From Thermodesulfobacteriota bacterium (GTDB lineage Bacteria > Desulfobacterota > Binatia > Bin18): a stretch of DNA of 64,000 nt. The translations under genes were made by a program, and so were the position numbers. The DNA is taken from the NCBI GenBank assembly GCA_964291405.2, contig OZ219926.1:192001-256000 (forward strand), in the 5' to 3' direction. Shown piece by piece: positions 1 through 64,000 of the stretch (position 1 is the stretch's first letter; each line of letters starts with the position of its first letter). Below the pieces are notes generated by a model. It made no database searches, had not been told where the DNA came from, and was given only the letters and a program-made list of their open reading frames with translations.

Positions 1-1
1 C

Positions 2-457
2 ACTCTGACCTCGGTCTCGTTGCAGTATGGCGTGCCGCTCGAAGCCTTGGTCTCTAAATTCAGCCACGTCCGCTTTGAGCCGTCAGGCTTCACGCGGAAT
101 CCCGATATTCCGTTTGCGAAATCCTTGACGGATTATATCTTCCGCTTTCTGGGAACCCGTTTCTTGTCTACAGAGCAAAAACAGGGAGCTGGGTTAGCCG
201 AGACGGGGACCGACCACCTTCAGACAGAGGCTCATACGCCAGCACCTGTCGCATCAGTGGAACACGTCGAAGAGACACCACCTGCGGCTATTGATGAGCG
301 TACACAACAACCACCAGTTGATACCTCCTCCTATACCCGCCCGACTTGGCAGACCCAAGCCGACGCGCCAAGTTGTGCGGACTGTGGCTCAATTATGATC
401 CGAAATGGGTCGTGCTATAAGTGCTTGGATTGTGGTTCAACAAGCGGCTGTTCGTAG
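2..457 (+). CDS. nrdJ: Vitamin B12-dependent (class II) ribonucleotide reductase, C-terminal part (truncated by window start)
   Basis: [40 protein letters not shown] (TSCPD domain) and the terminal CADCG...[18 protein letters not shown], typical of NrdJ C-termini. Confidence 0.9.
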   Translation, partial: [151 protein letters not shown]

Positions 458-563
458 ACTTTGTCCAGCGGGGGAGAGAATCCGGTGTGGGGAAAGGGAG
501 GCAAGGGGCAGCATAATGAGGGAAATGAGGATGCCTCTCTGTGATGGGCCGGTATCAAACCGG

Positions 564-587
564 GCGGGGCGCTGTATAGCGCCCCGC
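564..587. terminator. Perfect GC-rich hairpin downstream of nrdJ (terminator or REP-like)
   Basis: GCGGGGCGCT-gtat-AGCGCCCCGC, a 10-bp stem with no clear U-tract. Confidence 0.4.
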
Positions 588-937
588 GGTTGGCCTCGGT
601 CGAGGTAAGTCGATTTTTTGAATACGACTCCACTGAGCGTAGGCCGGTTCAACCGTAGCCTATGAGGATCACAGTCTCGCTCATAGCCCGAGCCTGATCG
701 GTTCCCGGCTACGCGTTAATTACTCAGCGTCACCGGCATCGGGATAGGATAGGCATACGAAATGCCATAAATCAGATGCGGACCTGCGGACTTTGCCATT
801 TTCATTTCTTTTGGCTTGGTCCGCGGGGAAATGTGTAAGACAAAGCCGTTTTTTGCTGTCAAAAGGCGCTGCTGCCTATGCGATTTCTTTCCTGAAGGCT
901 GCATAGTGTGTAAGCGGATTCTTTTGGTATGTCTGGA

Positions 938-1201
938 CTAGTGGCCAACCTCTTTGGCTAATCCTGGAGAGCTGGTCTCCTCAGCCTGATCAAGTAAATA
1001 ACCGAGTTCCCGCAGCCCTTCATTCATATGGTAGGCTACGGACAAGAGGGAGCCATAGGTATCCTCATCCGGATCATACAATTTGAGGTGATCGTTGATG
1101 ACACACAGGAGCTCCCGCATCTGCTCTTCAGCATGTATGAGATGCTCACATGGAGCCAGCGCCTCCTCCGTCTCATTGAGCAGTGTTGCCATAGCTTGCA
1201 T
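938..1201 (-). CDS. Hypothetical small acidic helical protein
   Basis: 87-aa ORF with protein-like composition that fills the gap before the divergent TPR gene. No motif recognised. Confidence 0.45.
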   Translation of the reverse strand: MQAMATLLNETEEALAPCEHLIHAEEQMRELLCVINDHLKLYDPDEDTYGSLLSVAYHMNEGLRELGYLLDQAEETSSPGLAKEVGH

Positions 1202-1349
1202 TGTAGCCGACCTGCTACGTGTCGCCTAGTGGGAGACATATTTCCCCAACCTCTACGCAGTGGTCTTGACTCATAGGGGAAAAAAGAGCTCTGATATTAT
1301 TCATAATGGATGCTGTACTAGACTTACAGTAAGGCATATTGGAGGCATT

Positions 1350-2165
1350 GTGAGACGCATATATATGGGCCTATTGGCCCTCGTCGTAAGCTTTAGCCCT
1401 GCTGAGCCACTCGCAGCGGATCCCCAAGATTATATTGACAGCGGACGTAAATTCGAGAACGAGATGCGCTGGGGTGAGGCCATGGCCGAGTACCACTGGA
1501 TTCTCACCGAAATTGACGAGAACCATGTAGAGGCACACTATCGTCTCGGCGTTGTTCGCGAAAAAGTTGGTGCAATGGAAGACGCCATTCAATCCTACAA
1601 AACCGTCCTGCAACTCAACCCCAGCCACCCTGGGGCAAAGAGTTTTCTTGAAGGATACTATGTGAACGAAGGGATTGCGTTTCGCCGAGAACAGCAATTT
1701 GACAAGGCCAGGGCCGCATTCCAGCAGGCACTCCAGATTAATAGCTCATCGGCAGCCGCCCATTTTGAGTTAGGCCAGGAGTTCGCGCGCCAGGGACAAC
1801 TCGATCAAGCGATACAGGAATATCGGGAATCGATTCGGCTCGATCCAAGTAAGAGTACCGCCCATACTCGCCTGGCCGCGGCGTACACAGAAAAAGGGCA
1901 ATACGAACAGGCCATTCAGGCTTACCAGGAGGTCATCAAACAGCATCCCCGGGACCCTGCTGCGCACGATGGACTCGGCGTTGCGTACAGTAAAACCGGG
2001 CAGCGAGAGAGAGCCATAGAAACGCTCGGACAAGCGGTTCGGTTTTATCTCGTTCGAGGAGAACGTGAACAGGCCAGGCCAGCCTATGAGCTCCAAAAGA
2101 AACTGTTAGCGGAAAAAAATTCGGGAAAGAAGTCAGATATCGGGCAATCGCCTTCACCCCGATAG
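1350..2165 (+). CDS. Exported tetratricopeptide repeat protein
   Basis: GGAGG at 1341 precedes a GTG at 1350. Signal-like hydrophobic N-terminus and repeated TPR units (AHYRLG, AHFELG, AHTRLA, AHDGLG). Confidence 0.85.
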   Translation: MRRIYMGLLALVVSFSPAEPLAADPQDYIDSGRKFENEMRWGEAMAEYHWILTEIDENHVEAHYRLGVVREKVGAMEDAIQSYKTVLQLNPSHPGAKSFLEGYYVNEGIAFRREQQFDKARAAFQQALQINSSSAAAHFELGQEFARQGQLDQAIQEYRESIRLDPSKSTAHTRLAAAYTEKGQYEQAIQAYQEVIKQHPRDPAAHDGLGVAYSKTGQRERAIETLGQAVRFYLVRGEREQARPAYELQKKLLAEKNSGKKSDIGQSPSPR

Positions 2166-2918
2166 ATCCACCGTATCCAGCCTTGGGAAGAATGTCCGGC
2201 ATACGCGCGAGATCGTTTCGGCAGCCCGCTTTCGGCATTGCTGGAGTCGGACGAAAAACGGCAGATGTTGCGGATGGGTTGCGATATGGGTCACCGCTTT
2301 GGAGAGTCGGATTTTTCCCTCCGCGGTTGTGACCCCTTTCATAGGTGGAATGGCCATATCAACCGAATCCAGAATAACGCGCAGAACTAAAAATGGCAAC
2401 GTGCGCTCGACAGCAAAGGCAGCGTGTACGCCACTCTCCATCTCAACGGCAATACAATCTGTCTCTCGTCCTCGCTTTTCTTTTTCCTGTCGAGTAAAGA
2501 GGACACGGGGACTCGTGACTATTCCCCCTTCAATCGTTTCTACGCCTGCCCGCTGGGCGGCGTCCCGAGCAGCGCCGAGTAGACGACTATCGACGCCAAA
2601 CGTATCGAGCTGTCCTTCCGGCTCTTCGGTATACATACGCAAAGCCGGAGGCAGAACAAGCTGGCCGGCGGTGAGCCCTGGAATTAACGCCCCAGCGCAA
2701 CCGATAGAGAGCACAGCCGAAAGCGGTGTATTCGTAAATTCTTTAACCGTCTGACGAGCCCGGCGCGGACCTATCCCCCCGGTAACAATAAGAATATCCC
2801 GCCGCCCACTTGAGCCGCGCCAGACTCCCTCCCTCTCTCGCCTTACTTGCCGCAACACCGAACGCACAGCTGCGCTTTCCCAGGCAAGCGCGGTAAAGAC
2901 AACGATAGGCCGTGTCAT
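2154..2918 (-). CDS. hpnG: Hopanoid-associated nucleoside phosphorylase/nucleosidase (HpnG-like, PNP_UDP_1)
   Basis: GGIG, SIGCAGAL, AVEMES and LRVILD motifs. Lies downstream of hpnA-hpnB. Confidence 0.7.
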   Translation of the reverse strand: MTRPIVVFTALAWESAAVRSVLRQVRREREGVWRGSSGRRDILIVTGGIGPRRARQTVKEFTNTPLSAVLSIGCAGALIPGLTAGQLVLPPALRMYTEEPEGQLDTFGVDSRLLGAARDAAQRAGVETIEGGIVTSPRVLFTRQEKEKRGRETDCIAVEMESGVHAAFAVERTLPFLVLRVILDSVDMAIPPMKGVTTAEGKIRLSKAVTHIATHPQHLPFFVRLQQCRKRAAETISRVCRTFFPRLDTVDLSG

Positions 2919-2948
2919 GCTGACCCCTGTCCAAACGCGTTCCGTAAC

Positions 2949-4157
2949 CTAACGCCAGTCAACGCGTTTTTTCCGTAAGTGGCGAAATGCCGAATCGAGT
3001 GTCATCGCTTCATAAAGCATTGCGGCCAACGGCAGGCTGAAGCCCCAGACGCTACGTAAATCAAAAAAACGAACGGCAGGAAGATACACCATGGTCATCA
3101 GTCCCCAGGCGATTCCTCCTTCGAGCATCAAAAGGAGAGCCAGCCGCGCCGAAACCTCGACATCAACAACTGATGGAAGACCGAAAAACACGAGGCCACA
3201 AAGAAAAAAGAGAGGGGGGAGACCAAATGCAACGGCTAGACCGACAACAGTGCCAATGAGCCGGAGCCAGGAATAATTGAGCTCGGTAAAGGCAGTTCGT
3301 CGGACCATGTGCCAGATACTGTCTACTGTATCGTAGACACGCAGGCTTTTGACGGCAGTGCGACTCAGGCAGAGCCGAATCGGGAGCCCTACCTCCTTCA
3401 CCAGTTGGCCAAGGGTCACATCGTCTATGATCTGGTTCCGCAAAGTCTGAAATCCACCAATGCTGATGAGGGCCTGTGAGGAGAGCAAAGCACATCCGCC
3501 AGCCGATGCGGCAGTTGTTTTCCGGGGGTCATTTACCCAACGCAGGGGATACAACAGGATAAAAAAGAAGACAAAGGGCGGGATGAGCAGGCGTTCGGCA
3601 AAGGACGCACAACGCAGACGAGCCATCCGACTATTGAGCGCGAGTTGCTCAGCCTCACTTTCTGTCACCAAGTGCCGAAGAGAATCGGGGGCATGCCAAA
3701 TGTCGGCATCGGTCAGAAGAAGATAGTCGGGAAGGCCCTCAGTCGAGCCCGGTGCAAAGCCACACGCCACGGCTCCTTGCTGGAGCGCCCACACCTTGCC
3801 GACCCAACCGGCTGGAAGCGCTGTCCCTGAAACAACACGCAGGCGGTCTGTGGCCTGGGCGTGCTCAGCAATTGCAGCAGCAACGATCGCGGTCTGATCT
3901 TGGGAGCGATCATCAATAACGCTCACTGAAAATGGCCCTGGGTAGTCTTGATTCAACAGAGAGGGCAGCGTCTCGCGCAATATCGGTGCTTCGTTTCTGG
4001 CTGGGATTAAGACCTGAACAGATGGCCATTCATATGGCTCAAGAGGTAAAATATTGTTCTCTCCAACAGGACGAAAATCCCACGGACGGGCCGGATGTAG
4101 CGCTATGCCAACCCAAATGAGCAGAGCAAGCGCCCCGAACACGAGACAAATTGCCAC
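2949..4157 (-). CDS. hpnB: Hopene-associated glycosyltransferase HpnB (GT2)
   Basis: IPARNEA, DDRSQD, GWVGKVWALQQG, LLTDADI, IDDV and WHMVRRTAFTEL, plus TM segments at both ends. Confidence 0.85.
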   Translation of the reverse strand: MAICLVFGALALLIWVGIALHPARPWDFRPVGENNILPLEPYEWPSVQVLIPARNEAPILRETLPSLLNQDYPGPFSVSVIDDRSQDQTAIVAAAIAEHAQATDRLRVVSGTALPAGWVGKVWALQQGAVACGFAPGSTEGLPDYLLLTDADIWHAPDSLRHLVTESEAEQLALNSRMARLRCASFAERLLIPPFVFFFILLYPLRWVNDPRKTTAASAGGCALLSSQALISIGGFQTLRNQIIDDVTLGQLVKEVGLPIRLCLSRTAVKSLRVYDTVDSIWHMVRRTAFTELNYSWLRLIGTVVGLAVAFGLPPLFFLCGLVFFGLPSVVDVEVSARLALLLMLEGGIAWGLMTMVYLPAVRFFDLRSVWGFSLPLAAMLYEAMTLDSAFRHLRKKRVDWR

Positions 4158-4187
4158 ACCTTTCTCCTAGAGGGATGGTGTCGCCCC

Positions 4188-5180
4188 CTACCCTTTCACA
4201 TAGCCGTGGGCGCGAAACCACATAATGGCCTTGCGGAAGGCTTCACGTACGGGAGTCTGCGGGAGTCCTAATTCACGGATAGCCTTGGCCGGACTGAAAA
4301 ACATTTTTTTCCTGCTCAGTCGGACTCCAACGGGAGGAGCAAAAGGTTCGCGGCCGGGAATAAGACGGGCGAGTGCAGCATCACCATAGGCAACCCCTAA
4401 GGCGAGCGTATACGGGACCTTAAAGCGAGGCGCTGGACGGCCGGTGAGTTCAGCGAGGAGTTGGAGGATCTGCCGGAGTGTCAGGTTCTCATTACCGAGA
4501 ATGTATTTTTCTCCTGTTTTTCCATGGGTTGCAGCCAAGAGATGGCCCTGAGCCACATCCTCAACGTCGACCACGTTTAACCCAGTGTCCACATAGCCCG
4601 GCATGTTTCCGTTCAGGAAATCCACAACCAGCTTACCGGTGGGAGTGGGCTTGATATCACCTCCACCAACGGGGGTACTCGGGTTCACGATAACAAGAGG
4701 CAGACCGTCTTGGGCATATTGCAGTGCGACTTGTTCGGCCAGGAATTTACTCCGTTTGTAATGCCCGACCATATCAGCGAGACGAACCGGAGTGTCTTCC
4801 GTGCCTTGATCGCCATCATTCGGAATACCGAGCGTCGCGACGGAACTCGTGTACACGATTTTTTCCACCCCGACCTCGCGCGCCGCGCGTAAAATATTCT
4901 CCGTGCCGAGGACATTACAGTCATACATGTCTTGTTTACGACGGACCCATAATTTGTACAGCGCGGCAACATGATAGACTTGGTGACAGCCGTGGGTCGC
5001 CTGAAGGACGCTCTGATAATCCCGCACATCGCCGGTAACGATATCGACCGGGAGATCTTTCACCAAATCGGTATTTGCCGTCTGGCGCATGAGGACGCGG
5101 ACGTGTGCACGGGCCTGAACGAGTGCACGGGCAACCGCTCCACCAACAAAACCGGACGCGCCAGTTACCAACACGGGCAT
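4188..5180 (-). CDS. hpnA: Hopanoid-associated sugar epimerase HpnA (NAD-dependent)
   Basis: VTGASGFVG, YHVAALY, YTSSVA, YKRSK, VNPSTPVG and DIKPTPTG. GGAGGAGG RBS before the ATG at 5180. Confidence 0.88.
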   Translation of the reverse strand: MPVLVTGASGFVGGAVARALVQARAHVRVLMRQTANTDLVKDLPVDIVTGDVRDYQSVLQATHGCHQVYHVAALYKLWVRRKQDMYDCNVLGTENILRAAREVGVEKIVYTSSVATLGIPNDGDQGTEDTPVRLADMVGHYKRSKFLAEQVALQYAQDGLPLVIVNPSTPVGGGDIKPTPTGKLVVDFLNGNMPGYVDTGLNVVDVEDVAQGHLLAATHGKTGEKYILGNENLTLRQILQLLAELTGRPAPRFKVPYTLALGVAYGDAALARLIPGREPFAPPVGVRLSRKKMFFSPAKAIRELGLPQTPVREAFRKAIMWFRAHGYVKG

Positions 5181-5281
5181 AGCCTCCTCCCGTAAATTGC
5201 TTGCCATCAGGTGTCAAGGGTATAGGTTCACCGGCTTGTGTCTGTTATGAGAAGAAAAGCTTTTTTGTGAGGAGGCAGGCT

Positions 5282-5605
5282 ATGGCTGATATTCAGCAGG
5301 TTTCAGATTCCAGTTTTGATGGTGATGTGCTGAAGGCGGACGTCCCGGTTCTGATCGATTTTTGGGCTCCGTGGTGTGGCCCCTGTCGGGCTATTGCGCC
5401 GATTGTTGAAGAACTCGCCAGCGAATATGATGGTAAGCTCAAGATTGTCAAAATGAACGTCGACGATAATCCCCAGACGCCGGCCCAGTACGGGGTCCGG
5501 GGCATTCCGAATCTGATTTTGTTCAAGGGCGGCGAAGTCAAGCAACAAATTGTAGGGGCGGTTCCGAAGGCGCATCTCGTAAAAGCTATTGACGACGTTG
5601 TCTAG
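5282..5605 (+). CDS. trxA: Thioredoxin
   Basis: WAPWCGPC active site. GAGGAGG RBS before the ATG at 5282; 107 aa. Confidence 0.97.
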
Positions 5606-5621
5606 GGCAGTCGGCCGGTAT

Positions 5622-6722
5622 TCAAAAGAACAGGCGTCTAGTGCTCACATTGAGCGCTAGGCCGATTGCCACCATCGTCGTGAGCAAGGAAGAACCCCCG
5701 TAGCTCAAGAAAGGCAAGGGCACTCCGACGACAGGCAGCGCCCCGACATTCATCCCGGCATTGATCACGATCTGCCAGAATATGATCCCGGCGACCCCAA
5801 CGGAGAGGAGCAAACCGAACCGTTCACGCGCCCGGAGAGCAATGACGAGCAGACGTGCCAACAGGACGCCGTATACTATTAACAAGCCAAGAGCCCCGAC
5901 AAATCCCCATTCTTCAGCAAAGACGGCAAAGACAAAATCCGTATGCTTTTCAGGCAGAAAATCGAGACGATTCTGTGTTCCTAACAGGAACCCTTTGCCC
6001 CAGACCATTCCTGACCCAACCGTCACCTGTGATTGAATCATATGGTAGCCTGCGCCGAGGGGGTCGACATCCGGGTATAAGAACGACAAGACTCTTTGCT
6101 GCTGGTAGGGTTTGAGGTAAGCCCAGATGAAAGGCAGAATGCTTCCTCCGGCCAGGGCAAGAACGGATAAGGACTGTAAGCGTAGGCCCGCTGTAAAAGT
6201 CAGAGTGAGAAAGAGAAGTCCCAGCGTGATGGTAGTCCCCAGATTTGGCTGCCAGAGGACGAGGACTGCCGGGGCGGCAAAAAATACGGCTGGAGCGAGA
6301 ATATCTCTGATACCATACCCCCCCGGAGGTACGGTACGGTGGTACCATCGGGCCAGCACGAGGAGCAGCCCAATCTTCATGAATTCAGCCGGCTGGAGAG
6401 AAAACATACCAACATAGATCCAGCGGCGTGCGCCTCCACCAAAAGAGCCAATGAGGGGCACGAGGACAAGGAGACCGAGCGCCGCTCCGTATAAGAGATA
6501 GGCCCACTGTTCGAACCGGCGATAGTCAATGGCAAAGGCGAGACCCATTCCACAAAGGCCCACAGCAGCCCAGATGAGCTGTCGGATGAACTGCGGACTC
6601 GCCTGCGGTGACCCGTCATAGGTTGCGCTGTAGAGCCCAAGCAGGCCAAGACCCAGCAGCCCGACCGTCAGACAAAATAATATCCAGTCGAAATGCTCAA
6701 CCAGACGTCTGTCGAATCCCAT
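5622..6722 (-). CDS. rodA: Rod shape-determining protein RodA
   Basis: SEDS motifs GARRWI, LQPAEFMK, YQQQRV and FLPEKHTDFVFAVFAEEWGF. Follows mrdA. Confidence 0.95.
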   Translation of the reverse strand: MGFDRRLVEHFDWILFCLTVGLLGLGLLGLYSATYDGSPQASPQFIRQLIWAAVGLCGMGLAFAIDYRRFEQWAYLLYGAALGLLVLVPLIGSFGGGARRWIYVGMFSLQPAEFMKIGLLLVLARWYHRTVPPGGYGIRDILAPAVFFAAPAVLVLWQPNLGTTITLGLLFLTLTFTAGLRLQSLSVLALAGGSILPFIWAYLKPYQQQRVLSFLYPDVDPLGAGYHMIQSQVTVGSGMVWGKGFLLGTQNRLDFLPEKHTDFVFAVFAEEWGFVGALGLLIVYGVLLARLLVIALRARERFGLLLSVGVAGIIFWQIVINAGMNVGALPVVGVPLPFLSYGGSSLLTTMVAIGLALNVSTRRLFF

Positions 6723-8559
6723 TATTTTCTCGATCCCGTTGCTCAACGATGCGAAAATATGCTTCCAAAACCTGACGAACAACAGGTGCAGCAACGGCTC
6801 CACCGCCCTTACCGGCGTGCTCGATCAGACAGGCAACAGCAATTTGAGGGTTCTGGACCGGTGCAAATGCGATAAACCAGGCATGGTCGCGGTGGAGGCG
6901 GGGAACTTCCTCTTCTTCATCATGTATGCGACTCACCACCTGCGAGGTTCCCGTCTTACCCGCGACTTCAACATGGGGAAGGAGGGCTTTCTTTCCCGTT
7001 CCCCGCTCGCCATGTACCACCTCTCGCATTCCATCTCGAACGACGCGGAGATGCTCTTCATGGATGTTAATTCGCGTAATGACCTTTGGAGAATAGGTCT
7101 GGATAGGCTCTCCATCAGCGCCGTTCACTTGTGTGACAAAGAAAGGGCGATAGATGACTCCCCCGTTTGCAAGCGCCGCAGTTGCAACAGCCATCTGGAG
7201 AGGTGTTGTGAGTACATAGCTTTGTCCGATCACAACGGACAGCGTCTCACCCTTATACCATGGGGCATCGAAACGACGCCGTTTCCATTCGACGTCAGGA
7301 ATCAAGCCTGATGACGCAGCAAGGGTAAGACCGAGGTCTTGGCCTAACCAAAACCGACGAGCAGCCTGAGCAATATTCTGTATCCCGAGACGTTGTCCAA
7401 CTTTGTAGAAATAGACATCACACGACTGGGCGAGAGCTTGTTTCAAATCTATCAAGCCATGTCCAGGCCGCTTCCAACAGTGGAAGGTGCGCCCGCCAAA
7501 GGGCAGACCTCCCTGGCAGTTGAACTGCGTCTCAGGTGTAATAATCCCTTCCTCCAGTGCCGCTAGTGCTATAAAGGGCTTAAATGTAGAGCCTGGAGGA
7601 TATTGGCCCCGGAGGGCCCGATTGGTAAGCGGGCGTAGAGGATCCTCTACGAGCGTCTGCCATTCGTTGGGCTTGATACTGAGCGCAAAGAGATTCGGAT
7701 CAAAGGTGGGACGACTGGCCAGGGCCAGAACCTCCCCGGTCTCGACGGCAAGGACCACAACGGACCCCTCTGCCTCTCCTAGAGCCTGTTCGACCTGTTC
7801 TTGCAGTTCAAGATCAAGCGTTAAGTGTAGATTATATCCGGGCTGGGTCTTCACTTCGTCTAAAACACGTAATTTTCTTCCCGTTGCATCAACTTCAATC
7901 TGCTGTCCACCATTATATCCACGCAGTTCCTCTTCCCAGGCTTTCTCTAATCCGACCTTGCCAACAAGGTCACCCTGCCGGTACCTCTTATTTTCAGCGA
8001 TCTCGGTCTGATTCACTTCACCGATATAGCCTACGAGGTGGGCAGCAAGATTCCCTGCAGGATAGAAGCGCTTGAGACTCGCCTCAACGGTGACACCGGG
8101 CAGGTCTAACTGGTGAGCTTCGATCGCGACCAGCGTATCCCAAGAGATATCACGGGCTACAGAGATGCCTTCGTATGCGGGCCGACGTGGATTCCGTGGC
8201 GCCTTTCCTTCTAAAAAATCTGTGGCCTCAGGCAAATACGGTGCGAGAGTATGGAGCGTTGTCAGACGATCTTGCACATCTTCTGGGACCAGAAGGACAT
8301 CAAACGACGGGTGATTTCCTACAACGACCCGTCCGGTTCGATCAAGCATGAGGCCCCGTATAGACGGCAGCCGCTTCAGGCGAATACGATTCTTTTCCGA
8401 CAGTATTCGGAAACGATCACCCTCCACGATCTGCAGCTGCCACAACCGAAATCCCAGAGCACAAAAAACAAACAGGACGATGAGACTAATGACACCGATG
8501 CGGCGGTAGCACGCGGTGAGCGTTTCCTGAGACGCAAAGAACTCTGACTGTCCGTCCAT
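6697..8559 (-). CDS. mrdA: Penicillin-binding protein 2
   Basis: PPGSTFK (SxxK), SCDVYFY and KTGT motifs, N-terminal TM, mre operon context. Confidence 0.95.
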   Translation of the reverse strand: MDGQSEFFASQETLTACYRRIGVISLIVLFVFCALGFRLWQLQIVEGDRFRILSEKNRIRLKRLPSIRGLMLDRTGRVVVGNHPSFDVLLVPEDVQDRLTTLHTLAPYLPEATDFLEGKAPRNPRRPAYEGISVARDISWDTLVAIEAHQLDLPGVTVEASLKRFYPAGNLAAHLVGYIGEVNQTEIAENKRYRQGDLVGKVGLEKAWEEELRGYNGGQQIEVDATGRKLRVLDEVKTQPGYNLHLTLDLELQEQVEQALGEAEGSVVVLAVETGEVLALASRPTFDPNLFALSIKPNEWQTLVEDPLRPLTNRALRGQYPPGSTFKPFIALAALEEGIITPETQFNCQGGLPFGGRTFHCWKRPGHGLIDLKQALAQSCDVYFYKVGQRLGIQNIAQAARRFWLGQDLGLTLAASSGLIPDVEWKRRRFDAPWYKGETLSVVIGQSYVLTTPLQMAVATAALANGGVIYRPFFVTQVNGADGEPIQTYSPKVITRINIHEEHLRVVRDGMREVVHGERGTGKKALLPHVEVAGKTGTSQVVSRIHDEEEEVPRLHRDHAWFIAFAPVQNPQIAVACLIEHAGKGGGAVAAPVVRQVLEAYFRIVEQRDRENNGIRQTSG

Positions 8560-9093
8560 TTATACTCTGGCGATAGCGCGCTCCCCCCTTGTCAGGAGGA
8601 CAAAGATGAGCGGGGTCAGGGAGAGAGCCATGAGTAAGTCCCACAGCACGTATTGTGTGAGAAAAGGCCAGATAGGAGCGACTGCCCAGTGTACTTCGAG
8701 CAGCGCGAGAAAAATGCTTGCCTTTAAGAGGACTGCGCCGGCGACGAGTCCGAGGACACAGAGAGGATTCTGAATCCACAGCCTTTGGGACAAGAGTTTT
8801 GTCACGGTAAAAACAAGACTCATAGCGAGAGTCCACATTCCCGCAGGAGCTCCTGAACAGCTATCTAGCATATACCCTAAGAAAAAAGCGCTCGCTGCCC
8901 CCGCCATAGCACCGTGGTAAATGCCAAGATAGACACAGAAGATGAGTAATAGATCAGGAACAAATGGGAAGTGAGGGAAAGCTGTTGTTTGTAAAAGAAC
9001 CGCTCCGACTCCGCAGGCTCCAAGGAGTCCAAATGTCCGGAGCCTATTCGTCTCGGAAGGGCTCGGCTCCTGCTCGGACGACAGCTGGAGCAA
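8560..9093 (-). CDS. mreD: Rod shape-determining protein MreD (start uncertain)
   Basis: Hydrophobic ORF with PDLLLI and FFLGYMLD between mreC and mrdA. The only canonical starts are TTGs inside mreC (about 9093 and 9138). Confidence 0.8.
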   Translation of the reverse strand: MLQLSSEQEPSPSETNRLRTFGLLGACGVGAVLLQTTAFPHFPFVPDLLLIFCVYLGIYHGAMAGAASAFFLGYMLDSCSGAPAGMWTLAMSLVFTVTKLLSQRLWIQNPLCVLGLVAGAVLLKASIFLALLEVHWAVAPIWPFLTQYVLWDLLMALSLTPLIFVLLTRGERAIARV

Positions 9094-9895
9094 CCACCAA
9101 GACTTCTTCGATCTCTGCGAGTTCAGCACTGAGCGCAACCTCTATGTCTTGGAATATCTCGTCATCTCGTGTGGCAACTCGCGTCACGCGCCCAATCTGC
9201 TGCCCCTTCGGAAAGACCCCGTCAAGCCCAGAGGTAATGATTATATCCCCAACCACGACATCACTACCCTGCTGAACATATTTCAATTGGCAGTTCCCAG
9301 CAATGGAGCCAGACACGATACCAGAGACACGTGAACGCTGAACGAGAGCATCGACTCCACTATTGGCGGAAGAGATCAGGAGAAGGTGGGCAGCATGTGG
9401 ACTAACAGACACAATTTTCCCTACAACACCCGCTGGGGTGAGCACTGCCATTTCCTTCTGGATTCCGTGCCGTTCCCCTTTGTCTAACACCGCCGTATGC
9501 GTCCATGCCCCAGGATTTCGTCCAATTACGCGTGCGGCAATTGACGTATCTGAGCTTTGCGTCCGTAAACCCAGCAGGAGCTCTAAACGCTGATTCGCCA
9601 ACTCTAATTCGAATAACCGTTCCTGCGTCTGCTCAAGTGCCTCAAGCTGAGCGCGGAGCGCTTCGTTGTTTTGATGGACGGAGAGCAGGTCGCGATATTG
9701 ATCAAGGACTTTTCCTGTACCTTGGACCATTACCGTCGCTCCGACTTGAAGGGGTTTCATCACTTCGAGAAACAGCACGCCAACAGGGTCGATTCGGTAC
9801 GGAGACCGGGCGTTCACTGTCGCCAACAGTAACGCGACAAAAAGAAAGAATCCGCAGGATAAGAGCAGACGGTATCTGTACAGGATCTCAAGCAT
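9044..9895 (-). CDS. mreC: Rod shape-determining protein MreC
   Basis: TM plus coiled coil, LDKGERHGI, GVVGKI and TSGLDGVFPKG. Confidence 0.95.
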   Translation of the reverse strand: MLEILYRYRLLLSCGFFLFVALLLATVNARSPYRIDPVGVLFLEVMKPLQVGATVMVQGTGKVLDQYRDLLSVHQNNEALRAQLEALEQTQERLFELELANQRLELLLGLRTQSSDTSIAARVIGRNPGAWTHTAVLDKGERHGIQKEMAVLTPAGVVGKIVSVSPHAAHLLLISSANSGVDALVQRSRVSGIVSGSIAGNCQLKYVQQGSDVVVGDIIITSGLDGVFPKGQQIGRVTRVATRDDEIFQDIEVALSAELAEIEEVLVVAPAVVRAGAEPFRDE

Positions 9896-9904
9896 GCTTC
9901 ACAC

Positions 9905-10945
<1,041 letters not shown>

Positions 10946-11084
10946 TTATTTCCTTCGTTCTCCAAGCGGGGTCTAATAGAACAAGGTTTCTAGCAGAATT
11001 TTGGTATTAGGGCAAGTCCTTGTAATACAGTTGCTTTTTCTTCAACTATCCACTATGGCATGATGAAATAGGAGGTCAACCCAT

Positions 11085-13001
11085 ATGCTTGACTTTATGC
11101 GCCAACGGGCTCGGTCAGTATGGACCAAAGCGCTCTTTCTGATTATTGCGCTTGTCTTCGTGTTCTTTGGTATTGGGAGCTTTGGAGACGACGCACAGGT
11201 ACAAATCATCGTAACGGTCGATGATGAGCCTATCACCCTTCAGGAATTCCAGCGCGCCTATCGGAACGTCGAGGCCAATTACCGGGAAATCTATAAAGAA
11301 CGTTTTACTCCAGAGCTCGCCCAGCAGATGAATCTGCGACAACAGACGCTTGATCAGCTCGTTGATACGAAATTGTTGGCCAAAGAAGCGCGCCGGATTG
11401 GTTTCAGAGCATCAGATGAAGACGTGCGACAAGAGATCGCCGCCTCCCCCACCTTTCACAGCTTCGGCTCTTTCAGCCCAGACCGCTACCGTCGGCTTTT
11501 ACGGTATTTACGGATGACGCCTCAGGAGTTTGAAGAGCAGCAACGGAATCAGCTCGTCATCGAGAGATTCCAAAAATTCATTGACGGATCAATCCGCGCT
11601 ACGGATTATGAGGTAGAGGCATTATTTCGTTTTGAACAAGAAAAAATGAATCTCGCTTTCCTCAAAATCGCCTCGGCAGACCTGGTCGACATGGTCACAA
11701 TCACTGAACAGCAGGTACGCGAATTCTACACCAACAACACGGAATCTTTTCGGATACCCGAGCGTGTCCGCCTGCATTATGTCTCGTATGCACCGGAAGA
11801 CTTTGAAGCAGAGGCCTCGGTCTCTGAAGATGAGGTGCTCGATTTTTACAACGCCCATAAAGGTGATCGCTTTACGGAAGAGAAGCAGGTCCAAGCCCGT
11901 CATATTCTCTTCTCTCTGGCTGACGGCGTCTCGGATGAAAGGAAAGCGGACACGCGGAGCACGGCGCAAAGGATTCTCGAACGAGCGCGTGAGGGAGAAG
12001 ATTTTGCTGTCCTCGCCGAGGAATACTCACAGGATACGGGAACGGCAAGCAACGGCGGAGATCTCGGCCTTTTTGGACGGGGCCGTATGGTCAAGCCGTT
12101 TGAAGAGGCCGCTTTCGACATGGAGGTTGGACAAGTGAGCGACCTCGTCGAAACAACCTTCGGCTTTCACATCATCAAGGTTGAGGCAATCCAGCCCGAA
12201 CGCATCAAACCGCTTGAAGAAGTCGCCGATACGGTCACCGAAGAATTGCTGGAGCGGAGAAGTCGATCCATTGCAGAGCAACGGGCACGCGAAGATCGGA
12301 AGAACATTGCCGATGGCACGACGCTCCTACAGTTTGCCGAATCCGTTGGATTAGAGGCAAAGGAAACCCCGCTTGTCAATCAGAACGAGACGATTCCAGG
12401 CCTTGGTCGTCGTCCAAAACTCGTTGAAACAGCCTTTGGACAGTCACCAGGACAAATCAGCGATCCCGTTCAAGTTGATAACACCTGGTTCCTGGTATCG
12501 CTCACGGAACGGGTACCCTCTCGGATTCCAGCATTTACGGCAGTGCAAGAAGAGGTCGAAGAACAGTACCGGAGTGAACAAGCCGAACGCCTGGCCCAGG
12601 AGAAAGCGGACAAACTCCTCACGAAACTCAAGGAGACAAAGGATTTGTCCAGTTTGGCAAAAGCAGAAGCACTCACAGTAGAAGAGACTGGGGCGTTTGC
12701 GCGTCGGGGCGGCTATATTCCAAAGATCGGTGTTGTGCCGGATCTGAAAACCGAGGCATTTCGATTAACACCAGAAGCCCCTGTCGCCTCCAAAAGCTAT
12801 ACATGGGGGGGAAATACTTTTGTTGCGGTTCTTAAAGAATATATTCCGGCCGATTCGGAGCAACTCGAAGAGCAGCGTGATGACCTTCGTCAGTCGCTCC
12901 TCCAAAGGAAAAAAACGGCAGCCTATCAGGAGCTCACGAAATATCTAAAAGAGCGGGCAAAGATTGAATATAATCAGCGGAATCTGTTAAGCGCGCTATA
13001 A
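11085..13001 (+). CDS. ppiD: PpiD/SurA-family periplasmic peptidyl-prolyl isomerase
   Basis: N-terminal anchor, SurA_N domain and parvulin domain (ARHIL...FAVLAEEYSQD...GGDLG...FEEAAF...GFHII). Confidence 0.9.
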   Translation: MLDFMRQRARSVWTKALFLIIALVFVFFGIGSFGDDAQVQIIVTVDDEPITLQEFQRAYRNVEANYREIYKERFTPELAQQMNLRQQTLDQLVDTKLLAKEARRIGFRASDEDVRQEIAASPTFHSFGSFSPDRYRRLLRYLRMTPQEFEEQQRNQLVIERFQKFIDGSIRATDYEVEALFRFEQEKMNLAFLKIASADLVDMVTITEQQVREFYTNNTESFRIPERVRLHYVSYAPEDFEAEASVSEDEVLDFYNAHKGDRFTEEKQVQARHILFSLADGVSDERKADTRSTAQRILERAREGEDFAVLAEEYSQDTGTASNGGDLGLFGRGRMVKPFEEAAFDMEVGQVSDLVETTFGFHIIKVEAIQPERIKPLEEVADTVTEELLERRSRSIAEQRAREDRKNIADGTTLLQFAESVGLEAKETPLVNQNETIPGLGRRPKLVETAFGQSPGQISDPVQVDNTWFLVSLTERVPSRIPAFTAVQEEVEEQYRSEQAERLAQEKADKLLTKLKETKDLSSLAKAEALTVEETGAFARRGGYIPKIGVVPDLKTEAFRLTPEAPVASKSYTWGGNTFVAVLKEYIPADSEQLEEQRDDLRQSLLQRKKTAAYQELTKYLKERAKIEYNQRNLLSAL

Positions 13002-13041
13002 CTGGGAATGGCACCGCCTGACCATAGGGAGAACAAGTATC

Positions 13042-13485
13042 ATGTTGCAAGTAGGAGACACTGCGCCAGACTTTACGGTCAAAACACACGAAGGCAACGA
13101 TCTGTCTTTATCGGCCTTATGTGGCAAAAAAGTCCTTTTATGGTTTTATCCAAAAGCCGATACCCCTGGTTGAACGATTGAGGGTCGTGGGTTCTGCGAC
13201 CAGATTGAAGACTTCAAATCGCAAAATGTTGAGGTTTTGGGAATCAGCTTTGATACGGTTGAGGAAAACGCTGCTTTTGCGAAAAAATTCAGCTTTCCGT
13301 ACGCACTCCTGTGTGACACGACGCGGAGTATAGGTCTGGCGTATGGTGTATGTAATGATGCCAGCGCGGGCTTTGCCAATCGGATCAGTTACCTGATCGA
13401 TGAGAAGGGCAAGGTGCAGCGCGTCTACGCCTCCGTCAATCCCCGCGTTCACCCCGCTGAGGTGCTGGCCGATCTTGTCTCGTAG
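13042..13485 (+). CDS. bcp: BCP/PrxQ peroxiredoxin with predicted selenocysteine (in-frame TGA at 13171-13173)
   Basis: Manual translation from the ATG at 13042: MLQVGDTAPDFTVKTHEG...WFYPKADTPG*TIEGRGFCD...GISFDT...RISYLIDEKGKV. The stop sits at the peroxidatic Cys of PKxxTPGCTxE, and the frame continues to 13485. Confidence 0.88.
13183..13201 (+). promoter_or_regulatory. Putative bacterial SECIS hairpin
   Basis: GGTCGTGG-gtt-CTGCGACC stem with two G-U pairs and a G-containing loop about 17 nt after the in-frame UGA. Confidence 0.65.
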
Positions 13486-13506
13486 ATATCGCTAGCGAGA
13501 TTCGTC

Positions 13507-14673
13507 CTACCCGTACTCGCTCTCCGCATCCTGCAGAGCTGCCTCATACACCAGCCTGAGTGCAACATTTTTTTCCTGGGCGAGGCGTTTACAGTCGTCA
13601 TATTCTGGAGCACAGTTGATCTGCCCGTTGGGCCGATAGGCAACTTTGACCCTAACCGAGCCGTATTTGGTTTGCACCTCTTGCTGCTCCCGTCGGAGTG
13701 ACAGACGATCGACCGGATAGGACCGGATGCCTAATGTCGAAGTCTCGTTAAAAATTATGCCTGAAAGCTGGCCTTGGTCCTGAGGATCGCATAAAACCCA
13801 GAGAAAAATCCCCGGTCGATTTTTCTTCATTTGAATCGGGGAGAAAAAGACATCCCGGGCGCCTGCGGCAAAGAGCTGTTCCATGACATGTTCGTACCAC
13901 TCTGGATTGAGGTCATCGATATTTGTCTCCAGGACAAGCAGTTGTTCGTGTCGCACCTCAGGGACTGGGTGTCCGAGACAGACCCGGAGGACATTGGGCC
14001 GATCAGACAGGATACGTGCTCCTGCGCCATAGCCGACCTGCGCAATGGAAAACAAGGGTGGCCCCGGTTGGGCCAACGCGGCGAGAATAGCCGCTCCGGT
14101 AGGCGTGACCAGTTCAGACTGACCGTCCTCGAATCGAACGGGTAGCCCTTTTACGAGTTCCGCGGTGGCAGGGCCCGGCACGGGCAGCGTGCCGTGGCGG
14201 GAGGATACGAATCCGCTTCCCATGGGAAGCGGGCTGGTGTACATGGCCTGTATCCCCAAAGCTTCAAAGCCGATGGCCGCACCAACAATGTCAAGAACCG
14301 AATCAACCGCACCAACCTCATGAAAGTGGACGTCTGCAACTGAGGTATTATGAACGTGGGCCTCGGCTTCAGCGAGTCGGGTGAAAATCTTGAGCGCAGT
14401 TGTTTTTACCGACCCACTCAGCGGGCTTGCCTCCAGCATGTCGGCAATGGAACGAAAGCTGCGTTCATGCTGTTGCGCACTGACGTCTACATCGAACTTG
14501 ATCGCGCGAATGCCACTGTGAACCCGCTCTGATTGATGCAGTGTGTAACCCTCGAGCGGGAGCTTGGAGCATTCGGCTTTCAGCAGATCAAGCGATAGAC
14601 CTAGGTCAAGGAGCGCGCCGATGACCATATCACCGCTGATACCGGAAAACGCATCAAAGTAGGCAATTTTCAT
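13507..14673 (-). CDS. larC: Nickel pincer cofactor biosynthesis protein LarC
   Basis: YFDAFSGISGDM, VHFHEVGAVDS, HGTLPVPGPAT, ETNIDD, MKKNRPG and PEYDDC. Confidence 0.93.
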   Translation of the reverse strand: MKIAYFDAFSGISGDMVIGALLDLGLSLDLLKAECSKLPLEGYTLHQSERVHSGIRAIKFDVDVSAQQHERSFRSIADMLEASPLSGSVKTTALKIFTRLAEAEAHVHNTSVADVHFHEVGAVDSVLDIVGAAIGFEALGIQAMYTSPLPMGSGFVSSRHGTLPVPGPATAELVKGLPVRFEDGQSELVTPTGAAILAALAQPGPPLFSIAQVGYGAGARILSDRPNVLRVCLGHPVPEVRHEQLLVLETNIDDLNPEWYEHVMEQLFAAGARDVFFSPIQMKKNRPGIFLWVLCDPQDQGQLSGIIFNETSTLGIRSYPVDRLSLRREQQEVQTKYGSVRVKVAYRPNGQINCAPEYDDCKRLAQEKNVALRLVYEAALQDAESEYG

Positions 14674-14772
14674 AATCTCGCTCGGAGCGTGTCAGATCCG
14701 TACTTCATTGAGGCCCTGCTCCAATTTTTCATAGCTAGACCGTCTGGATTGAGCGGACATAAGAAGAAAATG

Positions 14773-15480
14773 TCAAACCAGAGCATACGCATCGGTGACA
14801 CTCAGCTCATAAATAATCCAGATTCCTAATGCCACGCTTGTAGCACCGGCCGCAATACGGAGAGATAGGTTTGTCCCTTGGAGGTGTCTTTGCGTGAGCG
14901 AGAAGAAGAAACCAAAGGCGAGGCTCGCGGCCCCCATGCCCAGTACGGACCCACAGCCAAAAGACGCTATATAGAGCAGGCTTTCCACCGGAGACGGAGC
15001 CGTTGCCACTGTCAGCAAGAGCACGGCGGCGCTGCCGGCTAATCCGTGGACCATACCGACGAGGAGAGGCTTCCATCCTGTTTCTCCTCCATGTCGATGG
15101 GAGTGCTCCGGACCCTCCACATGTGTATGAAAGTGGAGGTGCGTGTTTCCTCCATGCGTATGTTGGTGGAGGTGAATACGCCGGCGCCGGCAGTCGAATA
15201 GAGTCATGGATCCTAAACCGACCAGCATGACCCCAACCAAGCCTTCCAGAGAAAGCTCCAGTACGGGGGGAATGCTCACCTGAAGGATGAGAACAACGCC
15301 GCCGACGGCCAGGAGCGTAGCCGAGTGACCAAGCCCCCAGATGACACCAAAACGGACACTTTTCCATAGAGAGCGCTTAGGCGTCACGAGTGTTGAGACA
15401 GCAACGAGGTGGTCTGCCTCAAAAGCATGCCTGAGTCCGAGTAAAAAACCAAAGACAAGAACCGATGCGAAACTCACCAC
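14773..15480 (-). CDS. Nickel/cobalt transporter (NicO/UreH-like)
   Basis: LGLRHAFEADH, WGLGHS, a His-rich loop (HLHQHTHGGNTHLHFHTH) and GMVHGLAGS. Adjacent to larC. Confidence 0.85.
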   Translation of the reverse strand: MVSFASVLVFGFLLGLRHAFEADHLVAVSTLVTPKRSLWKSVRFGVIWGLGHSATLLAVGGVVLILQVSIPPVLELSLEGLVGVMLVGLGSMTLFDCRRRRIHLHQHTHGGNTHLHFHTHVEGPEHSHRHGGETGWKPLLVGMVHGLAGSAAVLLLTVATAPSPVESLLYIASFGCGSVLGMGAASLAFGFFFSLTQRHLQGTNLSLRIAAGATSVALGIWIIYELSVTDAYALV

Positions 15481-15580
15481 TCACATCCCCCTTCCGTGAC
15501 TCCCTTCGTAGCATAGGGGAGGCGGCTATGTCTCGGCCACTTACGTCTCAGCCGAGGTCCAAGTGCTTGCGTTGGCCTAG

Positions 15581-15928
15581 GTGGACGACTGTGGTAAAAA
15601 AATAGAGATGATACGGGCTGTCTTCTTGAGCTTTGTCTGTTTCAGTCTGGCGCTCAGCGCGCCCATCCTGGCGCAGCCTTCACACTATGGCGATACGGGG
15701 GACAATATCGGGACGTGGAAGTGGGGGTCAACATCGCCGCGTCAGGCTGATGACTTTGAAGAAGAGGATGACTACTACGGGACAACCTGGGAACAGATGT
15801 ATGAGGACCGGCTGTATGAGCAGGAACTCGAGAAGGAAGACGAGCCTGATTCATTTTCGCTGTTAAGCGCTCCCGTCAAGATCTGGCGTTTCTTTTGGCC
15901 CCAAAAAGACAAAGACACGCTTGAGTAG
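15581..15928 (+). CDS. Hypothetical exported acidic protein
   Basis: Signal-peptide-like N-terminus (ATG at about 15608 is an alternative start) followed by a D/E/Y-rich segment. Its 3' end overlaps the convergent CusF-like ORF. Confidence 0.5.
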   Translation: MDDCGKKIEMIRAVFLSFVCFSLALSAPILAQPSHYGDTGDNIGTWKWGSTSPRQADDFEEEDDYYGTTWEQMYEDRLYEQELEKEDEPDSFSLLSAPVKIWRFFWPQKDKDTLE

Positions 15929-16278
15929 GACGCAAAACCCGGTTGTGTCCTAGCCGCCCCCCCCTTCCCTTCCGTGGTTGGCACCGCAATTTTTTTAACA
16001 GCAACCAGATACAAAGTCAGCTTTGTCCGCTCCAGGGTAAAGCGGATATGGTCGCCTGGCTTGAGGTTATGGAGCAGACTAGGCTTGTTCACTTCAAAGC
16101 TCATAGTCATGGCATCCATAAAGCCTGGAATGTCTTCGTGCGCGACGACAACGCGTCGATCTGGGATCACGACCTTTTCGACAATCCCTTCGCCCGTGAG
16201 AATTTCAGGAGCAGGTACAGGACCGCAACCTGCACTCATCCCAAAGAGCGTGCACAAAATAAGACTGAATGTCTTCAC
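15775..16278 (-). CDS. CusF-like copper-binding lipoprotein
   Basis: Lipobox SAGC and HEDIPGFMDAMTMSF...LKPGDHIRF (CusF fold). The C-terminal tail overlaps the opposite-strand ORF. Confidence 0.8.
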   Translation of the reverse strand: MKTFSLILCTLFGMSAGCGPVPAPEILTGEGIVEKVVIPDRRVVVAHEDIPGFMDAMTMSFEVNKPSLLHNLKPGDHIRFTLERTKLTLYLVAVKKIAVPTTEGKGGAARTQPGFASYSSVSLSFWGQKKRQILTGALNSENESGSSSFSSSCSYSRSSYICSQVVP

Positions 16279-16299
16279 AGTGACGAATGGGTGGGCGTT

Positions 16300-16614
16300 T
16301 TATTGCATGGGAGAAAATTCCGTTGGGCTCAGAATTTTATTGCTCTGGCTGAGGATCACCCCACGCAGACGCTTGGCTACTTCAGCCCGGCGCGGATCCT
16401 TGGCCCAGCGTGCCCACTTTTCTTGTCGCTCATTCAGGTCGTTATATGCCCAGAGGTGGACGACTTCGTTCAGCTGACCAATCTCGCTATACCAGAATCC
16501 AGCGGGCTTGATCCCGTGTTCCGCTACGCCGGGCAGGATGATCGTTTCTGCAACTTCGAGATATTCGGCCAGACCGCCAAAGGCGAGTTGGTAGGTTCGC
16601 AGCTCATAAATCAT
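16300..16614 (-). CDS. NIPSNAP family protein
   Basis: MIYELRTY...EIGQLNEVVHLWAY...LSPTEFSP. GGAGGAGG RBS. Confidence 0.9.
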   Translation of the reverse strand: MIYELRTYQLAFGGLAEYLEVAETIILPGVAEHGIKPAGFWYSEIGQLNEVVHLWAYNDLNERQEKWARWAKDPRRAEVAKRLRGVILSQSNKILSPTEFSPMQ

Positions 16615-16750
16615 AAGACCTCCTCCATAAGGAATACCACTCTCCACCTATCCCACCCAAGTCAGAAGTCAAGCTTGTATATCGCTTGACTCTTCCTCCT
16701 CTCTTCCGTTACTGCTCACATGTACCGAATGAGAAAAAGAGGAGGCAAGC

Positions 16751-17323
16751 ATGGCTCTTAACCCCAAGAAAACAGCGCTGATCGTCATAGACGTTCAGAA
16801 TGACTACTTTGATGGGAAATGGCCCATCCCGGATGGCAATGCGGCACTGGACAATATCGAGACCGCGATTGAAGCCAGCCAACAAATAGGCGCCAAAGTC
16901 ATCTATGTTCAGCACGAAGTCCTGAACCCCGAGCGAGGGATTTTCATTCGAGGCACCAATGGCTTTGAACTCCACCCACGCCTTCATCCACGCCCCGAGG
17001 ACCATCGTATCGTTAAACATTATCCCGGATCGTTTTCTAAAACCGACCTGGAAGAGACCCTGCGAAAAGAGGGCATCGAGACCTTGGTCATCTCGGGTTA
17101 TATGACGCATATGTGCTGCGACACGACCGCGCGCGAGGGGTTTCAACGAGATTTTCGCGTCCTATTTCTCAATGATGCCACCGCGACGCGTGACGGTGCG
17201 CATCCGACGCTGGGGAAAATCGCGCATAGTGAATTACACCGCTCCACCCTGATTACCCAAGCGTCGATGTTTGCCGAGGTCCTCCCTACCCAGGAATTGG
17301 TCGAGCGTTTGCAAACGAGTTAG
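16751..17323 (+). CDS. Cysteine hydrolase / isochorismatase family protein
   Basis: ALIVIDVQNDY, KHYPGSF and GYMTHMCCDTTAR catalytic motifs. Confidence 0.9.
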   Translation: MALNPKKTALIVIDVQNDYFDGKWPIPDGNAALDNIETAIEASQQIGAKVIYVQHEVLNPERGIFIRGTNGFELHPRLHPRPEDHRIVKHYPGSFSKTDLEETLRKEGIETLVISGYMTHMCCDTTAREGFQRDFRVLFLNDATATRDGAHPTLGKIAHSELHRSTLITQASMFAEVLPTQELVERLQTS

Positions 17324-17338
17324 ACACGCCGGCAAAGC

Positions 17339-17367
17339 GGAGAGACCGGGTATCACCGCGTCTCTCC
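17339..17367. terminator. Hairpin between convergent genes (possible bidirectional terminator)
   Basis: GGAGAGAC...GTCTCTCC stem. Confidence 0.4.
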
Positions 17368-17369
17368 AC

Positions 17370-18380
17370 TCACTTCCTGAAATACGGGATAATGTGTTCG
17401 CCTAGCAGTTCCACTACCCGGTAGGCATGAGAGGCTTCCATACCTGGCCACCAGATTCGGAAAATAAAATGGTCGATCCCGAGTTGGTGATGATGGGCTT
17501 CGATTTGTTCAGCGACCTCTTCAATGCTGCCCAGAATAAAACGATCCCTGGCCAGTTCCTCAAATGATACGCGAAACGACTCCTCGCCGGGCAGTTCCTT
17601 GTCCTGCCCCCAGTCGGCATAGGCTTGATATTTTTTCTCCAAATACGGCTGGGCAATGGCCAGCGATTCGTCATGCGTTTTGGCGACGTGCATTTCCTTG
17701 ATGATGGGGATCTCCGGCGTATCGGTATAGCCGGCCGCAGCCAGAGTGGCTTTATACAAGCCCATCTGCCGTTTCAGGGTGTGGAGGGTGGCATGCGGAT
17801 TGACCAGCCATGAGCATCCCAGGCGGCCGGCACGCTCAATGGCACTATCATTGTTCGCAGCAATCCAGATAGGCGGATGCGGCTGCTGGACGGGCCGAAT
17901 CGTACTCGTCGCGTTTTCGATACTGAAATGGTTGCCCTGAAAGGATACGTTTTCTTCTGTCCACAGGCGGCGAATGAGTTCCAGGGACTCCTCAAAACGA
18001 GGAATGCGATCGCGGCGGCGCGTATTAAATCCCTGATACTCGATATCTCGATAGCCGAGCCCGACACCAAATACGGCGCGTCCTTCACTGATGACATCAA
18101 GCGAAGCCACATCTTCAGCCAGACCCACCGGGCTATACAATGGGAGCAGAATTACCGACAGCACGAGTGACATCGAACCACTCTCGGCCGCCAGCCGTGA
18201 CAGCAGCGGCAGGCTCTGGATATTCTGATACGGCGGAGCAAGGAAATGCTGACCGCAGGCAATCGAGTCGAGGCCAGCATCCCGCGCGAGGCGGGTCAGT
18301 TCAACGGTTTCCCTGAAGCGTTTGACGGGCGAATCCGCTCGGGGATGCTGGGGCATGGCCATGATGCCAAATTTGATCAT
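17370..18380 (-). CDS. LLM-class flavin-dependent oxidoreductase
   Basis: Luciferase-like: GQHF, AEDVASLDVISEGR, GVGLGYR and PVQQPHPPIWIA. Confidence 0.9.
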   Translation of the reverse strand: MIKFGIMAMPQHPRADSPVKRFRETVELTRLARDAGLDSIACGQHFLAPPYQNIQSLPLLSRLAAESGSMSLVLSVILLPLYSPVGLAEDVASLDVISEGRAVFGVGLGYRDIEYQGFNTRRRDRIPRFEESLELIRRLWTEENVSFQGNHFSIENATSTIRPVQQPHPPIWIAANNDSAIERAGRLGCSWLVNPHATLHTLKRQMGLYKATLAAAGYTDTPEIPIIKEMHVAKTHDESLAIAQPYLEKKYQAYADWGQDKELPGEESFRVSFEELARDRFILGSIEEVAEQIEAHHHQLGIDHFIFRIWWPGMEASHAYRVVELLGEHIIPYFRK

Positions 18381-18454
18381 GCAGCTTCTCCTGGAGAAAA
18401 AGGGCGATCACAAGCGGACCGCCCCTTCCTTATCCCATTGATGGTCCGTTCTCT

Positions 18455-19312
18455 CTAGAGCACTTCTTTGGCCAGAGACTCCAATTCTGTGAGGACGGCG
18501 TTCTCGCCGTCCTCACTCTGTGTCAGCCATATGGTGACATGGTCCACGCCAGCAGATTGCAGCTCATTGATTTCCTCTTTGGTGCGAAATTTGCCGGGCC
18601 AGCCAAAGGCGAGGACAGAGATTTCTTTTGGATCGCGGCCAGCCTGTTCGGCCATCTCGTTGAGGCGCTGTCGCCCGGCTTGAATGTCTTCCACAGGGGA
18701 CAGAACCGGCATCCAGCCATCTCCCCATTCGACTACCCGCTTAAAGACGTATTTTGACGAGCCGCCCATATAGACCGGCGGATGAGGTTTTCGTGCAGGT
18801 TTCGGGAAGGAACGGACGGCGGGGAAATCGTAGTACTTGCCGTGATACTCGGCCTCGTCCTGCGTCCAGAGTTCCTTCATGGCCAGGACGGCGTCTTTGG
18901 TCTGTCCCCAGCGGTGATCAAAATCACCCCCCATGATCTCCGTCTCTTCTCTCAGCCAACCTGCCCCGATACCAAAAATGAAACGACCTCCTGAGAAGTG
19001 ATCTAAGGTCGCGACTTCTTTGGCTAATTCAAGCGGATTGCGCTCCGGTATCAGACAAATTCCCGTGCCGAGTTCAATCGTCTTGGTCACGGCCGAGGCC
19101 CGCGCCAACGATACAAACGGATCGGTGATGCGGCCGTACTCGTCTGGAATGATGCCGTCTTCCGAGGCTGGATAGGGCGAGCTGGTTTTGACCGGAATAA
19201 TCGCGTGTTCGGGTACCCAATAGGACCCAAAGCCCAATTCCTCTGCGCGTTTTGCAATGATGGCCGGATCAACCGAGCGATCGATGCAGAACTCGAAAAC
19301 TCCGATTTTCAT
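18455..19312 (-). CDS. LLM-class, probably F420-dependent oxidoreductase (Rv2161c-like)
   Basis: WVPEH, DPFVSLA, LAKEVATLDHFSGGR, GIGAGW and PKPARKPHPPV. Confidence 0.85.
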   Translation of the reverse strand: MKIGVFEFCIDRSVDPAIIAKRAEELGFGSYWVPEHAIIPVKTSSPYPASEDGIIPDEYGRITDPFVSLARASAVTKTIELGTGICLIPERNPLELAKEVATLDHFSGGRFIFGIGAGWLREETEIMGGDFDHRWGQTKDAVLAMKELWTQDEAEYHGKYYDFPAVRSFPKPARKPHPPVYMGGSSKYVFKRVVEWGDGWMPVLSPVEDIQAGRQRLNEMAEQAGRDPKEISVLAFGWPGKFRTKEEINELQSAGVDHVTIWLTQSEDGENAVLTELESLAKEVL

Positions 19313-19482
19313 ATATCCCTCCTTGTCTTCTGTCTTGATATCACGCTGCTGACTCTATCACGGGCCCTTTGACACGCCTAGCAGAGATAGTGTCCTTGCG
19401 CGGAATTCTTCGATAGTATGCCTGGCGTCTTCATGATTTCAGGCGACAGCGAGCTGTCGTACCAGAGGGAGGATTGACATCT

Positions 19483-20109
19483 ATGCGGATGATTTTAGTC
19501 GGACCACCGGGGGCGGGCAAAGGGACGCAGGCTGTCCATCTCGTTGAACGGTTTAAGATTTCTCATATCTCAACCGGTGATATGCTCCGCGCGGCGGTCA
19601 GTGAAGGGACCGAGTTGGGCAAACAGGCCGACGGCTATATGAAGGCCGGTGGATTGGTGCCGGATGACCTCGTCATCGCGATGGTGATAGAGCGGATTGG
19701 AAAACCTGACTGTGCAGAGGGATTTATGTTGGACGGCTTTCCTCGCACCCGACCCCAGGCTGAGGCCCTGGATGTCGAACTGCAGAAGGCCGGGGTTGCC
19801 CTGGATGTTGTGCTGCAAATTGAAGTCCCGGACGATTTGATTGTCGAACGCATTACCGGTCGACGCCTGGATCCCGATACGGGCGATATTTACCATATGA
19901 AATTTAAACCGCCGCCGGCAGATATTGCCGGTCGGGTGATGCAGCGCAAAGATGACACCGAAGAAGCCTGCCGAGCCAGACTCGAAAAATACCACTCGGA
20001 AACGGCACCGATTATCCCTTTTTATGCGGCCCAAGGAAGGCTGAAACGGGTGGACGGTAACGCCGCACCGGACGAGGTCAGCCGGCGTATTATGCAGGTG
20101 TTGGGCTGA
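19483..20109 (+). CDS. adk: Adenylate kinase
   Basis: GPPGAGKGTQ, HISTGDMLR, LDGFPRT and QRKDD. Confidence 0.95.
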   Translation: MRMILVGPPGAGKGTQAVHLVERFKISHISTGDMLRAAVSEGTELGKQADGYMKAGGLVPDDLVIAMVIERIGKPDCAEGFMLDGFPRTRPQAEALDVELQKAGVALDVVLQIEVPDDLIVERITGRRLDPDTGDIYHMKFKPPPADIAGRVMQRKDDTEEACRARLEKYHSETAPIIPFYAAQGRLKRVDGNAAPDEVSRRIMQVLG

Positions 20110-20135
20110 GGGGTCTCCAATCCGCACAAAAACTG

Positions 20136-20160
20136 GGGGCAATTCATGAATTGCCCCTAC
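20136..20160. repeat. REP-like palindrome (GTAG/CTAC family)
   Basis: Perfect 22-nt palindrome GGGGCAATTCATGAATTGCCCC followed by TAC, between convergent adk and the PQQ dehydrogenase. Confidence 0.7.
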
Positions 20161-20188
20161 CTATCTGACCTATTTTGGCATTGAGAAT

Positions 20189-21874
20189 TCACGGCAGGGT
20201 AAAGACCGCAACAGCGCTCCCCGGTGTGGTGTGGGGATATTTGCCCACGATGTCCACGACCAAGCCTCCGGCGCCACTGGGAACGGCAACGTACTGTTTA
20301 TCCCCAACCTTGTAGGAGACCGGTTGTCCTCGAACCGCGGATCCGGTCTGAAACTTCCACAAAACTTCGCCCGTTGCGTCATCTAAGGCTAGCGCAAATC
20401 CCTTTTGATTGCCCGTAAAGACGAGTCCGCCAGCTGTGGCGAGCGCGCCCCCCACCATCGGCCACTCGTCCTTATAGCGCCACTTCACCTCGCCGCTGGT
20501 CGGGTCTATGGCCGTGACGTGGCCGTAGGCCGTACCGAGGTCGCCCTGCGTTTGTCCGGGCCCTCCGCCCCAGAATGGGATACCCTTGATAAAAATAGAC
20601 CTAGCCTTTTCCATTTTGCCGCAGCTCTCGATCGTCGGGACAAAGATGAGGTTAGCCAGCGGACTGTAGGCCGCGGCATACGAACCGTTTTGTCCTCCTA
20701 CGTTCCCGGGACAGATGAGTTCAGGATTGCCACCTTCCATGGGCACGTACTGGGGGTCAACGATCGGACGGCCATTTTCATCTAGCCCTTTCGCCCAGTT
20801 GAGTTGCTCAACATACTGGGAGCCATGCAGAAACTTCCCATCCCCACGATTCAGGACATACATATACCCATTCCGATTGGGCTGGGCTAAGGCTTTAACA
20901 GACTCCCCACTGCGCGTGACGTCGAGCAGAAACATGCCCGTGTTGCCATCATAGTCCCAGACGTCGTGTGGGGTGAATTGGAAATACCATTTGATCTCAC
21001 CACTGTCTGGGTCAAGGGCTAACGCCGAGTTCGTGTAGAGATTATCGCCCTCACGTCCATCACCGTTCCAGTCAGGGGCCGGGTTGCCCGTTGCCCAATA
21101 CACCAAGTCAAGGTCTGCATCATACGAGCCAGTCACCCAGGCCGGACCACCGCCTTGTTTATACGAATCACCGGCCCAGGTCTCGACACCGGGCTCGCCT
21201 TCGTCAGGCACGGTATAACGACGCCACTTGCGCTCCCCAGTCTCAAGATCATAGGCATCGATATAGCCACGAATACCGTATTCACCGCCCGCAATACCAA
21301 CAATGACGTTATCTCGAACAATCAAGGGTGCTAGGGTAAAGCTAAAGCCACCCGCATAGTCGTCGGCTTTAGTATTCCACACGACAGTACCGGTTTTTCT
21401 GTCGAGCGCGACAATACGCGCATCCAGGGTAGCCATAATGACCTTATCCCCAGCCAGCGCCGCGCCCCGATTACCCGGCCCGCAGCAAATCCGCATATCA
21501 TCTGGCAATTCATGATCGTATTTCCAGAGCGGTTTACCCGTTGCGGCGTCTAAGGCAAACAGCTTATTGTAGGCCGCAGTAAGATACATGACGCCATCGG
21601 CAACCACCGGTGAGGCTTGCATTTGTGCCGGCACGCCGGTTTGGAAAATCCAGGCGGCCTGGAGTTTTTTGACGTTCCCACGGTCAATATCCTTCAGTGG
21701 GCTGAATCGCCAGCCGGCATAATTCCCGCCGTACATCAACCAGTCATTGGCCGGCTCCTGGAGTAAGCGCTCCTGCGTCACCGGCTGAAGCGCGTCGGCG
21801 TAAAGCGCGCCGGGAGAGAGAAACATGAGAGTGAATGCTATTGCTAAAAATTTCCACGACCAGGAACCTCGCAT
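20189..21874 (-). CDS. PQQ-dependent alcohol dehydrogenase (methanol/ethanol family), predicted lanthanide-dependent
   Basis: Signal peptide, W-motifs, vicinal ICCG, GGEYG, GNPAP and FTPHDVWDYDG (extra Asp). No CxxCH. GAGGAGG RBS before the ATG at 21874. Confidence 0.92.
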   Translation of the reverse strand: MRGSWSWKFLAIAFTLMFLSPGALYADALQPVTQERLLQEPANDWLMYGGNYAGWRFSPLKDIDRGNVKKLQAAWIFQTGVPAQMQASPVVADGVMYLTAAYNKLFALDAATGKPLWKYDHELPDDMRICCGPGNRGAALAGDKVIMATLDARIVALDRKTGTVVWNTKADDYAGGFSFTLAPLIVRDNVIVGIAGGEYGIRGYIDAYDLETGERKWRRYTVPDEGEPGVETWAGDSYKQGGGPAWVTGSYDADLDLVYWATGNPAPDWNGDGREGDNLYTNSALALDPDSGEIKWYFQFTPHDVWDYDGNTGMFLLDVTRSGESVKALAQPNRNGYMYVLNRGDGKFLHGSQYVEQLNWAKGLDENGRPIVDPQYVPMEGGNPELICPGNVGGQNGSYAAAYSPLANLIFVPTIESCGKMEKARSIFIKGIPFWGGGPGQTQGDLGTAYGHVTAIDPTSGEVKWRYKDEWPMVGGALATAGGLVFTGNQKGFALALDDATGEVLWKFQTGSAVRGQPVSYKVGDKQYVAVPSGAGGLVVDIVGKYPHTTPGSAVAVFTLP

Positions 21875-21979
21875 GAGTAATGCCTCCTCAGAGTGATTGC
21901 CAATCGAAAAATGTGGTCGAACCCTACTGATTTTTATACCAGAGGTCAAGAAAGAGGACACTGCATACGCCCCAGACTC

Positions 21980-22708
21980 TTAGGGAAAGAGGCGTAATCT
22001 TCTCCCCGCGAAGAGCACCCCGACGATACCGAATAAAACGATCGCTCCGTGCGTCCAGCCGTTCCAGACAAGTACATACGGGTCTCGCAGACGCGGTCTG
22101 GTTACGCCGGGAATGCTGGGAAGATCTCCATCTCCAGCGCCCACCTTAAGCTGCGCCTTCATTCCCTTTTCCATATGCTGAGGAACGTCACAGTGCACTA
22201 AATAGGTCTTGTCTCCGGGTGGGAGAATAAAAGTGCTTGTCCGCTGTCCTTTACCTGCCACCTCAAGCGTAAACATGCCCATGGGGTAGATATAGCGTGG
22301 CAGACCGTGCAGCATCCACTGGTGACGAACGGTGTCCGTATTGATGAGCGTTACCGTGAGTTTCGTACACGGCGCAAAACTCCATTCGTTTCGATCATAC
22401 GCAAACATCGTCCCCGGCTGGGCGAATTCTTTGCCGGCACGAACAGTGATCTCGTGTTCACCAGAGAGACGTGGACAGCCTCTGGGGAGTTGGTCCGTGT
22501 TTTCATTCATCACCATACCCGCAGTATCGAGATGCATGCCATGATGCGCATGATGATGGTGAGACTCAGGCTCTTGAGTCGAACCAACCTCACTGGAAAG
22601 CAAGACAAACAAGGTGCATACGACCAGTGTAGAGACAGTCTTCTGGAGTTGCCCTCCCCGGAACACCCCTGCCCTCTTCTGACTATTTTTCCTCAGAAAA
22701 AATCCCAT
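21980..22708 (-). CDS. Membrane-anchored cupredoxin with His-rich N-terminus
   Basis: HHHHAHHGMH, HQWMLHG, type-1 Cu loop HCDVPQHMEKGM and a C-terminal TM. Confidence 0.8.
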   Translation of the reverse strand: MGFFLRKNSQKRAGVFRGGQLQKTVSTLVVCTLFVLLSSEVGSTQEPESHHHHAHHGMHLDTAGMVMNENTDQLPRGCPRLSGEHEITVRAGKEFAQPGTMFAYDRNEWSFAPCTKLTVTLINTDTVRHQWMLHGLPRYIYPMGMFTLEVAGKGQRTSTFILPPGDKTYLVHCDVPQHMEKGMKAQLKVGAGDGDLPSIPGVTRPRLRDPYVLVWNGWTHGAIVLFGIVGVLFAGRRLRLFP

Positions 22709-22720
22709 CAAAGATTCCTC

Positions 22721-24415
22721 TTAGCGGTATCGAACTCGTCGCTTGCTCAAGGCGAAGGCCGCACCGATAAGGAGACCGATACCTATTCCAAGTATGAGGG
22801 CATAACTCAGGGGTAGGGAACGAGCGCTGGCCTCCCCAAGCAGACCGAAGTCCTTCAGTCCGGCCCAGATGGGAAGCTTTTTTTGATAATACTCCTTGGT
22901 GAAAAACGGCGCCCAGTCCATCCCCTGTGTTTTCGGCTGACCGGATGTATCCAAATAGTCCTGGTAGACAATGGCGCTAATATTTCCACCGGGGTTGATC
23001 CCATCAGTGGTGATCGCTTTTTCCTTGTGGTCGTGGAGCAGCCAGACGCCTGGCCCATAATTGTGCAGGCCGTCATCAGTGGTGTTGAGAAGAAGGTCCA
23101 CCCGTTGGGCCGGGCTAATCCAGACCACATCACGAGTGATTTGTGCAGCCGGATTATGTTCGACACCATCATAATGCGTCAGTGTGACTTTATGCCCATG
23201 CGTATGCAGAGAAACGCCTTCTGCTCCGCCGTTGAGCACACGCAGTTTGACACGTTCATTCGGAGCAACAACAATCAGCGACTCACGGGTCGTGTAGGGA
23301 AAGGAGCGGCCGTTGAGTAGGAAATAGTCGGGGTCTTGATCTGTAATATCATAGCGGCGGTTGGTCGCCTCGGCGATCAACCGGGGATCACCTGCGGTCT
23401 GAATAATATTATTCAACGCCGGGTCAATGTCCTGGTAGTGCAAATCGAATTCCCGGTCATAGGACTCTCTGACTGCTGCGGAGACAGCGCGTACCCGGCC
23501 AGCCCCAATATTGAGCGTTTGAAGCCAGTTATTCGGACGGTTGTCCTCAACCACAAACATTCCCTGGAGCCCCATCAGAATATGGACATGCGGTTGGACG
23601 TGACAGTGATAAAACATCGTCCCCGTTTGACGCGGAGTCATTTCATAGGAGCGGCTTTCCCCTGGTGAGACTGGCATTTCGCTCGCAATCGGCACTCCAT
23701 CATTTCCCTCACCAGTGGCGTCAACAAAGGGATGGTCAACCCCGTGGAAGTGTATGGTGTGTGGCAGATAGTGCGTATTCTCCAAGGTTACCCGGAGCGT
23801 ATCACCCTGCTCTACACGAATCACCGGAGACGGGGCTCGCAAGGTCGGATGTGCCCACTCGCTCTCAAAATTTTCAGTCGCCATACCGCGTGATTTTGGT
23901 GCGAAAACCCACAGCCCTGGCTGGACACCCGGCGCAATGGCGTAGGCGGGAAACGGTGCAGGATCATCCGGCGAGTGCCCATTCAGTTCTACGACTTCAA
24001 GCCGGACATGAATCTCGTCAGGATCGCCATCCCCGTCTCTGTCGTTCTCTTTTACCACGGTATTTGGCGTCAGCCGGGTCTCCATAAGGGTGTGTAGACT
24101 AATATTATTCGTTCCTTTGACAAAGGCCGCAATTTCGGCCGGATTATCTGGGTCACACACGGGTGAGGCTTCTATGGTAACATCTTCAAGCGTCTGAGAC
24201 TCCCGCCAGTCTGCATGTCTGTCCAGACAGAATGGCTCCACACTGACAGGGCTTATTTGACGGCTGGGGGGTGGCTCCTGGTAAGACTCTTCACCAAGAT
24301 ATTGATACGCAATGTCTTGTATTGGGCGGGGGAGCCAGGTACGCGGCACGAGAAAGAGTGTACCGATAGCAAGCACACTAAGCAAAAAGAAGAAAAGCAG
24401 ACCGCGGAGCCACAT
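22721..24415 (-). CDS. Membrane-anchored two-domain multicopper oxidase
   Basis: HTIHFHG, YHCHVQPHVHILMG, SLHTHGH and WLLHDH, with TM helices at both ends. Confidence 0.88.
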   Translation of the reverse strand: MWLRGLLFFFLLSVLAIGTLFLVPRTWLPRPIQDIAYQYLGEESYQEPPPSRQISPVSVEPFCLDRHADWRESQTLEDVTIEASPVCDPDNPAEIAAFVKGTNNISLHTLMETRLTPNTVVKENDRDGDGDPDEIHVRLEVVELNGHSPDDPAPFPAYAIAPGVQPGLWVFAPKSRGMATENFESEWAHPTLRAPSPVIRVEQGDTLRVTLENTHYLPHTIHFHGVDHPFVDATGEGNDGVPIASEMPVSPGESRSYEMTPRQTGTMFYHCHVQPHVHILMGLQGMFVVEDNRPNNWLQTLNIGAGRVRAVSAAVRESYDREFDLHYQDIDPALNNIIQTAGDPRLIAEATNRRYDITDQDPDYFLLNGRSFPYTTRESLIVVAPNERVKLRVLNGGAEGVSLHTHGHKVTLTHYDGVEHNPAAQITRDVVWISPAQRVDLLLNTTDDGLHNYGPGVWLLHDHKEKAITTDGINPGGNISAIVYQDYLDTSGQPKTQGMDWAPFFTKEYYQKKLPIWAGLKDFGLLGEASARSLPLSYALILGIGIGLLIGAAFALSKRRVRYR

Positions 24416-24498
24416 CGTTCAACATGTACTGTGAACAGGGCGTTCGGGAAAGGGGGGCTGTCCGGTTCCGCAGCTATCCCTTGAGCGGGGTCGAGACT

Positions 24499-25029
24499 TT
24501 ATTTCATAGAAAACGGTGGCCAACCGCGTTTACCACCGACAACGTAATAACCCACGCCACCGCCAATAAGCAGGCCCGCGATCAAGACCAGCATGGTATT
24601 TGAGAGAGAAGCGACGCGGATTGGAAACCGCACCGCCCCATCAACCCCGTCAACTGTCATCAGGGCCGTGTACTGTCCGGGCGTATCAAAATTGACTTCA
24701 GCGTTCACTACACCGCTAGGATATACCCGCGCCGGAATATCGAGTAACAGTCGCGGTTCAGCCGCATTGGTTTCCTCAATAATACGAACCGCGGCCGATT
24801 TCTTACGCAATTCAGGATCAATCAGATCAAAAACGAGAATCGCACTCCCAGTCTGAGGAACGCTCCGACAGAATTCCTCGGTTGCGTATTCCTGCGGTTG
24901 GTAGGCGGAAAAATGGACCAGATAGACGCCTGCCCGCTCTACGCAGGGGTCCAGGTCCATGGCGACACCCCCATGTCCCCAGGCTCCTATTGGGACAAGG
25001 AGCATGGCAACAAGAAGGAACAGTTTCAC
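24499..25029 (-). CDS. pmoD: PmoD/AmoD-family periplasmic copper protein
   Basis: Signal peptide, then HGGVAMDLDPC...VHFSAYQP...EEFCRSVPQTG...VFDL, and a C-terminal TM. Directly downstream of pmoB. Confidence 0.85.
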   Translation of the reverse strand: MKLFLLVAMLLVPIGAWGHGGVAMDLDPCVERAGVYLVHFSAYQPQEYATEEFCRSVPQTGSAILVFDLIDPELRKKSAAVRIIEETNAAEPRLLLDIPARVYPSGVVNAEVNFDTPGQYTALMTVDGVDGAVRFPIRVASLSNTMLVLIAGLLIGGGVGYYVVGGKRGWPPFSMK

Positions 25030-25081
25030 AGCGCTGTCCAGTTGTGCTCCAGAGCGGGACGTGGGCTCCCCACTCTAGATC

Positions 25082-26342
25082 TTATGGCAGATAGGTTGAA
25101 CGAAACTGAGTGGGGACGACATTTGAACGGACCGTCACCAACTCATGCCCCTCATTCCCATTCTCAAAGCGTAAGACTGCGCCAATAAACTGTTGCGGCG
25201 CTTGCGTCGGGATGAGACGTTCCTCACCGAAAAGACTGCTTGAAACAGTCAGGGTCAGCTCTTTTGTTTCGTCCCGGAGTAATCGGTCCGTCCGGCTGTA
25301 CTTCGAGGCGACCCACAAAATCACGCGGACCGGCCTTGGCTTGCTCGGCTTCCGGTCCGTTCACAAAGGTCGCCATTGCTATAGTCAACTGCTTGAGTTC
25401 GATGTCGCTCTCGGCAACATTCGTCACCTGGACCTTCATCTCAAGCGTTTCACTCGCTTCGTCATATGTCGCTCCGCTGGCCTGTGCCTCGGCCATCTTT
25501 TCACCAGAAGAAATGAATTCCGGTGTAAACCAGTCCGTTTGCTGCGGCCACCGAACCGGCGCATTTGAGGTGGCGTACGTCCAACCGATAACCAGCATTA
25601 CCAGGGTTACGCCCACGATAACATTCATCCACATATGATCACGGGGCGTGATGAGACCGATATCGGGAGCATCATCGTTCACCGGAAGCTGGACAGTAAC
25701 GGCAAGATTGGTCACTGTTCTTTTGTTTGTCGTCCAGTACAGTATCCAGGCGACCCCCAGGACAAACCCGGCAAACGACCACCACCAGACGAATGCGCCG
25801 CCATACGTACTGAGCTCAATCGTCTCACCGGACAGCAGGGTGAGCGGGAAGGAGAACGGCTCCGCGCTGGGTTTGACGGTCACCCATTCACCGGGTCCAA
25901 TCAGGGTGCCGGTCCCGTATACGGCGATACCGGGATGGACATGCCAGTTCCCAGGCTCTTTGCCAACAAGCTCCATTTCAAACTCGTAAATACCCCCCTT
26001 TTGGGCAAAGAACGATCCAATCGCAGCCGTTCCGTTGACAAAACGCTCTTTGAGCACAAAGACCGGTCCGGGGACGACCGGCATAATGGAAGCGATTTCC
26101 GGCGTTTCCAGCGTATGAGGCCACGTCTCGAGAATCTTGACCGACCCCGTAACCTTGACCGGCTCTCCAACCTCAATTTCAGTCGGCGACACGCTGACAT
26201 TGAAGAAAGCCGTGGTCATGTTTTTCAAAAACGGTTCGTCGGCAGCCTCACCGTGGGCAAAAGCGTTCGGAGTATGAGTAACGACAACGGCCACTATGGC
26301 ACATAGTGCGCCAACACAGCCAATCATAAATCGCTTACCCAT
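25082..26342 (-). CDS. pmoB: Copper membrane monooxygenase subunit B (PmoB/AmoB family), split by one extra base at about 25271-25272
   Basis: AFA|HGE N-terminus, GNWHVHPG, GPGEWV and two TM helices. ORF 25224-26342 continues in the frame of 25082-25324. Removing one base restores PITPGETKELTL and a 419-aa protein. Confidence 0.9.
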
Positions 26343-26676
26343 CGGCTGCCCTCCTGGTTTCAGGCTGCTCGTCTGGGAGTTGGAGCTTGGTTTCTATGAC
26401 ACGCAATCGGGGCTTACGCTTGATGCGAATAGCCGGACCCGTTTCCGGCGACCCGCGTCCGTCCGTCTCCACACCTTTCGATGCTGGCCACAAAACCACC
26501 AGCCAGTAACAGACAAACGCTAAGATACTCGCGGTAATGACGGGCGGGGCTATTTCAGAGATATTCATACCGTGCGCATACACGGGAGAAGGAAACAGAG
26601 ACAGGCCGGCAAGAAGAGCCATGAGCACAGAGCAGACTCTTCCGTATTGGGCGGGCTGCTGAGGTTCGAAAGACAT
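26335..26676 (-). CDS. Uncharacterised small membrane protein between pmoA and pmoB
   Basis: GAGGTG RBS, signal-like segment ending VYA|HGM, one TM and a charged tail. Its stop overlaps the pmoB start by 8 nt. Confidence 0.7.
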   Translation of the reverse strand: MSFEPQQPAQYGRVCSVLMALLAGLSLFPSPVYAHGMNISEIAPPVITASILAFVCYWLVVLWPASKGVETDGRGSPETGPAIRIKRKPRLRVIETKLQLPDEQPETRRAADG

Positions 26677-26695
26677 ACCGCACCTCATATTTGTC

Positions 26696-27499
26696 TCACA
26701 CAGTTTTCAGATAGCGCCGAATCGGCCACACCGCCAGATACCGACCAATAAACTGACCGATCCAGTAGCCAGCAAAAGCCGCCGTTCCAGCAAAGGCCAG
26801 CGAAACGTATTGCGTCTCACCCAGGAAACTACGCAACGCGCCGCGTTCAATCAGCCGGAGGTATTCTGGAGTTTGAGAGCGGATATAGGCAATACCCTGA
26901 ACATCAGCAACCGTCACCACATGGTCCATAAAATAGGCCGGCTGGAGAAAGGCAGCTAGGGGGACGTAATTATAGGCCCACACCGCAATCGCCCACACGT
27001 GGGCGCCGATCAGCGAGGTGAGGATAAAACTCTTGGTCTTCATTAAGGTCCAGTCCATCAAGATCCCGGCGCAGACGACGGAGGCAGGCCACACGAAGTT
27101 CATAGGGTAGGTCGCTGCGAGGTCCCACTGAAAATACCGCCCAACCCAAGCCGCAAAAAACAAGCAACACGCAGTGTAGGTCGCACCAGTCGGAAAGCGC
27201 CAAGCCGTCCACTGGATGTATTGCAGCGTCGAGGGAATAATGATCGTGGCAAAGGCCGTGACCACAGGCCACCACTGTGGGTCTTTCCAATCTGTCCAGA
27301 AATCCCAGTCACCGGCAAATAACTGCTTGGTGATATCAGCGGCACCTGCTACCACAAAAACCGCCGTAGTCCAGAAGACAAGGTCCCACTTCCAATCAAC
27401 CCATTTATATTTCTTGTTGAGCAGTTCTTTGAGTTCGAGCCGCCGTTGCCGTTCCGCCGCATCTGCGATGTCGGTTACGGTTGTGGTTTCCGTCGCCAT
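26696..27499 (-). CDS. pmoA: Copper membrane monooxygenase subunit A (PmoA/AmoA family), divergent
   Basis: AGDWDFWTDWKDPQWWPVVT, WRFPTGAT, YPMNFVWP and TVADVQGIAYIRSQTPEYLRLIERGALRSF. Confidence 0.93.
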   Translation of the reverse strand: MATETTTVTDIADAAERQRRLELKELLNKKYKWVDWKWDLVFWTTAVFVVAGAADITKQLFAGDWDFWTDWKDPQWWPVVTAFATIIIPSTLQYIQWTAWRFPTGATYTACCLFFAAWVGRYFQWDLAATYPMNFVWPASVVCAGILMDWTLMKTKSFILTSLIGAHVWAIAVWAYNYVPLAAFLQPAYFMDHVVTVADVQGIAYIRSQTPEYLRLIERGALRSFLGETQYVSLAFAGTAAFAGYWIGQFIGRYLAVWPIRRYLKTV

Positions 27500-27563
27500 G
27501 CGCACTTCCTCTCTGCACGAGGATTTTCGATCCGTTTATCGACCAAAGCCCACACCGCCGTTA

Positions 27564-28412
27564 TTAGTCGGCGGCGATCGGCGACTCAAGCGAGGCTTCC
27601 GGGTTCGTATCCTCTTCGATCTTCTCTATCTCGAACATGCGCACCAGCGTCTCGCCCCACACGGCAAACATGCCTGCCGCAAGCCAGCCATAAATCACAA
27701 ACGGCCAGTGGAATGGAACAGAGAAAATTTCCTCGGAGATCCACAGGCTGTGGCCCCATTCATTTGCGGCAACCGCCATGCATTCGAGCACACAGGCGCT
27801 GATCAGCAGAAAGAACGACCAGGGAAATCCTTTGTCTCTTCCGTACAGCGCAGGAATATGGAACCGCCCGTAGATATAGGTCCCAACGGCCAATATGACC
27901 GAGAGGGGGAAGAAAAAGTAGAACATCGGGATATGGGTCGGGGTGAATGCCGTGTCACGAACCATGGTTTGGTGCCACGATCCATCCCAGTTCGGCCAGA
28001 AGCTGGCCATCAGATAGATAGCCAGACTCGTCGCGCCAATGAGGCTCCACAAAATCGCAATCCGGCGCGTCTCTTCGGCGGGTGAGCATTCTTGTCCTTC
28101 AATGGCCCGGCCATTCCGGATGAGCCAGCCCAACCACACACCGCTGAATATGCCTAAGACAATCAGTTCACCCCAGAACAGCGTCCAGTAATACATCGTG
28201 AATTCAGCGCTTGCTGAGTTCAGTCCGGCGGAGAACATAAAGGCGTAGTTCCAGTACCAGAAAAAAACATTGGCCAGCATGATCAGCCCGCACCCCCAGA
28301 AGAGAGGGTGCCAGCCGACTGACCAATCAGTCGGATTGGCCGGGTTGCCAGTTGTCATGGAACCATCGCCGGAACCTTTTGGTGCATTTTGTACTGCTTG
28401 CGCCTGAGCCAT
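27564..28412 (-). CDS. pmoC: Copper membrane monooxygenase subunit C (PmoC/AmoC family), divergent
   Basis: DGSWHQTMVRDTAFTPTH and NEWGHSLWISEEIFSVPFHW, plus AGLNSASAEF. GAGGAGG RBS. Confidence 0.93.
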   Translation of the reverse strand: MAQAQAVQNAPKGSGDGSMTTGNPANPTDWSVGWHPLFWGCGLIMLANVFFWYWNYAFMFSAGLNSASAEFTMYYWTLFWGELIVLGIFSGVWLGWLIRNGRAIEGQECSPAEETRRIAILWSLIGATSLAIYLMASFWPNWDGSWHQTMVRDTAFTPTHIPMFYFFFPLSVILAVGTYIYGRFHIPALYGRDKGFPWSFFLLISACVLECMAVAANEWGHSLWISEEIFSVPFHWPFVIYGWLAAGMFAVWGETLVRMFEIEKIEEDTNPEASLESPIAAD

Positions 28413-28462
28413 GCCTATTCCTCCTCGATAGTAATAACGATGTTACTGTATACTCTCTTTCT

Positions 28463-29035
28463 TTATTTCACCAGTTCTTCTCTACCCCGAGCAGTGATCT
28501 TATAACGAATCACCGAGACCGCAAGAACGATAACCACTCCAAGGGTAATCAGCGCTGGTCCGACTAAGGCCTTATACCATGCCGCAACCTGAAAGGGAAA
28601 TGCAAATTTGCGCGGTTCACGTTCATCAGCAAGTCCGAGCATCACACGCACTTCGTAGCGTAGCCCTGCCTTGACAACGACTTCAGCGTTGGCCACGCCA
28701 CGTTCATATACTTGGAAAGGCAGGGACAGGACCGTATTCGACTGTCCGGGCTCATCTGAGGCAACGAGTTCAACACCGAACGGCATTTCCCACAGGTCGG
28801 GCGTCACGTCCACGACCAGGAAGGCATTCCCCACACGCGGGATTTCCTCACAATACTCCGTAACCGGGTCGAATTGAGTCTGATAAAACGTAATATGCAA
28901 GAGCGAAGCACCGACCTCCCGTCGGCATGGGTCTCCAGGCCCCCTGTCTCGATGCGCCCAGGATGACGCGGGAAGCACCAGGCAAAGCGTCACTACTACA
29001 GCGAGAAGAGAGGAGATTCGGCGAGTTCGTCTCAT
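28463..29035 (-). CDS. Second PmoD/AmoD/AmoE-like protein upstream of pmoC (start uncertain)
   Basis: Signal peptide ending SWA|HRD, then DPC...LHITFYQ...EYCEEIPRVG...VVDV, and a C-terminal TM. Aligns by eye with 24499-25029. Confidence 0.75.
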   Translation of the reverse strand: MRRTRRISSLLAVVVTLCLVLPASSWAHRDRGPGDPCRREVGASLLHITFYQTQFDPVTEYCEEIPRVGNAFLVVDVTPDLWEMPFGVELVASDEPGQSNTVLSLPFQVYERGVANAEVVVKAGLRYEVRVMLGLADEREPRKFAFPFQVAAWYKALVGPALITLGVVIVLAVSVIRYKITARGREELVK

Positions 29036-29124
29036 CGGTCGGTTCTTACAGAATTTCGGCATTGACCAAAGGCCCTGAGATAGCAGGATGAAAGAGTAGG
29101 GACAACTCCAGAACATAGCATTAT

Positions 29125-29970
29125 CTAAGGAAGGGAACGATCAATATCCATAAAGAACGAGAGGAGGACCGTATTGAGCGGGGGCCACTGCCGATGGGTA
29201 CCAGTTCCTTCACAGTATATGGTTTTGCTATTTGTCCTACATCCTGAGTAAGCCACACAGCCATTTTCATCCTTCTCAACCGAACCGGACTGACACTCGT
29301 TACACGCAGCCAGCCAGGAAGCCGCCTCAGCCCCGTAGCCGGGGAAAAGATGGTCGTTAGCACTGTGCATAATCAGAACAGACAATGCTTCGGGACACGA
29401 GAAGGTTTCGAGGTCGGTCCGTCTGAACCCGGCGGCGCTCGGCGCCACCGCTGTCGGGATATGGCGTGTCTCGTCTAAAAGCGCGAGGGCCAGGGCAACC
29501 GTGCCACCATCAGAGTGACCGGTCAGATAGACCCGCCCTTCATCAACACACCACTTTTTGGCGATAAGTCGCGGGATCGTACCGAGTTCGGGAATAACTT
29601 CAAGCGAAAGGCGGCGTGAGTCGGCATAGACGACAACGAAGCCCGCCGTCGTTGCCGCAAAAGTCAGGTCTGTCAGGCGCTCGGAGCGAAAACGACTTGA
29701 GCCTGCCGGGGCATAGACCATGATGAGGGGGTGGAGAATGCCTGGGTTGTAGTTGGCGGGCGTCCGAACCATATATTTAATCCCGTGTTCGGTCTGCTCG
29801 TCGTTACTCAGCCCACCCGAGCCGCTCCGCTCGCCGAGCGGACACGGCCCAGTGCTGAGGGCATGGTCATATTCGTACCGGCCTAACTTCGGGGGTTCGC
29901 TTGGCAGTCCAGAACACCCCCAGAGGACGAGCACAACGAGACAGAGCGTCCGGCACTGGGGCCTACTCAT
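29125..29970 (-). CDS. PHB-depolymerase-like alpha/beta-hydrolase lipoprotein
   Basis: Lipobox LWGC, RVYLTGHSDGG nucleophile elbow, MHSANDHLFP and GTHRQWP. Confidence 0.8.
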   Translation of the reverse strand: MSRPQCRTLCLVVLVLWGCSGLPSEPPKLGRYEYDHALSTGPCPLGERSGSGGLSNDEQTEHGIKYMVRTPANYNPGILHPLIMVYAPAGSSRFRSERLTDLTFAATTAGFVVVYADSRRLSLEVIPELGTIPRLIAKKWCVDEGRVYLTGHSDGGTVALALALLDETRHIPTAVAPSAAGFRRTDLETFSCPEALSVLIMHSANDHLFPGYGAEAASWLAACNECQSGSVEKDENGCVAYSGCRTNSKTIYCEGTGTHRQWPPLNTVLLSFFMDIDRSLP

Positions 29971-30109
29971 CAATATAGGGCGACAGCCGCGTCTCTCCGC
30001 TTGTCCCACTGGCCCTCTCCTGCTTGCCGCGTCAATACGTCTCAGTTTATACTGCAAAAGTTCTCATCCTGCTCTATCTGAGGGAACAGCACTTGGTAAG
30101 GAGGGATAT

Positions 30110-31225
30110 ATGCTCTCAGTTTTTTCAGCCCCAAGCCACTACGTACAGGGGAGGAACGCCACCGCGGCCCTAGGAACGGAAATGCAGCGCATCGGCCTAC
30201 GGGGGCCAGCGTGTATTGTTGCCGGGAAAAGTGCCATTCGGCTGCTTTCAGAAGTCTGGCAGAAACATTTGAACGATGCCGGCATCACCCATGTCGTCCA
30301 CCAGTTCGGGGGAGAGTGCTCCTATCCTGAAATCGAGCGTATCAAAGAAACAGCACGAGAGAATAAGGCTCAGGTCATTATTGGAGCGGGCGGTGGCAAG
30401 GTCTTGGACGCGGCCCGGGCCGCGGCAGACGACCTTGATCTTCCCGTCGTCAACTGTCCGAGCATTGCCTCAAGTGACGCACCGTGCAGCGCGCTGTCGG
30501 TGATCTATACCCCCGAGGGGGTATTCCAGGAATATCGCTTTTATCGAAAAAACCCAGACTTGGTTGTCGTGGATACCTATGTTGTCGCCCAAGCTCCAGC
30601 CAGGCTGCTTGTGGCCGGGATGGGAGATGCGCTGGCCACGTGGTTCGAGGCTAAAACCTGTGTTGCCGGCCACGTCCAGAATATGCGTGGTGGAGCCTCA
30701 ACGCGCAGCGCCGAAAAGCTGGCGGAGCTGTGTTACAACATCTTGGTTGAGGACGGCCCGGATGCCAAACGGGCCGTGGAACGGCATGTTGTCAATCCAG
30801 CCCTGGAGCGGCTGGTAGAAGCCAACACCCTGCTGTCGGGTTTGGGCTTCGAGTCCTCGGGCCTTGCCGCGGCCCATGCCATCCATAATGGTCTCACCGC
30901 AGCTCCACTCACCCATCCGTACTATCACGGGGAAAAAGTCGCCTATGGCCTGATGGCCCAGTTGGTGCTCGAAGGTCAGCCACGCTCGGTTATCGATCCG
31001 GTGCTGGAGTTTTCATCCGCGGTCGGTCTGCCCATCACTCTGGCCGAGATTGGGCTCAGCGAATTCTCAGAGGATATGCTTGAACAAGTCGCAGCGCGGG
31101 CGACCGCGGAAGGCGAAACCATCCATAACGAACCGTTTGACGTCCAGCCCGACATGGTTGCCGACGCCATTCTGGCCGCGGATTCGATGGGCCGCGCCTG
31201 GCAGGCCACGCACGAGGCACAGTAA
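30110..31225 (+). CDS. gldA: Glycerol dehydrogenase (NAD-dependent glycerol/1,2-diol dehydrogenase)
   Basis: PSHYVQG, FGGECS, GGGKVLD, ASSDAPCSALSV, GMGDALATWFE, GLAAAHAIHNG and HGEKVA. AAGGAGG RBS before the ATG at 30110. Confidence 0.93.
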   Translation: MLSVFSAPSHYVQGRNATAALGTEMQRIGLRGPACIVAGKSAIRLLSEVWQKHLNDAGITHVVHQFGGECSYPEIERIKETARENKAQVIIGAGGGKVLDAARAAADDLDLPVVNCPSIASSDAPCSALSVIYTPEGVFQEYRFYRKNPDLVVVDTYVVAQAPARLLVAGMGDALATWFEAKTCVAGHVQNMRGGASTRSAEKLAELCYNILVEDGPDAKRAVERHVVNPALERLVEANTLLSGLGFESSGLAAAHAIHNGLTAAPLTHPYYHGEKVAYGLMAQLVLEGQPRSVIDPVLEFSSAVGLPITLAEIGLSEFSEDMLEQVAARATAEGETIHNEPFDVQPDMVADAILAADSMGRAWQATHEAQ

Positions 31226-31283
31226 GACGCGCGAAGGGGGCAGGCAAACGCAACGCCAGAGATATTCTCTCGCGCAGACGCGC

Positions 31284-32630
31284 TTAGCTGTCGCCCCTCC
31301 CCTCCTCAAATACCAGCTTGCCCTCGCGCTCCTGGGCCTCAATCAAGGCCCGCACGTCAGGTGACAAACTGATAGTACGCGAGTCTGGGAATTTTCCTTC
31401 TTCGAGCGGGGGCCGCAGATAGAATTCGTCCGGTGAGTTGAGACTCATCAGACCCTTGGGCGGTACAAGGAACCATTCGCGGCGCATAAATCCGGAGCTG
31501 AAGAAGATATTTTTGTCTTCCTCTGACCACGTCTGTGGGACAAATCCGTGGATCGAAGCGGACAGGAAGTCAATAGACACATCCCACCACAAGTCAAACT
31601 GGACCGCATAGCCATGTTCTTTCAGAGTTGGATTGGCCAGGGTCGCAATCCGGGTATTCACAAAACTCAGCTGCCCCTGTCGGTCATATTCTTCCATCCG
31701 CAAAGGAAAGAACGCATATTGATCAACCCAGTAAATCAGCTTATGGGCGTAGTAGTCACGCAGCCATTCGGCCTTTGGTATGGCTTCGAGCACATAACAT
31801 TTGACCCCACCGTCTGCGGTATAAAGCGGGTATTCTTTGCCCATGAGAGAGAGGTCCTGGGCGGCAACTTCAATATACTGCCCTTTCTCGTCGGTCAGCA
31901 CGGCTGTTTGGCGCGTCTTGGGAAAACGCACCGTCTGATACAGAATATCCGTCCCGAGGATGCGCCACGAGAATTCCCAGGCATCCCGTCCGATCAAATT
32001 ATCAAACGTTGCCGCGCTATTGGGTAAACGGTCTTCCCGACGAGGTTGGGGCTGACGACGGATCCGCCGGAGCGATGGGGAATAGGCGAACATGTCTATT
32101 TTCGTCCGGAACGTTTGATCCGTCCGATAGCCTATCCATAAGGTCTGATTCCCATACCGTTCGGGTGGAGAGACGCTTTGGGAGAGCCAGCGATAGATTT
32201 CCTGGCCGGGCTGAGCGGCATACAGATGTTCTCCAAACCCATTCTCGGGAAAATACAGGATGGGAATAAGCGTCACGCGTTGATCCATAAATCCCGAGTT
32301 CGTCACGGAGAAAGCCATATCGATCAGGACACAGTCCCAGAATGGCGAGTGTGGGAACTCCATAGCTCGTAGCGCCATTTCTTCAGCCGTATAGGGTGGC
32401 CGAAACGGAAAAGACTCGGCCGGTAGATAGAGGACCTTTGCATCCCGCGGCGTGTCACTACGGAGGTCGAGCGCATTCTTTTCTTCGTCCGTGAGCTCGG
32501 CAACCGTTTTCCAGGTTTTTCGTGAGATCGGACTGCTTTGATCTGCCGCTACAATCGCGGCCCCTATACTACCGGAAGACAGCAGGCAGGAGACAACGAG
32601 CCACAAGAGCTGTTGCGCGCGAAGAGCCAT
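31284..32630 (-). CDS. DUF1329-like / outer-membrane lipoprotein-sorting family periplasmic protein
   Basis: YSPSLRRIRRQPQPRR, GRDAWEFSWR and CYVLEA...IYWVD...PLRMEEYD. Paralog of the next gene. Confidence 0.75.
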   Translation of the reverse strand: MALRAQQLLWLVVSCLLSSGSIGAAIVAADQSSPISRKTWKTVAELTDEEKNALDLRSDTPRDAKVLYLPAESFPFRPPYTAEEMALRAMEFPHSPFWDCVLIDMAFSVTNSGFMDQRVTLIPILYFPENGFGEHLYAAQPGQEIYRWLSQSVSPPERYGNQTLWIGYRTDQTFRTKIDMFAYSPSLRRIRRQPQPRREDRLPNSAATFDNLIGRDAWEFSWRILGTDILYQTVRFPKTRQTAVLTDEKGQYIEVAAQDLSLMGKEYPLYTADGGVKCYVLEAIPKAEWLRDYYAHKLIYWVDQYAFFPLRMEEYDRQGQLSFVNTRIATLANPTLKEHGYAVQFDLWWDVSIDFLSASIHGFVPQTWSEEDKNIFFSSGFMRREWFLVPPKGLMSLNSPDEFYLRPPLEEGKFPDSRTISLSPDVRALIEAQEREGKLVFEEGRGDS

Positions 32631-32631
32631 C

Positions 32632-33984
32632 TTACTGCTGCACTTTGGCCTCAATGAGCGGAGAGGAAATGTCGAAGACCAGATGTCCGGCTTCTTCTTG
32701 CAAACGGTAGCGCTGCGCCAGCTCTGCAGAAATGGCAACGGTCCGGTCTTGCGGGAATTTCTCTAGATACAAGAGCGGGCGGAGAAAGAATTTTTCCGGA
32801 GAATAGACCAGAGATTGGGATTTGAGCGGATACTTGAGCCAATTGCGGCGCATGAAGTCGGGCTCGAACATCGTCTCTCGGTCTTCCTGGGGCCACTCCT
32901 TCACCCAGTGGGCGTCATGGGCGCTATAGCTCATCAGGTCGAGGGCGAGGTCGTAGTAGACCGTAAACAGTCCGGCGTAGCCGCGTTCTTCCAGTTCCGG
33001 GTTGGCGAGATAGGCATTCCGCACCTCAATCATCCGCAGTTGATTGTCATTGTCATACTGCTCGATACGCAGCGGATAGAAGCTGTGCTGATCGAACCAG
33101 TATATCAGCCGGCTCATACGGTAGTGCGGCAACCAATCTTCTTTCCTGGTCGCCTCAACCACATAACAGGCCACGCCACCGTCCGCCGTATAGTGCGGAT
33201 AGGTATCGCCCAGCATTTTAATCTGGTCCGACGGGACCTCATTAAAACTTCCGTCGGGCGTGGCCAGGGTGACCGTCGGACGGGTATTTGGGAAACGAAT
33301 AGTCTCATGCAGCACATCCGTGCCAAGCAGGCGCCACGAGAACTCCCAGGCATCGCGCCCCACCACATCGTCAAAGGTCTGGACATTATTGGGGAAGCGC
33401 GCGTCCCGGCGGGGCTGAGGCTGGCGGCGCACGCGGCGCAGGTTTGGGCTGTAGATGAAATTATCGAGTTTGGTTGTTTCTTCCTTGTCCGTTCGTCTCA
33501 ATATCCACAGGTCCTGAAGACCCTGGTTCTCGGGTGGATAGGTATAGAAGAAGACCATCCGAAAATAGGCCTCCCCCGGCGCCATGCTGAGCTGGCCGGG
33601 TACCCCATACTCGTCCGGGATATAATGGCTATAGGCCAGTGTTATGCCTTCATCCAGAAAGCCGTTGCTGGTAATGGCGCCGAACACATCGGCCATGGCG
33701 TGCGACCAGCGGGCGATGTGCGGGAATTCCATGGCCCGATAGCCCATCTCTTCCGCGGTATAGGGCGACTGAAAGGGATAGGCTTCAGCCGGGAGGTAAG
33801 GAATCGTCGTATCCCGGGGGGTATCGACCCGGAAATCAATGCGCGATTTTTCCCCTTCGGACAGTTCTTCTACTATCTTCCAGGTCTTGCGCAGGCCGCC
33901 GTTCTGCTCGGCAGCCCCGGCGACCGGGAGCGCCAGGCTGGACAGCAAGGCCCAGACCGTCAGGAAAAAAAAGCGCCCATTCAT
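32632..33984 (-). CDS. DUF1329-like / outer-membrane lipoprotein-sorting family periplasmic protein
   Basis: Signal peptide, YSPNLRRVRRQPQPRR, GRDAWEFSWR and CYVVEA...IYWFD...PLRIEQYD. Confidence 0.75.
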   Translation of the reverse strand: MNGRFFFLTVWALLSSLALPVAGAAEQNGGLRKTWKIVEELSEGEKSRIDFRVDTPRDTTIPYLPAEAYPFQSPYTAEEMGYRAMEFPHIARWSHAMADVFGAITSNGFLDEGITLAYSHYIPDEYGVPGQLSMAPGEAYFRMVFFYTYPPENQGLQDLWILRRTDKEETTKLDNFIYSPNLRRVRRQPQPRRDARFPNNVQTFDDVVGRDAWEFSWRLLGTDVLHETIRFPNTRPTVTLATPDGSFNEVPSDQIKMLGDTYPHYTADGGVACYVVEATRKEDWLPHYRMSRLIYWFDQHSFYPLRIEQYDNDNQLRMIEVRNAYLANPELEERGYAGLFTVYYDLALDLMSYSAHDAHWVKEWPQEDRETMFEPDFMRRNWLKYPLKSQSLVYSPEKFFLRPLLYLEKFPQDRTVAISAELAQRYRLQEEAGHLVFDISSPLIEAKVQQ

Positions 33985-33990
33985 AATCGG

Positions 33991-35619
33991 TCAGAACTCG
34001 TAACTCAGTTCCCAGCCGATATTGTCCCATTTATTATATTGACCGTACAGGTCAGTCCGATCACCGCTACTGAACGCCGTATAAATAAGGCGGCCCGTAA
34101 TGAATTGGGAAAAACGGTAGCTCGAAACAAATTTCGTTTTTATGCCCTGCCACTTCTTCTGCGGCAGACTGATCACTGGAACGACGGTCAGCTCCAAGCG
34201 CAAACGGTCACGGGTGAAACGAAACGGGCGCCCAATAAACATAACCGGCAGGAGGCTCATTTCATCTCCGATTCCTCCGCCAAAGCCACCGCCGAGATTG
34301 CGACGCCAGTCAAAGGTATACAACAGGGAAGGCTGTATAATCGCGGAGGTGTTGCCGGGGAAGGCGAACTCCAGCGCAATCGCGGCCCGCAAGGTGTCAC
34401 GCCGAATGATCCCAGAGTTGAGATATCCGTCCCGTGCGCGCTGCTGATGGTCAAAGTCGGCGAAGGGAACGTCTTTGGTCCACAAGCCCTCAACCCGCAA
34501 CACAATCGGCAGTTCGCCAACAAGCGGCATGTTCGAGAGCGCGGAGGCATAGTCGGCGGTGATGCCGAGATGATGCAAGCGGGTAAAACGGGGCTGAAAG
34601 GTCAGATAGGGGTCCCCGGCGGCATCAATATCGCGGTCGACAATGAAGGATGTCGGGTTTTTATTCCAGGCGTAATAATAGATGAGACCCCAGGTGAGCG
34701 GTTCCATGGAAACATCAAGCCGCAGGCCGTACTGATGATCACCGAAATCCCCCGCAGACGGGCGCTTCGTCTCTCTAAACTGATCCCCGGTCGCGTTTTG
34801 CCGGCCGTCCAGGAGGGCTTTCGTCTCCGTATCCCTGGGCGGAGCCAGGGGCGAATACCACGGCGAGCCGGGGACCGGATTCCGGTCCTGCTCAAAGTTC
34901 GGAATCCACAGGAAGTTGAGAGAGTTTGCCCCAAAGAAATAGGTCACGTTGGCCATCCAGGCCGGCAGCCGTCGCCACTCGTAGTCACTCGCCTCAAGCT
35001 GGACGGACTCGCGCCGGTCCATGCCGTTGATGACGTCAATATATTGGCCGTCCATTTTTCCCCAGGCGATTTGTTGCTTGCCCAGGACTACGTCGAGGTT
35101 ATGGGTGCGATAGCTGATGTACAACTCGCGTACAATACGCTCGAAGTTATGATAGGCGCGGAATGTCTCGCTCGTCCGGGGGGCAAACAGACCGGCGGAA
35201 TCCTGCCAGTTGTACACGCTGTCGTACATAAAGTTGTTGATATTGGTGATTTCGATATTGGGTGAGACTTGGTAGTGGAGTTCCAATTCCAACAAATTCT
35301 GCATCTGGGAGAAGCGGAAGTCTTTCCGTCGATTGCCGACACGACGATCACCCGAGAGTTGGATATCAGACCATTGACGGAGAAATCCCCGGAACGTCAG
35401 GGCCGGGACCTGCCGTTCGACGGGCTGGCGGACGTAGCGCCCGGCCGGATCAAAGGTGGACAGAAAACGATCAAAGCGTGACCAGGCATTCACGACCTTA
35501 TCAACCTGTTTGTCCATGAAATAGCCGTAACAGGGAGAAACATTGGCCGAGATCGCCAGGAGGAACAGTCCACCGAGGATACTACAGACTACGGATATAA
35601 GCCCGCGTTTACCGTGCAT
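33991..35619 (-). CDS. DUF1302-like outer-membrane beta-barrel protein
   Basis: Signal peptide, RELYI...LGKQQIAWGKMDG...DVIN and C-terminal DNIGWELSYEF ending in Phe. Confidence 0.78.
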   Translation of the reverse strand: MHGKRGLISVVCSILGGLFLLAISANVSPCYGYFMDKQVDKVVNAWSRFDRFLSTFDPAGRYVRQPVERQVPALTFRGFLRQWSDIQLSGDRRVGNRRKDFRFSQMQNLLELELHYQVSPNIEITNINNFMYDSVYNWQDSAGLFAPRTSETFRAYHNFERIVRELYISYRTHNLDVVLGKQQIAWGKMDGQYIDVINGMDRRESVQLEASDYEWRRLPAWMANVTYFFGANSLNFLWIPNFEQDRNPVPGSPWYSPLAPPRDTETKALLDGRQNATGDQFRETKRPSAGDFGDHQYGLRLDVSMEPLTWGLIYYYAWNKNPTSFIVDRDIDAAGDPYLTFQPRFTRLHHLGITADYASALSNMPLVGELPIVLRVEGLWTKDVPFADFDHQQRARDGYLNSGIIRRDTLRAAIALEFAFPGNTSAIIQPSLLYTFDWRRNLGGGFGGGIGDEMSLLPVMFIGRPFRFTRDRLRLELTVVPVISLPQKKWQGIKTKFVSSYRFSQFITGRLIYTAFSSGDRTDLYGQYNKWDNIGWELSYEF

Positions 35620-35632
35620 GAAATATCTTTCC

Positions 35633-36877
35633 TTACTCGTGTTCTACGGGCGTTGGGCGGCTGACGAGGATACCGTCCCGCGCTAACCGCTCCAGTTGGT
35701 CAGCGCTATAGTCCAGATAATTGCAGAGGATGGAGTCGTTGTGCTCTCCCAAATCCGGCGCCTCAAACGGGGCATCGGTTCTGGCTGGGCTCGAAAAGCG
35801 GAACGGAAACCCAGGCAGAACAAAATCACCCAACACCTTATCCTGTATCGGTCGGATAGCCTCACGCTCAAGCAAATGGGGATGATTGACCACTTCCGGA
35901 ATGGTCAGGACGGGTGCGGCCGGCACGCGTTCACGGTGTAGAGCGGCGACGGCCTCTTCTCGATTCGGCATGGTGCCGAGCCAGGCTTCAATGGCCTGGA
36001 TGAGTTCTTTTTTATGATGGACCCGATCCCGGTTGGTACGGAAGCGCGGATCTTCTACAAATTCCGGATGTCCAATGGTTCGCGCCACGCCTTGCCATTG
36101 ATGGTCAAGGGCGCCCACGATGACCACGAACCCGTCTTTTGCCTGAAAAATACCGCACGGGGCCAGCCCCATATGGTGGGCGCCACTCCGGGTTGGAACG
36201 AATTTACCGCCCGAGGCGCTATGTGATTGAATCGTAAAATCATGCGAATGGATATAGGCATCGAGCAGCGACACGTCGATATACTGGCCTTCGCCTGTCC
36301 GCTCACGGTGCAACAGCGCACAGGCAATCGCGCCAAAGGCGTGCACCCCAGTACTCACATCGCCAATCGCAGCCTGGGGCATGGCTGGCGCACGGCCGCG
36401 TTCGCCAGTGACTTCATTGAATCCAGAATACGCCTGGGCGATGAAATCATAGCCGGGCACATGGGACAGCGGGCCGGTCTGACCAAGGGCTGAAATTGAA
36501 CACATGATGATACGCGGGTTCAGTTTTTGCAGTTCTTCATAGGCAAAACCGAGCCGTTTGATCGCACCCGGACTATAGTTCTCGACCACCACATCCATAT
36601 GCGGAATGAGCCCGCGTATGATGTCCCGCCCCTCCTCCGTCTTCAGATTCACACACAGACTTTGTTTGCAGACATTGTGCTGGATAAAATAGCCGCTACG
36701 GCCCTTTTTCAGAATCCCGTTGAGGCGAGCCGGGTCTCCTTTCGGGGCCTGCTCAACCTTAATAACTTCAGCCCCCATTTCGGCCAACAGGCGTGTCGTC
36801 GTCGGTCCGGCAACAATCTGCGTAAAGTCCAGCACTTTATAGCCAGCTAACATACCCTGACGTGACGCGCCTGCCAT
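35633..36877 (-). CDS. Class III CoA-transferase (CaiB/BaiF)
   Basis: VLDFTQIVAGP, GAEVIKVE, DVVVENY, GYDFIAQA, AIGDVSTG and APDLGEHN. Confidence 0.92.
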   Translation of the reverse strand: MAGASRQGMLAGYKVLDFTQIVAGPTTTRLLAEMGAEVIKVEQAPKGDPARLNGILKKGRSGYFIQHNVCKQSLCVNLKTEEGRDIIRGLIPHMDVVVENYSPGAIKRLGFAYEELQKLNPRIIMCSISALGQTGPLSHVPGYDFIAQAYSGFNEVTGERGRAPAMPQAAIGDVSTGVHAFGAIACALLHRERTGEGQYIDVSLLDAYIHSHDFTIQSHSASGGKFVPTRSGAHHMGLAPCGIFQAKDGFVVIVGALDHQWQGVARTIGHPEFVEDPRFRTNRDRVHHKKELIQAIEAWLGTMPNREEAVAALHRERVPAAPVLTIPEVVNHPHLLEREAIRPIQDKVLGDFVLPGFPFRFSSPARTDAPFEAPDLGEHNDSILCNYLDYSADQLERLARDGILVSRPTPVEHE

Positions 36878-37030
36878 ACTGAGTCCCCTTCCCTCAATAC
36901 TTATAGAGTAGTTTGGCCGAACGGCTGAATGAAGGTTCAGTTACATGAACTGCCGCGATCCTAGCCACAAGCCACCACCGATGCAAGGTGGGGTTCTTAT
37001 GATTCTCTTACGGAATGCTGGTCGCCGGAG

Positions 37031-38248
37031 CTAAGTCAGCACCTGCTCGTCCCGCAGTTTTTGCACCTCGTCGCCGGAATAGCCGAGAATATCCTGCAAC
37101 ACATAGTCCGTATGTTGCCCGCGCTGTGGGGCCGCAGTTTGGACTTCGCACGGAGAGCCGCTCATCTGCCACGGGATGCCAGCGTGAATGCGTTTGTCGA
37201 ACTCGGGATGTTCTTTTTGCACGAGATAGCCGCGTTCTTCCAGATGTGGATTAGTTGCCAGGTCTTTATTGCTCTGAGACGGGTAGGCAGCTACGCCGGC
37301 TTTCTGCAGTACCTCGGTCACCTCCCAGCGGTCGCGTTCGCTCGTCCAGGCTGTGATGAGTTCTTCGAGCGCATCCTCGTTCGCTTTCCGAGCCGCCGCA
37401 TCAGTAAAACGTTTGTCCGTAGCCAGTTCTGGCTGGCCTATGGCCTGGCACAGGGCCAGCCATTCCGCGTCGCTACCACACACAATGGTCACCCATTTCT
37501 CGGCATCGCCCTTGCACTTAAAGCAGCCGTGGGGCGCCATCCAGCGGTCCCGGTTGCCGTCGCGTTCAGGCTGAGTCTGATTCATCACATAATCCATGAT
37601 GCCTTCGGGCATCAGGACAAGCAGGGCCTCCCATAATGCCAGATCAACATGAATCCCCTTACCGGTGCGGTGGCGATAGGCCAGCGCAGCTATGGCGGCA
37701 AACGAGCCAAAGATGCCGGCGTTCGGATCACCATACGAAATACCGATCTCCGCCGGCCCAACCCCCGGATAACCGGTTAGCGACGAGATCCCCGCCAGTG
37801 GAACGGAGGCCGGTCCATAGCCCATATATTTGCGTTCCGGCCCGGTTTGTCCGTAGCCACAGATGGAAATCATGATGATATCGGGTTTGAGTTGCTTGAG
37901 CGTGTCATATCCAAAGCCCATGCGGTCAATCGCCCCGGTTGAGAAGTTCTGCACGACGATATCGCTCTTGGCAATAAGCTTTTTGACAATCTCCGTTGCC
38001 TCGGGTCGAGCCAGATCAAGCTGGAGGCTTTTCTTGCCCTGACTGTATTGGTTGAAATAGCCGGCTCGGTTCGGTCCTGGTTCGTTGTCCGCAAACGGCG
38101 GGATCAGTCGGGTGACGCACGGACGTTTTTCACTTTCAATCCGAATCACTTCCGCGCCCATATGCGCCATTTGGAGCGTGCAGTAAGGCCCCGCCCAGGC
38201 CCAGGTGAAATCGGTTACGCGAATGCCTTCTAATGGTCGTCGTGCCAT
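37031..38248 (-). CDS. Class III CoA-transferase (BbsF-like subunit)
   Basis: DFTWAWAGP, GAEVIRIE, SYGDPNAG and APQRGQHT. Confidence 0.9.
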   Translation of the reverse strand: MARRPLEGIRVTDFTWAWAGPYCTLQMAHMGAEVIRIESEKRPCVTRLIPPFADNEPGPNRAGYFNQYSQGKKSLQLDLARPEATEIVKKLIAKSDIVVQNFSTGAIDRMGFGYDTLKQLKPDIIMISICGYGQTGPERKYMGYGPASVPLAGISSLTGYPGVGPAEIGISYGDPNAGIFGSFAAIAALAYRHRTGKGIHVDLALWEALLVLMPEGIMDYVMNQTQPERDGNRDRWMAPHGCFKCKGDAEKWVTIVCGSDAEWLALCQAIGQPELATDKRFTDAAARKANEDALEELITAWTSERDRWEVTEVLQKAGVAAYPSQSNKDLATNPHLEERGYLVQKEHPEFDKRIHAGIPWQMSGSPCEVQTAAPQRGQHTDYVLQDILGYSGDEVQKLRDEQVLT

Positions 38249-38293
38249 GACGTTCTCCTTTGTCTCATTCCCAGGTCAGAGCGGTCAGCTTCC

Positions 38294-39499
38294 CTAAATA
38301 ATCCCGCCCTGCTTCAGCTCATCGATCTCGGCTTGGGAGAGCCCAATCCGAGCGTAGACCTCATTATTATGCTCGCCGAGCTGCGGCGCCGGACGACGGA
38401 TGGCGTAGCCAACGTCCTTCACTTTAAAGGGGGCGCCTGGATATTGCAGCGTGCCGGCTACCTGATGGCTGATTTCCGTAAAGAATTCCCGCGCCTTGAG
38501 GTGCTCCGAGGCCATCAGATCTGACATGGTATTCACTGGGGCCATGCAGATGCGGCGCTCTTGACCGGCTTTATACAGGTCGGCAACCGTCCACTCCGCG
38601 GCGAACTCTTGAAGAAAGGGCATCAGGGCATCATAGTTCTGGCCCCGGACGACGCGATCGGCAAAAATCTCCAGGGTTGCCCATTCAGGATTACCCATCA
38701 GCTCGACAAGGCGCTGCCACTGATCTTCTTCCACGCAAATCACAAAGAGTTTTCCGTCTTTACAGTCGACCATGCACCAGGGATAGATGGACCGCCGGCC
38801 CAGCCGTGAGGTTTCCAGGCCGCTATAAGTGTAGTGCATGAAATTCATTTCCAGGATGGCGGCAATACATTCTTGGATGGAGACATCGAGGTGCTGGCCT
38901 TCGCCCGTCAGACATTTATGATAATACGCGCCAAGCGTTGCGACACCGGCGTGCACCCCGCCCTGAAAGTCGGTCTGATGGCCAAACGCTTTGAGGGGCG
39001 GCAGTTCCGGGTAATCGGAGGCGCCCGGGCTGATAAACGCCCATCCCCCGGCGTTACTCGCCGTCAGGTCATAGCCGAGGTAGTCACTGTGCGGTCCGGT
39101 CTGACCAAAGTAAGAAATCGAGGTCATGATCAGACCCGGATTGATCTGACCCAGCTTCTCGTAATCCAGACCGACCTCGGGCATCTCGCGCGGGCTGTAA
39201 TTATGTAGCAGGATATCGGCCTGGGCGCATAAACTCTGCAAGACCGCCTGCCCTTTGGGTTCGCGCAGATTCAGCGTGACGCCTTGCTTATTGGCATTCA
39301 AGTACAGGAATAGACCGCTCTTTTCGGCATGCGGGGTATCGCCAGGAAAGGGCCCACGTTGTCGGGCGACGTCACCGCTCGGCGCTTCTACCTTCACCAC
39401 ATCCGCCCCAAAGTCGGCGAGCAGCTTGCCGGTATAGGCAGCAGAAACCATATTGCCGCACTCAACGACGTTAATCCCTGACAGGAGTTGTTCAGCCAT
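38294..39499 (-). CDS. Class III CoA-transferase (BbsE-like subunit)
   Basis: AAYTGKLLADFGADVVKVE, FLYLNANKQG, GQHLDVS and APQLGEHN. Confidence 0.9.
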   Translation of the reverse strand: MAEQLLSGINVVECGNMVSAAYTGKLLADFGADVVKVEAPSGDVARQRGPFPGDTPHAEKSGLFLYLNANKQGVTLNLREPKGQAVLQSLCAQADILLHNYSPREMPEVGLDYEKLGQINPGLIMTSISYFGQTGPHSDYLGYDLTASNAGGWAFISPGASDYPELPPLKAFGHQTDFQGGVHAGVATLGAYYHKCLTGEGQHLDVSIQECIAAILEMNFMHYTYSGLETSRLGRRSIYPWCMVDCKDGKLFVICVEEDQWQRLVELMGNPEWATLEIFADRVVRGQNYDALMPFLQEFAAEWTVADLYKAGQERRICMAPVNTMSDLMASEHLKAREFFTEISHQVAGTLQYPGAPFKVKDVGYAIRRPAPQLGEHNNEVYARIGLSQAEIDELKQGGII

Positions 39500-39530
39500 G
39501 ACAGTCCTCCTTTGTTGAGGCTTTGATTGT

Positions 39531-40748
39531 TCAAATGACGCCGCGTGCGGTCAGGGCGGCCAGTTCATCTGAGCTAAAATGTAATAAACCAGAATAGATC
39601 TCTTGGTTATGTTCTCCGATTGCCGGTCCCGACCAGCGTGCCTCGCCGGGGGTCTCGCTGAGTTTGGGGACGATGCCGGGCATTTTAAGTTCACCCAGGA
39701 CCCGGTCGTGCAAGGAAACCAGCATGTCGCGCGCCGCAAAATGCGGGTCTTGGACAATGTCGGCGATACTGTAGACCGGACCGGCGGGAATGGTTGCGCC
39801 CTCGACCAGCGGCAGCAATTCTGACAGCTCATAGGTCACCGTCCAGTCCGAGACAATAGCATCAATAGCCTCACGATTTTCAGCCCGCACGACCTGGTTC
39901 TCGAAACGGGGGTCGGTGAGTAATTCTTCGCGACTCATGAGCGTACACAGCCGCGTGAACAGCCCATCGGTGTTGGCGGCAATCACAATCCACTGCTCGT
40001 TTTTACACGGATAGAGATTCGACGGCGCAAACCCAGGCAACAAGGTCCCGGTCCGTGTCCGCTGGTAGCCGGTTTTTTCGTATTCCGTCAAGGTCGCCTC
40101 CAGCACGGCAAACACGGCTTCATATAAAGCCGTATCGATCACCTGGCCGGTTCCGCCGTTGACATCACGATTATAGAGCGCCATCAGTGTGCCCAGCGCG
40201 GCAAACATACCGGCCAGGGAATCACCAATGCTGATACCCACCCGACAGGGGGGTCGGTCCGGAAAGCCAACCAAGTGGCGCAGACCGCCAAAGGCTTCGG
40301 CCACGGCGGCAAAGCCGGGTTTTTCTCGATACGGACCGGTTTGTCCATACCCGGAGACGCGGGCAAAGACGAGACCTGGATTCAGCTCACGTAGAACCTC
40401 ATAGTCGAGGCCCCATTCTTCAAACACTCCTGGACGAAAATTTTCCACCAGGACATCGGACTGACAGACCAATCGGCGAAGCAGTTCCTGCCCTTCTGAA
40501 TCACGCAGGTTGAGAGAAATACATTTTTTATTGCGCGCAACGCTCGGCCACCACAGACTTTTGCCGTTCACCAGAGACTGGCCGACCGTGCGCATGGGGT
40601 CGCCCTTGTGGGGCGCTTCGACTTTAATGACCTCAGCCCCAAAGTCGGCCAGCAGACGGGCGCAAAACGGGCCGGCCAGCAGAACGCCACATTCAACCAC
40701 CCGAATACCGGCCAGTGGACCGCCAGGTTTGCTACCCTGTGTTCCCAT
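39531..40748 (-). CDS. Class III CoA-transferase
   Basis: LAGPFCARLLADFGAEVIKVE, RNKKCI, ENFRPG, RVSGYGQTGPY and SIGDSLAG. Confidence 0.92.
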   Translation of the reverse strand: MGTQGSKPGGPLAGIRVVECGVLLAGPFCARLLADFGAEVIKVEAPHKGDPMRTVGQSLVNGKSLWWPSVARNKKCISLNLRDSEGQELLRRLVCQSDVLVENFRPGVFEEWGLDYEVLRELNPGLVFARVSGYGQTGPYREKPGFAAVAEAFGGLRHLVGFPDRPPCRVGISIGDSLAGMFAALGTLMALYNRDVNGGTGQVIDTALYEAVFAVLEATLTEYEKTGYQRTRTGTLLPGFAPSNLYPCKNEQWIVIAANTDGLFTRLCTLMSREELLTDPRFENQVVRAENREAIDAIVSDWTVTYELSELLPLVEGATIPAGPVYSIADIVQDPHFAARDMLVSLHDRVLGELKMPGIVPKLSETPGEARWSGPAIGEHNQEIYSGLLHFSSDELAALTARGVI

Positions 40749-40888
40749 ATCGTTCCGCCTATCCGCGCGCGTACCGTTTCGCGGGCACGATAAGCCCTCT
40801 GGGTGCCATGGTCAAGATCGTTACTGCTACGACCAACTTGCACCAAGCTGTCAAAAATGGTCAGTATGCGCAGGAGTTGAACGTTCGT

Positions 40889-41362
40889 ATGGATTTCAAA
40901 GCCATCGGTGCAGTTGCCGAGATCGTAAGCGCGATTGGCGTTATCGCCTCGCTGGTCTATCTCGCCATCCAGGTACGGCAGAATACGCGCGCGGTCCGCA
41001 ACTCCACCCATCACGCCCTGACAACCACCCGACTGGACTACATTGCCCTGGTGGCCGAGAGCCCCGATCTCTCTCGGATTTTACGCGTTGGATCGGAAGA
41101 CTATGCTGTGCTGGCCAAAGACGAGCAGCACCGTTTTGATCTGATCATGTATTATTCCTTCTCCGCTGGTGAAAACTTCTTCTATCAATACACCCAGGGC
41201 GCCTTAGACCAGGAACAGTGGGAACGCTGGTGTGAGACCTTACGACAATATTTTGCCCAGCAGGGGATTCGGGAGTGGTTCGCCTCGACACCACGACGGT
41301 TTAGTGCGAGTTTTTCCGACTTTTTAGAGAACGAGTTCAAGAAAGCCGGCCAGACACAATGA
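40889..41362 (+). CDS. Hypothetical membrane-anchored protein
   Basis: AEIVSAIGVIASLVYLAIQVRQNT N-terminal TM followed by a helical domain. Its stop overlaps the next ATG (ATGA). Confidence 0.75.
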   Translation: MDFKAIGAVAEIVSAIGVIASLVYLAIQVRQNTRAVRNSTHHALTTTRLDYIALVAESPDLSRILRVGSEDYAVLAKDEQHRFDLIMYYSFSAGENFFYQYTQGALDQEQWERWCETLRQYFAQQGIREWFASTPRRFSASFSDFLENEFKKAGQTQ

Positions 41363-41979
41363 AACTCAACCAGCCTCCCTTCCCTCCTATCGACGACGAC
41401 TTGGACGCAGAAGAGCAGCGTACGGCTGAAATCCTCAAAGAACTCGCCCAGCTCAACAACCCGACCTGCTTTCGCTGCTCGCGGTCTATCTGCTTCCACG
41501 AATATGTCCTGAGCGTCGTAACCGGCTTCAAGACAACGCCGCACTGTACCGCCTGCCTCGCCAGCGGCTTAGGACGTTCACCAGCAGATTTTGTGAGAGA
41601 CGCCTACGCCTATATTCGTCGCCAGACCTGTTACCGCAGCGGCTGGCGCTGGGCGAGCCAGCAGGAAAACCAACCCATTGAACAGCCCGCCTGTATCTGG
41701 CCCGCCATTCCCTCACAACTTCAGACTCACATGGCAACACCAACAACGGACATATCAGCCGACCCCAACGACACCTGGGACGCCGGAGATATGGCCTGCG
41801 GCGAGTTGGTTTTGAAGCTCCGCCTGCGTCTCAAGTCCATGCAACCAAGCCAGGTCCTGCTCCTCATCGCCCAAGACCCCGGCGCCCCCGCGGATATTCC
41901 CGCCTGGTGCAATCTCACCGGTCACCACCTCCTTTCGGCCGAACCTCCTCGGTATAAGATACAACGAAAAAATGGCTAA
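41359..41979 (+). CDS. TusA/SirA-domain protein with Cys-rich N-terminal domain
   Basis: C-terminal WDAGDMACGELV...DPGAPADIPAWC. N-terminal CFRC...CFHE...CTAC...CY. Confidence 0.75.
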   Translation: MKLNQPPFPPIDDDLDAEEQRTAEILKELAQLNNPTCFRCSRSICFHEYVLSVVTGFKTTPHCTACLASGLGRSPADFVRDAYAYIRRQTCYRSGWRWASQQENQPIEQPACIWPAIPSQLQTHMATPTTDISADPNDTWDAGDMACGELVLKLRLRLKSMQPSQVLLLIAQDPGAPADIPAWCNLTGHHLLSAEPPRYKIQRKNG

Positions 41980-42123
41980 TCAGGGTTGGGCGGTGGCCCC
42001 GTAGGCCGGGTGGTGCTATTAACCGACTGTGGCTCGGTGTCCATGGCCTGCTCTGCCTCATAACGCAGAGCAGTCGCTCGCTGCGGGTGGCTGAACTCTA
42101 ACCTCGGTGAGCCGAAATGTGGC

Positions 42124-42612
42124 CTATCTGTACCGCCAAGCCCGTGGATCGTAAGCCTCGGCATGTCCCCACACGCCACGCCTTACCCTGCGCGCTTCGC
42201 GTTCTAGATGTTTGTACTGATCACCGTAAGCGGCGATTGCATGTCCGTTTCGGACGAGCCATTCACCGACGTCTTTACCGTTAAACAGTACGGTGCCAAT
42301 GACGCGATCGTATTTGTCGTATCCCTCGACTCTGACCTGGACGTTCTTACCGCTAATCGCTTGAATCAACGCACTCTTCACACGCATTCCTTGTTTGTAC
42401 CAGTAGCCGTGTTGGTGTTTTGCCCATTGATCCACCTCGGGCGCATCGAGACCACTGAGGCGTATGGTTTGTCCAGATACCCTTATCGTGTCACCATCGA
42501 TCACGAACGCCTTGCCGGTAATGGTGTCTCCGGGCCGTAATGTTGATAGGCCCTTGAAATAAAGGATTATTGCTACGATAGCCGCAATAACAACAATGGC
42601 GGCGTATTCCAT
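42124..42612 (-). CDS. Thermonuclease (SNase) family protein
   Basis: VIDGDT, IRLSGLDAPE, DKYDR, LVRNGHA and EARRVRRGVW, with an N-terminal TM. Confidence 0.9.
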   Translation of the reverse strand: MEYAAIVVIAAIVAIILYFKGLSTLRPGDTITGKAFVIDGDTIRVSGQTIRLSGLDAPEVDQWAKHQHGYWYKQGMRVKSALIQAISGKNVQVRVEGYDKYDRVIGTVLFNGKDVGEWLVRNGHAIAAYGDQYKHLEREARRVRRGVWGHAEAYDPRAWRYR

Positions 42613-42686
42613 GGTTCGAGTTACTCGCCTTGTGCGGAATACGAGAGACAGCTGTTAATCGCCCCAGGGCTCAGGACGGAGGGACA

Positions 42687-42719
42687 CGAAGCAGGAGGAG
42701 TCAGGCTCCTCCTGCTTCG
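42687..42719 (-). terminator. Strong hairpin downstream of the LLM gene
   Basis: CGAAGCAGGAGGAG-tcagg-CTCCTCCTGCTTCG, a perfect 14-bp stem 20 nt after the stop codon. Confidence 0.6.
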
Positions 42720-42739
42720 CTAATGTTAATAGAGAAGAT

Positions 42740-43861
42740 TTACTTGCCAACCCGGGCTTCAGCAGCGGCCACATCGACCGGCGCTTTGGCTTGCGGGGTC
42801 CACTCGTGCATCATCGGACCGACTTCTTTGGCAAAGAGACGCATGCTGTCTTCGACTTGGTCAAAGGGCTGACTCTGGAAGCTGAAGCAACCGTTGACCT
42901 CAAATTCACCAATCTGGCCACGCCGCGTTTCCAGCTTCTCGATGATCATGTCTGGCGTGCCCCACAGATTGGCTGCCAGAAAGTCTTCCAGAATAGCCTC
43001 GTTGCCGGCTTCCTTCATCATCTTGGCCGCTTCGGCATAGTGGGCATAGGATTTGCCTGTCTGCGCGAAGTGGTCGCCCAGCATCTCGTAGTGCTCCATC
43101 ACGCTGAAGTAGTAGCCCACGATTTTTTCCCGCGCGATCTCTTCGGCCTTCTTGGCGTCGTGCGAGCAGACAACGAAGTCGGCGCAGTTCACCGGAGGGG
43201 CCTCTTCGCCGTTATTATACTGACGATATAGTTCACGGTAGTTGTGGATGCCGTCGGCAACTTTATCCCACGTCGTCTGAGAGAACATCATGGCACCCAG
43301 ACCGAGGCTGGCCGCGACCTCAAAAGACTCGGGCGACATGCACACCATATAGCGGCGATCTTTGAAGCTCTTGATCGGCCGGGGGCGCACCTCGATGCGA
43401 TGCTGCTTGTAGTACTTGGTGTCCGCTTCAACAAAGCCGTCTTCCAAGCCCTTCACGATAATTTCCGCGGCCTCGTTAAAACGGTCGCGTGCTTCACCCA
43501 TATCCACGCCAAAACCGGCATACTCACGACGAGCAAGGCCACGTCCAAGTCCGAGAACCGCCCGTCCGTCCGACAGGTGGTCGAGCAGGACCATCTTTTC
43601 CACTGCCCGCATAGGGTTGTTCCACGGCACGATAATAGCGCCAGTGGCCAATTCCAGTTTTTCCGTCCTGGCGGCGATATAGCTCAGATACTGCATGTTA
43701 TCCGGGCAAATAGAGTAGTCAAAAAAGTGATGCTCCACCGGCCACACGATATCGAACCCCATCTCCTCGGATTCAATCGCGAGGCGGGTTTCGTTTTTGT
43801 ACATCACCCGATCATCGTGCTCCTTATGGTTTTGAAGCACCATCTGAATACCAATGCGCAT
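42740..43861 (-). CDS. LLM-class flavin-dependent oxidoreductase
   Basis: WPVEHHF, LLDHLSDGR, LGLGRG and LWGTPD. AAAGGAG RBS before the ATG at 43861. Confidence 0.9.
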   Translation of the reverse strand: MRIGIQMVLQNHKEHDDRVMYKNETRLAIESEEMGFDIVWPVEHHFFDYSICPDNMQYLSYIAARTEKLELATGAIIVPWNNPMRAVEKMVLLDHLSDGRAVLGLGRGLARREYAGFGVDMGEARDRFNEAAEIIVKGLEDGFVEADTKYYKQHRIEVRPRPIKSFKDRRYMVCMSPESFEVAASLGLGAMMFSQTTWDKVADGIHNYRELYRQYNNGEEAPPVNCADFVVCSHDAKKAEEIAREKIVGYYFSVMEHYEMLGDHFAQTGKSYAHYAEAAKMMKEAGNEAILEDFLAANLWGTPDMIIEKLETRRGQIGEFEVNGCFSFQSQPFDQVEDSMRLFAKEVGPMMHEWTPQAKAPVDVAAAEARVGK

Positions 43862-44127
43862 ACTGACTCCTTTCTGGTCTGACCTCCGCGCATTGCATCC
43901 ATGCGGTTTGCACTCCGCTGGCTGTCGCTCTTCGTGCGCGAAGCCGTAAAGTTTTGATGACACTATCGAAATATCTGCCGGGCGACAAGACACGCCCTCA
44001 GATAAAGTTGTCACAGTGGACCTGCTCTTCCAATAGCTGATCGGCAGGACACCAGAAGTTTTGACTACAGGTTGTGCGCTAGAGTACTTCATGATGAGTA
44101 TTGAGCGCTCAAGGAAAGGAAGCCTCC

Positions 44128-45069
44128 ATGCCAGCGGTTAAAAAAAGAAAGCGGGCTGTTCAATCGCAAGACCTCGTCGGCGGAAAGCCGCCAACGGATT
44201 ACTCCATCTGGACCTTGGCCTATTGCCAGGCGGACATGCCGTATGATTTCTTCGGCGGTTCAGGATTGATGAGCAACCAGGGAACGATCCAGATTCCCAT
44301 GCTCTACACCGTTCTCGTCGGCGGGGCGCAAGGTCAGAAAAAACACGTAGTGCTGGTTGATGCCGGATTCGGCAACCAGGACTGGCTGTCGCGCTATCGC
44401 TTCTTTGGGTGGGAAGACCCCTCAACCGTACTGGCAAAAATCGGACTCACCCCGGCAGATGTGGATACCATTCTGGTAACGCATCTGCACTTTGATCATA
44501 TTGGCAATTTCTCGGCCTTTCCAAACGCGCACCTGTATATTCAACTGGACGAGTACATGGGCTGGCTGCGCACCCTGTCTTTGCCAAAAGACTTTGGTGG
44601 GGGAGAGAGAAGCTGGATTCTGTCCTCGCTTGACCCGCAGGATATTCATAATGTAGCGATAGCGATCAGTCAGGACAGGGCTACGTTGATTGAGGGAGAT
44701 GTCGAGGTCTTGCCCGGCATTACTGCGCACTTGGCCAAGGATTCCCATACCTTTGGCACGCAGTGGTTTGAAGTCCAAACCCGCAATGGTCTTTTTGCTA
44801 TCGCTGGTGATGCGGTGTATTGGTATTCAAATATCGAGAAGATGTGGCCGCCCGGCTATAATCAAGGCAATCCGTTTAACCAGCTCTTTACCTATGAGCG
44901 CATTCGCAAAACCTTGAGCCGCGAACTCGAACGCCTCATTCCCGGTCATGATCCCCTCGTCTGGCGGCATCACCGGACATGGACGACTGGTCCGAATGAA
45001 GTCGCCGAGGTGAACTTGGCCAGGGGCCAGCGGTCTCAAAAGCGTCTGAAGAAGAGTAGGAAAGCATAG
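44128..45069 (+). CDS. N-acyl homoserine lactonase-like metallo-beta-lactamase-fold hydrolase
   Basis: LVDAG, THLHFDHIG (HxHxDH), HT, AGDA and IPGHD. Confidence 0.85.
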   Translation: MPAVKKRKRAVQSQDLVGGKPPTDYSIWTLAYCQADMPYDFFGGSGLMSNQGTIQIPMLYTVLVGGAQGQKKHVVLVDAGFGNQDWLSRYRFFGWEDPSTVLAKIGLTPADVDTILVTHLHFDHIGNFSAFPNAHLYIQLDEYMGWLRTLSLPKDFGGGERSWILSSLDPQDIHNVAIAISQDRATLIEGDVEVLPGITAHLAKDSHTFGTQWFEVQTRNGLFAIAGDAVYWYSNIEKMWPPGYNQGNPFNQLFTYERIRKTLSRELERLIPGHDPLVWRHHRTWTTGPNEVAEVNLARGQRSQKRLKKSRKA

Positions 45070-45130
45070 GTGCGACGGACCAGGGGCCCCGGGGAACTGG
45101 ACGAGGACGGGTAAAAAGGGTTCAGACCAA

Positions 45131-46861
45131 TCAGGCTGGCTCTTCGACACCGGCGTCATATTCTTCGGAAGAAGGTGGCTCGTCTTGGGTGACGCGCATC
45201 ACTTCCGACACCGTGGTAATGCCGGCGCGGACTTTGCGCCAGCCATCATCCCGGAGCGTGCGCATGCCATTCCCGACTGCGAACTCCTTCAGCACATCGG
45301 CTGATGAACGCTTCAAAATGAGCTGACGTAAGCCTTCGTCAACGAGCATGAGTTCGAAAATTCCCTTTCGGCCCCGGTAGCCGGTCATGGCACATTCTTC
45401 GCACTCCCCGGTCTCATACGAGAGCACGGGCTCAGGCGCATGACCATTCACTGGAAGCTCTAAGTGAGGGAGAGATTCCTGCCCACCGACCGGACGGCGA
45501 CACGCCGGACAAAGCTGTCTCACCAACCGCTGGGCCATTACACCAAGCAGGGATGAAGCCAGTAAATAATCTTCCACCCCCATTTCCAGGAGACGCGATA
45601 TCGCGCCAGCAGCGTCATTGGTATGCAAGGTCGAGAAGACCAGGTGGCCGGTCAAGGCGGACTGGATTGCGATTTCAGCCGTCTCATAATCGCGAATCTC
45701 ACCAATCATGATCACATCCGGGTCCTGACGAACAATGGAGCGCAGCCCGGCGGAAAAAGTCAGCCCGATTTGTGACTTGACATGAATCTGGTTGACGCCG
45801 TTGAGCTGGTATTCAACCGGATCTTCAATCGTAATAATTTTTTTCTCAGGCGAGTTGATTTTGTCCAGGGCACCATACAAGGTCGTTGTTTTGCCACTCC
45901 CGGTAGGGCCGGTGACCAGAATCATCCCGTGAGGTTGGAAAATGAGGTTTTCGAATGCGGACAAGGTATCTTCGGGAAAACCCAGCGACTCAAGGCTGAC
46001 GTCAATACTCGAGCGGTCGAGGATACGCAGCACAACGCTCTCGCCATACAGGGTCGGCAGGGTTGAAACACGCAGGTCTACCTCACGCCCCAACATCCGC
46101 AGCTTGATGCGCCCATCTTGCGGCAGGCGGCGTTCCGCAATATTGAGCTTGGCCATAAGCTTGACTCGCGAGATCAGAGCGGCTTGCAGTTTCCGGGGCG
46201 GCGCTTCGACATCGTGCAGAATACCGTCAATGCGGTAGCGCACACGGAGTTCCTTTTCAAACGGCTCGATATGAATATCCGACGCACGCTGCTCCATGGC
46301 CCGGGCGATAAGCATATTCACGAGTCGAATGACAGGGGCTTCACTCGCGAGGTCTCGCAGATGGGCTTCATCTTCTTGATCATCTTCCAGGTACTCGACC
46401 GTGCCGACCTCCTGACCGTCGGACGGACCGTCCGCTACCCCGTCGGCATAATAGGCATTCAAGGTCTCAAGAATATCGCGCTCACGCGCCAGGCGGGGTG
46501 CAAGACGCAGCTTCGTTGCCTTCTCCAGGGCCTCAATAACGTAGAAATCGCCAGGGTCAGCCATGGCAATAATCAGTCCGTCATCTTGGACCGCCAGGGG
46601 ACAGACCCGCGCTTGGCGAAGAAAATCGATCTTCATCTCGGACAAGGGGGGCGGCTGCTGCGGAAAGTCCCGCGCACTCATGAGGGGGGCATGATAGTAT
46701 TCAGCCAGGACCGGGAGAAGGTCATCTTCAGACATGAAGCCGAGCTCGACCAGTAAACGCTCAAGTGTTTCTCCGCGCTCTTGCTGCACGAGTTGAAGGC
46801 GGCGCAGATCATCCTGAGAGACTTTGCCACTCTCAAGCAACATGTCTTCGAGCCTTGGCAC
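45131..46861 (-). CDS. gspE: Type II secretion ATPase GspE/PulE
   Basis: ASDIHIEP, RRLPQDG, GPTGSGKTT, TIEDPVE, RQDPD, TGHLVFSTLH and CxxC...CxxC. Confidence 0.92.
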   Translation of the reverse strand: MPRLEDMLLESGKVSQDDLRRLQLVQQERGETLERLLVELGFMSEDDLLPVLAEYYHAPLMSARDFPQQPPPLSEMKIDFLRQARVCPLAVQDDGLIIAMADPGDFYVIEALEKATKLRLAPRLARERDILETLNAYYADGVADGPSDGQEVGTVEYLEDDQEDEAHLRDLASEAPVIRLVNMLIARAMEQRASDIHIEPFEKELRVRYRIDGILHDVEAPPRKLQAALISRVKLMAKLNIAERRLPQDGRIKLRMLGREVDLRVSTLPTLYGESVVLRILDRSSIDVSLESLGFPEDTLSAFENLIFQPHGMILVTGPTGSGKTTTLYGALDKINSPEKKIITIEDPVEYQLNGVNQIHVKSQIGLTFSAGLRSIVRQDPDVIMIGEIRDYETAEIAIQSALTGHLVFSTLHTNDAAGAISRLLEMGVEDYLLASSLLGVMAQRLVRQLCPACRRPVGGQESLPHLELPVNGHAPEPVLSYETGECEECAMTGYRGRKGIFELMLVDEGLRQLILKRSSADVLKEFAVGNGMRTLRDDGWRKVRAGITTVSEVMRVTQDEPPSSEEYDAGVEEPA

Positions 46862-46940
46862 TCTGACTTCTCCAGATGGACGAAAAAACAAATGCGCCCT
46901 ACAAAATCCGTGGAAAGACTGGGCGTATTTACTTTTTATA

Positions 46941-47672
46941 CTAGTAAATAAACGCCCCGAGTCGCTCCCAACGCACCCAACGGTCCTGGCCGTCCCACGA
47001 CCAATATATCAGAAAAGCCTTGCCTTTCACGTCTTGCGTATCGACAAAGCCCCAGAAGCGGCTATCGTGACTGTGGTCCCGGTTATCCCCCATGACAAAT
47101 AATTTACCGGGTGGCACGACAACAGATTCATTGGACCTGTCAGGCAGCAGGGGCGGATAATTATCACGAGGACCGGGAATAATACGGTCAGGATTGGCAA
47201 AATGCGCATACGGACTCTCATCCGCTACGCCGTTGACAAAAAGCTTCTTATTGCGAATCCGCACCTCGTCACCGGCGACGGCAACGACCCGCTTGATAAA
47301 GTCTTTGGTTTCATCCTTTGGATAGACAAAAACAACAACGTCCCCCGGTTCTGGCCGAGTCCATTCGAACACCAGGGTTTCAAAGGGATACGGTAAGCGC
47401 AGCCCATAGGCAAACTTGCTGACCAGAATATGATCCCCAATTTGGAGCGTCGGCAGCATGGAGCCGGACGGAATCTTAAACGCCTGCACGACAAAACTCC
47501 GGATAAAAAGCGCCAGCACGAGGGCGAAGAGCAGGGCTTCGGCGTATTCGCGGACGGCGGATTTCTGTTTTTTGGAGATTGTCGACGTGGATAGCAGTCT
47601 GCCGCCTGTCTGCTGGTTCGCCAGACCGACAGAGCCTGCCGAGCCTGGGGCTGCTGTTTTTCCTCTGGTCAT
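46941..47672 (-). CDS. lepB: Signal peptidase I
   Basis: IPSGSMLPTL, FIKRV and MGDNRDHSHDSRFWG. Confidence 0.95.
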   Translation of the reverse strand: MTRGKTAAPGSAGSVGLANQQTGGRLLSTSTISKKQKSAVREYAEALLFALVLALFIRSFVVQAFKIPSGSMLPTLQIGDHILVSKFAYGLRLPYPFETLVFEWTRPEPGDVVVFVYPKDETKDFIKRVVAVAGDEVRIRNKKLFVNGVADESPYAHFANPDRIIPGPRDNYPPLLPDRSNESVVVPPGKLFVMGDNRDHSHDSRFWGFVDTQDVKGKAFLIYWSWDGQDRWVRWERLGAFIY

Positions 47673-47685
47673 GTCTGCTACTCTA

Positions 47686-49506
47686 CTAGCCTCGCCGCTG
47701 CGCCTCACCCTCGCTCACCTGAAGCAGCGCCAGGAATGCCTCTTGGGGAATTTCCACCCGCCCAACCTGTTTCATCCGGCGTTTTCCCTCTTTCTGTTTC
47801 TCTAGCAGCTTTCGTTTACGGGTTATATCCCCACCATAGCACTTGGAGGTAACGTTTTTGCGTAGAGCCTTCACAGTTTCTCGCGCGATCACTCGACTTC
47901 CGATGGCGGCCTGAACAGCCACCTCGAACATTTGGCGCGGAATCAGAGCACGCATTTTTTGCACGAGTTCGCGTCCACGGGTATACGCGTGATCGGCGTG
48001 GACGATCAGGGACAAGGCATCGACCATATCGCCATTAATACGGATATCAATCCTCACCAAGTTGGCCGGACGCATATCTAGAAACTCGTAATCAAACGAG
48101 GCATAGCCACGGCTGATCGATTTGATCCGGTCATAGAAATCAACCACAATCTCGTTGAGCGGCAGCTCATACTCTAAGGCGACGCGCGAAGCCCCCAGGT
48201 ATTTCATGGCACGTTGTTCTCCACGCCGTTCCTGACAGAGCCGCATGACATTGCCCACGTATTCTTCGGGCACATGAACACTCGCCAGGATAAAAGGCTC
48301 CTGGATGGACTCGATTTCCTGTACCAGCGGGAGCGAGGACGGATTCTCGACAAGTAGGATTTCCCCATCAAGCGTCAAGACTTGATATTCAACCGTTGGC
48401 GTGGTGGTAATTAAATCGAGGCCAAACTCTCGCTCCAAACGCTCCTGGACGATTTCCATATGGAGCAAACCCAGGAAACCGCAGCGAAAACCAAACCCAA
48501 GGGCCAGCGAGGTTTCTTTCTCGTACGAAAAGGCGGCATCATTCAAACGGAGCTTTTCGACCGCGTCGCGCAGCGCCTCGTAATGTTTCGATTCGACCGG
48601 ATACAAACCACTAAAAACCATAGGTTTCGCAGCTTTAAAGCCCGGCAACATGGCCGTAGTAGGACGTTGAGCGCCCGTAATCGTGTCACCGACACGGGCT
48701 TCGCGGACCTCTTTAATGCCGGCCATGAGAAAGCCCACTTCCCCTGGCCCGAGCGCTTTGACCGCTTGAGCGTGCGGAGCGAAAACCCCGACCTGTCCAA
48801 CCTCATATTCTTTACCGCTCGACATGAGCTGAATGGACATCCCAGGCCTCAGCACCCCATCGAACACCCGGACGAGCACAACAGCTCCCTGGTAGGGATC
48901 AAACCAGCTATCAAAAAGCAGCGCCTTGACCGGCGCACTAGGGTCTCCCTGAGGAGGAGGCATGAGCCGCAGGATACCCTCCAGCACATCAGCAATCCCT
49001 CTGCCCTCTTTTGCGCTGGTTAAGACCGCATCACTGCCATCCAGCCCGATGATGTCTTCAAGCTCTTGCCGAACGCGCTCGGGTTCGGCGCTGGGCAGAT
49101 CGATTTTGTTGATAACGGGAAAAATTTCGAGATGATGATCCAGCGCAAGATAGGTGTTGGCCAGCGTTTGCGCTTCGACCCCTTGGGTTGCGTCAACGAC
49201 CAGGATAGCCCCTTCGCAGGCGGATAAACTGCGTGAGACCTCATAGGCGAAATCAACATGACCGGGGGTATCAATCAGGTTCAGATAATATTCGGCACCG
49301 TCCTGTGCCTGATAGCGCAGGCGGACGGTTCGGGCTTTAATCGTAATGCCCCGCTCTTGCTCAAGCTCCATAGTGTCCAGAAATTGTGCCCCGCTTTCCC
49401 GCTCACTAATCGAGCCCGTCTGGGAGAGGAGTTGGTCGGCCAGTGTCGATTTACCATGATCGATATGGGCAATAATGCTAAAGTTTCGAATCTGTTCAAT
49501 ATTCAT
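47686..49506 (-). CDS. lepA: Elongation factor 4
   Basis: [27 protein letters not shown] and [17 protein letters not shown]. Confidence 0.98.
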
Positions 49507-50423
49507 ACCGATGTCCGCAGGGAGGCAACCGTTTTCTCAAGTCCGTCGGCAAGCCGTACCAGTGGCTTCCAGTTCAACGTGTCTGCGGCTCGGCTCCAAG
49601 ACAAGACACTGCGACGCTGTTCTCCTGGCTTGGCAGCACCGTGCTGCGCCCGATCGCGTGAGCCAGTTATCCGCTGTAAATGCTCGGCTAGCGTATTCAC
49701 CGTCGTCTCGAGGCCCGTGCCGATATTGATCGCACCGGTATAGTCGGCAGTCAGGGCCGCCAGGTTCGCCTGGGCCACATCATCCACAAACACATAGTCT
49801 CGCGTCTGCTGACCGTCGCCGTTAATCGTAATCGTCTCCCCCGCCAGTAGGCGCTGGGTAAAAATGGCCACCACACCGGCTTCGCCATGAGGGTCCTGCC
49901 TCGGCCCGTACACGTTCGCATAGCGCAGGCTCAGCGACGGGATACCGTACTCTCTCTGGTAAAAATACAGATACCGCTCTCCAGTTAGCTTACTGACGCC
50001 ATATGGACTAATCGGACGGGTGGTATGGTCTTCGGTTGCTGGAAAAGTGTCTTGTTCCCCATATACCGTCCCGCCGGAAGACGCAAAGATAATACGCTGG
50101 CACTGAGCCTGCTGCGCGCCTTCAAGAATATTGAGCAGTCCAAGAATATTCACCCGTGCATCAAATAGCGGATCGGCAACCGAGCGACGGACATCCATTT
50201 GCGCCGCGTGGTGGTTGACCACCTCAATGCGTTCGTCAACCATGAGCCGCCGCACTGCCGCATCGGTGATATCCACTTGGACAAAGTGCGCGTCGGATGG
50301 AACGTTAGTCTGCTTGCCGGTTGACAAGTCATCGACAATCCAGACTTCGTGGCCCACCCCGAGATAGATTTCCGCGACGTGAGAGCCGATAAAGCCTGCT
50401 CCTCCGGTTACCATTATCTTCAT
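49503..50423 (-). CDS. NAD-dependent epimerase/dehydratase (UDP-glucose 4-epimerase-like)
   Basis: [22 protein letters not shown] and [13 protein letters not shown] at 50423. Confidence 0.9.
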
Positions 50424-50473
50424 GTACTGCGCCCTCTCCGGAGCCCTAGCGATACCTCTCTCCACTCTGGAAT

Positions 50474-51415
50474 CTAATGGACTTCCAGCTTTTCCTGGAA
50501 ATAGGCGATAGTTTTGCTCAATCCGTCTTCGAGGGAGACACGTGGCTCCCAATCTAATAGCTGGCGGGCCACACTCACATCGGGTTGGCGGACTTTCGGG
50601 TCATCTACCGGCAAAGGCTCAAACGCAATGGGGCTGGAACTCCCGGTCAGCCGGATGATCGTCTCGGCGAATTCCCGGACGGATAATTCGTGCGGATTCC
50701 CCAGATTCACGGGTTGGGTGCACCCTGAGCGAAGGAGGCGGACAATACCCTCGACTAAATCGTCCACAAAACAAAAACTCCGGGTTTGACTCCCGTCGCC
50801 ATACACCGTTAACGCTTCTCCTCGCAGCGCTTGGGTGATGAAATTAGGCACAACGCGGCCATCCCCAAGGCGCATACGTGGCCCATAGGTATTAAAAATA
50901 CGGACAATGCGGGTCGCCACGCCGTGACTGCGATGGTAGGCCATGGTCAGGGCTTCGGCAAACCGTTTTGCCTCGTCATACACGCCCCGCGGGCCGATCG
51001 GATTCACATTGCCCCAGTAATCTTCCGGCTGAGGATGGACGAGCGGGTCACCATAGACTTCGGAGGTCGAAGCGAGCAGAAAACGGGCGGCTTTCACCCG
51101 GGCCAACCCGAGTCCTTTATGTGTGCCGAGCGAGCCTACCTTCAGGGTCTGAATCGGCAGTTCAAGGTAATCGATCGGGCTCGCCGGCGAGGCAAAGTGG
51201 AGAATCGCATCAATATAGCCACTGACGTAAATATAGTTCGTCACATCCTGATGGACAAAGGAAAAGCGCGGGTTGACAAACAGATGCGCCACATTATCCA
51301 TATCGCCAGTAATGAGGTTGTCCAGACACACCACCTCATCCCCGTCGGCCAAGAAACGCTCACACAGATGCGAACCGATAAACCCGGCCCCTCCGGTGAT
51401 TAAGATGCGTGCGAT
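50474..51415 (-). CDS. UDP-glucuronate decarboxylase family SDR, probable non-canonical ATC start
   Basis: [24 protein letters not shown] and [10 protein letters not shown]. The [13 protein letters not shown] motif lies upstream of the first canonical start (TTG 51352). Confidence 0.88.
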
Positions 51416-51479
51416 GACTCTTCTCCTTTCAATTCGTGCTTGGGTATCGACGCTCGGCAGCAGAGTAATCCGTCTTTAC

Positions 51480-52418
51480 TTATTCTAACACGTCCTTAAT
51501 CCAGTAGACGGGCTTTTCCTGACTCTCGTGGTAGGTGCGAGACAGCATCTCAGCGATTAAGCCGGTGGTCACAAGCTGGATACCGGTGACAAGCAGGAGA
51601 ATCCCCAGGAGTAAAATTGGACGGTTTGCTAATTGCACGTCAAACAGGAGGCGTTGAATCCCTAGGACGGTCGTTATCCCCCCGCCAACGAGGACGGCAA
51701 TCAAACCCAGAAAGCCAAATAAATGACTCGGGCGGGTTGCATAGCTCGACATGAATTTAACGGTCAGTAAATCCAGCACGACCCACAATGTTCGGGTTAA
51801 GCCGTATTTTGAGGTGCCGTGCTTGCGCGCATGATGGGTGACCGGAAGCTCGGCAATCCTCGCTCCCATATCCCCGGCCAGAGCTGGAATAAACCGGTGC
51901 ATTTCTCCATACAGCTTGAGACTCTTTGCCACCTCACGGCGAAACGCCTTGAGCGTACAGCCATAATCGTGCAGTTTGACCCGCGTTGTGAGCGAGATCA
52001 TATGATTGGCGATCTGAGACGGGAGACGCCGGTGCAAAAATGGATCTTGTCGATTGACACGCCAGCCGTTCACCAAGTCATACCCCTCGTCCAGCTTTGC
52101 CAGCAAACGCGGAATATCGATGGGATCATTTTGAAGGTCACCATCCAGCGAAACAATGACGTCCCCATGGGCGTATTCAAATCCCGCGGCCAGCGCGGCA
52201 GTCTGGCCGAAGTTGCGTCGAAAGCGGAGGACCTTGAGCGTATCGTCCTCGGCGTGCAGCTCGGCTAGCAGCTCACTACTCCCGTCCTGACTGCCGTCGT
52301 CGATAAGAATGAGTTCATAACTCCAGTCCGTCGGCGCTAGTACGGCATGGACCCGTTCACACAACGGACGCAAATTATCGACCTCATTGTAGATCGGTAC
52401 GACGATGGAAAGGTCCAT
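51480..52418 (-). CDS. GT2 polyprenol-phosphate glycosyltransferase (ArnC/DPM1-like)
   Basis: VVPIYNE, DDGSQD, RNFGQTAA, DGDLQND and C-terminal TMs. Confidence 0.9.
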   Translation of the reverse strand: MDLSIVVPIYNEVDNLRPLCERVHAVLAPTDWSYELILIDDGSQDGSSELLAELHAEDDTLKVLRFRRNFGQTAALAAGFEYAHGDVIVSLDGDLQNDPIDIPRLLAKLDEGYDLVNGWRVNRQDPFLHRRLPSQIANHMISLTTRVKLHDYGCTLKAFRREVAKSLKLYGEMHRFIPALAGDMGARIAELPVTHHARKHGTSKYGLTRTLWVVLDLLTVKFMSSYATRPSHLFGFLGLIAVLVGGGITTVLGIQRLLFDVQLANRPILLLGILLLVTGIQLVTTGLIAEMLSRTYHESQEKPVYWIKDVLE

Positions 52419-52438
52419 AGCAATTCAGCGCTGACGGG

Positions 52439-53338
52439 CTAGAATTCGGTCAGACTCACGAACTGACGATAACGCTGTTCAACGTCGTCCCGACCCAGGG
52501 CGTGCAGACGCCGCAAGCTGAAATCTTCTACCGTGAACGAAGCCACCACACTGCCGTAGACAATAGCTTTGCGCAGTCCGGCCTCAGACGTGTCGTTCGA
52601 CTCGGCCAAATAGCCGAGGAACCCGCCGGCAAAGGAGTCGCCGGCCCCGGTCGGATCAACTACGTCTTCCAAGGGATAGGCCGGGACGGCGAAAACCGAC
52701 TGGGGGGAAAACAGCAACACCCCATATTCGCCCCGCTTGACGAGCAATGTCTTTGGTCCCATGTCCAAAATCCTGCGTGCGGATTTCACGACATTGGACT
52801 CACCGCTGAGCATACCCGCCTCTTCATCGTTGATGATCAGTACATCGACACGTTTCAACACAGCTTCAAGCGCCGCACGCTCGTGCTCAATCCAGTGACT
52901 GATCGTGTCGCAGCCGATCAGGCGTGCCCCATCGATTTGGTCTAGCACCTGGCTCTGCAACCCAGGGTCGATATTCCCAAGAAACACAAAAGGCGTGCGA
53001 CGATACTGTTCGGGCAGTTGCGGAGCGAAGTCCGCAACCACATTCATCTGGAGGTCTAATGTGTCGCGAATGTTGAGATTTTCGTGATAGCGGCCGGTCC
53101 ACCGAAACGTCCGCCCTGCCCCTACTTCCAGCCCGTCCAGGTTAATATTCGGTACGGTCAGGGTCGTCCGCGCATCTGAGGGAAAGTCTTCACCAATAAC
53201 GGCAACAACGTTCACCGTCGTAAAATAGCTCGCCGCAACAGCGAAATAGGCTGCCGAGCCCCCCAGGACTTCGTCAGCCTTACCGGACGGCGTTTCAATA
53301 GAATCCAATCCGATCGAACCGACAACCACAATACTCAT
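52439..53338 (-). CDS. PfkB-family carbohydrate/nucleoside kinase
   Basis: GGSAAY, INDEEA, KRGEYG and DPTGAGDSFAGG. Confidence 0.9.
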   Translation of the reverse strand: MSIVVVGSIGLDSIETPSGKADEVLGGSAAYFAVAASYFTTVNVVAVIGEDFPSDARTTLTVPNINLDGLEVGAGRTFRWTGRYHENLNIRDTLDLQMNVVADFAPQLPEQYRRTPFVFLGNIDPGLQSQVLDQIDGARLIGCDTISHWIEHERAALEAVLKRVDVLIINDEEAGMLSGESNVVKSARRILDMGPKTLLVKRGEYGVLLFSPQSVFAVPAYPLEDVVDPTGAGDSFAGGFLGYLAESNDTSEAGLRKAIVYGSVVASFTVEDFSLRRLHALGRDDVEQRYRQFVSLTEF

Positions 53339-53354
53339 TATGTCCTCTTGGCGT

Positions 53355-54215
53355 TTATCCATTGATGTATTTTCCAATAATTGGCTCAAGTTCGTTTTTC
53401 ACCGTTTCTGGAATCATCCCCCGGTCGGTGATGATCGCATCTGCGAGCGCGGTCTCACAGCCACACACCTGCTCAGGAGACAGCCGCCGGGCCGTGTCCC
53501 GTACAATGCGCTGAGCGGTGACAACATTTTTATTCAGAATTGCCAGCACCTCTTCTATCACCACATCGCCGGCCTCAGTATTCCAGCAGTCGTAATCGGT
53601 TGCCATGGCCAGGGTGGCAAAACAGATTTCGGCTTCACGCGCGAGCTTAGCTTCTTGGAGATTCGTCATACCGATGATATCGGCGCCCCAGCTCCGGTAC
53701 AGCAAAGATTCGGCCCGCGTAGAAAATTGCGGACCTTCCATACAGACATACGTTCCCCCATGGTGAACGGATATGTCCAGGCTGTCACTGGCCTCAACCA
53801 AAGACTGAGATAAGAGCGGACACACCGGGTCGGCAAAGGCGACATGGGCGACAATACCCCGGCCAAAGAAGGTGCTGATGCGCCCACGGGTCCGGTCGAT
53901 AAACTGGTCGGGGATGACAATATGGCCAGGCGCAATCTCCTGTTTCAAACTGCCCACCGCACCCACGGCAATCAAGCGCCGCACGCCAAGCTTTTTCATC
54001 CCGTAGATATTGGCGCGGAAATTCAGCTCCGAGGGCAGTACCCGGTGGCCACGGCCGTGCCGCGGCAGGAAAACCATACGGATGCCGTCTAATTCGCCGA
54101 CAAAATATTCATCCGACGGTGCCCCAAACGGCGTCTCAACGCTCACCCATTCGCCATGCTCGATACCGTTCATCTGGTATAGGCCGCTGCCTCCAATAAC
54201 ACCAAGCGTGATCAT
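53355..54215 (-). CDS. mtnP: S-methyl-5'-thioadenosine phosphorylase
   Basis: GVIGGSG, PRHGRGH, EGPQFSTRAES, GMTNLQEAKLAREAE and TDYDCW. Confidence 0.93.
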   Translation of the reverse strand: MITLGVIGGSGLYQMNGIEHGEWVSVETPFGAPSDEYFVGELDGIRMVFLPRHGRGHRVLPSELNFRANIYGMKKLGVRRLIAVGAVGSLKQEIAPGHIVIPDQFIDRTRGRISTFFGRGIVAHVAFADPVCPLLSQSLVEASDSLDISVHHGGTYVCMEGPQFSTRAESLLYRSWGADIIGMTNLQEAKLAREAEICFATLAMATDYDCWNTEAGDVVIEEVLAILNKNVVTAQRIVRDTARRLSPEQVCGCETALADAIITDRGMIPETVKNELEPIIGKYING

Positions 54216-54229
54216 GACTGCCCCTTTTC

Positions 54230-55258
54230 CTAGGCCGCTTGCTCCAGGGGGGCGGCGAGTTGACCACAGGCGGCCTGTACATCCTGGCCACGGCTTTCGC
54301 GAATGCTGGCGTAGATGCCCCGGTCGAGCAAGATTTGACGGAACCGTATGAGCCGCTCGCGCGACGATGGGACAAATGATGCCCCAGGGAAGGAATTAAA
54401 CGGAATCAGGTTGACCTTACCCCGGATGCCATGCAGGAGGGACACGAGGCGTTTTGCGTCGGCTGGGCTATCGTTCAGCCCGTCCAACAGGGTATACGCA
54501 AAGGTCATCCGGTTACGCGCGGCTATGGACAGGGACCGACAGGCCTCCAACAACGTCGCCAGAGGGTAGCGCCGATTAATCGGCATGAGGGTGTTCCGCA
54601 CGGCATCGGTTGTTGCGCTTAAGGAGATGGTGAGGTTGACCTGGGTGTCATGCAACAGGCGCTGCATTTGCGGCACTAATCCAACCGTCGATACGGTGAT
54701 GCGGCGAGGAGAGAGCTTATACCCCCAGGCCGACGTCAGAATGGTGATGGCCTTCACGACCTGATCGTAGTTCGCCAACGGTTCGCCCATACCCATAAAG
54801 ACGACGTTGGTCACCGCTTCGTGTTGGGGCCGTCGGTACTGGACTTCCCAAATTTGGCTGACGATTTCCCCTGCAGTCAGGTCACGCACTGGCCGTACGC
54901 GGGCGGTGGCACAAAATTGACAGCCCATTGCACAGCCAGCCTGGGAAGAGATGCAGAGCGTCCGGCGGTGCTTACTCGGAATAAAAACGCTCTCAATCCG
55001 ACATCCATCGGCAAGGGTCAAGAGATATTTCTCCGTTCCATCAGCCGCCGCAGTGTGGCTGCTACAGTCCAGACGGGCAAGCCTAAAATGCTGAGCCAAC
55101 TCCTCACGCAGGGCCAGGGGTACATTGCTCATCTGCCCCACGTCTGTGAGCCGGTGTTGATGCACCCATTTCAAAACTTGCTGCGCCCGGAAGGATTTGT
55201 GTCCGCGCGCAGTCAGCCAGCGGGCTAGTTCGTCTTGGGTACAATCTTTAAGGTCCAT
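54230..55258 (-). CDS. rlmN: 23S rRNA (adenine-C2) methyltransferase RlmN
   Basis: CISSQAGCAMGCQFCAT, MGMGEP and AACGQL. Confidence 0.95.
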   Translation of the reverse strand: MDLKDCTQDELARWLTARGHKSFRAQQVLKWVHQHRLTDVGQMSNVPLALREELAQHFRLARLDCSSHTAAADGTEKYLLTLADGCRIESVFIPSKHRRTLCISSQAGCAMGCQFCATARVRPVRDLTAGEIVSQIWEVQYRRPQHEAVTNVVFMGMGEPLANYDQVVKAITILTSAWGYKLSPRRITVSTVGLVPQMQRLLHDTQVNLTISLSATTDAVRNTLMPINRRYPLATLLEACRSLSIAARNRMTFAYTLLDGLNDSPADAKRLVSLLHGIRGKVNLIPFNSFPGASFVPSSRERLIRFRQILLDRGIYASIRESRGQDVQAACGQLAAPLEQAA

Positions 55259-55308
55259 ACCGATCAAACAGGCATAGAGCACGGTGCATCAGATTCCGAA
55301 AAGGCTCC

Positions 55309-55725
55309 TTAAGCCAGGTCTAGCCCACTAAAAAAATAACTGATCTCCCATTGGGCCGTTTCGGGCGCATCGGAGCCATGCACGGCGTTCTGCTCGATGT
55401 TCGTGGCAAAATCCTTCCGAATCGTACCCTCATCCGCTTCAGCCGGGTTGGTCGTACCCATAATTTTTCGGTGGGCTTGAATGGCCCCCTCACCCTCAAG
55501 CACGGAGACGAGAATCGGACCTGAGGACATGAAGTCTGTCAGGCTCTCAAAAAATGGGCGTTCCTTATGGACCGCATAAAAACCCTCGGCTTCGGCTTTA
55601 GTCAGGGAAACCATTTTGGTAGCTACGATTTTGAGCCCTGCTGCTTCAAAGCGGCGGAGAATCTCACCAATGACATTCTTCTTGACTGCGTCAGGCTTCA
55701 CAATAGAGAGGGTTCGTTCCGTCAT
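55309..55725 (-). CDS. ndk: Nucleoside diphosphate kinase
   Basis: [12 protein letters not shown] and NAVHGSD. Confidence 0.97.
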
Positions 55726-55792
55726 ACGCATCCTTTCTTGTACTGCATGAGAAGTCTATCCATGCCCACTACAGGGGTCAATGTTCACACTC

Positions 55793-56893
55793 TCAGGGAA
55801 GATTGAGCGGTGGGGGGAGCGGAGTGAAATACAAGCCACAGCTTCGATAGGCTTGTCTCACCGCCCGCCAGTCGGGGCTCTCCGCTACCAGGGCAAGGCC
55901 AGTAAGCGCATGGCAGGCTTCCGCCCGGTAACCAAAGCGCTGGGCCTCGTCATAACAGCGAGCAAATGCGGCCTTCGCGCGTTTATGTTTTCCCTGTGAA
56001 AACGCTAATTCCCCGGTTCCCAGACGACAGTAGACCGACCCGCGGATGTCGCGCGTTTCGCGGAAGAGCCGTTGCGCCCGGCCGAATGTCGCGTGGCTAC
56101 GTTCATGATCGCCCTGCATTTTGAAGACCGTGGCTATCGCCCAGACCGTATAGGCAAAGCTTGCCTTATCGCCAATCCGACTGTATAACCGCTCGGCTTT
56201 TGCAAAGAACCGCAAGGCAGGCGTAAATTCTTGACGCATACGGGCCGCATTGCCAAGGCCACAGTATGAATAGGCCCGGCCGTATACATCATCTTCAACC
56301 TCAAACACCTCGTTTGCTTCGGCGTAATAGTTCTGGGTATCCACAAATCGACCCATTAAACGCGATGCGCCCCCCAGACCGCACAGCGCATATCCGGCTC
56401 CAAGCGTGTCGCCCTCCCGTTCGGCAAGTCTGCGGGCCTGCTTGAAATGGCTCAGCGCTTTTTTGAGGTCGCCACAGAAGCGGTACGTCCCCCCCATGGC
56501 CCAGACAATAAAGCCTTCCCGGTCGTACACCCGCGCTTGACGATAGAGGGTCCGCGCCGCGGCCAGATACGGCAATGCGCACTGAGGGTTCCCTTGGGCG
56601 CGGATGCTGAGACCGATGCCAGCCAGACTCTCCGCCTCCCCTTCCATATCAGCCAAACGGCCAGCGAGGCGGCTGGCCCGCTCATAGGCGCGTTTGGCAA
56701 GCCCAAATTGTCCCTGCATGCGCAAACAATCGCCAATACCGAGGTGGGCATCAAGTTCGCATTCTCCAAGGTCCGCGGTTTTTGCAGCCTGACGCGCCTG
56801 TCGATAGAGCGCCAGCGCCTCAGCAAAGCGACTTTTCAGGCGGGCGCGTTCGCCCTGCTGAAACAAGGCGCGAGGTGTCTGGTCCGTTGACAT
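55793..56893 (-). CDS. Tetratricopeptide repeat protein (about 40-aa repeats)
   Basis: Repeated GxAYxxCGLG helical units. Confidence 0.8.
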   Translation of the reverse strand: MSTDQTPRALFQQGERARLKSRFAEALALYRQARQAAKTADLGECELDAHLGIGDCLRMQGQFGLAKRAYERASRLAGRLADMEGEAESLAGIGLSIRAQGNPQCALPYLAAARTLYRQARVYDREGFIVWAMGGTYRFCGDLKKALSHFKQARRLAEREGDTLGAGYALCGLGGASRLMGRFVDTQNYYAEANEVFEVEDDVYGRAYSYCGLGNAARMRQEFTPALRFFAKAERLYSRIGDKASFAYTVWAIATVFKMQGDHERSHATFGRAQRLFRETRDIRGSVYCRLGTGELAFSQGKHKRAKAAFARCYDEAQRFGYRAEACHALTGLALVAESPDWRAVRQAYRSCGLYFTPLPPPLNLP

Positions 56894-56899
56894 GAAACT

Positions 56900-56927
56900 G
56901 TAGGGGCGGTTCGTGAACCGCCCCTAC
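56900..56927. repeat. REP-like palindrome (GTAG family)
   Basis: GTAGGGGCGGTTC-gt-GAACCGCCCCTAC, a perfect 13-bp inverted repeat. Confidence 0.8.
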
Positions 56928-56968
56928 CCTATTTTGTAAACTGCGCTGTCAGGGCTTATCCGAATCCC

Positions 56969-57838
56969 TTAGCCCATGGCGTCCGCCATGGTTTTGCCCA
57001 TCTCAGCCGGACTCGAAATAATGGCCACACCGGCATCCCTGAAGGCTTGAACCTTCTCAGCCGCTGTTCCCTTCCCACCGGCAATAATCGCCCCAGCATG
57101 TCCCATGCGCTTGCCTTTGGGGGCCGTTTGGCCGGCAATAAACGCCGCGACCGGTTTGGTCATATGCTCTTGAATGAACGCGGCGGCTTCCTCTTCTGCC
57201 GAACCGCCAATTTCACCAATCAACACCACACCTTCGGTTTGGGGATCATCTTGAAAGAGCTGTAAGACGTCGATAAAGCCAGTTCCATTCACCGGGTCGC
57301 CACCTATCCCGATGCACGACGACTGACCGATACCCAACTGAGTGAGTTGATGGACGGCTTCATACGTTAAGGTTCCACTGCGCGACACCACACCGATTGA
57401 TCCGGGGGTATGGATATACCCCGGCATGATCCCAATCTTGCATTCACCTGGGGTAATCACGCCGGGACAGTTCGGGCCAATCAGGCGGGACTTTTTGCCG
57501 GCCAGGTAGCGCTTGACTCGGACCATATCGAGCACCGGGATCCCCTCAGTAATGCAGATCACCAACTCCACTTCGGCATCGACCGCTTCCATAATGGCGT
57601 CAGCGGCAAACGGCGGCGGTACATAGATAACGGAAGCGTTTGCCCCCGTTTCCGCAACCGCCTCCGCAACCGTATTGAAAATAGGAATGCCTTCGAAATC
57701 CGTACCGCCTCGGCCAGGCGTGACCCCCGCCACCATCTGGGTGCCGTAGTCTCGACAGCCCCGGGTGTGCAGTTGGCCGGTTGAGCCGGTAATTCCCTGC
57801 GTCAGGACCTTGGTGTTTTTATCAACAAGAATGCTCAC
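56969..57838 (-). CDS. sucD: Succinyl-CoA synthetase alpha subunit
   Basis: [21 protein letters not shown] and RMGHAGA. Confidence 0.97.
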
Positions 57839-57899
57839 GAGCGTGCTCCTCGATTTCTCACCCTACAAATTAATACGAACGGTTGAGCCAGTGCGTCGT

Positions 57900-59063
57900 C
57901 TACGCGCCAATCGCCTCGACGATCTTCTTCGCGCCGTCGGCCAGATCGTCGGCAGGAATAATATCAAGCCCCGACTCAGCTAGAATCGTTTTCCCCAGTT
58001 CGACATTCGTGCCTTCTAAGCGCACGACCAAAGGGACCGACAGATTGACTTGCTTGGCGGCTTCAACTACCCCGTTGGCCACTACATCGCAACGCATAAT
58101 TCCACCAAAAATATTGACCAGAACGCCTTTGACATTCTCGTCCGACAGAATAATTTTAAACGCCTCGGTGACTTTTTCCGTGGTCGCGCCCCCGCCTACA
58201 TCCAGAAAATTCGCCGGCTCAGCCCCGTAGTGTTTGATGATATCCATGGTCGCCATCGCCAGCCCAGCCCCATTGACCATGCAGCCGATGTTGCCGTCCA
58301 GCGCAATATAGTTGAGGTCAAACTTGGACGCCGCGACCTCTTTCTCGTTTTCCTCAGTCACATCCCGCATCTCACGGATATCAGCGTGACGGAACAGCGC
58401 GTTGTCATCAAAGCCCATCTTGGCGTCCAGAGCGACAAGATCGCCGGACTTCGTCAGTACCAGCGGATTAATTTCAGCCATAGAGGCGTCGCTCTCGGAA
58501 AATGCCCGGTATAAGCCGCGCATGAAGGCCACGGCTTTATTGACCGAATCCTTAGGCAGGCCTAGACCGTAGGCGAGTTGGCGGCCCTGGAAATCCCCGA
58601 AGCCGACAGCGGGATCGATGGTGGCGCGGAGAATCTTCTCGGGGGAGCGCTCGGCCACCTCTTCAATTTCCACGCCCCCCTCGGAGCTGGCCATCACCGT
58701 GATCCGCGCGGTCGCGCGGTCAATGACCATACCGAGATAGAACTCTTGATCAATGTCACAACCCTGCTCGATAAAAACCTTTTGAACTTCTTTGCCTTCG
58801 GGCCCGGTTTGGTGGGTGACCAGAGTTGAGCCAAGCAGAGCCGTCGCGTGTGCGCGGGCTTCCTGCGGCGTCTTGGCGAGCTTAACCCCACCGGCTTTGC
58901 CTCGTCCACCGGCGTGAATCTGGGCTTTGACGACACACAGACCACCACCCAGTTCTTTGGCCGCAGCTTCGGCTTCGTCCGGGGTGGTAGCGACCCTACC
59001 GTCTAACACGGCCACCCCATTTTTCCGCAATATCTCTTTTGCTTGGTATTCGTGGATATTCAT
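57900..59063 (-). CDS. sucC: Succinyl-CoA synthetase beta subunit
   Basis: [23 protein letters not shown] and [11 protein letters not shown]. Confidence 0.97.
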
Positions 59064-59106
59064 ACCTTCTTACCTTACTGTGGCCTTCTTCTCTGATGGT
59101 GGAAAG

Positions 59107-60105
<999 letters not shown>

Positions 60106-60301
60106 TCAGGACGGCTGTCCTCATCTCAATCCGTTGAGATATTGCTTATTCGGCAAGGTTTTGGGGCAGGATGCCAAAATTCCCATAGCCTGTCTAGGCC
60201 AGAAGGTTATTAAAAGACTCGCTTGTGGCGACTGGGATATGTATCAGCCTCTGTTCGGTATCGAGAGAGCACCAAGGAGCAACTCGCCTTCATGAGCCTG
60301 A

Positions 60302-61000
60302 CTACCCAGAACGCTGTTTTAGCCGATTTCGTTCAGCGTCAGAGCGACGGATATACTGCGGGACGAGTTGGGATGCGTCGTCGTGATCTCCCTGTCTGAA
60401 TCGCATCCAGGCTAAGCGGGCGACAATGCTGCCACGTGGCGGGACAGCAGCAAGCGGCAGAACCTCTGTATGAGGTCCGCAGTGCTCCCGAATTATTTCA
60501 CCGTAACGCTCAACGCCATCTCCAACAAAGAGGCATGGCTCAATGATTTGGTTGGCCAACTCTTCGGGTGAGAGAACCATATCGTTAGTCAGACGGGTAA
60601 TGTGCCCGTCCGCGCCACGGACAAAGCAGGCGGCATACACTTCACGTTTGCGAGCGTCCAGCACAACGCACAGTCGGCCGGTCCAATGGGTCACTGCATG
60701 GGCAAGCGTGAGGAGCGTCGAGACGCCGGCAACCTGTTGAGACAGGGCATAGGCAAAACCTTTTGTCGTGCCGAGCGCGATACGCAGACCAGAGAAGGCC
60801 CCAGGGCCGATGGTCACCCCTATACCTGCGATCTCAGGCAGGCTGACGTGTGCTTGATCAAGGACGCGATGAATCAAGGGTAAAAGATTTTCCGCATGAC
60901 TCGCCGTAGCACCACCTGACTGTTCTGCCAGAACACTGCCGTCCTGTATCAGGCCGACACTCGCAATCGGGGTAGCCGCGTCAATACCGAGAACGAGCAT
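60302..61000 (-). CDS. tsaB: tRNA threonylcarbamoyladenosine biosynthesis protein TsaB
   Basis: LGIDAAT, GPGAFSGLRI, DARKREVY and PQYIR. Confidence 0.93.
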   Translation of the reverse strand: MLVLGIDAATPIASVGLIQDGSVLAEQSGGATASHAENLLPLIHRVLDQAHVSLPEIAGIGVTIGPGAFSGLRIALGTTKGFAYALSQQVAGVSTLLTLAHAVTHWTGRLCVVLDARKREVYAACFVRGADGHITRLTNDMVLSPEELANQIIEPCLFVGDGVERYGEIIREHCGPHTEVLPLAAVPPRGSIVARLAWMRFRQGDHDDASQLVPQYIRRSDAERNRLKQRSG

Positions 61001-61009
61001 GTCGAGATA

Positions 61010-62080
61010 TCAGCTGACAAGGCGTGAAATATCGTTGTAGAAGACCAGGACTATGAGCGAGACGATGACCAGGAAGCCGACACGTAAGGCCATCTCTTTG
61101 GAACGATTACTCAACGGGCGACCGATGAGGAGTTCAATGAGCATCAGCAACAGATGGCCGCCGTCAAGAATCGGGATAGGCAGAAGATTAAAGATGGCTA
61201 AGTTGACGTTCACGATAGCCGTGAAGCGCAGCAAATAATCCAATCCCAGACGCGCCTGCTGTCCGGCCACCTGCGCAATGAGAATGGGACCGCCCAACTC
61301 TTTGGTTGAAACCTCTCCACTGATAAGCTTGACGACGCTGTCCAAAATGAGGTGCGTCCACAGCCAGGTTTGCTCAGCTCCGAGCGTTATCGCTCGTCCT
61401 ACGGTAACAGCTTCGTTCGTAAAGGCTCGCTCAATACCAATCACATAGACTTGTCCGCCGACGGGGTTGTCACGCAGTTGAGGGGTGATCGTTGCTACAA
61501 TAATCTGGTCGCGGTTCGTCTTTTTAATGACGAGGTCAATCTCATTCCCATTGCTGTGTTGGATCTGCTCGGCCAGTTCCTCCCAAGTGTGGACGGCAAC
61601 CCCATCGACTTTGAGAATCTCGTCTTCCGGTTCTAGACCGGCCGCTTCTGCGGGCATATTCGCCACGACTCCGCCCACCGTGGGCTGATCGATCGGGACA
61701 TTAACGCCAAATTGGGCAAAGGCCAGACTGAAAACGACGAAAGCCATTAGGAAGTTAGCCAAAGGCCCGGCAGAAACAATCAGAAAGCGTTTTGGCAAGG
61801 ATTTATGGGTAAAGGAACGGTGCAGGTCAGCCTCATCCACCTCCTCGCCGATTTCTTCTCCAATCATCTTCACATAGCCACCCAGAGGAATGGCGCTGAG
61901 TAAATACTCCGTTTCGCCAACCTTCCGACCGAGGAGTTTCGGACCAAATCCGAGCGAGAATCGCTCCACTCCAACGCCGGCCCATTTGGCGGTCAGGAAG
62001 TGTCCCAATTCGTGCACAAAAATAATTAACCCAAAGACAATAACTACTCGTAACGCAACATCAAAAGTCGAAAGATCCAT
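61010..62080 (-). CDS. rseP: RIP metalloprotease RseP
   Basis: HELGH, PLGGYV, a PDZ domain and NLLPIPILDGG. Confidence 0.95.
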   Translation of the reverse strand: MDLSTFDVALRVVIVFGLIIFVHELGHFLTAKWAGVGVERFSLGFGPKLLGRKVGETEYLLSAIPLGGYVKMIGEEIGEEVDEADLHRSFTHKSLPKRFLIVSAGPLANFLMAFVVFSLAFAQFGVNVPIDQPTVGGVVANMPAEAAGLEPEDEILKVDGVAVHTWEELAEQIQHSNGNEIDLVIKKTNRDQIIVATITPQLRDNPVGGQVYVIGIERAFTNEAVTVGRAITLGAEQTWLWTHLILDSVVKLISGEVSTKELGGPILIAQVAGQQARLGLDYLLRFTAIVNVNLAIFNLLPIPILDGGHLLLMLIELLIGRPLSNRSKEMALRVGFLVIVSLIVLVFYNDISRLVS

Positions 62081-62111
62081 GCCCACGTACTCCTCGGTTT
62101 TCGGGCCAAAT

Positions 62112-62903
62112 TTAAGGCCACAACGTATTATAGTAATAGATAAAGGCACCTGGGAAAAGTAAACTATCGATACGGTCAAGCACCCCGCCGTGGCCGGGGA
62201 AGAGGCGTCCTGAGTCTTTGGCGCTGCAGGCCCGCTTCAAGGCAGACTCACAGAGGTCGCCCAACTGGGCGAGAAGCCCCATCAGAAGAGCAAGTAGTAC
62301 TAATTCGAGCGCGGATCGATTGGGCAGGAGATACTGCCAAGCGACGAGAGTGGCAATGCAGTTTCCGCCTATCGATCCGACGCTCCCCTCTATTGTTTTG
62401 CCGGGGCTGATATGCGGTAGCAGTTTCCGTTTTCCCCATATCCGTCCGACGGCATATCCTCCGGCGTCTCCAAGCATAGCCACAAGCAGTATGAAAAAAA
62501 CCCATTTCGCGCCTTCCGAGCCGCGGTGTATCCACATCAAATGCGGAAAAAGAAACCCAATATACACAACACCAAGTACGAAGAGGCTCGTTGTCTGGAT
62601 TCCTCGCGCTGGCTGACGGTCTCGAAGACTGAGGATAAAAACCAGTACAAAACCGAGGGTGAATACAGCGCCGATGAGCCGTGTATCGCCCGATAACATG
62701 CTGAGTGCGACAAGCATGCCCCACAGTTCGCCGATGACCGGAGAGAGGGAGCATTGGGATCGTGTGAGTGAGAAATATTCATATAGGCCGACACCAGTCA
62801 GCACCAGAATTGCACTCGAAAAGCCCCATTCCGGCGCAGAGTGTATCAGGAAGATGAGAAGGGGAAGCGCGACCGCGGCGGTCAGGAGCCTAGTGCGCAG
62901 CAC
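62112..62903 (-). CDS. cdsA: Phosphatidate cytidylyltransferase
   Basis: ISPGKTIEG and GDLCESALKR...KDSG...PGHGGVLDRID. Confidence 0.95.
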   Translation of the reverse strand: MLRTRLLTAAVALPLLIFLIHSAPEWGFSSAILVLTGVGLYEYFSLTRSQCSLSPVIGELWGMLVALSMLSGDTRLIGAVFTLGFVLVFILSLRDRQPARGIQTTSLFVLGVVYIGFLFPHLMWIHRGSEGAKWVFFILLVAMLGDAGGYAVGRIWGKRKLLPHISPGKTIEGSVGSIGGNCIATLVAWQYLLPNRSALELVLLALLMGLLAQLGDLCESALKRACSAKDSGRLFPGHGGVLDRIDSLLFPGAFIYYYNTLWP

Positions 62904-63651
62904 GTTTGAGCTCAGTCTCAATCAGTTGCTCGGCCGTCCGACCGAAACGCCGATCCCGCTGCTGATAATCAGCCAATGCCTGCAAGAAGGCGTCGCGGTC
63001 GAAGTCGGGCCACAGGGTATCGGTCACATAGAGTTCCGTGTAGGCCAACTGCCAGAGCATGAAGTTACTGATCCGGAACTCTCCACTGGTCCGAATAAGG
63101 AGGTCCGGAGCGGGTATATCTGCCGTCCACAATGATTGTTCGATCGCCTGCTGGTCAATCTCGAGTGGCCGCAGATGTCCCGCCTGTACGGCGGTCGCCA
63201 GAGTCTGTACGGCGGCAACGATTTCTTCCCGAGCACTATAGCTCACGGCTAAGACAACAGTCAGTCCGGTGTTGTCTCGTGTTGCAGCAATAACGTCAAG
63301 CAGGGATTTCCGAACCATTGCTGGAAGGCGGCCCAGATCGCCAATGGCACGCAGGCGGATATTGTACCGCATCATACGGCGTAATTCCGTCCGAAGGTAA
63401 CGGTTGAGGAGTCCCATAAGCGCACGGACCTCACGTGGTGGCCGCTGCCAGTTCTCCGAAGAAAATGCGTACAGGGTCAGATACGAGAGGCCGATGCCAC
63501 GACTCGTCTCGACGATATTGCGGACCGCTTCTTTCCCACGCTTGTGGCCTTCAATACGGCTCAGTCCGCGTCGCTGCGCCCACCGTCCGTTCCCATCCAT
63601 AATAATGGCAACATGACGGGGCAATTGGTCTTTCTCAAGGATAACGCTCAC
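62890..63651 (-). CDS. uppS: Undecaprenyl diphosphate synthase
   Basis: HVAIIMDGNGRWA, FSSENW and IRTSGEFRISNF. Confidence 0.96.
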   Translation of the reverse strand: MSVILEKDQLPRHVAIIMDGNGRWAQRRGLSRIEGHKRGKEAVRNIVETSRGIGLSYLTLYAFSSENWQRPPREVRALMGLLNRYLRTELRRMMRYNIRLRAIGDLGRLPAMVRKSLLDVIAATRDNTGLTVVLAVSYSAREEIVAAVQTLATAVQAGHLRPLEIDQQAIEQSLWTADIPAPDLLIRTSGEFRISNFMLWQLAYTELYVTDTLWPDFDRDAFLQALADYQQRDRRFGRTAEQLIETELKRAAH

Positions 63652-63714
63652 GCGTATAAACAGCAGGTTAGAATAGATTGCTCACATGGCCAGTCGCAGG
63701 AAAACACTATCCCC

Positions 63715-63999
63715 TTATACTGCCATCAACTCTTCCTCTTTAAGCTTGAGGATATGGTCAAGTTTTTCGATATATTCATTCGTCATCTTTTGTACACGGT
63801 CCTGTGCGGTGTGCAATTCATCTTCGGTAATTTCTTTATCCTTTTGCATTTCCTTGAGATAGTCATTGGCATCGCGTCTATGGTTCCGCATAGAAATTCG
63901 GTATTCCTCTGCACTTTTCCGAATTTTTCGGACAAAATCTTTCCGCCGCTCTTCGGTGAGTTCGGGTATGGGGACGCGAATAATTTTCCCATCGTTGAC
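63715..63999 (-). CDS. frr: Ribosome recycling factor, C-terminal part (truncated by window end)
   Basis: Manual translation: VNDGKIIRVPIPELTEERRK...RNHRRDAND...ITEDE...KEEELMAV*. Not listed in the ORF track in this frame. Confidence 0.93.
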   Translation of the reverse strand, partial: VNDGKIIRVPIPELTEERRKDFVRKIRKSAEEYRISMRNHRRDANDYLKEMQKDKEITEDELHTAQDRVQKMTNEYIEKLDHILKLKEEELMAV

Positions 64000-64000
64000 C

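Follow-up and report, generated by a model that had tools for sequence, protein, structure and literature searches.

A conserved small gene between pmoA and pmoB in a Binatia CuMMO operon as a candidate fourth subunit

CuMMOs oxidise methane, ammonia, and short alkanes, and debate continues over the chemistry of their active site as well as over their subunit make-up. Recombinant expression of these enzymes has largely failed; to our knowledge, it works for a single CuMMO, the actinobacterial HMO.

Small components in addition to the C, A, and B subunits have been described in several systems. According to the relevant part of one review (PMC13058606), AmoC or PmoC bears an additional helix on its outer face, which has been assigned to a 46-residue orf in N. 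europaea and to a 23-residue orf in Methylocystis sp. Rockwell. In archaea, AmoX/Y/Z are presented in the pertinent sections of a preprint (10.1101/2022.04.06.487334) as small, helical, membrane-anchored extra subunits with genes linked to amoA, and they compensate for helices missing from archaeal AmoB and AmoC. The section on Ca. Angelarchaeales in PMC9038741 gives a C-A-X-B order that includes amoX/pmoX. In Binatota, a CAxB or CAxxB order in which x is a hypothetical protein was reported for 8 of 11 CuMMO-bearing genomes (Murphy et al. 2021, mBio, PMC8262859), and the parts of that paper that cover x give no sequence features, conservation analysis, or role for it. The statement that pmoA and pmoB are normally adjacent, made in an earlier note on this DNA, thus needs a rider for Binatota and Ca. 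Angelarchaeales, at least as far as these portions of the two papers go.

The window analysed here is a stretch of 64,000 nucleotides from a Binatia genome (contig OZ219926.1), in which a small gene, termed X below, separates pmoA from pmoB. Judging from the parts of the 2021 paper concerned with x, X is almost certainly the same hypothetical protein; the gene as such was already reported there.

The operon and gene X

The operon runs on the minus strand in the order pmoD-like, pmoC, pmoA, X, pmoB, pmoD-like (Table 1), and Pfam searches confirmed the C, A, and B genes flanking X. The window PmoA shares 42%–45% identity with actinobacterial HmoA and 35% with the second PmoA of the same genome, in whose operon A and B abut without X. 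The PmoD-like query at the 3' end of the operon cross-matches the position of the upstream pmoD-like gene in many loci, at 28%–37% identity, and the latter gene gave no Pfam or NCBIfam match. A CusF-like gene also lies near the operon.

Table 1. Features of the CuMMO operon and of gene X, in positions of the window
Feature	Position	Strand	Basis and remarks
Gene X (113 aa plus stop)	26335..26676	-	ORF read, homologs, and selection
Shine-Dalgarno-like GAGG	26683..26686	-	Read from sequence; 6 nt before the X ATG at 26676
Predicted Sec signal peptide of X (first 34 residues if X has 113 aa, end V-Y-A)	26575..26676	-	Hydropathy and 72 homologs; cleavage predicted
Putative periplasmic juxtamembrane segment of mature X (HGMNISEIA)	26548..26574	-	Invariant His first, codon 26574-26572
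Predicted TM helix of X, PPVITASILAFVCYWLVVLWP, 20-residue hydrophobic	26485..26547	-	Hydropathy; invariant P, Y, W, W, P
Putative basic cytoplasmic tail of X with IRIKRKPRLRVIE motif	26338..26484	-	Alignments; predicted disordered
pmoD-like gene 1 (217 aa)	28463..29116	-	ORF; upstream of pmoC; predicted signal peptide end SWA/HRD
pmoC/hmoC (282 aa)	27564..28412	-	PF04896, E 3.6e-43; helix at residues 76-99 is the predicted X docking site
pmoA/hmoA (269 aa)	26696..27505	-	PF02461, E 2.4e-52
pmoB/hmoB	25082..26342	-	PF04744, E 1.6e-65; start overlaps X stop by 8 nt
pmoD homolog (176 aa)	24499..25029	-	PDB 6cpd PmoD, E 7.5e-10; signal peptide end AWG/HGG; C-terminal TM helix
Multicopper oxidase	22721-24415	-	Pfam Cu-oxidase families; 3' of operon, same direction
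Cupredoxin-like protein	21980-22711	-	Pfam Cu-oxidase families; 3' of operon, same direction

The pmoA stop codon (TGA, 26698-26696) precedes X, and the X stop codon (TAA, 26337-26335) overlaps the pmoB ATG (26342-26340) in the sequence ATGGGTAA. The description of an ORF that fills the gap between A and B, has its own ribosome-binding site, and runs into the pmoB start was thereby confirmed. Translation from an alternative ATG at 26688 would give a protein of 117 aa and translation from the ATG at 26676 one of 113 aa; database relatives are called as 113-aa proteins that start with MSFEP, so the coordinates of the earlier note fit.

The N-terminus of X carries positive charge, followed by a hydrophobic stretch of ~15 residues and then by PSPVYA/HGM, where the slash marks the predicted cleavage site. 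Hydropathy agreed with the earlier description of a signal-like segment ending at this site, one TM helix, and a charged tail. The AF2 monomer has helices at residues 12-31 and 47-74 (the latter with pLDDT 75-82) and a disordered tail, with a mean pLDDT of 60. By hydropathy and AF2, X falls within the range of CuMMO extra subunits, which are small, mainly helical membrane proteins with 1-3 TM helices.

RNA-library contigs from three sponge metatranscriptome runs, interpreted only where they cover the window, span the 3' end of pmoA into X. These contigs hint at transcription, come from libraries that may contain DNA, and bear on transcription rather than translation. A single additional base near 25271 interrupts the window pmoB, whose last ~72 codons run on in the ORF at 25082-25324; relatives of pmoB encode ~418 aa, and the C-terminus of the window protein is located in another frame. 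The base at 25271 is absent from an RNA-library contig.

Conservation, linkage, and selection

X is a real gene that did not arise by chance, with conserved position and sequence under purifying selection. Of 80 related Binatia loci, 72 have an intact X between A and B, and tblastn gives a match in 76 of the 80; among the eight loci that lack an intact copy, seven appear to contain a frameshift and one breaks off where the contig ends. The 8-nt overlap of the X stop with the B start recurs in 33 of the 40 loci in which B aligned from residue 1. Among 251 genomes of the class, a tally that takes in the unpublished genome G509, X was found in 47 and PF02461 in 53, and pmoA is present in every X-positive genome (47/47). 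Outside the window's family, the X match lies just 3' of the pmoA match, on the same contig and strand, in all 13 X-positive genomes. In a phylum sample of 301 genomes, 2 genomes matched X, both from the window's own genus, and the 290 sampled genomes outside the class yielded no match.

The dN/dS ratio of X is 0.23 (core 0.11, signal 0.43, tail 0.21), whereas C, A, and B have ratios of 0.06, 0.04, and 0.08, respectively, and the mean column identity is 33% for X versus 70%–83% for these three subunits. X therefore evolves much faster than its neighbors. Seven residues are invariant in 72 homologs (A38, H39, P49, Y61, W62, W67, and P68), and they make up an Ala-His pair at a signal-peptidase-type site, one Pro, and a YW...WP motif within the TM helix. 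Strong conservation of the IRIKRKPRLRVIE motif of the tail is confined to the window's subclade, as judged from alignments and from tail classes on the pmoA tree, and the tail of Binataceae X is short or merely basic.

X has 41 close homologs and 99 cluster representatives. Searches with X gave no Pfam family at E<=0.01, no NCBIfam family at E<=0.1, and no usable match in the ESM Atlas; when a profile of 41 X sequences was compared with all PDB chains, only three chance-level matches to unrelated proteins were obtained (E 1.8-2.8).

Predicted docking on PmoC and likeness to known small subunits

A complex prediction that docks the X helix on PmoC scored 0.65 (0.65, 0.68, and 0.62 in the separate runs), with a best control of 0.32; even when B was exchanged, X kept a score of 0.32. 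The score expresses how confident the model itself is. Of 80 solved complexes, 58 attained the mark applied to it, as did 2 of 110 mismatched pairs, a calibration that is only rough because custom alignments were used. The runs share at least 35% of contacts, and the partner, at a pLDDT of about 50 (at least 49), has an uncertain fold of its own. The confident part of the predicted interface joins X residues 45-67 to PmoC residues 76-99. This docking face would be the side of PmoC where cryo-EM of other CuMMOs reveals additional helices that lack an explanation, and the model may remember solved CuMMO structures with such a helix beside subunit C.

The PmoC helix carries glycines (G87, G91, and G95) that are invariant in 73 relatives of the X-linked clade. 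On the X side, the face toward this helix contains small residues, with position 60 occupied by C in 56 homologs, G in 9, S in 6, and F in 1. The corresponding positions are P/A/A in M. chubuense HmoC, and the X-less second PmoC aligns there with a gap. As a marker for X binding, this possible glycine zipper is suggestive only.

We consider it fairly probable that X is a small supernumerary CuMMO subunit, the genuine and translationally coupled fourth gene of one Binatia CuMMO clade whose operons are hydrocarbon-monooxygenase-like; the next most likely role would be that of a dedicated assembly factor. X would be exported by the Sec pathway and cleaved to a type-I membrane protein of ~79 residues, with about ten periplasmic residues starting from the His, one TM helix, and a basic, disordered cytoplasmic tail. 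Its helix most likely packs parallel to the PmoC TM helix at 76-99 and so would sit on the outer side of subunit C; a helix packed in this way would make X a supernumerary small subunit, and X could then stabilise or tune the complex. Such a role would be analogous to that of archaeal AmoX/Y/Z and of the extra-helix peptides seen by cryo-EM in bacterial AMO and type II pMMO. X would thus give the widespread Binatia enzymes (TUSC- or HMO-like) a defined fourth component: a candidate small helix that is encoded inside the operon, is conserved across a class, and places an invariant His at the predicted membrane face. As a likely extra subunit, X also bears on the difficulty of rebuilding CuMMOs in the laboratory.

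Compared by description rather than by sequence, X resembles the N. europaea AMO and Methylocystis pMMO peptides as a small single-helix protein on the outer face of subunit C (predicted in the case of X), but X is a longer protein encoded inside the operon, in which a predicted signal peptide and a conserved His motif on the periplasmic side are combined with an extended basic tail. Going again by descriptions, including the parts of the archaeal preprint cited above, X shares with AmoX/Y/Z a small, helical, membrane-anchored form and a gene linked to those of the enzyme, and the C-A-X-B order of Ca. Angelarchaeales matches that of the window. Unlike the archaeal extra subunits, X is an addition to a C, A, and B of full length in the window (282, 269, and ~418 aa). 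PmoD/AmoD is comparable as an operon-linked, signal-peptide-bearing, single-anchor, copper-related accessory protein; however, PmoD consists of a periplasmic domain of ~100 residues and a C-terminal anchor, and X has neither similarity to it nor a domain of the PDB 6cpd type. A true PmoD homolog is encoded separately in the window.

A further small ORF is found directly after hmoB in actinobacteria, for example Mycch_5908 of Mycolicibacterium chubuense NBB4. It likewise encodes a hypothetical single-pass protein in a CuMMO operon, with L-A-H-G-G-Q-M-T-G-D-E-M-A directly followed by the helix and then by basic residues, and the Binataceae X consensus reads A-H-G-G-M-A-G-P-D-E-L-G. A strict pattern shared by both, which was defined after both families were seen, gave 0 hits when the window's genome was translated in six frames (9.9 million residues) and is present in 4 of 4 actinobacterial loci. 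In a quick tree, actinobacterial HmoA lies nearer to X-linked PmoA than the genome's own second PmoA does. The actinobacterial ORF differs from X in lying after B rather than between A and B, in having its His at residue 8 without a signal peptide, and in lacking YW...WP. Profile-profile comparison of X with the actinobacterial small proteins was weak (P 0.011, 0.012, 0.0028, and 0.0038; probability 9% at P 0.004), and common descent is therefore not established. A metagenome scan with the actinobacterial AHGG family returned only 2 loci.

Copper, cleavage, and other readings of X

A reading that develops the idea favored by the earlier note makes X a transient copper-handling assembly factor or chaperone, in which the amine and imidazole of His1, together with the Met and Asp/Glu residues often present nearby, would capture copper and deliver it to a PmoB or PmoC site. 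This reading seems rather unlikely to us, even though it agrees well with the His found at predicted position +1 in 72 of 72 homologs, followed by Gly at +2 in 70. No residue occurs more often than Met at +3 (26/72) or at +4 (27/72), and E45 is near-invariant. Copper proteins are well represented in the operon, which has two PmoD-like genes as well as genes for a multicopper oxidase and a cupredoxin and lies close to the CusF-like gene, and PmoB and both PmoD-like proteins also have a His just after their predicted cleavage sites. However, the periplasmic part of X comprises only about ten residues without a fold, and mature X offers a single invariant His and no other invariant metal ligand. 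As regards a histidine brace, sequence rules put a His at predicted mature position 1 in all 72 homologs, and neither a second conserved His nor an equivalent folded-domain ligand was found in X, in which H39 is the sole invariant His. The N-terminal residues 39-44 also fall outside the confident interface with PmoC, and the actinobacterial look-alikes have AHGG at residues 7-10 behind M-x4-L, with no signal peptide, so that a free N-terminal amine would not be a shared feature if the two are relatives. The earlier interpretation is upheld in part: an extra subunit or assembly factor is backed by the conserved gene and the predicted docking on PmoC, and the copper-binding N-terminal His that went with it is unsupported. 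On the three points that the note named as able to refute it, the results (homologs at this position, purifying selection, and a cleavage-type site before the His) did not go against it.

A broader version would join X and the actinobacterial AHGG protein in one ancient family, a fourth subunit of hydrocarbon-type CuMMOs, whose juxtamembrane His, which in Binatia would become N-terminal on cleavage, would complete or feed a periplasmic copper site at PmoC/PmoB and without which the enzyme would be inactive or unstable. We hold this to be unlikely; if true, it would help to explain the rare success of three-gene CuMMO constructs in foreign hosts. The work on X also points to a possibly equivalent, overlooked small gene beside the recombinantly expressible CuMMO.

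The signal peptide of X is most likely cut at A-x-A/H-G. The residue at -1 is Ala in all 72 homologs and that at -3 is A (42), V (20), G (9), or T (1), so a cleavage-type site before the His, as the earlier note had it, is invariant in the family. The n-region has a median net charge of +3 and the uncharged run that follows has a median of 19 residues, which together with the small residues at -3 and -1 gives the Sec-type (signal peptidase I) pattern of charged n-region and hydrophobic h-region. It is also conceivable, if quite improbable, that the first hydrophobic segment stays uncleaved and that X forms a two-helix hairpin with both ends cytoplasmic and AHG...PP in a short periplasmic loop, as the two AF2 helices would allow. 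The Ala before the His is invariant in the actinobacterial family as well, where a signal peptide is absent, so this residue may be conserved for its function and not as part of a cleavage site. Against a hairpin stand the shortness of the uncharged h- and c-region stretch with its Pro-rich c-region, the signal-peptidase rule obeyed at -3/-1 throughout the homologs, and the rate of the first segment, which evolves fastest, as signal peptides do. Even as an uncleaved hairpin, X would remain a small membrane protein associated with the CuMMO.

A function independent of the enzyme complex is very improbable. X would then be a membrane regulator or sensor that is merely co-transcribed, with a basic tail that binds nucleic acid or lipid; the tail motif conserved in the window's subclade would suit such a role, as would a stand-alone X paralog, which most genomes of the window's genus carry at a great distance from their CuMMO genes and which shows that the family is not strictly operon-tied. 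However, the tail is not conserved family-wide, the invariant part of X is the juxtamembrane motif and helix, X is strictly linked to one CuMMO clade, and docking on PmoC is predicted. That X might be an ORF arisen by chance or a spacer that is never translated, as the searches without Pfam, NCBIfam, PDB, or ESM Atlas matches might suggest, is scarcely credible given its many homologs, invariant residues, low dN/dS, and conserved overlap with the pmoB start.

We also considered whether the orphan paralog serves the X-less second operon, but discarded the idea because the two are distributed differently among the genomes: one genome has the orphan but only one pmoA (G021), and four have two pmoA but one X (G013, G410, G014, and G002). 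Genome G403 carries a tandem duplicate of X, which corresponds to the "xx" form.

The gene between pmoA and pmoB

The 113-aa ORF between pmoA and pmoB (X) encodes a real, conserved, and operon-embedded small membrane protein that is specific to one clade of copper membrane monooxygenases (CuMMOs) in Binatia. All CuMMO genes of the window are on the minus strand in the order PmoD-like, pmoC, pmoA, X, pmoB, PmoD-like, and genes for a multicopper oxidase, a cupredoxin-like protein, and a PQQ alcohol dehydrogenase lie downstream of the second PmoD-like gene. C, A, and B are all recognized by Pfam, which holds no family for X. Two candidate starts can be read in the DNA, ATG at 26688 (a 117-aa form) and ATG at 26676, the latter with GAGG 6 nt upstream; the TAA stop (26337-26335) falls within ATGGGTAA, the ATG of which starts pmoB. 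The product consists, in order, of a charged start, a hydrophobic stretch of about 15 residues, PSPVYA/HGM (the slash marks predicted cleavage), a 20-residue hydrophobic helix, and a charged tail. The features listed in the earlier note, namely an ORF in the A-B gap with its own ribosome-binding site, overlap with the pmoB start, VYA/HGM, a transmembrane helix, and a charged tail, are all present.

Features of the window and of related loci (nt; coordinates are those of the window unless a fetched locus, L, is named)
Feature	Position	Strand	Remark
X	26335-26676	minus	113 aa
PmoD-like gene 1	28463-29116	minus	upstream of pmoC
pmoC	27564-28412	minus	Pfam
pmoA	26696-27505	minus	Pfam; stop at 26698-26696
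pmoB	from 26342; 25082-26342 including displaced C-terminus	minus	Pfam
PmoD-like gene 2	24499-25029	minus	
LarC-type nickel-insertion protein	13507-14673	minus	near operon
CusF-like periplasmic copper protein	15775-16278	minus	near operon
PQQ-dependent alcohol dehydrogenase	20189-21961	minus	near operon
DUF1302 and DUF1329 (LolA-like) genes	31284-35619		outer-membrane type
Four family III CoA-transferase paralogs	35633-40748	minus	in a row
Second CuMMO operon	L091 (G000:C3:2790000-2800000): C 6122-7000, A up to 6390, B 3973-5283	minus	window's genome
X paralog	L092 4934-5134 (G000:C3 about 1943930-1944130)	minus	window's genome
Tandem X pair	L097 (G403:C24:204300-207500): 2017-2304 and 1686-2000	minus	genome G403
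Actinobacterial small ORF	L093 5601-5816		after hmoCAB
Actinobacterial small ORF	L094 5578-5859		after hmoCAB
Actinobacterial small ORF	L095 5577-5873		after hmoCAB
Actinobacterial small ORF	L096 5576-5833		after hmoCAB
Actinobacterial small ORF	L099 3498-3734		after hmoCAB

The family is narrow. Of 1.84 billion cluster representatives, only 99 matched in a profile search at E<=0.001, all small proteins, and a word-indexed search returned 41 homologues of 77-149 aa (most 109-123 aa) with 45-95% identity, none of them informatively named and one labelled just "hypothetical protein" by one source. Both comparisons proposed in the earlier note, tblastn between A and B and dN/dS, came out in favor of the gene. 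Among 80 loci around pmoA relatives 73-100% identical, X matched the A-B gap in 76, and 72 yielded an intact, motif-bearing ORF; in seven of the other eight, fragments of the motif occur in shifted frames (L054, L056, L073, L084, L086, L087, and L088), and the last, L075, is a contig end. Of 40 loci with a pmoB alignment starting at residue 1, 33 retain the 8-nt overlap of X stop and pmoB start. Mean column identity is 33% for X (72 sequences) compared with 73%, 83%, and 70% for C, A, and B, and A38, H39, P49, Y61, W62, W67, and P68 (117-aa numbering) are invariant. By the pairwise Nei-Gojobori method (22 close sequences), dN/dS is 0.23 for X (signal part 0.43, core 0.11, tail 0.21) and 0.06, 0.04, and 0.08 for C, A, and B.

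In a class-wide draw of 251 genomes, the X profile matches 47 and PF02461, the Pfam family of pmoA, matches 53 (both tallies include genome G509). All 47 X-positive genomes contain pmoA, and the six genomes with pmoA only hold other CuMMO types (G003, G335, G360, G376, and G389) or a contig-edge copy (G026). Outside the window's family, X lies just downstream of the pmoA match on the same contig and strand in 13/13 X-positive genomes; in a phylum-wide draw of 301 genomes, X matches were confined to the window's genus. For Binatota CuMMO genes, Murphy et al. 2021 (PMC8262859) describe the orders CAB, CAxB, and CAxxB, x standing for a hypothetical protein, and the tandem X genes between pmoA and pmoB in G403 explain the "xx". 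Diamond et al. 2022 (PMC9038741) likewise name a hypothetical amoX/pmoX, for Ca. Angelarchaeales, where the order is C-A-X-B. The portions of these two papers available to us contain no analysis of the x/pmoX protein, and their supplements may list sequences. Our search of the literature on CuMMO x/pmoX/hmoX-type genes and Binatota pmoA found no functional study, and the gene goes unmentioned in the sponge-Binatota paper. Since its existence was noted already in 2021, the novelty lies in its anatomy, distribution, selection, predicted docking site, and possible actinobacterial counterpart.

A second CuMMO operon in the window's genome has the plain C-A-B order, with A directly abutting B and X absent; it encodes a PmoA that shares only 35% identity with that of the window and a PmoB of 436 aa. 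A stand-alone X paralog of about 66 aa lies far from any CuMMO gene, between a fatty-acid-oxidation-type and an aminopeptidase-type gene, and shows a signal peptide, AYA/HRGFGPAELG, CYWVVMLWP, and a short basic end. Most genomes of the genus have a second, weaker X match away from the operon that may be the same paralog (the copy inspected is that of the window's genome); presence of the paralog does not follow that of the second operon.

Predicted topology and docking on PmoC

Across 72 homologues, the residue before the His is always Ala, position -3 is always A, V, G, or T, and Gly occupies +2 in 70. Medians for the n-region net charge and the length of the uncharged h+c stretch are +3 and 19 residues, and the His lies 22-24 residues upstream of the YW pair; in the first 15 tail residues, Lys+Arg slightly exceed Asp+Glu (medians 3 vs 2). 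The segment matches the pattern of a Sec signal peptide that would be cut by signal peptidase I, and X is therefore predicted to be a single-pass, N-out, C-in protein with His first. The AF2 model from the 72-row alignment (mean pLDDT 60) has two helices, 12-31 and 47-74, ahead of a disordered tail. Only the window's subclade carries the tail motif IRIKRKPRLRVIE, and tails in the family Binataceae are basic, medium or short. A His directly after the predicted cleavage site occurs in four proteins of this one operon, both PmoD-like proteins (SWA/HRD and AWG/HGG), PmoB (AFA/HGE), and X.

Because the window's pmoB is broken, we folded the intact, near-identical set of locus L025 (identity to the window's: C and A 99%, X 94%, B 92%), combining PmoC 25-282, PmoA, mature PmoB, and mature X with a separate alignment each. 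X scored 0.65 in the complex (runs 0.65, 0.68, and 0.62) compared with 0.32 for the best control, in which B was replaced and X kept. The score mark is reached by 58/80 solved complexes and 2/110 mismatched pairs, a calibration that holds only roughly because we supplied our own alignments, and the pass may be partly memory, as solved CuMMO structures with an extra helix beside subunit C exist. Contact agreement between runs was at least 35% and partner pLDDT at least 49. The confident interface is predicted between X 45-67, the transmembrane helix, and PmoC 76-99, with periplasmic ends together and cytoplasmic ends together. G87, G91, and G95 of the PmoC docking helix are invariant in the X-linked clade, and the predicted contact face of X contains small residues (71/72 have C, G, or S at position 60). 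The earlier note's proposal of an extra subunit is backed by this prediction for the helix; residues 39-44, His included, fall outside the confident interface.

We lean towards X being a supernumerary subunit with its helix on PmoC, akin to AmoX/Y/Z of archaeal AMO (preprint 10.1101/2022.04.06.487334) and to the extra-helix peptides described for AMO and pMMO of bacteria (review PMC13058606). A transient role in copper delivery or assembly is the second reading, and we regard it as rather unlikely.

A possible actinobacterial counterpart

In four hmoCAB (hydrocarbon-type CuMMO) clusters on actinobacterial plasmids, A abuts B, and immediately after hmoB comes a small ORF; one metagenome locus has the same gene order. 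This ORF reads M-x4-L-A-H-G-G-Q-M-T-G-D-E-M-A, followed by one transmembrane helix and basic residues, and L6, A7, H8, G9, G10, D15, E16, A18, and P31 are invariant in 35 proteins. LAHGGQ.T.DE.A before the helix is invariant across the five loci, and a second small single-pass ORF comes next in 3/5 of them (L093, L095, and L099); wherever the small ORFs of these loci are annotated, the label is "hypothetical protein". Before its helix, Binataceae X reads A-H-G-G-M-A-G-P-D-E-L-G, which resembles the actinobacterial AHGG...DE stretch. A strict pattern covering both families matches 4/4 actinobacterial loci and has no match when the window's genome is read in six frames (9.9 million residues). 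This result is weakened by the fact that the pattern was drawn up after viewing both families, by the failure of X from the window itself (HGMNISEI) to conform to it, and by a poor profile-profile match of the two families (P 0.0038, probability 9%). A quick tree of pmoA (midpoint root, few outgroups, SH-aLRT only) groups the X-linked Binatia sequences in a single clade (97), and actinobacterial HmoA is nearer to them than the second PmoA of the window's genome is.

The sequence upstream in frame of the actinobacterial ORFs is non-hydrophobic, so that they have no signal peptide and their His is residue 8. If the families are related, they would have the juxtamembrane AHGG...DE motif in common rather than a free N-terminal His. 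The earlier idea of a copper-binding, histidine-brace His is weakened by these look-alikes and finds no second ligand in X.

Genomic surroundings and RNA-library contigs

The window's pmoB carries one extra base near 25271 (CCGGGAC GAA vs CCG GGA GAA in relatives), and owing to this frameshift its ORF ends at 372 aa compared with about 418 aa in relatives. ORF 25082-25324 still encodes the lost C-terminal part intact, and a close relative's RNA-library contig is without exactly this base; an assembly error or a mutation of the strain may account for the break. Genes for a LarC-type protein, a CusF-like protein, and a PQQ-dependent alcohol dehydrogenase lie near the operon, the last fitting an alkane- or alcohol-oxidation gene cluster. 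The DUF1302 and DUF1329 genes adjoin the CoA-transferase paralogs.

Part of window 25000-28500 is present in eighteen RNA-library runs. In 3/4 sponge-metatranscriptome runs compared, contigs extend from the 3' end of pmoA into X; one of them, 413 nt long, spans 26467-26879 with no difference from the window. Such contigs, which are silent on translation and come from libraries that can contain DNA, weakly support co-transcription of pmoA and X. Of the eleven runs with the largest shares, which come from three studies, seven are sponge metatranscriptomes and four are marine ones, and these sources suggest that the organism or its close relatives dwell in sponges.
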